Assembly: GCF_001652585.1 (NCBI RefSeq)
Contig: NZ_LWLG01000002.1
Span: forward strand, 1-32,000
Reading direction: 5' to 3'
DNA length: 32,000 nt
Source of the DNA: Thermosulfurimonas dismutans
GTDB lineage: Bacteria > Desulfobacterota > Thermodesulfobacteria > Thermodesulfobacteriales > Thermodesulfobacteriaceae
Position numbers and translations under genes: made by a program. Shown here piece after piece: positions 1 to 32,000 of the stretch (positions are counted from its first letter, which is position 1; each line of letters opens with the position of its first letter). The notes beneath the pieces are model-generated. The model had not been told where the DNA came from and ran no database searches. It saw only the letters and a program-made list of their open reading frames with translations.

Positions 1-34
1 GCGGGGAGTTTGGGAGTATTGAAAGAGAGGGAAC

Positions 35-66
35 TTGACGACCTAAAAAATTTAGGTAGTTATAAG
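35..66 (+). promoter_or_regulatory. Candidate promoter upstream of the riboswitch, with a palindrome in the spacer
   Basis: TTGACG at 35-40. Only weak AT-rich -10 candidates at 58-66 (AGTTAT / TTATAA / TATAAG). Perfect inverted repeat ACCTAAA-aaa-TTTAGGT at 41-57. Confidence 0.3.
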
Positions 67-87
67 AATATAAAAAAGTAGACAAAA

Positions 88-395
88 AGGTCTCCGGGTG
101 CCCCGCCCCTTTCGAGGCGGCGGGGTTAAACGGGAAGCCGGTGAGAATCCGGCGCTGGCCCGCAACCGTGACCGGGGACGAAAGCCGCTGGAGGTCGGGC
201 CTAACAGCCCGGCCTCTCGCCCGGGCGCTCGAGGGGGTGAACCCGAAGGGTTCCCGGGTGGGCCGCGGGGTCGCAAAGGGCCCTGTGGCGACAGGCCACT
301 GGGTGGGCCACGGACGTAGGTAGTCCGTAGGCCCCCTGGGAAGGCGCGGCGAGTAGGACGATCCGGAAGCCGGGATACCGGCCCGGGGGCCGAGA
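88..395 (+). promoter_or_regulatory. Cobalamin (B12) riboswitch aptamer
   Basis: Conserved core GGGAAGCCGGTGAGAATCCGGCGCTGGCCCGCAACCGTGA at 132-172. GCCACTG at 295-301, CTGGGAAGGCG at about 336-346, and B12-box-like AAGCCGGGATACCGGCC at 367-383. GC-rich helices include CCCCGCC/GGCGGGG at about 101-126. It sits directly 5' of a TonB-dependent receptor gene. Aptamer boundaries are approximate. Confidence 0.85.
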
Positions 396-499
396 AAGGG
401 AGCGGAGCTTCGAGGCTAACTGCTCCGTTCCCGAGTCGGAGAACGTGCCTCTGGGCCGCGGACCAGAGGCCTCTCCTCCTCGGGAACATTTCCTCGAAG

Positions 500-535
500 C
501 TCCCTCCTTCGAAAAAAACTTTGCGAAGGGGGGAG
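500..535 (+). promoter_or_regulatory. Riboswitch expression platform: Shine-Dalgarno-sequestering helix
   Basis: CTCCCTCCTTCG (500-511) can pair over 12 bp (one G-U) with CGAAGGGGGGAG (524-535). The second arm contains the purine-rich SD just upstream of the ATG at 540. The loop is 512-523. Confidence 0.5.
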
Positions 536-539
536 GCGT

Positions 540-2459
540 ATGGCGAGAAGTTTTCTTCTGTTTCTGTTGGGCATGCTGGTCTTCGGATTTGCCGCGCCGG
601 TTACGGCTCAAACCTCCGCGGAGGAAGGAGCGGAGGTAGTGGTAACCGCCACGCGAGTTGAGACCGATGTGCGACACCTTCCGGACTCGGTGACGGTCAT
701 CTCCCGTGAAGACATAGACCGGCGGGAAGTCCAAGGGCTATACCAAGCTCTTGAGACCTATCCTTCCATATCCATCAAACACAACGGCTGGCTGGGACAG
801 TGGGGTTATCTGAGGCTTCGAGGAGGAAAAAGTCAGGATACAGCGGTGCTTTTTGATGGCGTACGTCTCTATGATCCTTCTTATCCCGCCAATGATTTCG
901 GAGATCTCTGGTCCTGGTTCGATGCCGAAAATTTCGAACGTATAGAAATTGTGCGTGGTCCCCAAAGTGCTCTTTATGGGTCCAACGCCATGACCGGGGC
1001 CGTAAACCTCATTCCCCGGAAAGGCGGAGGCCCCTTTGAGGCCCGCTTCAAAGGCGGTTACGGTCGCTACGATACTTGGCGTGGGACGGGCCATGTAAAA
1101 GGCTCCCTCGGGCCCCTCGGTTATTTCGTAGGAATCTCGGGGGTGAACACTGATGGTCTCTACCGAGATTCCGAATTCCGTCAGTCCACCGTAGACACTA
1201 ATCTAAATCTCACTCCCTTTGCTAACTCCTCAAACCGGATCCTGAAGACCCTCAAACTCGACTACACTCTCCGCTACGCTTACGGGTATCTCAATTACGG
1301 ACAGTGGGACTGGAAGAGCTTCAGAGCCTACAACGATCCTCATGCCGAACGCCGTCAGATCATCTTCCTCAATCATTTTACGGTGACTTTAAAACCTACT
1401 AAATGGTGGAACAGCAAATTAACTGCAGGTTACCATTTCACTAAAAGAGACTATCTTGACCGGGACGACGGGGTTCTGGCCTACAGAGCCGACGGCTCTC
1501 CGGTGACCGATAGTTACATGGATGGTCTTTATCGCGGAAAAGTCTATCCGGTGATCTTTCAAAACGACTTCTTTTACAAGGATTGGGTAATCCTCTCGGC
1601 TGGCATCGAATATTACAAAGAAAAAGGAGACTTTTATAATGCCTCTTCCTGGGGAACCAAGGAGTATGACGACGAGGTTTCGACTACCTCTTATTTTGCC
1701 AACCTTTTCCTATTGCCGATGGATGAGCGTCTCGCAGTGAACTTAGGGGCTCGCGTGGACGATCACGAAGAATTTGGCACGCACTTCACCTATAAGGTGG
1801 GCATGGCTTACTTCCTTACGGATACCTTGAAGATAAAAGCCAATTTAGCCACCGGTTTTCGGGCACCTTCCCTTTTCAATCTATATGATCCTCGCTACGG
1901 CAATCCGGATCTCGATCCGGAAGAAAGCACCGGCGGAGACATAGGTGTGGAACAGGAGCTTTTCGGCGGAAAACTTCGCTGGTCGGTCACCTGGTTCAAC
2001 ACCCACTATGAGGAACGCATAAGCTTCAACTATGCCACCTGGCATTACTACAATTCTGGAGGCGGAGTAGCTACCGGCCTTGAAACCGAAATAGAAAGTC
2101 GGCCCTATTCGTGGCTTTCCCTAGGGCTAAACTACACCTACACCGAAGGCCAAGAAGACGACACCGAAAACCTGGCCCTGGTGCCGCATCATCAAATAGG
2201 GGCCAGGGTCTCCTTTGAGTGGCAAAAATTACGTTTGAATCTCTACTACAAGTACGTAGGGCGCCGCCCGGCTTACGACCACAAACATATGATTGCCGAC
2301 TATAGCCGAGTGGACCTCACCGGGAGTTACGCCGTCACGGACTATGCTGAAGTGTTTTTCCGGGCGGAAAATCTCTTTGATGTGGACTACGAATGGGCCG
2401 CTGGTTATCGAGCCCCGGGCTTCAACCTTTTTGCGGGTATCAAGCTGAAGACCTTTTAA
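540..2459 (+). CDS. btuB: TonB-dependent outer-membrane receptor, BtuB-like (639 aa)
   Basis: Signal peptide MARSFLLFLLGMLVFGFAAPVTA-Q. TonB-box-like EVVVTATR. Plug motifs IEIVRGPQSALYGSNAMTGAVNLI. Beta-barrel ends in the aromatic residue ...GIKLKTF. Size is close to BtuB-type 22-strand receptors, and it lies immediately behind a B12 riboswitch. Confidence 0.85.
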   Translation: MARSFLLFLLGMLVFGFAAPVTAQTSAEEGAEVVVTATRVETDVRHLPDSVTVISREDIDRREVQGLYQALETYPSISIKHNGWLGQWGYLRLRGGKSQDTAVLFDGVRLYDPSYPANDFGDLWSWFDAENFERIEIVRGPQSALYGSNAMTGAVNLIPRKGGGPFEARFKGGYGRYDTWRGTGHVKGSLGPLGYFVGISGVNTDGLYRDSEFRQSTVDTNLNLTPFANSSNRILKTLKLDYTLRYAYGYLNYGQWDWKSFRAYNDPHAERRQIIFLNHFTVTLKPTKWWNSKLTAGYHFTKRDYLDRDDGVLAYRADGSPVTDSYMDGLYRGKVYPVIFQNDFFYKDWVILSAGIEYYKEKGDFYNASSWGTKEYDDEVSTTSYFANLFLLPMDERLAVNLGARVDDHEEFGTHFTYKVGMAYFLTDTLKIKANLATGFRAPSLFNLYDPRYGNPDLDPEESTGGDIGVEQELFGGKLRWSVTWFNTHYEERISFNYATWHYYNSGGGVATGLETEIESRPYSWLSLGLNYTYTEGQEDDTENLALVPHHQIGARVSFEWQKLRLNLYYKYVGRRPAYDHKHMIADYSRVDLTGSYAVTDYAEVFFRAENLFDVDYEWAAGYRAPGFNLFAGIKLKTF

Positions 2460-2509
2460 AGGCGTGAAGATTAAAGAGTCCCCCACCAAGCCCCACCCTT
2501 CCTCTCCTA

Positions 2510-2549
2510 CCCCGGGGCGGGGGTCTCATGCCCTGCTCCGGGGGCTTTT
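2510..2549 (+). terminator. Candidate intrinsic terminator or attenuator between the receptor gene and the cobN-like gene
   Basis: CCCCGGGGCGGGG (2510-2522) pairs with CCCTGCTCCGGGG (2531-2544), about 13 bp with one bulge and two G-U pairs and an 8-nt loop. It is followed by CTTTTA, so the U tract is only 4 nt. Confidence 0.4.
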
Positions 2550-2674
2550 AACATCGCTTTTCCAAATCAACCTATTTCTTCTTTCCCTTCGCTACAAAGG
2601 AGCGTTTAGATGGAGGCCTATAATTGGTATCAGCCGGAAGTTAATAAAATTTCCCGAGGAGGCCTTTTAACACC

Positions 2675-5600
2675 ATGTTAAACCTCCTATATTATACTTC
2701 AACCGGTACGGAGTTGCCCTCCCTCGAGAGGGCGGTAGCTGAGCTTCGGGCCGCAGGCCTACGCCTTAAGCTTGCAGTTTTCACCCGGGAAAGGGCTACC
2801 CTTGAGCGTAAAAAGCTTGAGGAGCTCGCCTCCCAGGCTGCAGCCCTAGTACTTGTCCCCCACGGAGGCGAGGAGAGCCTCCCGGGACTTGAAGGCCTTG
2901 TCTCTCGCTTCAAAGGCGAAATCATCCATGTGCAACCGGTCTCCGGAAGTCCGGCGGATCTTGAGCTAGTAGACAAATACGCCCGGCCGAAGGACGAGGC
3001 CTTTGGAGAGCGGGTCCGTTACCTTACCCTTGGTGGCCCGGAAAACCTCAAGAACTTCCTGCTGAAACTCCTTTCCGAGCTCGGCGAAGACGTGCCCGTA
3101 GCCGGTACTCCGGTTCCGTCTCCCACCGAAGGGATCTGGCACCCGGAAGGAGGCTTCTTTCCGGACCTTGAGACCTATCTCGACTTCCTAGAGCGGCGCT
3201 TTGGAAAAATTCCTCGCCCACTCGTGGGAATCTGGTTCTACCAGGGCTATTTCGTAAACGGGGATCTTGAACCGGTGAAAGATCTCGTCCAGGAAATCGA
3301 GGGCCTTTCGGCTGGGGCGCTTCCGGTCTTCCATCGAAGGTTCGTCTCCAAAGGCGAGGGGCTTCCGCCGACCGAGGTAGTGGAAAAGTTCTTCAAAAAG
3401 GAAGGCCTCAGCGTAATCCAGGCTCTAATCAATCTCCAGCCTTTTTCTCACCGACTCCTCTGGCCGGAGACTGAAAGGATCTATCCTGACCTCGATGTGC
3501 CCGTGCTTCAGGGGATTGTAAGTTTTGCTTCGCGCAAAAACTGGAAGGAATCCCCGGCAGGGCTCTCACCGCTTGAGGTCTCGGTTTCCGTGGCCCAGCC
3601 GGAGTTCGACGGCACTCTCATCACCTATCCTGTGGCCGGAAGGGATCAGGAAGAGGTCTCCGAGATCCTGGGGATCCCCATTCCGCGCCTAAAAACCATA
3701 CCGGAGGGGGTGCGCAGGCTTGCGAGGCTCGCCGTAAACTGGGCGCGCCTTAAACTTGTCCCCAACCGGGAAAAACGGGTAGCCATTGTCTTTCACCATT
3801 ATCCTCCTCGTGAGGACCGCATGGGCTGTGCCTTCGGACTGGACAGTTTTGAGTCCGTAGCCCGGCTCGTAAGGCGCCTTGCCGAGGAGGACTACGCCGT
3901 TGAAAAAGTATACGAGTCAGGCGAAGAGATCGCTCAAGAATTTCGAACCCGGCAAATTTACGACCGCCGCTATCTCTCGGAGACGGATCTCCTGACCAGG
4001 GCCCTCGTCAGGTGGCCGGTCGAGCGATTTCGTCCATATTTCGAACGGCTTCCGGAAGAAGCAAAGAAAAAACTTCGAGAGGCCTGGGGAGATTTTCCCG
4101 GCAAGTTTCTGGTCTCGGAAGGACAATTTCTCTTTTTTGGGATCCGGAATGGAAACCTGCTTCTCACACTTCAGCCCCCGCGGGGAAAGATCGAAAAGCT
4201 CTCGGCTGGCGACATCCACCGTCCGGACCTCCCGCCGCCCTATCATTATCTGGCTTTTTACACCTGGCTCAGGGAGGAATTTGGCGCCCAGGCCGTGATC
4301 CATGTGGGCAAACACGGAACCCTAGAGTGGCTTCCGGGGAAAGCCGTAGGTCTTTCCGAGGGCTGTTTTCCAGAGCTTGCCATCGCAGATCTTCCCAACC
4401 TCTATCCCTACATCGTAAACGATCCCGGGGAAGGCACACAGGGCCAAACGCCGAAGCTACGCCGCTATTCTAGATCACATGATCCCACCGCAGATGCAGG
4501 CCGGGCTTTCCGGCGAGCTCGCCGAACTCGCGGATCTACTGGAGGAATACCGCTCGCTTGCGGAGGAAAACCAGGCCCTGGCCGAGGAAACCCTGCGACG
4601 GATTCTTGCTAAAGGAAAAGAAACCGAGATCTTTAGCGAAATTTCAATCGGTTCCGAGGAGGCCGAAAGAGATCCGGAGAAATTTCTTTCGGCGCTACAC
4701 GACTACCTAGAAGAAGTAGCCGGAACTTATGTAAACCGAGGGCTTCATGTGTTGGGGAGGGTTCCAGAAGGTGAAGACCTGGAGGAAACCGTACGGGCCA
4801 TTCTGGAACATTCCGGAATGAGTAGAGAAGAGGTGAGGGGGCGTCTCTCGGGGATCCCGCAGGAGATGGCGCATCTGGTAAATGGGCTTTCCGGGGGCTT
4901 CGTGCCCCCGGGGCCCTCGGGGGCACCCACGAGGGGAGCGGTGGAGGTGCTACCCACCGGACGCAATTTTTTCTCCGTGGATCCTCTAAGGATCCCGACC
5001 CGCACAGCCTGGGAGCGAGGGGTGCGCCAGGCCGAGGCCCTGCTAGAAAGACATCGGCGGGACCATGGCCGGGTGCCCCGAACACTCGCCATGGTGCTCT
5101 GGGGCTCACCCACCATGCGTACCCGGGGCGAAGATTTCGCCTGTGCCCTCTGGCTCCTCGGGGTTCGCCCCCGCTGGAAAAACGACGGACGGATCTCCGG
5201 GGTGGAGGTGGTGCCGCTTTCCGAGCTCGGCCGGCCCAGGGTGGACGTCTGTCTTACGGTGAGCGGGTTTTTCCGGGACGCCTTTCGGAACTTGATGGAG
5301 CTCTTCGACCGCGCAGTGGCCGAGGTGGCTGCTATGCCGGAACCCCCGGAGATGAACCCCTTGGTGGAGGCCCTTAAAAGAGATCTTGAAGAACTTTGCT
5401 CCCAAGGACTTTCCCCGGAAAGAGCTCGCAGACTTGCCCTATTTCGGGTTTTTTCCGAACCTCCGGGGGCTTACGGCACCGGGGTGGAGACGGTGCTTGA
5501 CGCCGGAGCCTGGAAGAGTCGGCGGGATCTTGCCGAGGTTTTCCTTTCCACTATGGGCCACGCTTACGGAGAAGGGGCTTACGGAGCCGAAGCCAGGGAG

Positions 5601-6155
5601 GCCCTCCGCGGAGTGCTCTCCCGCACAGAGGTCACTTACAAGAACGAGGATACTCGGGAGATTGACATCCTTTCCTGTGATTGCTTCAACGCCTATCATG
5701 GAGGCCTAAATGCCACGGTGGAAGCTCTCTCTGGTCGCAAACCGGTTTCTTACTCCGCAAGCACCGCCGACCCGGAGCGCCCGGTGGTACGCACCACCGA
5801 GGAGGAAATGCGCTTTCTTTTCCGGATCAAGGTTTTGAACCCCCGCTGGATCGAAGGCCTGAAACAGCACGGCTTCAAGGGCGCGGGTGACCTCTCCCGG
5901 GTGGTGGACCTCATCTTCCAGTGGGACGCCACCAGCGATGTGGTCTCGGACCGCATGTACGAGGAGTTGGCCCGAACCTACGCCCTGGATCCCGGAATGC
6001 AGCGCTTCTTCCGAAAACATAATCCAGCGGCTCTTCTTAACATCGCCGAAAGGCTCCTTGAGGCCGCAAACCGCGGCCTCTGGCAGAACCCTGATCCTGA
6101 AGTCCTTAATCGCCTAAAGGACCTGGTGCTAGAGATGGAAAGGGAGCTTGAATGA
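2675..6155 (+). pseudogene. cobN: CobN-family chelatase large subunit (about 1160 aa if repaired), split by a single-nucleotide frameshift at about 4441-4443
   Basis: Two ORFs, 2675..4612 and 4479..6155. Frame 1 reads ...NDPGEGTQ and then turns into junk. The +1 frame continues AKRRSYAALLDHMIPP..., together restoring the conserved CobN/ChlH block NDPGEGTQAKRRS-x-A-x-x-DH-x-PP. Other CobN-like blocks: HVGKHGTLEWLPGK and VLPTGRNFFSVDP. It may be a true pseudogene or a sequencing error in a GGG run. Confidence 0.8.
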
Positions 6156-7348
6156 TCGAAGTAATCAAACCCTACGAAGGACTGGTGATAAAGCGCGGGG
6201 AAAGGATCCTCTTCGGGGAATTCTTAAAGCCCCATACCGTGATCTCCACCTGCCGGGTAAACGGCGGTCTTAGGAGCGGCCTCAGGTTCGTAGCCAATCA
6301 TCAGGCCTGCGAGCCCAAACCCCATCCCGAATGCGGGCACGGGGCCTGTCTGGCCAGCCGTGAGCCTAAGCGCTATCACCGTCTAATCTGCGAATATCAC
6401 GGACTGTCTCCGGAGGAAACCGCCCTCCTTGGCACGGCGGCCAACATGGCTCTAGCGGGCTTCGCGCGGAAGACCTTTCGGGGCCTTACCGTCTTCTGTG
6501 CGGCCACTGCCGGGGTGGAGACCAACGCCGGAAGGGCCGGGGACCCGGCCTCCTTCTATGAAGAGGATGGACGTTTCATAAAGATTTCCGACGAATCTTC
6601 CTTAAATAAGGCCCCGGCCTGCGATCGACGTGGAACCATCGTGCTCATGGTTTTTGTGAACCACGCCCTTACTCCCGGGGCCCTGGTGCGCGCGGTCAAA
6701 ATGGCCACTGAAGCCAAGGTCACGGTACTCGAGGAGCTACATGTGCCTTCGCGTTACTCCTGTGGCCGGGCCACAGGTACCGGCACGGATCAGATCGCAG
6801 TGGCGGCCCTTGAGTCCGGAAGACGCCCCCTTTCCGGTGCAGGAAAACATGTGAAACTCGGAGAACTGATCGCCCTTTCTGTGCGCGAGGCCCTTTTTCA
6901 AGCCCTGGCCCTTCAGAACAAACTTACCCCTGACCTCATACGCTACGCCCCGCGTCTTCTCGAGCGCTATGGCCTGAATGAAGAGGCCTTGCTTGCGGCC
7001 CTCAAGGATTACCTTCCGTCTCCGGTCTACGAGTGGCTCGTTCGCAATGTGCGTCCGGTTTTCGGAGACCTCGGACTAGTCTCTCACCTCATGGCCTATC
7101 TTCACCTCTGGGACCAGGTGTGCTACGGCGTGATACCGTCCGAGATAGCCGGTGAGGTCCTCCTGGACCAGGCGGCCCTTATCGCCTGTGCCCTTTCTCA
7201 GCGGCGAGGAGATTTTGGCCGATACCTTAAGGAGCTTGCCCAGCACAAAGCGGACCCGAAAAAACTCCTCCTTGCGGCCCTGGCTCTAGGATTTACCGCC
7301 AAGTGGCACCATCCTCTGGGGCAGGCCGTAGGCGTGATCCCTGGATGA
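6152..7348 (+). CDS. cbiZ: CbiZ-like adenosylcobinamide amidohydrolase domain with a C-terminal helical extension of about 150 aa (398 aa)
   Basis: Motifs recalled from the CbiZ family: STCRVNGGL, LGTAANM, GTIVLMVFVNHALTPGALVRAVKMATEAKVTVLEEL, ATGTGTDQIAVAA. The ATG overlaps the cobN stop (ATGA at 6152-6155). The family call is from memory of motifs and was not searched. Confidence 0.6.
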   Translation: MIEVIKPYEGLVIKRGERILFGEFLKPHTVISTCRVNGGLRSGLRFVANHQACEPKPHPECGHGACLASREPKRYHRLICEYHGLSPEETALLGTAANMALAGFARKTFRGLTVFCAATAGVETNAGRAGDPASFYEEDGRFIKISDESSLNKAPACDRRGTIVLMVFVNHALTPGALVRAVKMATEAKVTVLEELHVPSRYSCGRATGTGTDQIAVAALESGRRPLSGAGKHVKLGELIALSVREALFQALALQNKLTPDLIRYAPRLLERYGLNEEALLAALKDYLPSPVYEWLVRNVRPVFGDLGLVSHLMAYLHLWDQVCYGVIPSEIAGEVLLDQAALIACALSQRRGDFGRYLKELAQHKADPKKLLLAALALGFTAKWHHPLGQAVGVIPG

Positions 7349-9108
7349 AACGAATTGGTCACCTCTCAATAAGGGGCTGCTTTGTCGTAGGGCTGGCTCT
7401 CCTTATGGTTTTAGGGTTAGGGGCCTGCCGAAAGAGGCCGGAGTCCCAACCACAGGTTGTCTTTGGCCCAATGGGCTTGGAAATTTCAGGACTTCCCGAA
7501 AAGACTCCGGTTAAGCTATACGATACTTCGGGAAAGCTCCTTCTAGCATATCCTCCGCTTCCTAGCCGGGATCTCCTCCTAATTTTTCCCTGGCAGCCGC
7601 GTGAAACCTACCACCTTGTGGCAGGAAGTTTCTCTTTACGGCTTCAAAGCCCTGATTCACGGCCCCTAGCCGAAATCGAGGTCTTTGCCCCTCTTGGAAG
7701 CCCGGGAAGACGATTTTTGATCTTTGAGACGGGTCCCATTAAGCCCGAGGAGTTCGTCATCCTCTCAAAAGACCCCTGCCCGGAGGTGGGCTTCCTGATA
7801 ACTTCCTTTGTTTCTGAACTTCCGGTGCGTATTCCAACCTTCGAGAAAACCCTTGTCCTTTCCGGAGAATTCGATCGGCACCTTTTTCACCACCGGATCT
7901 GCCTCGCACCCGAGGTTCCACGTAGGATCACGCTGATCACTGGGAAAAGGCGTCTTTCCCTGCTCTTCAAACGAATGGTCTTTGATCTCAAAGGCAAGGT
8001 CAAACTCGTCTCTTGGCGAGTGCCCACCGAAGAGTCAGGTTATAGCCTACGGTATAGGCGAGAAGGGCTTCTAGTGGTTCCGAATCCTCTCTTCGAGCGT
8101 CTGGGTTATCTTTTGGGAATAAAGGCTCAGGGATTTTCCCGCTACGCCCCCTTTGCCTATCAGACCTTGGTCCTCAAAAATCTCACCGGCTCCCCGCTCA
8201 ACCTCCTGGTGAAAGCCGACTTTCTGGACCCCAAGACCGGGAAGCCGGTTCCAGGTTTTTATCCCCCGCGCTTCGGCATGATCGGGCACTTTAAAAAACC
8301 CCTGGCCCTGGTGTATCTTCCCCCACATGGAAATGCGCAGGTGGTCCTGCCCATTTACGTGGAGGGCGTGTCTCCAGGCGAGTATGTGGCCCGGGTGGCG
8401 GTCTATCCCCTGGGAGAGGAAAAACCCCTTTTCGTTAAGGCGCGTCGGATAGGAGTCACCCGCGGGAGCCCGTGGCTTGCCGCCGGGCTCTTGATGATCC
8501 TGGCCACTGGGGCCCTTTATAGCGGGGCCATTTTCCTCGGTCTTCGCCGGCTCCTTTCCGGCTTCAATCTCCGAGAGCTCTCCCTGGTGGCCTTGGCCGG
8601 GGCCGTGGCCTTCGGGCTGGACTTCCTCGGGGGGCTCCTCTCGAACATCCTCTACGCCTTTCTCGGTCCTTTCAACATTCTGGTCGGGGGGCTCGTCACC
8701 GAGGTGGTGCACTACGCAGTCTTCACCGCGGTGCTGGTATTGGTGCCGAGGCCGGGGTTCGCCACCCTCTCCGGACTCCTACATTACCTCATGGGCCTTA
8801 CGCTTTTCGGAGGCTTGCGGGCTACGGATCCCTTTTTCCTCGGGGCCAGGTTATTTGTGATCGAGGCGTGCCTGTTTCTCTTCCGAGGTTACCGCAGACC
8901 CTGGGGCGGGCGCACGGTCCTGGCCCTGGCGATAGCCGACGCCATAAACACCCTCACCTCTCTCGTCCTTCACATGACCTTTTACCGGCTCTTTTTTCCG
9001 GGCTGGTACCTCTGGCTTTCGCTTCTCGTAAAGGGCTTCCTTTACACCCTCATCGGGGCCTGGCTCGGCGCCCGCATGGGGAAACACCTCCTGGGAATGG
9101 AGCGATGA
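7345..9108 (+). CDS. Lipoprotein-signal protein: soluble domain of unknown function (about 345 aa) fused to a C-terminal domain with 6-7 TM helices. Positional candidate for the ECF substrate-capture (S) component
   Basis: I prefer the ATG at 7345 (ATGA overlap with the upstream stop) over the track start at 7303. N-terminus is MKRIGHLSIRGCFVVGLALLMVLGLGA-C (lipobox L-G-A-C). Hydrophobic helices run from about nt 8467 (WLAAGLLMILATGALYSGAIFLGL ... WYLWLSLLVKGFLYTLIGAWLGA). It lies immediately upstream of, and overlapping, the ECF ATPase gene. Confidence 0.6.
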   Translation: MKRIGHLSIRGCFVVGLALLMVLGLGACRKRPESQPQVVFGPMGLEISGLPEKTPVKLYDTSGKLLLAYPPLPSRDLLLIFPWQPRETYHLVAGSFSLRLQSPDSRPLAEIEVFAPLGSPGRRFLIFETGPIKPEEFVILSKDPCPEVGFLITSFVSELPVRIPTFEKTLVLSGEFDRHLFHHRICLAPEVPRRITLITGKRRLSLLFKRMVFDLKGKVKLVSWRVPTEESGYSLRYRREGLLVVPNPLFERLGYLLGIKAQGFSRYAPFAYQTLVLKNLTGSPLNLLVKADFLDPKTGKPVPGFYPPRFGMIGHFKKPLALVYLPPHGNAQVVLPIYVEGVSPGEYVARVAVYPLGEEKPLFVKARRIGVTRGSPWLAAGLLMILATGALYSGAIFLGLRRLLSGFNLRELSLVALAGAVAFGLDFLGGLLSNILYAFLGPFNILVGGLVTEVVHYAVFTAVLVLVPRPGFATLSGLLHYLMGLTLFGGLRATDPFFLGARLFVIEACLFLFRGYRRPWGGRTVLALAIADAINTLTSLVLHMTFYRLFFPGWYLWLSLLVKGFLYTLIGAWLGARMGKHLLGMER

Positions 9109-10475
9109 GGAAGGCTTCGATCAGGGTAAAAAATCTTTCTTATCGCTATCCCGAAGGAACGGGTCCGGCCCTTGAGGGCATAAGTTTTGAGGTCCGGCCT
9201 GGGGAAGTGTTTCTTTTGGCTGGAGAAACTGGTTCCGGAAAGAGCACCCTTCTTTCCGTGCTATGTGGTCTCATCCCGGCGGAATCCGGGGGCGAGTTCT
9301 CCGGGAAAGTGGAAGTGCTGGGGCGCCAGTGGCCGGTTGCTCCCGGGGAGATCTTTCCAGAGGTAGCGGTTGGCTTCCAGAACCCAGCAGAACACCTCCT
9401 TGCGGAAACGGTCTTTGCCGAGGTGGCCTTCGGACTTGAGAACCTGGGGTTTTCCCCTCTGGAGATTCGGAAGCGAGTGGCCGAGGCCCTGGAAAGTGTG
9501 AATCTTTCTGGTTTCGAGGACCGAAGGCTTTCTGAGCTTTCTGGAGGCGAGCGCCAGCGGGTGGCCCTGGCCGCGGCTCTCGCGGTGAAACCCCGGTTGC
9601 TTCTTCTCGACGAACCTCTGGCCCAACTTGACCCTCAGACGGCCCACAGGGTGATGACCATTCTGCGGACCTTAGCGAACAATGGCCTCACGGTGATCCT
9701 TGCCGAACACCGGTTAGACCTGGCCCTCGGCTTTGCCGATCGGGTATGTTTTCTCGAAGGTGGACGCGTGGCCTTCTGTGGACCGAGTAAAGATTTCCGC
9801 CCCCCGGCCCGAAAATTTCCTCTTTTGCCCCGAGCCCGCCCCGGAGAAGTGCTGATAAGCCTGCGGGATCTGGCTTTTGCCCGTCCCGGAAAATCCGAGG
9901 TCTTCCGGGGGATTACCCTTGACTTTCGTGCCGGAGAAAGGGTGGCCCTTTTAGGGCCCAACGGCTGCGGTAAAACTACTTTTCTACATCTTTTGGCCGG
10001 GCTCCTAGAGCCCACCGCCGGTCGGATAGAGATCCGAACTAAAGCCCCAACCGGAAGCCTTCTCGTGGGGCTTCTCCTTCAGGATCCGGATCTCATGCTC
10101 ATAAGAGAAAGCGTATACGCGGAGCTAGCCTTTACCCCGGAAAACCTAGGGCTTTCCGAAAAAGAAATCCAGCGTCGGGTTAAATTGGTAGCTGAAAAGC
10201 TGGCCCTTTCCGATTTCCTTGATAGGGTTCCCTTTGCCCTTTCCCGGGGTCAACGTCTGCGGGTAGCCCTGGGCTCGGTTATCACCGGCCATCCCCGCAT
10301 CTTGCTTCTCGACGAACCCACCACTGCCCAAGATCCTCGGAACACCGCCCGCCTGCTCGCTACGCTCTCGGCGGATCTCGTGATCTTCTCCACCCACGAC
10401 GAGGAGGTGGCCCGGGTACTGGCTACGCGCGTGCTGCGCTTCGAAGATGGGGAGATCAGGGAGGTCAACAAATGA
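9105..10475 (+). CDS. Fused double ATPase of an ECF-type (CbiO/EcfA-A'-like) ABC transporter (456 aa)
   Basis: True start is MRKASIRVKNLSYRY at 9105 (ATGA overlap); the track start at 8868 lies inside the upstream gene. NBD1: GETGSGKST, LSGGERQRVALA, LLLLDEP. NBD2: GPNGCGKTT, LSRGQRLRVALG, ILLLDEPT. Confidence 0.85.
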   Translation: MRKASIRVKNLSYRYPEGTGPALEGISFEVRPGEVFLLAGETGSGKSTLLSVLCGLIPAESGGEFSGKVEVLGRQWPVAPGEIFPEVAVGFQNPAEHLLAETVFAEVAFGLENLGFSPLEIRKRVAEALESVNLSGFEDRRLSELSGGERQRVALAAALAVKPRLLLLDEPLAQLDPQTAHRVMTILRTLANNGLTVILAEHRLDLALGFADRVCFLEGGRVAFCGPSKDFRPPARKFPLLPRARPGEVLISLRDLAFARPGKSEVFRGITLDFRAGERVALLGPNGCGKTTFLHLLAGLLEPTAGRIEIRTKAPTGSLLVGLLLQDPDLMLIRESVYAELAFTPENLGLSEKEIQRRVKLVAEKLALSDFLDRVPFALSRGQRLRVALGSVITGHPRILLLDEPTTAQDPRNTARLLATLSADLVIFSTHDEEVARVLATRVLRFEDGEIREVNK

Positions 10476-11308
10476 ACACCAGAAAACTTCACCCCTATAC
10501 CAAGTTCGGAGTCTCGTTTCTGGTCTCCGGACTCTCGGTGATCTTGGACCGACCCCTCTCCCTTGCGGTCCTGACCAGCCTAGCCCTTGTCCTTCTCCTG
10601 CTCTCAAGACCCGGGCGACAGATCCTTAAGACCTACCTCTTACTTACAGTGACTACCGTCTGGGGGATCATGGTGAGCCAGGGACTCTTTTATCAGGAGT
10701 ATCCGCGCACGGTGCTCTTCTGCCTGATACCCCCGGGAGAACACTTCGCTGGTTTGTGTTTCATAAAAGAGGGTTTCCTTTACGGGTTGATCCAGTCCCT
10801 GCGTCTGGTGGCCGCCCTTTCGGCCGGCCTCTATCTCGTGACTTCAACCCCGCAGGAGGCCTTCTTCCGAGCGGTCTCGGCCCTTCCGCTTCCTAGAGGA
10901 CTAACGCTTATGGCGGTCTCGGCCGTGAGGTTTCTACCCACGGTAGCTGAGGACCTCAGACTGATAAGGAAAGCCCTGCGTTTAAAAGGTTACCGGCCCT
11001 TGAAACGGGGAATCCTCTACACGATCAAGGTAGAGCTTTCAGTAATCTACCCGCTGCTTTCCCAAGCGGTGAGGCATTCGCGCTCCTTGGCCGACGCCCT
11101 TCTCACCAGGGGCTTTGATCCGTTGTCTCCCTCAAGGAGGCTCTTTCTTTCCCCCTGGCCCAGGCCTGAAAAGATCTTGACCGTACTCCTTTTGTTGTTG
11201 GGTTTAGGGGTGTTCGTTCTCAAGGTTTTGTTTTGGCTTTATCTCCAGGAGGTCCTTTATGTTGAAAGCCTGCGTCCGCTCTATGCCCTGGTGCGCAACT
11301 TTCTTTAA
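10472..11308 (+). CDS. ECF transporter transmembrane (T) component, CbiQ/EcfT family (278 aa)
   Basis: N-terminal LHPYTKF. Coupling-helix motifs IRKALRLKGY and LADALLTRGF (A-x-x-x-RG type). Multiple TM helices. ATGA overlap with the ATPase gene. Confidence 0.8.
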   Translation: MNTRKLHPYTKFGVSFLVSGLSVILDRPLSLAVLTSLALVLLLLSRPGRQILKTYLLLTVTTVWGIMVSQGLFYQEYPRTVLFCLIPPGEHFAGLCFIKEGFLYGLIQSLRLVAALSAGLYLVTSTPQEAFFRAVSALPLPRGLTLMAVSAVRFLPTVAEDLRLIRKALRLKGYRPLKRGILYTIKVELSVIYPLLSQAVRHSRSLADALLTRGFDPLSPSRRLFLSPWPRPEKILTVLLLLLGLGVFVLKVLFWLYLQEVLYVESLRPLYALVRNFL

Positions 11309-11312
11309 AACT

Positions 11313-12179
11313 TTATTTTCGGAGCTTGCGCCTTTTTCTTTCGGCTTCAAGAAGGGTCTCCGGCTTTCCGGAAAATTCCGCCCCGGAGACTACCTGGACG
11401 CCGCGGCCTTCAGCAGCCTCAAAAAGGGGCTCAGCCCAACGCCGCCAGTAAAGGTCCCGGAGGAGATGATGGTCAAGGATAAGGTTTCTCGGGGAAACCT
11501 CACGGAGAATGCGAAGAAGGTTCGCCCGGGCTACTTCCAGGGCCTTGAGACCAAAGCGCGGCCCCAAGTAGGTAGATGGACCGTCCACGAAAAGGATATC
11601 TGGTCTTTGAGTCAAAATGAAATCCACGGCCTCTTCCAGTACCGGGCCGGAAACATCCGAGGAGTGAAGGAAGGTCGTCCCGCCTTCCCGCACCGCCACC
11701 GAGACCACGCAGCCGAAACGGGCCTCCGGTCCATGCCAGAGCGGTCCGGAAACTACGATTTCTCCCCCGAGAAGCTCAATTCGCCGTCCCTCAGCTACCT
11801 CCCAGCGGACTCCGGCCCGGATAAGTCTCTCAATAAACTCCCCGGCTCGCCGGGCCTGATTGCGATTGATGTTCCGCACTGGATCCTTGATGAAGAGGAG
11901 TTTTCCCTGAAGATCTCCCGCCCAGTCCGGGCTGTAGTGGTCGAAATGGTAGTGGGTGATGAAAACGATCTCTGCTGTCCGGAGTCTTTTCCGAATAAGC
12001 TCCCGGAGTTCGGCCAGCCTCGCAATCTCGATCTCGTCCGGGGGAAGGCCGTAGCGCTTCGGACCGAGAGCTGCTCCGGGGTCTATGAGGATCTTCGTTC
12101 CGCAGGCCTCCACCTCCACCGCCATAGAGCGCACCCCGAGGCTCTCGGAGGCCAGCACCTCAATCCTCATAACGCCCAT
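11313..12179 (-). CDS. Metallo-beta-lactamase-fold hydrolase (288 aa), UPF0282-like
   Basis: H-x-H-x-DH motif in ITHYHFDHYSP. Later HSSD and LDHH metal-ligand-like motifs. The sequence is coherent and globular, unlike the antisense + strand ORF. Confidence 0.7.
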   Translation of the reverse strand: MGVMRIEVLASESLGVRSMAVEVEACGTKILIDPGAALGPKRYGLPPDEIEIARLAELRELIRKRLRTAEIVFITHYHFDHYSPDWAGDLQGKLLFIKDPVRNINRNQARRAGEFIERLIRAGVRWEVAEGRRIELLGGEIVVSGPLWHGPEARFGCVVSVAVREGGTTFLHSSDVSGPVLEEAVDFILTQRPDILFVDGPSTYLGPRFGLKALEVARANLLRILREVSPRNLILDHHLLRDLYWRRWAEPLFEAAEGRGVQVVSGAEFSGKPETLLEAERKRRKLRK

Positions 12180-12236
12180 CAGGATAGCCGCAAAAGCGTT
12201 CTCTGGAAAGCTCTCAGAAGGTTCCTCGTCAAGATT

Positions 12237-13676
12237 GTGATCCTGGCTCTATTCTTGCTACCTCGTATGAGTTTCGCCGAACGGTTTCGGGCCTTTGGGC
12301 TGAACCTTCTTTGGGAACACCCCCTGGGCGACATCTCCTTTCATGTGCGGGCCGGCCATACCCCGGATTCCTTCGTACGGTTTTCTCCGGACGGACGCCT
12401 CCTGGCGGTGGGCACCTTGAAGGGGGACCTTTTGGTCTTTGAAAGTCTCACCGGAAAACTTGTTCTCCGGAAGAAGATACCCGAGGCCATGGTGAAACGA
12501 GTGGCCTTTTCTCCAGACGCAAAGCGCCTCTACTACGGAGAGCAGAGCCCAGAGGGCGCGGTGTGTGCCCTTGAGCTTCCTTCCGGTAAAACCCTCTGGT
12601 GTTTCCGCACCGCCGGGGACCTCCTGCGGGGGGAGCCTCCTCTCCCAGGGGATCTCTACGGTATTTACCGGCTTCCCGGCATATACCGGCTGAAAATCTT
12701 ACGGGACGGCGATCTTCTCGTGCTGGGCATCCACTCTTGGTACGACCGAAAGCTCCGGATTTGGCGCAGGCTTTCGCGCCTTTATCGCTTAAGCCCTAAA
12801 GGGAAGATACGCTGGGCCTATCCCTCAGACGGTCCGGCCCCGGTAAATATCATCTACGCGGACTCCGATCCTTCCGGAAAAAGGGTGGCCTTGGTGGCCC
12901 TTCTTCCTTCGGAATATAAGGAAGATCTCTCCTTAAAAGGACCACCACCTCAGAGCTTCGTGGCCCTTGATGGAAGAACCGGAAGAAAGCTCTTTCATTT
13001 CACGCTTTCGCCCTTGAAACCTTACTTCGACCGGGTTTCGGCCTGGGAATCGGTGGCCGTTTCTCGAGATGGACGCTTCGCTATACTCGGCACCACCGAT
13101 GGAAGGCTTTTTGTCTTTGACCTAGAGAAGAAGAGCCTCCACCGCCTCCTCACCCTGGCCACTCCGATCATCCTGGGGGGGTTTCCGGTTTCGGCCTCCC
13201 TGGGGTATGGTCTCTTCGGGCCGGATGGCCTCATCTATGTGGTCTCCGGTGAAAGCACTCTGCCCTACGGTCTGCCTCTGGCCGTAGATCGGCCGGCCGG
13301 ACCGCACCCTGCAGCGCGCACCCTTTTTGCCGTAGACCCCAAAACAGGGGCCATCCTCTGGCGCTTCACCTCACCCGTAAAGCTCCAGGGACTTTCTTCC
13401 GACGCCACCGGACGCACCCTTGCGGTATGCACCGGAGCCTTCCGCAAAGAGGCTTTACGGGTACGCCAGTTTGGCGTGCTGGTCTTCGACCTCAAAAAGG
13501 AAGGGGGCGGCCTTTCCAAATTGGTGGGTTATTTTCCCACCGCCGGGACCTGTTTCTTCCATCTGGCAGTCTCTCCCGACGGCCATCTCATCGCGGCCGT
13601 GGAGACTCCCTGGCGCGACGAAATCGGCCGCCTTTACGGCAAACACCGCCTCCTCGTCCTCCGCCGATCTCCCTAA
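12237..13676 (+). CDS. Beta-propeller (WD40/PQQ-like) repeat protein, possibly exported
   Basis: Repeated blade motifs: FSPDGRLLAVGTLKGDLLVFE, FSPDAKRLYYGE, VSRDGRFAILGTTDGRLFVFD, SSDATGRTLAVCTG, VSPDGHLIAAVE. Start is uncertain. GTG at 12237 gives a hydrophobic N-terminus (ILALFLLPRMSFA); ATG at 12267 is the alternative. The track's 805-aa ORF (from 11259) is an antisense artefact upstream of about 12200. Confidence 0.65.
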   Translation: MILALFLLPRMSFAERFRAFGLNLLWEHPLGDISFHVRAGHTPDSFVRFSPDGRLLAVGTLKGDLLVFESLTGKLVLRKKIPEAMVKRVAFSPDAKRLYYGEQSPEGAVCALELPSGKTLWCFRTAGDLLRGEPPLPGDLYGIYRLPGIYRLKILRDGDLLVLGIHSWYDRKLRIWRRLSRLYRLSPKGKIRWAYPSDGPAPVNIIYADSDPSGKRVALVALLPSEYKEDLSLKGPPPQSFVALDGRTGRKLFHFTLSPLKPYFDRVSAWESVAVSRDGRFAILGTTDGRLFVFDLEKKSLHRLLTLATPIILGGFPVSASLGYGLFGPDGLIYVVSGESTLPYGLPLAVDRPAGPHPAARTLFAVDPKTGAILWRFTSPVKLQGLSSDATGRTLAVCTGAFRKEALRVRQFGVLVFDLKKEGGGLSKLVGYFPTAGTCFFHLAVSPDGHLIAAVETPWRDEIGRLYGKHRLLVLRRSP

Positions 13677-13862
13677 GGGCTCACATAGAAGACCGATTAT
13701 GGTGTGTCCATAGTGCCCCCTCTTGACTCGGAACTCAAGTAGAAAACTGTCCAGATGACCAGACTAAGGGGTCCAGAGCCTCATCCAAGATCCTCACACC
13801 GGTGGAATTAATTTGACTCTTGCCATCCGAGGACCATTTCCATTAAAGTTTAAGTCCCCCTC

Positions 13863-14609
13863 ATGGAAACCGTGCTTGAGGTCCGGAACCTGGTCAAGGA
13901 TTTCGGAGGCCACAGGGCCCTTTCAGGGGTAAATTTTGTCCTTTCACGGAGAGAATTTCTGGGAATCATCGGCCCAAATGGAGCCGGAAAGACCACGCTC
14001 CTCAACTGCCTTCTCGGCCTGATCACCCCCACGAAGGGAGAAATCCGGTTTTTCGGTCTCGAGCTCGAAAAACACCAGGTCTATATCCTTTCCAGGATTA
14101 ATTTCGCCTCAAACTATGTAGGACTCCCCTTATCCCTTACCGTCTTTGAGAATCTTGTGGTTTACGGTCTGCTTTACGGGGTTTCGGAAATAAAGGCCCG
14201 AGCCGAGCGGTTGCTCAAGCTTTTCGGACTGTGGGAAATGCGGAATCAGAAGACCCGTCATCTCTCCTCAGGTCAGATGATGCGTCTATGTCTGGCCAAG
14301 GCCCTGATGAACGATCCAGAGGTGCTGCTCCTTGACGAACCTACCGCCGGACTTGACCCGGAGATAGCCGAAAGGGTCCGCAAATTAATCAAGGCTTATC
14401 AAAGAGAAAAGGGCCTTGCGGTCATCTTCACCTCCCACAATCTACACGAAATGGAAGAACTCTCGGATCGTGTGATCCTCCTCAATAAAGGTCAGATCCT
14501 CGCCGAGGGCCCACCGCAGGAACTCTGCCGCCGTTTTGGGGCTAAGAATCTTGAGGAAGCCTTCTTCAAGGCCCTAGATCTTTGGGAGGCCGAGAATGTT
14601 GAGGGCTAA
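13863..14609 (+). CDS. ABC transporter ATP-binding protein (ABC-2/DrrA-like exporter type, 248 aa)
   Basis: Walker A GPNGAGKTT, signature LSSGQMMRLCLAKAL, Walker B LLLDEPTAGLD. Followed by an overlapping ABC-2 permease gene. Confidence 0.85.
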   Translation: METVLEVRNLVKDFGGHRALSGVNFVLSRREFLGIIGPNGAGKTTLLNCLLGLITPTKGEIRFFGLELEKHQVYILSRINFASNYVGLPLSLTVFENLVVYGLLYGVSEIKARAERLLKLFGLWEMRNQKTRHLSSGQMMRLCLAKALMNDPEVLLLDEPTAGLDPEIAERVRKLIKAYQREKGLAVIFTSHNLHEMEELSDRVILLNKGQILAEGPPQELCRRFGAKNLEEAFFKALDLWEAENVEG

Positions 14610-15390
14610 AAGGATTCTCGGAGTAGTGGCCAGACAGGTCTTTCTCTATCGACGGAGCTTCAGCCGAATCCTGGATCTCTTCTACTGGCCCACCATGGAC
14701 ATCCTTCTCTGGGGTTTTCTTACCCTTTACCTTGAACGGGGAACCCTCCATCTTCCCCGTTTTGTTTCCTTCTTCCTGGGGGCCCTCATCCTCTGGCACA
14801 TCCTCTACCGTTCCCAGATTGCGGTCTCGGTATCCTTCCTTGAGGACATCTGGTCCCGTAATCTCCTCAACCTTATGGTGGCCCCTTTAACCCTTACGGA
14901 ATACATGCTCGGTCTTATCACCGTAAGCCTAATCAAGGTCTCTTTAGCCTTCACCATCATGGCCTCGCTTGCGGGTCTCTTTTACGGCTTCAACATCTTT
15001 AAGCTCGGGGTAAGCCTCATACCTTTCGTGGTGAATCTTTTGGCCCTTGGTTGGGCCATAGGTTTTGTGACCATAGGCTTTATCTTCCGTTTCGGGCAGG
15101 AAGCCGAGATCCTGGCCTGGGCTTTGGCCTTCGTGTTTCTGCCGCTCTCGGCAGTTTTCTATCCGCTTTCGGTGCTTCCGCCCATTATCCGGGATCTAGC
15201 TTGGTTTACTCCCTCGGCCCATGTCTTTGAGGGCATGCGGGCCGTAATCGAAAATGGCACCATCCCCTTGAGACACCTTATCTGGGCCACGGGGCTTAAC
15301 CTCGCCTATCTCTCCTTCGGGGCTTGGTTCATGCGTCGCCAGTACGAATATGCCCGCGAGAAAGGAACCATTCCTAAGATAGGAGAGTAG
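14596..15390 (+). CDS. ABC-2 type transporter permease (264 aa)
   Basis: Six predicted hydrophobic helices and a typical ABC-2 layout. Overlaps the ATPase stop by 14 nt. Confidence 0.75.
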   Translation: MLRAKRILGVVARQVFLYRRSFSRILDLFYWPTMDILLWGFLTLYLERGTLHLPRFVSFFLGALILWHILYRSQIAVSVSFLEDIWSRNLLNLMVAPLTLTEYMLGLITVSLIKVSLAFTIMASLAGLFYGFNIFKLGVSLIPFVVNLLALGWAIGFVTIGFIFRFGQEAEILAWALAFVFLPLSAVFYPLSVLPPIIRDLAWFTPSAHVFEGMRAVIENGTIPLRHLIWATGLNLAYLSFGAWFMRRQYEYAREKGTIPKIGE

Positions 15391-16147
15391 GGAAGCGAAG
15401 CAGTATCCAGAGGCCATAATAAGTGGTTTCAAGAAAGGAGACCCCTCCAGGGGCCCGAGCAAAGCCTCCGTCCTTTCGGTGGGTGTTGAGGACGAAAAAC
15501 TTGAGCCCTTCGGGATCTCGTGGCCTTAGTCCCAGGGCCTTCATCAGACGACAGGCAAAATAGGTATTCTCTAGATATGAGGTAGTGCCCTGAAAAAATC
15601 CAAAACCGCCATCCGGGTTTTGAGATCCGATAATAGTATTACAAACTTCTGCGGAAAAGGTATCCTCTTCTAAGATTTTGAAGAGATAATAGAGATCTCT
15701 TAAGGTCCGAAAGGTCAGCCTTCGAACGTAAATTCTCAAACTCAAAAGTTCCCCTGGTTCCGCCCCCAGCAGTCTTTCTATTTCCGCAAGGGCGGCCAGC
15801 GCAGAAAGTCTTTGGGGAGGACGCTTGAGGCACTTTTTTATTTGACTTTTGAAATCTCCAGGAGGACTTCCTCCGAGCCAAAGGAGGCTTTTGAGCCACT
15901 TTACCTTAACTTCCGGCGACATTCGCCGGAAATCTTGCTCGAGAAGGAAATTTAAAGTCCGAACATCGGATCTTAATCCCCCGCAAGTTTTTAAACCTGC
16001 AAGGGCAAAATAGGTGTCTTCTACCGTGGCCGGAAGTCTAGGGGTAGATCCGAATCCTCCAGTTTCCTTCCTCCTGGAAAGGATGAATCTCTCGGCCCCG
16101 ACGATGAGTTCTTTAAAGAGTAAAGGTCTTCCCTCCACTGTGGGCAT
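15374..16147 (-). CDS. Small prenyltransferase/squalene-oxidase-repeat (alpha/alpha-toroid) protein (257 aa)
   Basis: Three copies of the repeat signature: ETGGFGSTPRLPATVEDTYFALAGL, QNPDGGFGFFQGTTSYLENTYFACRLM, HRKDGGFARAPGGVSFLETTYYGLWIL. The 3' end overlaps the convergent permease gene by 17 nt. Confidence 0.6.
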   Translation of the reverse strand: MPTVEGRPLLFKELIVGAERFILSRRKETGGFGSTPRLPATVEDTYFALAGLKTCGGLRSDVRTLNFLLEQDFRRMSPEVKVKWLKSLLWLGGSPPGDFKSQIKKCLKRPPQRLSALAALAEIERLLGAEPGELLSLRIYVRRLTFRTLRDLYYLFKILEEDTFSAEVCNTIIGSQNPDGGFGFFQGTTSYLENTYFACRLMKALGLRPRDPEGLKFFVLNTHRKDGGFARAPGGVSFLETTYYGLWILLRFPTLLS

Positions 16148-16166
16148 CTCTTAAGGAGATATCTTC

Positions 16167-16853
16167 TCACAATGGTAGAGCAAGCAATCCCGAAAGGTCC
16201 GAAACCACCAAGTCTGTTTCGACTTCAGTCGGAGGTGTGGCCCCATAAGGGTCGCGTCCGGGACGTTTCACCCAGCAAGTCTTAAGCCCCAGCTTTCTAG
16301 CCGGGGCAATATCGTGAAAGAGGCTCTGCCCTACATGGAGAATACGCTCTCGGGGTTCCCCAATCCTTTCAAAGGCCAGTTCGAAAATCTTCGGATCCGG
16401 CTTGTAAGTCCGAGCCTCCTCCGCAGTCAACACCAGGTCAAAATCTACCACGAAGTGTTTAAGGGTTTCAGCCATGAGGTCACGGTCAATGTTAGAGATG
16501 ATGCCAAGCCTGAAGCCCCGATTCTTGAGTTCACGAAGAATAAAGTTCACCTCCGGAAAAGGAGGCCACTCCGGAAGGCTCTTTACCAGCAATTCTTCCT
16601 CGCCTGGCTGAAGATCAAACCCCAGTCTCTCCCTCAGACCTTTGAGAACCAGACAAAGGACTTCTCGATAGGGACGGTATTCTCTTTCGAACCGACTCTC
16701 AAGTTTCCCGTAAGCCCGCAGAACGCTAAGGGACTCTAGTTCAAGACCAGACCTTTCCAGCAAAGGGGCGATGGTCTCTAGTATACCCGTTTCCCAGTCG
16801 ATCAGGGTGCCGTAACAATCGAAGGTTATCCAGGAAAAGATCCTCTTGTTCAT
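16167..16853 (-). CDS. HAD-superfamily hydrolase, 2-haloacid dehalogenase-like (228 aa)
   Basis: Motif I ITFDCYGTLIDWE. ISNIDRD and a later K-x-P-D block (TYKPDPKIFE) typical of HAD subfamily IA. Confidence 0.75.
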   Translation of the reverse strand: MNKRIFSWITFDCYGTLIDWETGILETIAPLLERSGLELESLSVLRAYGKLESRFEREYRPYREVLCLVLKGLRERLGFDLQPGEEELLVKSLPEWPPFPEVNFILRELKNRGFRLGIISNIDRDLMAETLKHFVVDFDLVLTAEEARTYKPDPKIFELAFERIGEPRERILHVGQSLFHDIAPARKLGLKTCWVKRPGRDPYGATPPTEVETDLVVSDLSGLLALPL

Positions 16854-17154
16854 CGTAAAACGATTTAATCACTTTATTATACCATCAACATAGACGATAC
16901 CCTCTCTGGAGGGGAGGCCAATCTCATATTGTTTCGTCAAGTGTGTCTGGGAGTTAAGAAGTCTCCTGCGTAAGCTCCCCAAGGGCTTCGGGTTCTCACT
17001 TCCTTAACTTAGCCCTTTCGTTCGAACATGCGTTACGGGGAGCGCCTGCGCATGGTTCAGAAGATGCGCCAAACATCTTTAGGATCGAGCTTTTTCAGCG
17101 TCTTGAGGGCAGAACGGAGGTAATAACCCTTGGTACGCCCCGTGAGGCGGGCTT

Positions 17155-17230
17155 TGGTGGAGCCGGCGGGACTTGAACCCGCGACCTCGTGAATGCCATT
17201 CACGCGCTCTCCCAACTGAGCTACGGCCCC
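17155..17230 (-). tRNA. tRNA-Ala (anticodon GGC), 76 nt with encoded CCA
   Basis: The reverse complement folds by hand as GGGGCCG-TA-GCTC-AGTTGGGA-GAGC-G-CGTGA-ATGGCAT-TCACG-AGGTC-GCGGG-TTCAAGT-CCCGC-CGGCTCC-A-CCA. The G3:U70 pair is the alanine identity element. The anticodon loop AT-GGC-AT gives GGC. Confidence 0.93.
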
Positions 17231-17280
17231 ACCCGTAACGGGTACAAAGTTAACCGTAAGCCGAACGCCTGTCAAGCCTT

Positions 17281-17856
17281 TTACCAGTTTTCACAGACCG
17301 GCTCAAAATACCCCTGCGGATGGGCACAGGCCGGACACTCTTCCGGAGCTTCAGGGCCCACGTGAATATAGCCGCAATTACGACAGCGCCATACGATCTC
17401 TTGGTCCCTTTTAAAGAGGGTTCCGCTCTCAAGCTTCTCAAGCAAAGCCTGGTATCTCTTTTCATGAAACTTCTCGGCCTCGGCAATAGCCCTTAAAACT
17501 TCCGCAATCTCAGGAAACCCCTCTTCTTCAGCCACCTTGGCAAATTCGGGATACATCTGAGAATGTTCGTAATTTTCACCTGCCGCTGCCGCCTTCAAAT
17601 TATCAATAGTGTTACCGATCTTTCCGGCCGGAAAACTTGCCGTAATCTCAACTTCGCCTCCCTCCAGAAATTTAAAAAGCCTCTTTGCGTGCTCCTTCTC
17701 CTGCTCAGCCGTTTCAAGAAAGATATGTGCAATGCGATGATAACCCTCCTTTTTGGCCTGAGAAGCAAAGTAGGTATAGCGGTTCCTGGCTTGGGATTCT
17801 CCTATAAAGGCCGTAAGCAGGTTCTTTTCAGTACGAGTCCCTTTCAAACTTTTCAT
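17281..17856 (-). CDS. rbr: Rubrerythrin (191 aa)
   Basis: N-terminal [27 protein letters not shown]. Di-iron E-x-x-H motifs ([18 protein letters not shown]). C-terminal rubredoxin-like CRNCG...CPACAHP. GGAGG SD 6 nt upstream of the ATG. Confidence 0.93.
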
Positions 17857-17877
17857 CTAAAACCTCCTTGAATTTTT

Positions 17878-17901
17878 TATTAAATTAGAAATAATTTAAT
17901 A
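17878..17901. promoter_or_regulatory. Perfect 10-4-10 AT-rich palindrome (candidate Fur/PerR-family operator) overlapping the rubrerythrin promoter
   Basis: TATTAAATTA-gaaa-TAATTTAATA at 17878-17901. On the minus strand it lies between TTGACA (17909-17904) and the SD, covering the spacer and the -10 region (TAATTT/AATTTA). Confidence 0.5.
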
Positions 17902-17926
17902 TTTGTCAAGCCCCTAATAACCTTCC

Positions 17927-17955
17927 TTGCATTAACCTCAGGGCCTAGGTATAAG
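17927..17955 (+). promoter_or_regulatory. Candidate promoter of the glycosyltransferase-led gene string
   Basis: TTGCAT (17927-17932), 17-nt spacer, TATAAG (17950-17955). The ATG at 17965 is only about 10 nt downstream, implying a leaderless or near-leaderless mRNA. Confidence 0.4.
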
Positions 17956-17964
17956 GTGTAAGTT

Positions 17965-18909
17965 ATGGAGCCTTATGTGTCCATAGTAATTCCAGCTTAC
18001 AATGAAGAAGAAAACCTCCCTCTTCTTTTGGAAAAACTTGGGCAGGTCCTCCCTAAAATTGGGAAGCCGGCTGAAGTTATCATAGTGGATGACGGTTCAA
18101 GAGACGCTACCCCAGATATCCTTAGAGAGGCCAGTCGGCGATATCCTTGGCTAAAGGCCATTATCCTAAGGAGGAACTTCGGTCAAAGTGCGGCTCTTAC
18201 GGCAGGCATAGATCACGCCAAAGGTCAAGTTTTGGTAATGATGGACGCCGATCTTCAAAATGACCCTGAAGATATTCCGCGTCTTCTGGCCAAACTTGAG
18301 GAAGGCTATGATGTAGTTTCTGGATGGCGCAAAGATCGCAAGGATCCTTTCCTTTCCCGAAAACTTCCTTCCAGGATTGCCAACTGGCTCATCGGTAAGA
18401 TCACCGGGGTGAAAATTCACGACTACGGCTGTACCCTCAAGGCCTATCGCCGAGAGGTCATTCAAGGTATCCCTATTTACGGAGAATTGCACCGTTTCAT
18501 CCCGGTACTGGTTGACTTTCGGGGAGCGCGCATTACCGAAATCCCGGTCAAACACCATCCCAGACGTTTTGGCAAAAGTAAATACGGACTTTCCCGAACC
18601 TATCGGGTACTTCTCGACCTCTTACTTATGTTCTTCTTTCAGCGTTTTGCCACCCGGCCACTGCATCTCTTCGGGTTCACCGGGGGTTTTATGTTTGCGG
18701 CCGGCTTTTTAATCGAACTTTATCTCTCTGCTCTCAAGATTCTTTACGGCCAGGAAATCGGGCATCGACCATTACTTATATTAGGAGTCCTCTTAATTAT
18801 TACCGGAATAAATCTCATCGGAACGGGACTGCTTGCCGAACTCATCATACGGACCTATTACGAAAGCAGTGGCCGGAAAATATATCTGATAAGGGAGATC
18901 GTGGCTTGA
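17965..18909 (+). CDS. Family-2 glycosyltransferase, polyprenyl-phosphate sugar synthase type (DPM1/ArnC/GtrB-like, 314 aa)
   Basis: VSIVIPAYNEEENL, VDDGSRD, MDADLQNDPEDI, and two C-terminal TM helices. Confidence 0.85.
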   Translation: MEPYVSIVIPAYNEEENLPLLLEKLGQVLPKIGKPAEVIIVDDGSRDATPDILREASRRYPWLKAIILRRNFGQSAALTAGIDHAKGQVLVMMDADLQNDPEDIPRLLAKLEEGYDVVSGWRKDRKDPFLSRKLPSRIANWLIGKITGVKIHDYGCTLKAYRREVIQGIPIYGELHRFIPVLVDFRGARITEIPVKHHPRRFGKSKYGLSRTYRVLLDLLLMFFFQRFATRPLHLFGFTGGFMFAAGFLIELYLSALKILYGQEIGHRPLLILGVLLIITGINLIGTGLLAELIIRTYYESSGRKIYLIREIVA

Positions 18910-19778
18910 AAAAGCTGGCAAGTTTTGTCTTTAGGCTCCTAATAAGCCTCGGGCTCCTCGTCTATCTCCTAAAACGCACGGATTTTGGAGCCTTAAAGGA
19001 GGCCTTCCTAGCTTACTCTCCCCTGTGGTGGCTTGTAGGATTTCTGGTTTACATCGCCTTTCAGGCCTTGAGTGTCTGTCGTTGGCAGTATATATGCCGA
19101 GCCTTGGGGTTTGACAAAAATTACCCCTATTTCGCCCGACTCTACCTCATAAATATGTATTTCAATACTCTACTGCCCGGACTCATGGGAGGGGACGTCA
19201 TTCGAAGTTACTATCTGGCAAAGGATGGCTTCGGACTGAAAGAGGGTTCCTTCAGCGTAATCCTTGATCGAGGGGCCGGGCTTTTCGGGCTGTGCTTTAT
19301 CCTTCTCTGGGCCCTTCCTCTTTGGGGAGATTTTCTCCCTCCCAGAGTTTACGTTTTCATCCTGCTTTCCGCTTTGGGCATTATTTTAGGAGGTATCGCA
19401 GTATCTTTGGTGGCCACCTTCCGCGAAAAAAAACTGCTCTCGCCTTTGAAGTGGCCCACCTCGCTGGGGCTTTTCGCCTATGGTTTCTCTGTCCAAATAC
19501 TTTATGTCCTCCAGTTTGCGCTCATGGCCAGAGGTCTTGACCTTTTCGTAAGTTTCAAGGACTTTCTGGTCATTGTTCCGGTAACCGGTTTCTTGGCCTC
19601 CTTGCCGATAAGTCTGGGAGGCCTGGGGGTAAGGGAGGCCAGCCTGGTCTATTTTCTGGGATTAAAAGGCATTCCCCAGGAAAAAGGTCTTCTTCTCGGA
19701 TTTCTGATCTATTCCACGGTCCTTGTGGGGGCCATCCCCGGAGGGATTCTCTACCTTAAAGGGCGGGTCCGTGATTGA
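18906..19778 (+). CDS. UPF0104 / lysylphosphatidylglycerol-synthase-TM-region (flippase-like) membrane protein (290 aa)
   Basis: Polytopic, with the family-like motif NTLLPGLMGGDVIRSYYL. TTG start at 18906 overlaps the upstream TGA. Confidence 0.65.
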   Translation: MKKLASFVFRLLISLGLLVYLLKRTDFGALKEAFLAYSPLWWLVGFLVYIAFQALSVCRWQYICRALGFDKNYPYFARLYLINMYFNTLLPGLMGGDVIRSYYLAKDGFGLKEGSFSVILDRGAGLFGLCFILLWALPLWGDFLPPRVYVFILLSALGIILGGIAVSLVATFREKKLLSPLKWPTSLGLFAYGFSVQILYVLQFALMARGLDLFVSFKDFLVIVPVTGFLASLPISLGGLGVREASLVYFLGLKGIPQEKGLLLGFLIYSTVLVGAIPGGILYLKGRVRD

Positions 19779-20409
19779 AGCCGGTTTTTTTATCAAAACT
19801 TTAGTGGCCATTTTTGTAATCGTTGATCCTGTAGGAGGAATTCCCTTATTTTTAAGCCTTACCGCCGACGAAACGGAAAAGGAAAGGATCATGACGGCGT
19901 TTAAGGCCTCGCTGGCAGCTTTTTTAGTGCTTTCCGTCTTTATATTTCTCGGAGAGAAAATTCTCTCCCTTTTTCAAATCTCTATGGGTTCCTTTCGGGT
20001 AGCCGGAGGAGCTCTTTTATTTCTGATCGCTATTCAAATGCTTCAGGCCAAACCCCGGAGCACCAAGAGCACCCCTCCGGAGGAAGCTGAGAGCCGAACC
20101 AAAGAAGACGTGGCCCTGGTACCGTTGGCGGTACCCATATTGGCCGGTCCCGGAGCCATTACCACGGTAATCGTACTCGCCGGAGGTGAACCTTTAAGCA
20201 TAAAACTTACGGTCTTTCTGGCCTCGGCCTTGACTTTCATTTTAACCTTTTTGATCTTCTCTCAGGCCTCAAGGATGGCCCATCTTCTAGGACAGACCGG
20301 GGCCAATCTTCTAGTGAGACTTATGGGTTTACTCCTTTCTGTGATCGCGGTGGAATACATAGTAGAAGGACTAAAAGAACTCTTTCCCATTTTAGGAGGT
20401 GGTCCATGA
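19771..20409 (+). CDS. MarC-family (UPF0056) integral membrane protein
   Basis: FIKTLVAIFVIVDPVGGIPLFLSLT is a typical MarC N-terminus. I prefer the GTG at 19771, which overlaps the upstream stop by 8 nt, over the track ATG at 19723, which lies within the preceding gene. Confidence 0.7.
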   Translation: MIEAGFFIKTLVAIFVIVDPVGGIPLFLSLTADETEKERIMTAFKASLAAFLVLSVFIFLGEKILSLFQISMGSFRVAGGALLFLIAIQMLQAKPRSTKSTPPEEAESRTKEDVALVPLAVPILAGPGAITTVIVLAGGEPLSIKLTVFLASALTFILTFLIFSQASRMAHLLGQTGANLLVRLMGLLLSVIAVEYIVEGLKELFPILGGGP

Positions 20410-21434
20410 AAGTAGGCATCGTTTACGACGAAATCTTTTTAAAACACCATCCCGGTTCCTATCATCCTGAGCGTCCAGAAAGACTCGTTAAGACACTAGA
20501 AAGGCTTGCCCAAGAAGACGTGTCCCCCCTTACAGAATATCTTTCACCGCGGAAGGCTAAAAAAGAAGAAATCCTCTGGAATCACAGCGAATCCCATTAC
20601 GAACGGGTAGCCGCCACCGCCGGCAAGACGGCTGTGCAGCTTGACCCCGATACCGCCACTTCGGAGGATTCCTTTGAGGCCGCCCTTTACGCCGTAGGGG
20701 CCCAGTTCGTGGCTCTGGATGAAATTTTCAAGGAAAACTATAAAGCGATTTTCTGCCTGGTAAGACCTCCCGGGCATCATGCCGAAACCGACCAAGCTAT
20801 GGGGTTTTGTCTATTCAACAACGTAGCCCTGGCTGCGCATTACGCCATCAAAGTCCTCAAACTCTCCCGCGTCCTTATCGTAGATTGGGATCTCCACCAC
20901 GGAAACGGCACCCAGAGATCCTTTTATCATACTTCAGAGATCCTTTATTTCTCCACCCATCAGTTTCCCTATTATCCCGGTACCGGCAGGATGGAAGAAG
21001 TGGGCCACGGTGAGGGTGAAGGATTTACCATAAACGTGCCTTTGCCCGCAGGCTGTGGAGATGCGGAGTATCTCCTGATTTTTAAAGAAGTACTGAAACC
21101 TATTGCCCTGGAGTATCGCCCAGAAATCGTAATGATCTCGGCTGGATTTGATCCTTACCGGGAAGACCCTTTAGGGGGTATGCAGGTCTCGACTGAAGGC
21201 TTCGGAGCCCTGGCCGGAATCATCCAAGAGATAGCGGAGGAGACTTGCGGGGGGCGTATACTCCTTACCCTGGAAGGAGGTTACAGCCTCACCGGGCTCT
21301 CCGAAAGCATAGCCGAAGTCATAAAAGTGCTCGCCGGGACGAAAAAGCCGCAAGCCTCCCCTCCCCCATCCGGCTTAGGTCAAGAGCTGGTCTCTCAGGC
21401 CAGAAAATTTTTCTCAAAGTACTGGAAGCTTTAG
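20406..21434 (+). CDS. Histone-deacetylase-family (class II HDAC / AcuC / acetylpolyamine amidohydrolase-like) deacetylase (342 aa)
   Basis: RPPGHHAE...GFCLFNNVA, DWDLHHGNGTQ, SAGFDPY, EGGY. ATGA overlap with marC. Confidence 0.85.
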   Translation: MKVGIVYDEIFLKHHPGSYHPERPERLVKTLERLAQEDVSPLTEYLSPRKAKKEEILWNHSESHYERVAATAGKTAVQLDPDTATSEDSFEAALYAVGAQFVALDEIFKENYKAIFCLVRPPGHHAETDQAMGFCLFNNVALAAHYAIKVLKLSRVLIVDWDLHHGNGTQRSFYHTSEILYFSTHQFPYYPGTGRMEEVGHGEGEGFTINVPLPAGCGDAEYLLIFKEVLKPIALEYRPEIVMISAGFDPYREDPLGGMQVSTEGFGALAGIIQEIAEETCGGRILLTLEGGYSLTGLSESIAEVIKVLAGTKKPQASPPPSGLGQELVSQARKFFSKYWKL

Positions 21435-21435
21435 G

Positions 21436-22158
21436 ATGACTCCTAAAATTTTCTCGCCCTGGGCTCTTTTGCTTTTCGGGATCCCTATAGGATTAATCGT
21501 CTTTTTCCGGGAAAAGTGGTTTTCCGGTGGAAAGAAAGTCATTTACGGCTTTTTACGTATGACTATTCAGCTAACCCTTTTGGGGTATCTTCTGGTGTTT
21601 GTATTCGGAATAGAAAGTCCCTATCCGGTACTCGCAGCCATGATCGTAATGGTCTCCTCCTCGGCCTGGATAGCTTTAGGTCCTTTAAAAAAACGTGGTC
21701 TACAACTTTTTTGGACGGCCCTGAAGAGCATCCTTCTTGGAGCCGGGAGCAGTCTTTCACTTGCGGTTTTCGGGGTACTTTCCCTTTCGCCCTGGTGGTA
21801 TCCCCGGTATATCCTGCCGTTAGCCGGTATGACTTTCTCCGCAGCCTTAAATGGTGTAAGTCTTGCGGCTGAGAGGTTCTTCGCAGCCCAGAACCTAGGA
21901 GCCAATCCTCAGGAGGCCCGAAGCCAGGCCTATCAGGCCGCTCTCATCCCTTATCTGAACAATCTCTTTTCCGCCGGCCTGGTTTCCATTCCCGGCATGA
22001 TGACCGGCCAGATCCTGGCCGGAGTCTCACCGCTTCTGGCAGTCAAATATCAAATCCTTATCATGGCCCTGATCTTTTCTTCCGCCGGTCTTTCTTCTTT
22101 ATTTTTTCTCTTTTTTGTAGTAAAAGAGCACCGAAACACAGGAGGTAGACCGGTATGA
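21436..22158 (+). CDS. FetB/YbbM-family (UPF0014) ABC-type permease (240 aa), with no adjacent FetA-type ATPase gene
   Basis: Blocks resemble E. coli FetB as I recall it: RMTIQLTLLGYLLVFVF, LPLAGMTFSAAL, QAALIPYLNNLFSAGLVSIPGMMTGQILAGVSPLLAVKYQILI. Confidence 0.75.
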   Translation: MTPKIFSPWALLLFGIPIGLIVFFREKWFSGGKKVIYGFLRMTIQLTLLGYLLVFVFGIESPYPVLAAMIVMVSSSAWIALGPLKKRGLQLFWTALKSILLGAGSSLSLAVFGVLSLSPWWYPRYILPLAGMTFSAALNGVSLAAERFFAAQNLGANPQEARSQAYQAALIPYLNNLFSAGLVSIPGMMTGQILAGVSPLLAVKYQILIMALIFSSAGLSSLFFLFFVVKEHRNTGGRPV

Positions 22159-23342
22159 TAGCGTCTCAAGTAAAAGGCTATCTGGAACGGGCTTCTTGGA
22201 TAAGGAAGATGTTCGAGGAAGGGGCCAAGCTTAAGGCCCAACATGGTGCGGACAAAGTCTGTGATTTCAGCCTGGGCAATCCGGATGTTCCTCCTCCGCC
22301 GGAAGTATCCGAAGCCTTGAAAGAGATCCTCGCGGAGGATCGGCCGGAGCTACACGCCTATATGCCCAACGCCGGTTTCCCATTTGCCCGTGAGGCTATG
22401 GCGGAAAAGGTTTCCCGCGAGCAAGACTTCAAGGTCTCCCCCGAGGAAGTAATTCTCACCTGCGGAGCTGCCGGGGGACTCAATATCATCTTCAAGGCCC
22501 TTCTTGAGCCCGGAGAAGAGGTGGTTTTCCCGGCCCCTTTTTTTGTGGAATACGGATTTTACGTAGAAAATCACCAGGGAGTCCCCAAACCTGTATCTAC
22601 TAAACCGGATTTCTCTCTAGACTTTGAAGCCCTGGATCAAGCCATAACCGAAAAAACCAAGGCTATTCTGATCAATTCACCCAATAACCCTACCGGAAGG
22701 CTTTATTCGGAAAAGGATATTGCGGATCTCGCCGCTCTTCTACGGGAAAAGAGCCAGGCCTTCGGTCGCCCTGTATACCTCATCTCGGATGAACCCTATC
22801 GCAACTTGGTCTTTGATGGCCTAAAAACCCCCTCCGTTTTCAGACATTACGCAAACACCTTCGTAGTCTCAAGCTTTTCTAAAGAATTGAGCCTTCCCGG
22901 AGAGCGGATCGGTTTTGTGGCCGTGCATCCGGATATGGAAAACAAAAACGAGATACTTGCGGCCCTGATCCTGGCCAACCGTATCCTCGGTTTTGTAAAT
23001 GCTCCGGCCTTTGCCCAGCGAATCGCGGCCAAATGCGCCTTGGCTCTGGTTGATGTTTCCATTTACGAGAGGCGTCGGAATCTCTTCTGCGAGATCCTGG
23101 ATGAGGCCGGTCTGGAGTATGTAAAACCCGAGGGGGCCTTCTATCTCTTTCCGAAAACCCCCATCGATGATGTCGAATTCTGCAAGCTTCTTCAGGAAGA
23201 GTTGATCCTGGCCGTGCCAGGACGCGGCTTTGGCGGCCCCGGACATATAAGGCTGGCCTTCTGCGTAGACGAGAGTATTATTGAACGCTCACGAGAGGGA
23301 TTTATACGAGCTGTTCAAAAAGCTAGAGAAAGGAGGAGTTAG
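22155..23342 (+). CDS. PLP-dependent class I/II aminotransferase (aspartate/aromatic type, 395 aa)
   Basis: INSPNNPTGRLY and SSFSKELSLPGERIGF (the PLP lysine). ATGA overlap with the upstream gene. Confidence 0.85.
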   Translation: MIASQVKGYLERASWIRKMFEEGAKLKAQHGADKVCDFSLGNPDVPPPPEVSEALKEILAEDRPELHAYMPNAGFPFAREAMAEKVSREQDFKVSPEEVILTCGAAGGLNIIFKALLEPGEEVVFPAPFFVEYGFYVENHQGVPKPVSTKPDFSLDFEALDQAITEKTKAILINSPNNPTGRLYSEKDIADLAALLREKSQAFGRPVYLISDEPYRNLVFDGLKTPSVFRHYANTFVVSSFSKELSLPGERIGFVAVHPDMENKNEILAALILANRILGFVNAPAFAQRIAAKCALALVDVSIYERRRNLFCEILDEAGLEYVKPEGAFYLFPKTPIDDVEFCKLLQEELILAVPGRGFGGPGHIRLAFCVDESIIERSREGFIRAVQKARERRS

Positions 23343-23344
23343 CC

Positions 23345-24610
23345 GTGTATCAGCCGAGACTGGAGACCATGCCCCAGGAAGAAATTCGCAAACTCCAGCT
23401 CGAACGCCTTAAAAGAACCCTGGCCCATATCAGGGATCGTAATCCCGACTACCACAAACGCTTGGGCGGAATCCACCCTGAGGACATTAAAGATCTTTCC
23501 GACCTTGAAAAACTCCCCTTCCTCACCAAGGATGACCTGCGAGAGGCTTATCCTTTCGGGCTGGCCTGCGCCCCAAAGGAGGCCTTTGTTCGCTTTCACA
23601 TGTCCTCCGGTACCACCGGAACCCCGGTGGTAAACCCCTTCACCCGCTCGGATGTGGAACAATGGGCGGAGATTATGGCCCGCTGTCTTTCGGCCGCGGG
23701 TGTCACCCATGCGGACGTCCTGCAAATCACACCGGGTTTCGGTCTTTTCAACGGGGGCTTCGGTTTCCATTATGGGGCCGAACGCATCGGCTGTTTCGTG
23801 GTGCCTATTGGCCCGGGACGCACCCTCATGCAACTCAAGTTTATGAAGGACTTCGGCACCACGGCCCTTGGAGCCATATCTTCTTATCCTCTGAGGCTCA
23901 TTGAGGTCGCCAAGGAGGAAGGCTTCGACTTTCGGGAAACCCGCCTGCGGGTGGGTATTTTTGGAGCCGAGGTCTGGAGCGACGAGACGCGCAAGTACAT
24001 CGAAGAAGCTATGGGTATAGAGACCTTCGACATCATTGGCATGACGGAGACTGGTGGAGTGGGTCTGGGCATAGACTGTAAGGCTCACGAAGGTCTCCAT
24101 GTCTGGGAGGATCATTATCTGGTGGAGATCGTAGACCCTGAGACCGGCAAGGCCCTACCTGATGGAGAAGAGGGCGAGATGGTGGTCACCACCCTCACCC
24201 GGGAGGGACTACCTCTCATCCGTTATCGCACGCGGGACATAACTAGGATAATATCCCGGGAGCGATGTTCCTGCGGCCGCACTATGCTACGTGTAGCCCG
24301 CATAAAAGGCCGTACGGACGACATGCTCAAGGTCAAGGGAGTCAACTTCTATCCCCGTCAGGTAGAAGAAATCCTCATGCGGCACCCGGAGACCACCCCG
24401 GAATACCTCATTCGTTTCGGCAAGCGCGCCGGGAAGGACTTTATAGAGATTCTGGTAGAAAGCAAGGTCCAGGACGAAACCCTGCGAGAGCGCTTGGCGG
24501 AGGAGATCTACAATTACCTCGGATTCCACGCCAAGGTAATCCTACTCAAAGAGGGTGAACTCCCCCGCCGGGAGGGCAAGGCTAAGCGGGTGGAAAAGGT
24601 AAAGGAATAA
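23345..24610 (+). CDS. Phenylacetate-CoA ligase (PaaK)-family aryl-acid adenylating enzyme (421 aa, GTG start)
   Basis: N-terminal ...QLERLKRTL..., FTKDDLRE, HMSSGTTGTPV (P-loop-like AMP motif), GMTETGG, RYRTRDI, KVKGVNFYP. Confidence 0.8.
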   Translation: MYQPRLETMPQEEIRKLQLERLKRTLAHIRDRNPDYHKRLGGIHPEDIKDLSDLEKLPFLTKDDLREAYPFGLACAPKEAFVRFHMSSGTTGTPVVNPFTRSDVEQWAEIMARCLSAAGVTHADVLQITPGFGLFNGGFGFHYGAERIGCFVVPIGPGRTLMQLKFMKDFGTTALGAISSYPLRLIEVAKEEGFDFRETRLRVGIFGAEVWSDETRKYIEEAMGIETFDIIGMTETGGVGLGIDCKAHEGLHVWEDHYLVEIVDPETGKALPDGEEGEMVVTTLTREGLPLIRYRTRDITRIISRERCSCGRTMLRVARIKGRTDDMLKVKGVNFYPRQVEEILMRHPETTPEYLIRFGKRAGKDFIEILVESKVQDETLRERLAEEIYNYLGFHAKVILLKEGELPRREGKAKRVEKVKE

Positions 24611-24611
24611 T

Positions 24612-25202
24612 TTAGGCCTTCACGGCCTCGTAGCCCAGGTCAAAGGCCTTGAGGTTTAAGTCCTGAAATTTGGGCTTGACCACCCGACGGATGGCGTCAA
24701 GGTAGGCCTCCCGCGGTATAGGAAGGATACCAGTCCCTGCGAGGGCCCCTAGCATGACCACATTGAGGGCCTTTCCGGACCCGGCTTCTCGGGCGAGCTT
24801 CTCCCCGGAAAAGATATGAACTTTACCCAAAACTTCCTTCATCTTCTCAAGTAACGGCTCTACCTCGGGGTAAGTGGCCAGGCCATCCTTTACGATCTGG
24901 GGCACCACGGGATCGGAACTCACAAGAGCCGTGGCCTCCTTTCGGCAGCGTCCGAGGGCCCTTAGGGCCTCCACCGGCTCAAGGGCCACTAGGATATCAG
25001 CCTCTCCCGGGGAAATATAAGGGCTTTTAACCTCTCCAAGAACAATATTGCTCTCCACAACCCCGCCTCGCTGGGCCATACCGTGGACCTCGCTCATAGC
25101 CACATCATAGCCCTGCGAAAGGGCCGCCTCTCCCAGAAGCCTTGAGAAAAGAAGTATACCCTGTCCGCCAACTCCTACCGCAAGAATCCTAAAGCCCGTC
25201 AT
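24612..25202 (-). CDS. iorB: Indolepyruvate:ferredoxin oxidoreductase subunit beta (196 aa)
   Basis: ILAVGVGGQGILLFSRLLGEAA and SEVHGMAQRGGVV, typical of the 2-oxoacid oxidoreductase gamma-type domain. Directly downstream of iorA. Confidence 0.85.
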   Translation of the reverse strand: MTGFRILAVGVGGQGILLFSRLLGEAALSQGYDVAMSEVHGMAQRGGVVESNIVLGEVKSPYISPGEADILVALEPVEALRALGRCRKEATALVSSDPVVPQIVKDGLATYPEVEPLLEKMKEVLGKVHIFSGEKLAREAGSGKALNVVMLGALAGTGILPIPREAYLDAIRRVVKPKFQDLNLKAFDLGYEAVKA

Positions 25203-25215
25203 TTTCAGACCTCCC

Positions 25216-26898
25216 TTATTTACCCTTCACCTTGTAAAGTACACAAGGAGCCTTGGATACGATTACCCCGAGCCTTTCGGAGGCCAGCATCTCCCGCACG
25301 GCCTTTTTGGCCTCTTCCTTTTTGTAAGGGTTGATCTGAATGGTGGGGAGGCCCAGATTTTCGCAGAAGCGGGTGATAGAGATTACCGGACGCTCCTTCA
25401 GGGCCTCGGGTCGTATCTCCTGAGAGGGAACCGGCTGGTGTCCGGTCATGGCCGTGGTCTCGTTATCCAGAACCACCAGGGTAAACCGGTGCCCTTGATA
25501 ATAGGCATTTATGAGGGGCGGGATACCGGCGTGAAAGAACGTGGAATCCCCGATAAAAGAGACGATTCGCTGGTCGGTGGCCACCGAAAAGCCACAAGAT
25601 GATCCCACGCTTGAGCCCATACAGAGGAGGTAGTCGGCCATCTTGAGCGGTGGTAGAAGCCCCAAGGTGTAACACCCTATATCCGTGGGATAGACCGTGT
25701 TTTCCTCCTCGCCAAGCTCCTGAAGGGCCTCCTTAACCACCTTATAGGTTTCCCGGTGGGGACAACCAGGACAGAGCGTAGGCGGTCTCGGCGGAAGTTC
25801 CGGGATCCATGAGGTATCAGGAGCCTCCGGGGCCTTATATTCTCTACCGAAAGCCTTGGCCAGGGCGGCTTTCACCATCTCCGGATGAAATTCGTGATAT
25901 CTGGGAAAATAGCCTTCGGCCTTACCCAGAACCTTTACTCTTAATTCCTCCTCGGCCACCAGAACCTTCAAGGCCTCCTCGAGATAAGGTTCAAGTTCCT
26001 CCACCACTAGGCACCTTTCAAGCCCTGAGAGAAACTCCTTGGCTAGGGTCCTCGGGAAAGGATGGGTAAAGCCGAGGAGAAGAAGAGAGACCTCCTCTTC
26101 GAGCCCGAGTTCTTTTACGGCATCCAGCACATAGACCACCGAAACCCCAGACGCTACCACACCGAAAGGCCCTTTTTTGACCACGCGATTGAAGGGAGCC
26201 TTTGAGGCCAGGCCCTCGGCCTCCGCCATGCGTTCCAAAAGAACCTTGTGCCGCTCACGGGCCACTGCCGGAACAGGAATCCAGCGTTTGAGATCCTTCT
26301 CAAACCGCCCTTTCTCAAAGCGGCTATAGTCAGGGAGCTCTCCGCAGGCAACCACCCCACGGGCATGCGAGACCCGGGTAGTAGTGCGCAGGATTACTGG
26401 GATCTCAAGCTTTTCCGAAAGCTCAAAGGCTTCCCGGGTCATCTCCAGGGCCTCTTGGGGAGTAGCCGGCTCAAGCATGGGAAGCCCGGAAAGACGGGCA
26501 TAGTACCGGTTGTCCTGTTCGTTCTGGCTGGAGTGACAGGATGGGTCATCCGCGGTTACGACGACCATACCACCGCGCACACCCACGTAGGCCAGGGTCA
26601 TGAGGGTGTCTGCGGCCACATTAAGGCCTACGTGTTTCATACAGGTAAGGGATCTAAGGCCACAGGCCGCAGCAGAGGCGGCTACCTCCATAGCCACCTT
26701 CTCATTAGTTGAAAACTCAAAATAAAGCCCTGAAAGTTCTTGAGAAATAGAAAAAAGATGGTTGCCTATTTCTGAGGAAGGGGTCCCAGGATAGGCCGCT
26801 CCCACTCTCAACCCGGCCTCAAGGGCCCCGCGCACAATAGCCTCGTTACCCATGAGAAGCCTTTTGTCTCCCGGTTTGATTGCCAGTAAAGGATGCAT
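25216..26898 (-). CDS. iorA: Indolepyruvate:ferredoxin oxidoreductase subunit alpha (560 aa), without a ferredoxin-type domain
   Basis: LMGNEAIVRGALEAG...AYPGTPSSEI, CPGCPH, and the TPP motif GDSTFFHAGIPPLINA...VLDN. No CxxCxxCxxxCP motif anywhere in the ORF. Confidence 0.85.
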   Translation of the reverse strand: MHPLLAIKPGDKRLLMGNEAIVRGALEAGLRVGAAYPGTPSSEIGNHLFSISQELSGLYFEFSTNEKVAMEVAASAAACGLRSLTCMKHVGLNVAADTLMTLAYVGVRGGMVVVTADDPSCHSSQNEQDNRYYARLSGLPMLEPATPQEALEMTREAFELSEKLEIPVILRTTTRVSHARGVVACGELPDYSRFEKGRFEKDLKRWIPVPAVARERHKVLLERMAEAEGLASKAPFNRVVKKGPFGVVASGVSVVYVLDAVKELGLEEEVSLLLLGFTHPFPRTLAKEFLSGLERCLVVEELEPYLEEALKVLVAEEELRVKVLGKAEGYFPRYHEFHPEMVKAALAKAFGREYKAPEAPDTSWIPELPPRPPTLCPGCPHRETYKVVKEALQELGEEENTVYPTDIGCYTLGLLPPLKMADYLLCMGSSVGSSCGFSVATDQRIVSFIGDSTFFHAGIPPLINAYYQGHRFTLVVLDNETTAMTGHQPVPSQEIRPEALKERPVISITRFCENLGLPTIQINPYKKEEAKKAVREMLASERLGVIVSKAPCVLYKVKGK

Positions 26899-26998
26899 AA
26901 ATCAGGCCTCCTCTGGATTTGGGCCTTTTTTAATCTAAACTTTTTCTTTTGACAACCGCCCTTAGTGAACCTCTAAGCCGTGAATTCCCTAATATCGT

Positions 26999-27027
26999 TT
27001 GACAAAAAGGTAAGCTCTTGGCATTAT
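26999..27027 (+). promoter_or_regulatory. Candidate promoter of the livJ-like operon
   Basis: TTGACA (26999-27004), 17-nt spacer, CATTAT (27022-27027). GAGGAGG SD at about 27047-27053 precedes the ATG at 27059. Confidence 0.4.
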
Positions 27028-27058
27028 CCATTTCAAACTTAAATATGAGGAGGTCGCC

Positions 27059-28204
27059 ATGCGCAAAATAGCTCTGCTTTTTCTCTTGGGGATCTTTTTA
27101 TTTTTATTCAGTTTTCAGGCTTTGGCCAAAGAACCTTATCGCATAGGAGCCCTCTTCTCGGTAACTGGTCCTACTTCCTTCATTGGTGATCCAGAAAAGA
27201 AGACCTTGGAAATGCTGGTAGACGAGATCAACAAGGCCGGGGGCATCAACGGTCATCCCCTGAAGCTTTACCTCTATGATACTCAGGGGGACGAAACTCT
27301 TACGGTCAAAAAGTTTGTAAGGCTTGTGGTCCAAGACAAGGTACTGGCAGTAATTGGTCCGAGCCGTACCGGAACAAGCCTGGCGGTAGCTCCTTTGGCC
27401 GAGCGCTATCGGGTGCCGCTTATTTCCTGTGCGGCCGGAATCAAAATAGTCGAGCCTGTAAAACCTTACGTCTTCAAGACCGCCCAGAGTGATCGGCTGG
27501 CGGTCAAAAAAATCTACGCCTATTGTGTGCGACAGGGTATCAAAAAGGTAGCCATCCTCACGGTCTCGAATGGTTTCGGCCAGAGTGGTCGCCAAGAACT
27601 CAAACGCCTAGCTCCTCAATATGGTATCGAGATTGTAGCCGATGAGCTCTTCGGTCCCAAAGACGTGGACATGAAACCGCAATTGATCAAAATCCGTAAA
27701 ACTGAGGCCCAGGCCATCATCTGCTGGGGTACCAATCCCGGCCCGGCCATCGTGGCCAAGAACATGCGTGAGCTCGGTATGAAACAGAAACTTTTCATGA
27801 GCCACGGTGTGGCCTCCAAACGTTTCATTGAGCTAGCCGGAGAGGCCGCCGAGGGCATCATCCTTCCAGCCGGGAAACTCATCGTGGCCAATGAACTCCC
27901 GGACTCTGATCCCCAAAAGGCCCTGCTTTTGAGCTACATCGAGAGGTATAAGGCCCGTTATGGAAAGGCTCCCTCTTCTTTCGGTGGGCACGCTTATGAC
28001 GCCTTCCTCCTCCTTAAGGAGGCCCTGATCAAGGCCGGAGCCGACAAGGCCAAAATCCGGGAAGCGCTAGAAAATATAAAAGGGTTAAAGGGCATTCACG
28101 GCGTATTCAACATGACTCCTCAGGATCACAACGGTCTTAGCGAAAAGGAAGCTTTTGTCCTGGTAGAAATCCGGGGAGGAGACTTCCACCTTCTTAAAGA
28201 ATAG
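27059..28204 (+). CDS. Periplasmic substrate-binding protein of a branched-chain/hydrophobic amino-acid ABC transporter (LivJ/K family, 381 aa)
   Basis: Signal peptide MRKIALLFLLGIFLFLFSFQALA-K. Type I PBP blocks IGALFSVTGPTSFIGD and AVIGPSRTG. Confidence 0.85.
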   Translation: MRKIALLFLLGIFLFLFSFQALAKEPYRIGALFSVTGPTSFIGDPEKKTLEMLVDEINKAGGINGHPLKLYLYDTQGDETLTVKKFVRLVVQDKVLAVIGPSRTGTSLAVAPLAERYRVPLISCAAGIKIVEPVKPYVFKTAQSDRLAVKKIYAYCVRQGIKKVAILTVSNGFGQSGRQELKRLAPQYGIEIVADELFGPKDVDMKPQLIKIRKTEAQAIICWGTNPGPAIVAKNMRELGMKQKLFMSHGVASKRFIELAGEAAEGIILPAGKLIVANELPDSDPQKALLLSYIERYKARYGKAPSSFGGHAYDAFLLLKEALIKAGADKAKIREALENIKGLKGIHGVFNMTPQDHNGLSEKEAFVLVEIRGGDFHLLKE

Positions 28205-28216
28205 TAAAAAACTCCT

Positions 28217-29092
28217 ATGGAAAACTTTTTGGAATTTCTTTTCGCCGGTTTGGTAAACGGGGCTATCTATGCCTTGATCGCCCTGGGCTTCATGATCATT
28301 TACAACGCTACCGGCGTAATAAACTTTGCCCAGGGCGAATTTGTCATGTTGGGAGCCATGCTAACGGCCTCCCTTACCGGAAAATTCCATTTTCCTCTAT
28401 TGCTAATGCTTCCGATAGTGCTCGTATTCGTGGCCCTCATAGGGGCCCTTACCGAAAGGCTCACTATTTATCCCGCAAGGGAGGCCAGCCCCCTCATCCT
28501 CATTATCATCACTATCGGGGTGTCCATCCTCCTCAAAGGCCTGGCCATGTTCGTTTGGGGGAAGGACCCTCTGCCGGTCAAGGCCTTCATACCCGGTGGT
28601 CCTTATCACTTTCTAGGAGCTACTCTTCCGCCCCAGGGAGTCCTCATCCTCTTGGTAACGGTACTGGCCTTTCTGACAACAGAGGCCTTTTTCCGATTTA
28701 CGCTCTGGGGAAAGGCCATGCGGGCCTGTGCTTACAACCGTTTAGGGGCCCGGGTAATCGGGATAAACATTTCCAATCTCACCTGTATCTCTTTTGCTCT
28801 TAGTGCTGCCCTCTCCGGGCTGGCAGGTATCATCATTTCTCCCTTGACCTTTGCTACTTATGACATGGGAACCATGTTGGGACTCAAAGGATTCAGTGCC
28901 GCCGTTTTCGGAGGTTTGGGCTCCGCGGCCGGAGCCTTCTGTGGTGGTCTAATCCTTGGAGTTCTCGAAACCTTGAGTGCAGGCTATCTTTCTTCGGCTT
29001 ACAAGGACGCTGTGGCTTTTCTTTTGCTTCTTATGGTGCTTTTTGTGCGCCCCGAGGGTCTGTTAAGTCTCAAAACCGCTGAAAAACTGTAA
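28217..29092 (+). CDS. livH: Branched-chain amino-acid ABC transporter permease, LivH type (291 aa)
   Basis: FLFAGLVNGAIYALIALGFMIIYNATGVINFAQGEF is the canonical LivH N-terminus. Confidence 0.88.
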   Translation: MENFLEFLFAGLVNGAIYALIALGFMIIYNATGVINFAQGEFVMLGAMLTASLTGKFHFPLLLMLPIVLVFVALIGALTERLTIYPAREASPLILIIITIGVSILLKGLAMFVWGKDPLPVKAFIPGGPYHFLGATLPPQGVLILLVTVLAFLTTEAFFRFTLWGKAMRACAYNRLGARVIGINISNLTCISFALSAALSGLAGIIISPLTFATYDMGTMLGLKGFSAAVFGGLGSAAGAFCGGLILGVLETLSAGYLSSAYKDAVAFLLLLMVLFVRPEGLLSLKTAEKL

Positions 29093-29096
29093 AGCG

Positions 29097-30035
29097 ATGA
29101 GATGGGAATACCTCAAAATCTTGGTTCTGGCACTTGTGGTATGGGGCGTATCTTTTTGGGTTCGGAATGACTATATCTTTAACGTCCTCACCATGACTGG
29201 CCTCCAGGCCCTAGTAGTACTAGGACTCTCCCTTCTCATGGGATACGCCGGTCAGGTTTCTCTGGGACACGCCGCTTTTTACGGCTTGGGAGCCTATACT
29301 ACCGGTATCCTTTCGGCCAAATACGGACTCTCTCCCATTTGGGGAATCCTTCTGGCTCAAGGACTGACCTTGACCGTGGCCTTCCTCATAGGCCTTCCAT
29401 CTCTCAAACTTCGGGGACATTATTTGGCCGTGGCCACTTTGGGGTTTGGTGTGATTGTAGAGGTCATTTTTAAGGAGTCTGTAAACCTTACCGGAGGCCC
29501 TTCAGGTCTAGTGGGCATAGCTCCTTTGAGTCTTGGTACTTATACTCTCACTTCTTTCAAGGGCTATTATCTCCTTGTATGGTCCGTGCTTCTCTTTTTT
29601 CTTTTATTAGCCCTCCATCTGGTTCACTCCCCCATAGGAAGAATCCTTTTAGCCCTTCACGATAGCGAACCCGCCCTGAGATCTCTAGGCTACAACATTC
29701 ACCGCCTCAAACTTGGAATCTTTCTCTTTTCGGCCAGCCTTGCGGCCCTGGCCGGATCCCTTTACGCCCATTTCGTAACCTTTATCAGTCCTTATAGCTT
29801 TACCTTTCTCCATTCAGTAGCTTTTGTGACCATGGTGGTTATAGGAGGTATCGCCAGTCTCTGGGGGGCTCTCGGCGGAGCGGTCTTTCTCTCTATCCTC
29901 CCGGAGGTCCTATCCCATTTCGAGGATTACGAGGTTGTTATTTTTGGAATGATCCTTATATTGGTGATGATATTCACTCCGGAAGGACTCATCTCCGGAC
30001 TGGAGAGAAGACTATGGCGCTTCGCAAAATCGTAG
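29097..30035 (+). CDS. livM: Branched-chain amino-acid ABC transporter permease, LivM type (312 aa)
   Basis: GYAGQVSLGHAAFYGLGAYT is the canonical LivM block. Confidence 0.88.
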   Translation: MRWEYLKILVLALVVWGVSFWVRNDYIFNVLTMTGLQALVVLGLSLLMGYAGQVSLGHAAFYGLGAYTTGILSAKYGLSPIWGILLAQGLTLTVAFLIGLPSLKLRGHYLAVATLGFGVIVEVIFKESVNLTGGPSGLVGIAPLSLGTYTLTSFKGYYLLVWSVLLFFLLLALHLVHSPIGRILLALHDSEPALRSLGYNIHRLKLGIFLFSASLAALAGSLYAHFVTFISPYSFTFLHSVAFVTMVVIGGIASLWGALGGAVFLSILPEVLSHFEDYEVVIFGMILILVMIFTPEGLISGLERRLWRFAKS

Positions 30036-30532
30036 TCCTGGGACATCCGATTTTAAGGGAAAAAGCCGAAGAGATTACCGAAATAGACGGTGATCTCCAG
30101 CAACTTATAGACGACATGGCCGAGACCATGTACGCCGCCAAGGGTTTGGGACTAGCTGCCAATCAGGTAGCTGTCTCTAAAAGGCTTTTCGTGCTGGATC
30201 TTTCTCAAAGAGAAGGAGAAAAACTCCCCCATGGACTATTGGTCTTTATCAACCCTGAAATTATGGAGGCAGAGGGTGAAATATACGAAGAAGAAGGTTG
30301 TTTAAGTATTCCGGGATATTCTGCCAAGGTCAAAAGAAAGGCCCGAGTCCTGGTTAAGGCCCTTGATCGTGAGGGCAAACCCTTTGAAATGGAACTCGAA
30401 GGCTTAGGAGCTAGGGCCGTGCAACACGAACTAGACCACTTAAATGGTATCCTTTATATAGACTATCTTTCTCCATTAAGACAAAAGCTTTTTAAACGCT
30501 GGTGGAAAAAGCACCGCTCCTCAAAAAAATAA
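30014..30532 (+). CDS. def: Peptide deformylase (172 aa)
   Basis: GLAANQV, EGCLSIPG, HELDHLNG. The start overlaps the livM 3' end by 22 nt. Confidence 0.93.
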   Translation: MALRKIVVLGHPILREKAEEITEIDGDLQQLIDDMAETMYAAKGLGLAANQVAVSKRLFVLDLSQREGEKLPHGLLVFINPEIMEAEGEIYEEEGCLSIPGYSAKVKRKARVLVKALDREGKPFEMELEGLGARAVQHELDHLNGILYIDYLSPLRQKLFKRWWKKHRSSKK

Positions 30533-30628
30533 TCGTCCCTACCCTCAAACGATACCTAAGACATTATTACCAAAATTTGTCCGATTTTCAAATTCTATTA
30601 TGATTGTTTTTATAGATTTATAAAAAAT

Positions 30629-31792
30629 TTAATAAAAAACTTGCCACTTTCTAGGATAAGATGTCACTCTTTCTAAAGAATCCTCTTTCAAAAAAAAGGT
30701 ATCTTCGAGACCAATTACCCCTATCCCCGGAACATGGAGTTTGGGCTCAAGGGCCAGCGCCATGCCGGGAAGAAGTTCGGTTTTCATTCCCGGGGCCAGG
30801 GCCGGCTCTTCATCTATACATAGGCCTACCCCATGCCCTACGAAATTCACGCCTTCCTCTCCGTTAGCCATAAAATATTTTTCCACTCCTAGGCGTTCGG
30901 CCTCCTTCAACACCGAGAAAAAGACTTCCTCCGCAGGTATCCCTGGTTTTAAGGCCCTTTCCGCAGAATCCATAAGTATTTCGGCCATCTCGAAGAGGTC
31001 ACGGATTTCTGGAGACACCCCCCCTAGAGAACTCATACGGCTCTGATCCACGTAATAACCGGCATAAAAACCCGAAAAGTCGCATAAAATAGGTTCACCG
31101 GAGTGAAGTTTTTTGAGACTGGCTCCACTCGAAAAACCAGGCACTCCCAAACCTCCCTCTCCGGCAATCATGTATCCAGGAGTTACTCCCTCTGGGCCGG
31201 AGATCAGAAGCCCGGTTGGGAATTCATTTCCTCGGAAAGACCGTACGAAACCGGGATGCCCCCGCTTCCGAAGTTCGTATTCTATAAGTCCCATGGCCTC
31301 AAGTTCGGTCATACCGGGTTTTATCTTAGGAAGACCTTCGAAAAGCGCCTCCGCAAGACGTCTTCCGGCCTCCCTCAGACACTCGGCCTCGTAAGGGGAC
31401 TTAATTGTACGGATATGAGAAATAGCTCCGGAAATATCTTGCAGATCGAATTCGGAAAGAATTTTTCGATAGAGCAAAAATCTATCATGGGTAAGGCCGG
31501 CATATTCAAGCCCAAGAACTTTTATACCCGCGTTTTTTAGAATTCCGGGAAGCTTCTTTAAAGAACGTAAAGGTTCAGCCGGAAGTGGACTTTCAGAAAG
31601 CACTCGGGAAAAGGGCCTAAAGACTAAAAACCTTACTTCCCTTTCGGTAACCAGAAGATGCCCCAGGGCAAAGGCCCCGGTAAAATAATAAAGATTCAGA
31701 GGAGAGGTGATAAGGGCTCCATCAAGGGCTTTCTCTCGCAAAGCCTCTTTTAAAGAAGACAACCTCCTTTCAATTTCGGTCTTCGGAATCAT
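30629..31792 (-). CDS. M24-family Xaa-Pro aminopeptidase / creatinase-like peptidase
   Basis: HGVGLCIDEEP, ALEPK, GLEDT. I prefer the start at MIPKTEIERRLSSLKEAL (31792) over the track start at 31828, which is buried further inside the upstream gene. Confidence 0.8.
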   Translation of the reverse strand: MIPKTEIERRLSSLKEALREKALDGALITSPLNLYYFTGAFALGHLLVTEREVRFLVFRPFSRVLSESPLPAEPLRSLKKLPGILKNAGIKVLGLEYAGLTHDRFLLYRKILSEFDLQDISGAISHIRTIKSPYEAECLREAGRRLAEALFEGLPKIKPGMTELEAMGLIEYELRKRGHPGFVRSFRGNEFPTGLLISGPEGVTPGYMIAGEGGLGVPGFSSGASLKKLHSGEPILCDFSGFYAGYYVDQSRMSSLGGVSPEIRDLFEMAEILMDSAERALKPGIPAEEVFFSVLKEAERLGVEKYFMANGEEGVNFVGHGVGLCIDEEPALAPGMKTELLPGMALALEPKLHVPGIGVIGLEDTFFLKEDSLERVTSYPRKWQVFY

Positions 31793-32000
31793 GGAGATTC
31801 TTGGCAATTTCAAGAATGGTCTCGGCATAGGGTTCGCTGTGGTTGTAGGTCATCAGCACGCGTTTTTTTTCCTCCCAGGAAAGGCCCGGACGCCAACCGT
31901 GACGTTTAAGATAGTTGGCGGCACTGGCCAGGGCGTCGGTAAGGGTATAGAGATCTATGCGCCCATCGCCATCGCCATCAACCGCGTAACTTCTAAAACT
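31770..32000 (-). CDS. 3' end (76 codons) of a lytic murein transglycosylase B (MltB)-like gene; the 5' end lies outside the window
   Basis: Hand translation of the minus strand in frame with the window edge gives SFRSYAVDGDGDGRIDLYTLTDALASAANYLKRHGWRPGLSWEEKKRVLMTYNHSEPYAETILEIAKNLHDSEDRN*. The DGDGDG-x-IDL and ANYL-x-x-HGW blocks are MltB-like. It is absent from the ORF track because it has no in-window start. Confidence 0.65.
   Translation of the reverse strand, partial: SFRSYAVDGDGDGRIDLYTLTDALASAANYLKRHGWRPGLSWEEKKRVLMTYNHSEPYAETILEIAKNLHDSEDRN

Follow-up and report, generated by a model that had tools for sequence, protein, structure and literature searches.

The closest described relatives of the gene cluster reported here each share part of its design. 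In Escherichia coli, the BtuB–BtuFCD system, controlled by a B12 riboswitch, takes up its substrate through a TonB-dependent step at the outer membrane, captures it in the periplasm with the soluble protein BtuF and moves it across the inner membrane with an ATP-driven type II ABC importer. In diderms with BtuB but without BtuFCD, B12 is taken up by BtuM, which has an S-component-like fold (PMC6072759); it is a solitary protein of about 22 kDa, without an ECF module, that binds cobalamin through a Cys ligand. ECF-CbrT of Lactobacillus delbrueckii, an ATP-driven importer for cobalamin and cobinamide, is the one ECF-type system characterised so far for B12 (cited in PMC6072759 and PMC8620254); it joins a small S subunit to a shared group II module in a monoderm, with no TonB receptor, tethered capture domain or propeller. 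In the riboswitch-controlled group I ECF importer YkoEDC of Bacillus subtilis, an S subunit of its own works with a fused double ATPase (YkoD) and a likewise dedicated T component (YkoC), but the system is thiamine-related and under a THI-box, and YkoE, which binds thiamine, is a stand-alone Gram-positive protein of about 200 aa with no extracytoplasmic domain. CbiMNQO and NikMNQO (with NikK/NikL) are group I ECF systems, often regulated by B12 riboswitches, with T and A components of the CbiQ and CbiO families; NikM and CbiM carry one more helix at the N-terminus, and extracytoplasmic helpers occur in some of these systems. In Bacteroides, BtuB belongs to a multi-protein cobamide relay, BtuB–BtuG–BtuH, whose members include lipoproteins and BtuG, a beta-propeller that binds B12 (PMC10404256, PMC8941943); BtuFCD serves at the inner membrane. 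Finally, genes of the CobN family occur in loci for the uptake of B12 or heme (Rodionov 2003, as cited in PMC6460266), and CbiZ co-localises with transporters of corrinoids (Gray 2008, as cited in PMC8620254).

The window analysed here is a 32,000-nt stretch of the genome of Thermosulfurimonas dismutans, a vent bacterium. It contains six same-strand (+) genes behind an RF00174 riboswitch, encoding a BtuB-like TonB receptor, CobN, CbiZ, a 587-aa protein that we call LipoS, a fused ECF A–A' ATPase and an ECF T component. Unlike BtuB–BtuFCD, the cluster pairs its receptor with an importer of ECF type (type III) and a proposed fused capture domain, and no btuFCD genes are present within the 32-kb window. 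LipoS differs from BtuM in standing nearly always beside A–A' and usually T, and in its periplasmic domain of about 340 aa; it has no detectable sequence similarity to YkoE. Compared with CbiMNQO, LipoS resembles neither CbiM nor CbiN, its N-terminus cannot form a CbiM-type metal site, and it is linked to CbiZ and BtuB-like receptors. The associated propeller is of the PQQ_2/WD40-like type, in contrast to the surface-exposed DUF4465 lipoprotein BtuG, and CobN here is cytoplasmic and, by HMM and PDB ranking, bona fide CobN-type, unlike BtuS and HmuS, beside a transporter that is ECF rather than BtuFCD. A sequence-only reading had not recognised this combination as a described system, and we found no account of the architecture in the paper literature searched.

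Riboswitch, receptor and tetrapyrrole enzymes

The cobalamin riboswitch aptamer occupies positions 79–400 (+; RF00174, 52.8 bits against a gathering threshold of 31.5, E = 1.3e-10). The core blocks on which the sequence-only reading had placed a riboswitch at the cluster head are present, including an exact B12 box, GCCACUG, at 295–301, read directly. A GC-rich insertion of roughly 110–140 nt (about 186–294) folds into three hairpins (-74.5 kcal/mol, z -5.0); the aptamer of the related locus L002 is equally long (317 nt), and those of other relatives measure about 200–220 nt. Downstream, a 12-bp stem at 500–535 (+; 500–511 paired with 524–535) sequesters the Shine-Dalgarno GGGGGGAGG immediately 5' of the ATG at 540. 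We regard it as a putative expression platform on the strength of this fold (-29.9 kcal/mol, z -3.5 for 478–545). Among loci extending upstream of the cluster, L002, L006, L008, L011 and L012 are also headed by a cobalamin riboswitch; a search upstream of LipoS in L004 and L014 found none.

The first gene (540–2459, +) encodes a TonB-dependent outer-membrane receptor of 639 aa with a signal peptide and Plug and TonB_dep_Rec barrel domains (PF07715, 84 bits; PF00593, 135 bits). Its top NCBIfam model is TIGR01779 (TonB-B12), aligned end to end at 247 bits, and E. coli BtuB aligns to residues 33–628 in a single stretch. Because it scores below the BtuB equivalog cutoffs (247 versus 599.7 bits for TIGR01779; 207 versus 836 for PRK10641), we name it BtuB-like rather than BtuB. 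The TonB receptors of the clade likewise match the BtuB model best, end to end, at 247–313 bits, and linked receptors in distant lineages are heme-receptor-like or generic.

Between btuB and cobN lies a 215-nt gap, inside which a 13-bp GC-rich hairpin followed by GCUUUUAAC spans 2510–2552 (+; -31 kcal/mol, z -4.2). It is possibly a leaky terminator or a processing site, and may leave the genes beyond it outside riboswitch control; a strict terminator scan requiring at least 5 T did not flag it, and in L027 the gap is only 10 nt. That riboswitch control reaches the genes beyond the gap is something we infer. From cobN onwards the genes are chained by ATGA start/stop overlaps at 6152, 7345, 9105 and 10472, all four of them as previously read.

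The sequence-only reading had the identities and order of the six genes right but overlooked that cobN (2675–6155, +) is not a single open frame. As given, it comprises two ORFs, 2675–4612 and 4479–6155, since the G run at 4441–4443 is one letter too long; here the window has ACACAGGGCCAAAC and seven relatives have CAGGCCAA within the invariant motif YPYIVNDPGEGTQAKRRSY. Since these relatives lack the extra G and the T. dismutans genome was sequenced by 454 only, the insertion is probably a homopolymer error. Removing one G yields a CobN-type class I chelatase large subunit of 1159 aa with no internal stop and PF02514 on both halves. With this repair, the score on TIGR02257 is 907 bits (equivalog cutoff 822), and the PDB ranking of the protein runs from CobN (667 bits; closest entries 7c6o and 9uk9) through ChlH (454) to HmuS (379). 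Reading of its sequence reveals no N-terminal signal or TM segment. It does not fit the HmuS/BtuS dechelatase type, as it lacks a signal or TM anchor and HmuS ranks beneath CobN and ChlH. No AAA+ partner (CobS/CobT, ChlI/ChlD) is encoded in the 32-kb window or in the loci of close relatives; in the distant locus L016, CobN adjoins its AAA+ partners ChlI/ChlD in a CobN–ChlD–ChlI–CbiC set without CbiZ, and the T. atlanticus locus is without CobN.

By its sequence, the 398-aa product of 6152–7348 (+) is CbiZ, adenosylcobinamide amidohydrolase, with the PF01955 domain at residues 24–247 (184.9 bits against a gathering threshold of 27); its C-terminal extension of about 150 aa (151 searched) has no significant Pfam match. 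The gene is translationally coupled to LipoS through the ATGA at 7345, and at least 13 related loci have cbiZ immediately 5' of LipoS, among them Desulfobacterales loci at 39% LipoS identity. To our knowledge, corrinoids are the only substrates of CbiZ, and the enzyme has no role in heme metabolism.

LipoS and the adjoining ECF genes

LipoS (7345–9108, +) belongs to no recognised sequence family. Neither the whole protein nor its core has a Pfam or NCBIfam match at E<=10; PDB searches by sequence or profile at the same threshold, which would cover any deposited ECF-CbrT chains, returned no match; and the HMMs of known S-component families (Pfam ECF_trnsprt, ABC_cobalt/YkoE, BioY, CbiM and others) do not match it. 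Nor does it resemble CbiM, CbiN or NikM at E<=10, which bears out the suspicion that the 587-aa protein is not an ordinary CbiM or CbiN. It consists of a lipoprotein signal with Cys28, three predicted beta-sandwich modules (about 37–373), a helix TM0 (376–398) and a six-helix core (about 409–586), modelled by AF2 at an overall pLDDT of 84 and, for the core, at pLDDT 88 and pTM 0.84. The only credible PDB structural neighbour of the core is the group I ECF S-component YkoE (5EDL, prob 1.0, rmsd 5.1 Å over 191 columns), a single moderate match by which the modelled core is S-component-like, in line with the earlier placing of this gene in the S position. An ECF module requires an S subunit, for which LipoS is the only membrane-protein candidate; no alternative was found in any LipoS operon examined.

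The charges flanking the modelled helices (RR after TM0, a K/R-P-G loop, RGYRRP and a C-terminal GKHLLGMER) fit the positive-inside rule for a periplasmic N-domain followed by an N-in/C-in six-helix core. The extracytoplasmic domain does not look like a metal site, since its invariant positions hold aromatic residues, Pro or Gly, and no His/Cys cluster is conserved. Within the predicted core helices, the invariant polar residues D426, T452-E453, H456-Y457, D495, E507, D532, R548 and K563, which include the core's only invariant His, form what would look like a ligand pocket. The toppling motion that has been proposed for S-components does not sit easily with so large a tethered domain and an extra helix.

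LipoS is followed by a fused A–A' ATPase (9105–10475, +) of 456 aa, in which ABC_tran matches in two stretches, one for each of two ABC domains, and which scores 290 bits on TIGR01166 cbiO (cutoff 212), 306 on ECF_ATPase_1 and 300 on ECF_ATPase_2. The T component (10472–11308, +; 278 aa) belongs to the CbiQ family (PF02361, 66 bits versus 25) and falls under the TIGR02454 cutoff at 50 bits. HMM searches thus uphold all the earlier gene calls, from the TonB receptor, CobN (907 bits versus 822 after repair) and CbiZ (185 bits) to A–A' and T.

The cluster had been drawn as 88–11308, an extent that held for its six genes but left outside a secreted 479-aa beta-propeller at 12237–13676 (+; PQQ_2/WD40-like, Pfam PQQ_2 at 37 bits). 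In the T. dismutans lineage an MBL-fold gene (11313–12179, -) stands between ecfT and the propeller, which lies directly 3' of EcfT in L003, L004, L006, L015, L022 and L027 and adjoins LipoS modules in the distant loci L020, L024 and L025 and on one ERR13166144 contig. The propeller is 100% identical to an NCBI T. dismutans protein, which shares its start. It carries a plain signal peptide and no lipobox; it has no DUF4465 match, and in Pfam it and its family show only PQQ_2/WD40-type domains. We consider it a probable periplasmic partner of the system.

Conservation of the LipoS neighbourhood

LipoS belongs to a family of 433 representatives, all unannotated, and the fusion of extracytoplasmic domain and core is kept in 170 of the 172 family sequences examined. 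More than 10 independent genomes and MAGs share the gene order, a recurrence that is not chance; the neighbourhood survey called for in the sequence-only reading finds it conserved across Thermodesulfobacteriota and partly in Desulfobacterales and one Planctomycetales MAG. Wherever the sequence continues, LipoS is followed by fused A–A', the exceptions being L011, where both A–A' and T are absent, and the element-disrupted L023. A CbiQ-type T follows in most loci and is not adjacent in L009, L012 and L013. The conserved core of the system is LipoS and A–A', usually with T and often with a TonB receptor and the secreted beta-propeller. CbiZ, CobN and riboswitches recur in the clade but are optional, so that cobN and cbiZ, earlier counted among the parts of the system, do recur with it as accessories outside the core. 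The lipoprotein N-terminus proposed for the 587-aa protein holds in the window, but the lipobox is clade-specific and many distant members have a signal-anchor helix instead.

The surroundings of the module vary. Cobalt chelatases stand beside it as CobN here and in many relatives and as CbiK in L012, the T. atlanticus copy has cbi biosynthesis genes as neighbours, and L004, L018 and L024 have no B12 context at all. The LipoS-linked receptor in L014 (Planctomycetales) is closest to the heme-receptor family. L008, L009, L011 and L016 have a TIM-barrel gene, absent from the window, with the superfamily domain PF01261. As a possible CbiR, the phosphodiesterase of cobamide remodelling, it was compared with named families, and it has no NCBIfam match and no homologue named CbiR.

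Probable corrinoid scavenging and the competing explanations

We favour, as the probable explanation, a B12-riboswitch-controlled operon by which a diderm bacterium scavenges external corrinoids; at its centre would stand a dedicated importer of ECF group I with a new capture-subunit fusion. The BtuB-like receptor would admit to the periplasm a corrinoid, be it cobalamin, cobinamide or a foreign cobamide, and the tethered beta-sandwich domain of LipoS would catch it there, probably helped by the secreted propeller, the two together filling the role that soluble BtuF has for BtuCD. The ligand would then be handed to the six-helix, S-component-like core of the same polypeptide and imported at the expense of ATP by A–A' and T. 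In the cytoplasm, CbiZ would cut off the aminopropanol/nucleotide arm to give cobyric acid, from which the cell could therefore rebuild the cobamide it needs. CobN, where present, would most likely act on corrinoid rings that are damaged or lack cobalt, inserting or reinserting the metal or handling them in some other way; this step is the least certain. At high B12 the riboswitch would close and hide the btuB ribosome-binding site. The substrate, the hand-over by extracytoplasmic domain and propeller, and the role of CobN are what we infer from this arrangement. Against corrinoid scavenging stand the receptor's score far below the BtuB cutoff, the lack of S-family similarity in LipoS, the chelatases, a classic context of cobalt transporters, the family members without B12 context, and the loci where T is not adjacent.

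LipoS, A–A' and T could instead form a cobalt (or nickel) importer, a non-orthologous replacement of CbiMNQO with a TonB receptor for a cobalt complex, which would supply Co2+ to the adjoining chelatases and leave CbiZ as a merely co-regulated B12-salvage gene; we judge this less likely but a serious rival, and Co2+ was already named as a possible substrate in the sequence-only reading. Such a role would suit the A–A' score above the TIGR01166 cbiO cutoff, the CbiQ-family T, the chelatases that recur by the module (CobN; CobN–ChlD–ChlI–CbiC in L016; CbiK in L012) and the cbi biosynthesis genes adjoining the T. atlanticus copy, and cobalt ECF transporters are commonly under B12 riboswitches. 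LipoS itself suits it poorly. Besides its lack of similarity to CbiM, CbiN and NikM, its N-terminus is lipidated or anchored about 370 residues from the core, whereas CbiM and NikM bind the metal with a free N-terminus, and neither an extracytoplasmic domain devoid of an invariant His/Cys cluster nor a core with a single invariant His points to metal. Moreover, CbiZ, which acts on corrinoids and not on metals, is the tightest and most widespread enzyme neighbour, the clade's receptors are closest to BtuB, and a TonB receptor, a propeller and a 340-residue capture domain would be a heavy apparatus for one ion.

It is much less probable that the operon salvages another metallo-tetrapyrrole, heme-like or a metal-free porphyrinoid, with CobN running in reverse as a dechelatase like HmuS or the BtuS of Bacteroidota. 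Stand-alone CobN-like proteins of TonB-receptor operons are indeed heme dechelatases or BtuS-family proteins (PMC12583661, PMC6460266), the window has no ChlI/ChlD or CobS/CobT gene, and the L014 receptor is nearest to the heme-receptor family. HmuS and BtuS, however, are periplasmic and membrane-anchored, HmuS exceeding 1400 aa (PMC6460266, PMC12583661), unlike the anchorless CobN of the window, which lies above its equivalog cutoff and ranks CobN over ChlH over HmuS. The regulator, too, is a cobalamin riboswitch and not an iron or heme element, and the L016 CobN does have AAA+ partners. Nor do we know of a place for CbiZ in heme metabolism. A shade less probable again is that LipoS is an accessory, sensor or assembly protein, or that the ECF-like module does not import and the gene order reflects co-regulation only: sensor proteins can have the S-component fold too (PMC11109136), the fold match is single and moderate, T is missing beside A–A' in L009, L012 and L013, and both are missing in L011, but the core stays fused in nearly all family sequences examined, A–A' comes next in nearly every continuing locus, here with an ATGA overlap, these operons offer no other S-subunit candidate, and the invariant polar residues of the modelled core resemble a ligand pocket.

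Corrinoid scavenging through LipoS would bear directly on T. dismutans, whose Wood-Ljungdahl pathway is corrinoid-dependent, a corrinoid being required for the corrinoid Fe-S protein. The LipoS fusion would represent a new kind of substrate-capture subunit in an inner-membrane importer that is so far undescribed, and the operon probably serves to scavenge and rebuild B12-like cofactors in bacteria that are without the textbook system.

The LipoS family and its predicted fold

Profile searches with Pfam and NCBIfam models bear out all the protein identities that had been proposed for the window from sequence alone: a TonB receptor (540-2459; Plug and TonB barrel, with TonB-B12 as the top-ranking model, matched end to end at 247 bits, under its 600-bit equivalog cutoff), CobN (2675-6155), CbiZ (6152-7348; 185 bits), a fused double ABC ATPase matching ECF/CbiO models (A-A', 9105-10475) and a CbiQ/EcfT protein (T, 10472-11308). 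The riboswitch, TonB receptor, CobN, CbiZ and ECF module are parts of known kinds; the 587-aa protein in the S position, LipoS (7345-9108, + strand), has no family match in these searches, and both it and the module it defines are undescribed. CbiZ also carries a C-terminal extension of ~150 aa (residues 248-398, window 6893-7345) without a significant Pfam domain, which is kept in relatives (tblastn alignments span residues 2-388).

Neither the whole LipoS protein nor its N-domain and core found a match at E<=10 in Pfam, NCBIfam or the PDB, by phmmer or by profile. A search by word index through 5.8 billion protein clusters returned only 24 relatives, all full length, and the few that bear names are all "hypothetical". 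When a profile was run exhaustively against 1.84 billion representatives, 433 matched at E<=0.001 (266 at E<=1e-30), nearly all 550-700 aa long. The family, ~430 representatives at 50% identity, spans Thermodesulfobacteriota, Desulfobacterales, Planctomycetota and other diderms; among distant members, the clusters of ten were examined, and every name given was "hypothetical protein".

An AlphaFold model built with the family alignment (pLDDT 84) starts with a signal whose lipobox cysteine, Cys28, is invariant. Three beta-sandwich modules (residues ~37-373) follow, then an extra transmembrane helix, TM0 (376-398), and a helical core, which when modelled alone reaches pLDDT 88 and pTM 0.84. Positively charged residues follow TM0 and also occur in the K/R-P-G loop, in RGYRRP and at the C-terminus; with the predicted helices, this distribution fits a periplasmic N-domain followed by an N-in/C-in six-helix core. 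Within the core helices lie the invariant polar residues D426, T452-E453, H456-Y457, D495, E507, D532, R548 and K563. In Foldseek, the full model retrieves only generic tandem Ig-like matches (adhesins, macroglobulins), which are uninformative. The core has a single credible match, 5EDL (probability 1.0, 191/197 columns, rmsd 5.1 Å, TM about 0.5), all others exceeding 10 Å rmsd. That structure is of YkoE, which serves as S subunit in YkoEDC, a group I ECF system under riboswitch control that likewise has a fused A-A' ATPase (PMC5037267). The S-like core of LipoS is kept in 170 of the 172 family sequences examined, the other two being fragments. A lipobox-like motif is present in only 88 of 152 full-length members, many of the rest appearing to carry a signal-anchor helix instead; what is conserved is therefore the fusion of an S-like core to an extracytoplasmic domain that is tethered, rather than lipidation as such.

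Gene neighbourhoods, leader and operon continuity

The order BtuB-CobN-CbiZ-LipoS-A-A'-T recurs across 15 genome loci. Among the related loci, genomes and MAG contigs that carry LipoS clusters (L001-L027), L027 has the full set, with CobN intact at 1182 aa, and L023 reads TonB receptor-CobN-CbiZ-LipoS before a mobile-element insertion. The T. atlanticus isolate L022 lacks CobN, its cbi genes being followed by TonB receptor-CbiZ-LipoS-A-A'-T-propeller. Desulfobacterales loci retain CbiZ-LipoS-A-A', in L012 behind riboswitch-CbiK-DUF3450/ExbB/ExbD/TonB-TPR, and a Planctomycetales MAG (L014) has ExbBD-TonB-receptor-LipoS-A-A'-T. The arrangements in more distant members are CbiC-CobN-ChlD-ChlI-unknown-LipoS-A-A'-T-TIM barrel (L016), homocysteine S-methyltransferase-LipoS-A-A'-T (L018), propeller-LipoS-A-A'-T-receptor with a riboswitch 5' of the next gene (L020), LipoS-A-A'-T-propeller (L024), receptor-two unknowns-propeller-LipoS (L025) and receptor-unknown-LipoS-A-A'-T-propeller (a contig of ERR13166144). 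T is not adjacent in L009, L012 and L013, the L011 cluster stops after LipoS, and a search upstream of LipoS in L004 found no B12 context. Across these tallied gene orders, LipoS and A-A' therefore form a nearly invariant module, which usually includes T. A TonB receptor and a secreted beta-propeller of PQQ_2/WD40-like type are frequent partners of this module; CbiZ, CobN, TIM-barrel and radical-SAM proteins join it in particular clades.

Several of these loci hold features of their own. In L023 (Thermosulfurimonas sp. F29), an island of integrase, PIN toxin and DNA-methyltransferase genes (11901-16700) interrupts the cluster right after LipoS, and the A-A' and T genes are not adjacent. One MAG (binchicken_co219_327) contains two LipoS clusters on separate contigs, L009 without CobN and T and L011 without A-A' and T. 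They may be genuine paralogues served by one ECF module, or the bin may mix two strains. Between CobN and CbiZ, L011 has a radical SAM/SPASM-type gene (7748-8866), as L010 probably does in a gap at 4540-5519; it shows only weak similarities, the highest being to peptide maturases and to NirJ/AhbC-like radical SAM enzymes that modify tetrapyrroles. A xylose-isomerase-like TIM-barrel gene (AP_endonuc_2) recurs in L008 (4313-5347), L009 (2110-3123), L011 (3012-4031) and L016 (14406-15407). It shares a superfamily with the cobamide-remodelling enzyme CbiR (PMC7733943); since the similarity goes no further than that level and its own small family is unnamed, we do not identify it as CbiR. Nor is the 614-aa gene between ChlI and LipoS in L016 (8028-9872) a LipoS paralogue (BLASTP E 0.96); its product has no family match.

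The window's own propeller gene (12237-13676, +) lies outside the cluster as drawn from sequence alone (88-11308). A minus-strand MBL-fold gene (11313-12179; PRK04286 family, 200 bits) separates it from ecfT in the window, L001 and L002; the propeller follows T directly in L003, L004, L006, L015, L022 and L027. An 805-aa ORF (11259-13676, +) would give a longer propeller, and fully overlaps the MBL-fold gene, of which approximately its first 330 codons are the antisense shadow. We reject it and place the start at GTG 12237, where a 100% identical NCBI protein of T. dismutans also begins; the public gene call for L027 chose the long ORF (797 aa).

At the head of the cluster, the cobalamin riboswitch proposed earlier is confirmed by an RF00174 match at 79-400 (+; 52.8 bits, gathering score 31.5), and its core blocks are present, including the exact B12 box GCCACUG at 295-301. 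A GC-rich insertion of ~110 nt at about 186-294, folding into three stable hairpins (-74.5 kcal/mol, z -5.0), makes the aptamer unusually long; the long form is common to the window and its close relative L002, the riboswitches of other relatives measuring 200-220 nt. Since the Rfam alignment puts the B12 box at 184-191 rather than at the exact GCCACUG, the model alignment is probably off around the insertion. Directly 5' of the btuB ATG, a 12-bp stem (500-511 with 524-535; z -3.5) buries the Shine-Dalgarno sequence, consistent with translational control. Further downstream, a 13-bp hairpin with a U-tract (2510-2552) in the btuB-cobN gap may lower expression of the genes that follow. The same gap is only 10 nt in L027, a point in favour of one transcription unit across the family. 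All four ATGA overlaps noted earlier are found in the window. A riboswitch also heads the cluster in L002, L006, L008, L011 and L012. A tRNA gene (RF00005, 67 bits; 17158-17230, -) is unrelated to the cluster.

The frame and type of CobN

The six-gene cluster stands in its gene calls but not in the continuity of CobN, which in the window reads as two ORFs (2675-4612 and 4479-6155) because of a single surplus G at 4441-4443: ACACAGGGCCAAAC in the window corresponds to CAGGCCAA in seven relatives, all in frame, the contig of the closest relative (L026) ending short of the site. Removing one G restores 1159 aa with zero internal stops, and the repaired protein scores 907 bits on the CobN equivalog model (cutoff 822). 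A very recent or genuine pseudogene, or a programmed frameshift, would also split the gene, and we consider both less likely: the lesion is a single base in a G homopolymer inside the invariant peptide YPYIVNDPGEGTQAKRRSY, the half downstream of it is undecayed, all seven relatives read through, and the only published T. dismutans assembly was built from Roche 454 GS FLX reads (PMC4911364). For these reasons a sequencing error is the most economical reading.

Against solved structures in the PDB, the repaired protein ranks CobN (667 bits) above ChlH (454) and HmuS (379). This order and the HMM result, together with the lack of export signals, lead us to reject a periplasmic dechelatase of the HmuS/BtuS type. 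In L006 (Thermodesulfatator autotrophicus), the CobN position (7105-7995) is taken by a 296-aa remnant matching two separate parts of CobN, which suggests that CobN has decayed in this genome and is in keeping with a dispensable gene.

Substrate, proposed mechanism and relation to known systems

The overall idea of a candidate undescribed corrinoid or cobalt system is supported, with amendments such as the CobN frame break. We consider a corrinoid moderately likely to be the substrate. In this clade the cluster is headed by the riboswitch, and CbiZ, for which we know of no substrates other than corrinoids, is the tightest neighbour, translationally coupled to LipoS. Furthermore, the BtuB model ranks first, end to end, for the receptors encoded in the window, in L006 and in L022 (247-313 bits), and the invariant residues of the LipoS capture domain are aromatics, prolines or glycines rather than metal ligands. 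Cobalt appears unlikely, although A and T fall within the CbiO/CbiQ families and cobalt chelatases (CobN, CobN-ChlID, CbiK) recur beside the module. What remains of our confidence is shared between another tetrapyrrole and a non-S role for LipoS. The receptors of distant lineages are heme-receptor-like or generic, suggesting that the substrate may differ across the family.

Were the ligand a corrinoid, the BtuB-like receptor would bring it into the periplasm, where the tethered beta-sandwich domain would capture it, with the propeller probably acting as a soluble shuttle, and hand it to the fused S-like core. To judge from family membership, A-A'/T would power import and CbiZ would cut the lower arm, whereupon the cofactor could be rebuilt. 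Optional cobalt (re)insertion or ring handling by CobN is the weakest step.

YkoEDC is the closest system by operon logic and fold, and ECF-CbrT and BtuB-BtuFCD are the closest by function. In contrast to BtuG, the window propeller is not a DUF4465 protein. BtuM provides a precedent for an S-like fold serving B12 uptake in diderms, without any ECF module (PMC6072759). In the literature covered, which is incomplete and includes a structure-based survey of S-component folds (PMC11109136), we came across neither an S component joined to an extracytoplasmic domain nor an ECF system linked to a TonB receptor and propeller.

By definition, ECF transporters lack an extracytoplasmic binding protein, and they are regarded as mainly Gram-positive systems. 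We tentatively propose that LipoS may represent a previously unrecognised ECF class, a real possibility rather than a probability, in which the S component and a membrane-tethered periplasmic capture domain share one polypeptide and, with a TonB-dependent receptor and a soluble beta-propeller dedicated to the system, make up an envelope-spanning corrinoid relay. It would then be the first ECF importer to depend on an extracytoplasmic binding module, and an S subunit with its own capture domain, TonB receptor and propeller would blur the textbook distinction and pose the mechanistic puzzle of how a doubly anchored S domain topples. LipoS would also be a candidate for the inner-membrane step of B12 uptake that is missing from the picture in several diderm phyla with BtuB but no BtuFCD, a gap recognised in many such bacteria (PMC6072759). 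Several hundred "hypothetical proteins" would gain names and testable functions. T. dismutans is itself a thermophilic, sulfur-disproportionating Wood-Ljungdahl autotroph (PMC4911364), and knowledge of such a relay would help to predict how corrinoids are exchanged in vent and sediment communities that are built on Wood-Ljungdahl autotrophs.

Follow-up and report, generated by a model that had tools for sequence, protein, structure and literature searches.

The window analysed here, 32,000 nucleotides at the start of contig NZ_LWLG01000002.1 of Thermosulfurimonas dismutans, contains an operon in the order cobalamin riboswitch, BtuB-like receptor, CobN, CbiZ, the protein that is the subject of this work, a fused double ATPase (EcfAA') and EcfT (Table 1). 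The receptor has its best NCBIfam match in TIGR01779 (TonB-B12), which at 247 bits is under the equivalog cut-off. The fused ATPase matches ECF_ATPase_1 and ECF_ATPase_2 best, and the cbiO model TIGR01166 above cut-off. CobN, in two pieces here, is one ORF of about 1200 residues in its relatives. Homologues of the propeller possess signal peptides or lipoboxes. No second candidate membrane S subunit was found in the window operon. An ABC-2 exporter pair lies downstream in the window; its permease recurs in one other locus only, so it is not a conserved neighbour.

Table 1 Features of the operon, of the 587-residue protein and of the adjoining genes.
Feature	Position (nt)	Strand	Basis
Cobalamin riboswitch aptamer, operon head	79-400	+	Rfam RF00174, 52.8 bits (gathering score 31.5), full model 1-189
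TonB-dependent outer-membrane receptor, BtuB-like	540-2459	+	Pfam Plug and TonB_dep_Rec_b-barrel
CobN-type chelatase large subunit, two overlapping ORFs (2675-4612, 4479-6155)	2675-6155	+	PF02514 profile 2-475 (first ORF), 679-1089 (second)
CbiZ adenosylcobinamide amidohydrolase (corrinoid salvage)	6152-7348	+	PF01955, 185 bits
Predicted lipoprotein signal peptide with lipobox LGA-C (residues 1-28)	7345-7428	+	Sequence reading; hydrophobic segment 3-31; Cys28 invariant
Beta-sandwich domains D1 and D2 (residues 29-215), predicted extracytoplasmic, variable family part	7429-7989	+	AlphaFold2 strands 37-114, 122-211
Beta-sandwich domain D3 (residues 216-373), predicted extracytoplasmic, family-wide with the membrane domain	7990-8463	+	Profile positions 209-580 = shared core
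Extra helix TM0 (376-398) and basic, predicted cytoplasmic linker (LRRLLSGFNLRE)	8464-8568	+	Hydropathy, models
S-component-like six-helix domain (residues 409-587) and stop codon	8569-9108	+	Domain model, Foldseek
Fused double ABC ATPase (EcfA-EcfA')	9105-10475	+	Two ABC_tran domains
ECF T component (EcfT/CbiQ)	10472-11308	+	PF02361, 66 bits
MBL-fold gene between EcfT and propeller in the window	11313-12179	-	
Secreted WD40/PQQ-like beta-propeller (start uncertain), conserved fourth gene of the module	12237-13676	+	Pfam PQQ_2 and WD40-type matches

The gene and its family

Translation of nucleotides 7345-9108 (+ strand) gives a stop-free product of 587 residues; a GTG at 7303 would lengthen the same ORF and is merely its mechanical first start. 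The start overlaps the stop of CbiZ by ATGA (7345-7348) and the stop overlaps the ATPase start in the same way (9105-9108). CbiZ is directly upstream in most loci of the close clade. The gene is real and no chance ORF, because it has 24 close homologues of 574-668 residues and a profile search returned 433 clusters. The product reads as a lipoprotein-type precursor: its N-terminus, MKRIGHLSIRGCFVVGLALLMVLGLGA followed by cysteine, has a positive n-region, a hydrophobic core and then an L-G-A-C lipobox (residues 25-28) that fits the pattern [LVI][ASTVI][GAS]C. Cys28 is invariant in 25/25 close homologues (alignment A1), and among the 165 family members with at least 500 residues, 85 have a lipobox-like motif in their N-terminal 70 residues. 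Both the lipobox and the overlaps with the two neighbours had been described in the earlier note and are borne out.

The protein belongs to a large family without a name, whose members are encoded next to a secreted beta-propeller and an ECF motor, frequently downstream of vitamin-B12 riboswitches. At least 433 clusters at 50% identity were recovered by the profile search at E <= 1e-3, 266 of them at E <= 1e-30, and almost all top-ranked members examined keep the N-terminal domain. Human-gut metagenomes are also rich in the family. Relatives include 90%-identity clusters with 251 and 5071 members and are found on human-gut metagenome contigs, some behind cobalamin riboswitches. No curated family of Pfam or NCBIfam, S-component families included, matches the T. 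dismutans protein. PDB sequence searches with the whole protein and with profiles A1 and A2 found no S-component and no chain of significant similarity; WD40 matches of profile A1 were rejected as spurious, as they add up many stretches of 0.6-2.6 bits against a single short motif of repeat proteins. When A2 and A3 were used in word-index protein searches, the matches consisted of fragments or of those 24 close homologues. The only sub-threshold Pfam matches that recur among relatives are to two S-component families, PF09605 and PF09819 (E ~0.002-0.01, a handful of relatives); those to PF09819 have E-values from 0.0019 to 0.012 and occur in 2/23 and 1/51 of the relatives scanned.

Gene neighbourhoods were compared across 105 loci, with counts of nearby genes taken from 37 well-covered metagenomic loci. 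The conserved module comprises the gene itself, the double ATPase, EcfT and the secreted propeller, and it is conserved between very distant clades, gene calls showing it also where identity is 25-33%. In 18/20 and 52/62 loci the gene is followed immediately by the double ATPase. Of the 37 metagenomic loci, 34 have EcfT close by, 35 the propeller and 17 a TonB receptor; the propeller, rather than the TonB receptor, is on these counts the more likely extracytoplasmic partner. Homologues are overwhelmingly beside ECF genes, the earlier note having asked whether they occur mostly elsewhere. EcfT is absent within 10 kb in L001 and L005, and L051, L058 and L059 have no ECF genes nearby. The paralogue at L019 has no ECF module of its own, and a second copy in the same MAG has one; this supports assignment as an S-component, since modular S-components can stand in this way. 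Gut-type loci encode a further exporter-fold ABC half-transporter. Proteins of unknown function that adjoin the gene in L005, L026 and L028 are unrelated to its product, to the propeller or to one another.

Domain architecture and fold

No hydrophobic segment is present in residues 29-373 (nt 7429-8463). AlphaFold2 models this part as all-beta, with three sandwich domains (approximately 37-114, 122-211 and 219-373) and a mean pLDDT of 84. D1-D2 is the least conserved region, and many distant members align only from about profile position 200 onwards. Conservation of D3 nearly equals that of the membrane domain: P227, G232 and P336 are invariant, and the conserved loops GFSRY (~260-266) and FYPPRFG (305-311) coincide with or adjoin stretches modelled at low confidence (260-263 and 310-315). 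A Foldseek search with the full-length model retrieved only tandem Ig-like proteins (SiiE, RbmA, alpha-2-macroglobulin, NCX1 CBD) at TM <= 0.17, matches which say just that the N-terminal part consists of beta-sandwiches. The domain has no recognisable binding motif and its fold matches are generic Ig-like. The domain does not show the substrate-binding-protein fold of ABC importers (class A-F; two alpha/beta lobes and a hinge), as it is predicted to be all-beta, with three sandwiches, one short helix and Ig-like/FnIII-like matches only. A role of the domain in capture or hand-over is conceivable.

Seven helices follow from residue 376 (nt 8470), at 376-398, 409-437, 445-466, 472-488, 495-512, 522-546 and 553-586. 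DSSP joins the second and third of these into one, and the split was placed at the conserved GPFN turn. The linker after TM0 contains three Arg, consistent with the positive-inside rule, and the Arg/Lys-rich loops (399-410, 468, 514-523, 577-587) are on the predicted cytoplasmic side. From the lipobox, the seven helices and the distribution of these loops, we predict that the N-terminal domain is outside, that the six-helix core is N-in/C-in and that TM0 is additional to it. TM0 may serve to bring the chain back to the cytoplasm, the side on which an S-component has to begin.

The model of the six-helix domain (pLDDT 90.9, pTM 0.86) has as its top Foldseek match in the PDB the S-component YkoE (5edl; probability 1.00, TM 0.51/0.54, rmsd 4.7 over 190 columns), with a weak E-value (0.03) and a TM of ~0.5. 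ThiT (3rlb) is the second consistent match (TM 0.45/0.53). These two are the only S-components among the 50 listed matches; the others have TM <= 0.33 and rmsd of ~9 or more. Helix 1 carries an AxxxA motif, A416-L-A-G-A420, with a small residue at position 416 in 98% and at 420 in 84% of 51 diverse members. The motif is reported to distinguish S-components docking on ECF modules from MreD and 5TMR kinases, which lack it although they share the fold (PMC11109136). G441, P442, G471, E507 and R548 are invariant. Residues conserved family-wide gather on the periplasm-facing side, in GPFN (loop 1), D495 (loop 3), YRLFF..WY with R548 (loop 5) and E507 (helix 4). The family has no invariant Cys or His to serve as a cobalt ligand, and the membrane domain has no invariant Cys.

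The layout sketched in the earlier note, a beta-rich soluble part of about 345 residues ending near nt 8466 and six or seven hydrophobic helices after 8467, agrees with these models. From the lipobox and the charge distribution the N-terminal domain is predicted to lie outside the cytoplasm rather than within it, and the structural comparison it called for does find similarity between the C-terminal half and S-components (5edl and ThiT, TM ~0.5).

Proposed function and its alternatives

We propose that the protein is probably the substrate-binding, translocating S-component of a dedicated ECF-type ABC importer with EcfAA' and EcfT, and that it imports a corrinoid. The assignment of the C-terminal module to the adjacent ECF transporter, as the earlier note had it, is argued for by the fold, the AxxxA motif of helix 1, the topology, the neighbourhood at 105 loci and the L019 paralogue. 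In T. dismutans the BtuB-like receptor would let the corrinoid through the outer membrane, after which it would be bound by the six-helix domain in a periplasm-facing pocket, where the conserved residues gather. Import would then follow as is usual for ECF systems, with the S-domain toppling against EcfT at the expense of ATP, and the imported corrinoid would be processed by CbiZ for re-use. Most speculatively, the secreted propeller might act as soluble carrier or binding partner, and the conserved, membrane-proximal D3 with the variable D1-D2 might form a platform above the pocket for docking or hand-over. Toppling could be hampered by so bulky a domain on a tether, a point that counts against assignment as an S-component.

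The link to B12 comes from regulation and from neighbouring genes. Upstream cobalamin riboswitches (RF00174) are present in the window and in 12 homologous loci (L001, L005, L007, L008, L010, L014, L016, L019, L028, L051, L067, L083), which span distant clades and include human-gut contigs. No riboswitch was found in many of the loci scanned for RNA families (for example L003, L024-L027, L029, L030, L098, L087), and distant loci L024, L029 and L030 have neither riboswitch nor B12 genes within 10 kb. CbiZ, CobN, CbiK, CbiC or CobT is adjacent in several loci. From these associations we infer a corrinoid substrate, either cobinamide or a cobamide.

Cobalamin riboswitches control cobalt transporters too. 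An S-component with a substrate other than an intact corrinoid, that is free or chelated cobalt or a molecule related to B12 (a metal-free corrinoid precursor, for example, or a lower ligand), is nevertheless unlikely. Such a substrate would fit the T and A components, which score best against CbiQ/CbiO-type models, the CobN-type chelatase encoded in the window, in L008, L016, L018, L019 and L026 and in several metagenomic loci, and the CbiK gene that heads the L001 operon. The family as a whole offers no Cys or His as axial ligand for cobalt, and the invariant Glu and Arg are potential ligands of an ion or a carboxylate. However, CbiZ, whose substrates are cobinamide and cobamides, is in the close clade translationally coupled to the gene, and the receptor matches the B12 receptor family best. 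CbiM and NikM, like the present protein as predicted, have seven helices with the N-terminus outside. The protein does not group with these metal S-components: PF01891 (CbiM/NikM) has no match, and a free N-terminal metal-binding end is impossible where TM0 and 345 residues precede the six-helix domain.

It is very unlikely that the S-fold domain is instead a non-transporting anchor that couples ECF-like ATP hydrolysis to work done by the N-terminal domain and propeller in the periplasm, such as removal of corrinoid from a carrier or from the receptor. The six-helix fold does occur in non-transporters, namely MreD and the 5TMR-LYT sensor kinases, and the kinases have an extra N-terminal helix, H0 (N-out, C-in), which resembles TM0 (PMC11109136, PMC11482812). 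The near-membrane-level conservation of extracytoplasmic D3 and the near-constant propeller neighbour would suit an anchor, and the exporter-fold half-transporter of gut-type loci could be the real translocator there. Yet AxxxA, reported lost in non-transport S-fold proteins, is kept in this family; MreD and the kinases lack both the motif and ECF modules, whereas the family has AxxxA, EcfAA' and EcfT. Moreover, the most conserved residues map to helix 4 and the loops that face the periplasm, the site of substrate binding in S-components, and loci like the window have no other inner-membrane translocator in the operon.

The idea that the long ORF is an artefact, a lipoprotein gene and a small S-component gene joined through a wrongly called start or an error in sequencing or assembly, might draw on the normal size of ECF S-components (160-230 residues) and on the frameshift that the neighbouring CobN gene does have, but it has next to no probability and is rejected: a single ORF of ~550-700 residues recurs across independent genomes as well as metagenomes, N-terminal extensions in 114 family members with a complete C-domain have a median length of 370 residues (5th percentile, 302), the sole short extension among those 114 is a fragment, and the top matches include no stand-alone version, so that the architecture is conserved across the family.

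Relation to known B12 and ECF systems

ECF importers are taught as needing no extracytoplasmic binding protein, and S-components as small membrane proteins that topple freely. If it is an importer, a large, widespread family whose S-fold is permanently joined to ~350 extracytoplasmic residues and co-encoded with a propeller would change that picture, and would raise the mechanical question of how a tethered S-fold topples. The earlier statement that ECF importers do without soluble binding proteins holds as this general picture but not as a rule without exception, one having already been proposed in NikK, the periplasmic additional component of NikKMLQO (PMC2868824). Tentatively, the family may be an undescribed class of ECF importer that uses extracytoplasmic proteins, its S-component having a built-in Ig-like platform and a dedicated secreted propeller to capture and hand over corrinoids. 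On this proposal it could be the missing inner-membrane B12 route in many diderms that have BtuB and lack BtuCDF, a recognised gap (PMC6072759), including very abundant human-gut organisms, probably Bacteroidota. The clusters of 251 and 5071 sequences, the gut contigs and the riboswitches suggest that the family may matter to gut corrinoid competition. In the literature consulted, no S-component was found described as having an extracytoplasmic domain, and no ECF module as including a propeller; the comparative study of Rodionov et al. 2009 is outside that scope and may hold a prior mention.

The protein has no Pfam match to PF09819, the family of which CbrT is presumably a member, and no PDB sequence match, with the single sequence or with profiles, that would show homology to CbrT. 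ECF-CbrT of Lactobacillus delbrueckii, an ECF transporter able to import cobalamin and cobinamide (PMC5997447), is comparable in having an S-component, EcfT and two ATPase domains and, by inference for our protein, in its class of substrate. As with CbrT-type systems, the locus combines B12 regulation by a riboswitch with B12-gene neighbours. CbrT, from a monoderm, is small and purely membrane-embedded, whereas the present protein adds a lipobox, ~345 extracytoplasmic residues and an extra helix, its ATPases are fused and its module includes a secreted propeller. CbiMNQO, NikMNQO and NikKMLQO are likewise dedicated (group I) ECF systems with extra components, and the T component here is CbiQ-like. 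In contrast to the separate proteins CbiN and NikK, the extra part is an array of beta-sandwiches attached covalently.

BtuM, a solitary S-component-like B12 transporter of Gram-negatives linked to btuB (PMC6072759), shares the fold, B12 uptake across a diderm inner membrane (predicted for our protein) and the btuB linkage. BtuM is ~22 kDa, works free of an ECF module and has a Cys ligand; the present family has a full ECF module. BtuCD-F (type II, with periplasmic BtuF) and ABC importers with fused substrate-binding domains offer a functional analogy, an ATP-driven B12 step after BtuB that uses an extracytoplasmic part. BtuCD-F differs in membrane fold and mechanism, and the all-beta, Ig-like N-terminal domain differs from the alpha/beta fold of binding proteins. 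For the secreted propeller of the module, a possible analogy is BtuG, a surface beta-propeller lipoprotein of Bacteroides that binds B12 (PMC6143338, PMC10404256). Sequence similarity between the two was not detected, the module propeller matching only WD40/PQQ-type repeats; the likeness is that of a propeller encoded in a B12 uptake locus.

Domain architecture and topology

The ATG start gives a typical lipoprotein precursor (MKRIGHLSIRGC-FVVGLALLMVLGL-GA/C) and overlaps the CbiZ stop as ATGA; a mechanical list of open reading frames placed the start upstream, at GTG 7303. At the other end, the stop shares bases with the start codon of the following gene (GCGATGAGG). An alignment with 24 close homologues (39-90% identity, 574-668 aa, from Thermodesulfobacteriota and Desulfobacterales) shows no exception to the lipobox Cys, and conservation is highest in the C-terminal membrane part. 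In a hydropathy scan, a single hydrophobic segment at the N-terminus is followed by a stretch free of such segments (residues 32-376) and then by closely spaced ones from 377 to 576. The lipobox, long soluble N-terminal domain, multi-helix C-terminal domain and ATGA overlaps with both neighbours that the earlier note described are thus all present.

Features of the operon (nucleotide positions) and of the lipoprotein it encodes (residues)
Feature	Position	Strand	Remark
Operon			Riboswitch, BtuB-like receptor, CobN, CbiZ, lipoprotein, fused double ABC ATPase (EcfAA'), T component (EcfT), in this order
Cobalamin riboswitch	79-400
CobN-type chelatase gene	2675-6155		Two overlapping ORFs in different frames, 2675-4612 and 4479-6155
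CbiZ	6152-7348		398 aa
Lipoprotein ORF	7345-9108	+	587 residues, ATG start at 7345
MBL-fold gene (PRK04286-type)	11313-12179	-	Between EcfT and propeller
Beta-propeller	12237-13676	+	Last gene of the operon, after EcfT and the inserted MBL gene
ABC ATPase and ABC-2-type permease	13863-15390		After the propeller gene
Signal helix	N-terminus		AlphaFold2 model
Beta-sandwich domains D1, D2, D3	37-114, 122-211, 219-373		Strands in AlphaFold2 model
TM0 helix	376-398		AlphaFold2 model; six more helices follow
Conserved membrane-domain residues	G441-P442-F443; R548-L549..W554-Y555; E507

The full-length AlphaFold2 model, built on the close-homologue alignment, has a mean pLDDT of 84 and a pTM of 0.59, so the domains are good and their mutual placement is uncertain. 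Its only structural matches were generic tandem Ig-like proteins. Residues 372-587, modelled alone on a more diverse alignment, gave a pLDDT of 90.9 and a pTM of 0.86. As read from the sequence, Arg and Lys are abundant in four stretches: the linker after TM0 (LRRLLSGFNLRE), turn 467-471 (VPRPG), loop 513-523 (FRGYRRPWGGR) and the tail at the C-terminus (RMGKHLLGMER). Loops 437-444 (GPFN), 489-495 and 545-553 are not rich in them. This pattern, taken with the lipobox, predicts that the 345-residue N-terminal domain lies outside the cytoplasm, facing the periplasm as first proposed. TM0 is predicted to cross the membrane inwards, and both ends of the six-helix core are predicted to be inside. 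In S-components, the substrate-binding membrane subunits of ECF importers, both ends of the core lie on the cytoplasmic side. Since the N-terminal domain would be outside and the core would start inside, TM0 would be a topological necessity of the fusion; a 2024 survey of the S-component fold describes a comparable N-out helix, H0, ahead of that fold in 5TMR sensor kinases (PMC11109136).

In the same survey, Partipilo and Slotboom identify AXXXA in helix 1 as what lets S-components dock on EcfT, and report it missing from the non-transport proteins of this fold, MreD and the 5TMR kinases (PMC11109136). Helix 1 of the lipoprotein has A416-L-A-G-A420, and among 51 members sharing 20-69% identity Ala, Gly or Ser occupies position 416 in 98% and position 420 in 84%. 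Residues that are invariant or nearly so across the family lie mostly in periplasm-facing turns and helix 4, the substrate-binding region of S-components; the exceptions are G471 and P468, on a cytoplasmic turn. No curated family model matches the protein. The only sub-threshold Pfam matches that recur among some 70 relatives scanned (E 0.002-0.012) are to PF09605 (Trep_Strep) and PF09819 (ABC_cobalt), both of which we take to be ECF S-component families, and these are a hint rather than family membership. The membrane domain thus resembles an S-component in fold, motif, topology and context, and not by sequence family; we file it as an S-component, in a system that looks like a dedicated ECF transporter.

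Gene neighbourhood and the secreted propeller

Thirty loci with homologues of the lipoprotein came from exact look-up and a genome scan, and 80 more from a metagenome scan with a motif of a distant subgroup (342 relatives found in all); neighbours were annotated by iterated searches seeded with the window proteins. Where enough downstream DNA was available, the double ATPase lies directly downstream at 18 of 20 and 52 of 62 loci. An ECF gene is near in 11 of the 12 well-covered loci of the first set. Of the 37 amply flanked metagenomic loci, 34 have EcfT nearby, 35 the propeller, 32 the double ATPase and 17 a TonB receptor. Homologues clearly do not occur mostly away from ECF genes, the pattern that the earlier note named as counting against its reading. 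Departures from this linkage were also seen: EcfT and propeller are encoded divergently in L008, no EcfT lies within 10 kb in L001 and L005, L051 and L059 have the homologue and propeller without ECF genes, and L058 has neither. In L019 a paralogue (9950-11734) sits behind its own receptor, CobN and CbiZ, and is followed by enolase on the opposite strand, with no ECF module; L017, another contig of the same metagenome-assembled genome, carries a copy with the ATPase and ECF module. Such a pairing would be modular S-component behaviour.

The propeller gene accompanies the lipoprotein gene and its homologues as regularly as EcfT does and can lie on either side of them (L024, L027-L030, L032, most of L031-L110 and the window). 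Its homologues, of about 460-560 aa, have signal peptides or lipoboxes, resemble only WD40/PQQ repeats in sequence, and are annotated as hypothetical or 'BamB'. This protein is a candidate periplasmic partner, so far undescribed, of an ECF transporter. Because of the inserted MBL gene, an insertion shared by the closest relatives (L009, L010), the propeller frame in the window lacks a good start; GTG 12237, TTG 12255 and ATG 12267 are candidates, and the signal peptide is truncated. A pair similar to the ABC ATPase and ABC-2 permease lies ahead of the homologue in L003; since the permease was found in only one other locus (L059), the pair is probably unrelated.

Substrate and proposed mechanism

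A same-strand cobalamin riboswitch precedes the module in the window and eight close-clade loci, and also in L051, L067 (a human-gut contig) and L083, where it stands directly before the homologue in a gut-type gene order; in L028 it directly precedes a homologue of about 30% identity. Many other searched loci have no riboswitch, and the distant L024, L029 and L030 have neither riboswitch nor B12 genes within 10 kb. B12 neighbours across the loci are CbiZ, CobN with partner subunits, CbiC, CbiK and CobT. The substrates of CbiZ are cobinamide and cobamides in need of remodelling (cited in PMC8620254), and ECF-CbrT carries both cobalamin and cobinamide (PMC5997447), which together make a corrinoid the most likely substrate. 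The chelatase genes and the CbiQ/CbiO-like motor leave some probability for cobalt or a different compound related to B12.

The riboswitch match in the window is 322 nt long for a model of 189 positions, and its score of 52.8 bits is below the 80-107 bits of the riboswitches in relatives; this suggests a large insertion in a variable loop. L005 has two cobalamin riboswitches with near-identical scores (2354-2584 and 5564-5794), one of them upstream of a gene of unknown function with exbB/exbD/tonB after it, the other upstream of the receptor gene. The Pfam CbiZ domain covers only residues 24-247 of the window CbiZ, and homologues, at 380-401 aa, retain the C-terminal extension of about 150 aa. 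CobN is a single ORF of about 1200 aa in L008 and L010; the split in the window may be genuine, as a frameshift or pseudogene, or may come from a sequencing error near 4479-4612.

Our proposal starts from the established domain composition, predicted topology, S-component fold, docking motif, four-gene module and B12 regulation. The substrate would pass from the periplasm into the six-helix pocket, and toppling on EcfT, driven by ATP, would release it inside. What the N-terminal domain does is the weakest step. D3 is almost as conserved as the membrane domain, and two of its most conserved motifs, GFSRY and FYPPRFG, coincide with or adjoin the only loops that are modelled with low confidence, a placement compatible with an interface or a gate above the pocket. 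The variability of D1-D2 is as would be expected of a spacer or a partner-specific surface. The constant outside partner is the secreted propeller and not the TonB receptor, which favours a putative relay from propeller through D1-D3 to the pocket over direct hand-over from the receptor.

Precedents and distribution

Unlike every described S-component found, the lipoprotein has a covalently attached extracytoplasmic array and an extra helix, and its module a constantly linked propeller gene. Among the nearest precedents are CbiM and NikM, which are seven-helix proteins. Others are NikK, proposed as a periplasmic component of NikKMLQO (PMC2868824), and BtuM, a B12 transporter of diderms with the S-component fold (PMC6072759). 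The fusions listed in the available text of the 2024 survey are with cytoplasmic domains and NRAMP only, and the words 'periplasmic' and 'extracytoplasmic' are absent from that text (PMC11109136). Nothing closer appears in the literature searched, outside which lies the founding 2009 comparative paper.

The finding carries weight because the family is broad, abundant on human-gut contigs and easy to test. An exhaustive profile search gives at least 433 clusters at 50% identity, and for 266 of these E is <= 1e-30. Members are mostly 550-700 aa long, and every source that names one calls it a hypothetical protein. Among 114 listed members with a complete C-terminal domain, the length of the N-terminal extension is 370 aa at the median and 302 aa at the 5th percentile; only one protein is short, and it is a fragment. 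The common core comprises D3 and the membrane domain (profile positions 209-580), and D1-D2 are the variable part. A lipobox-like motif occurs in about half of the long members; in human-gut forms an ordinary signal peptide takes its place. Clusters at 90% identity reach 251 and 5071 members. The human-gut contigs (L067, L071, L078, L087, L094-L104 and others) have a GC content of 0.38-0.51 and the order TonB receptor, sometimes a single ABC ATPase, lipoprotein homologue, EcfAA', EcfT and propeller, followed by an exporter-fold ABC half-transporter (ABC_membrane + ABC_tran). Cobalamin riboswitches lie upstream of some of these copies.
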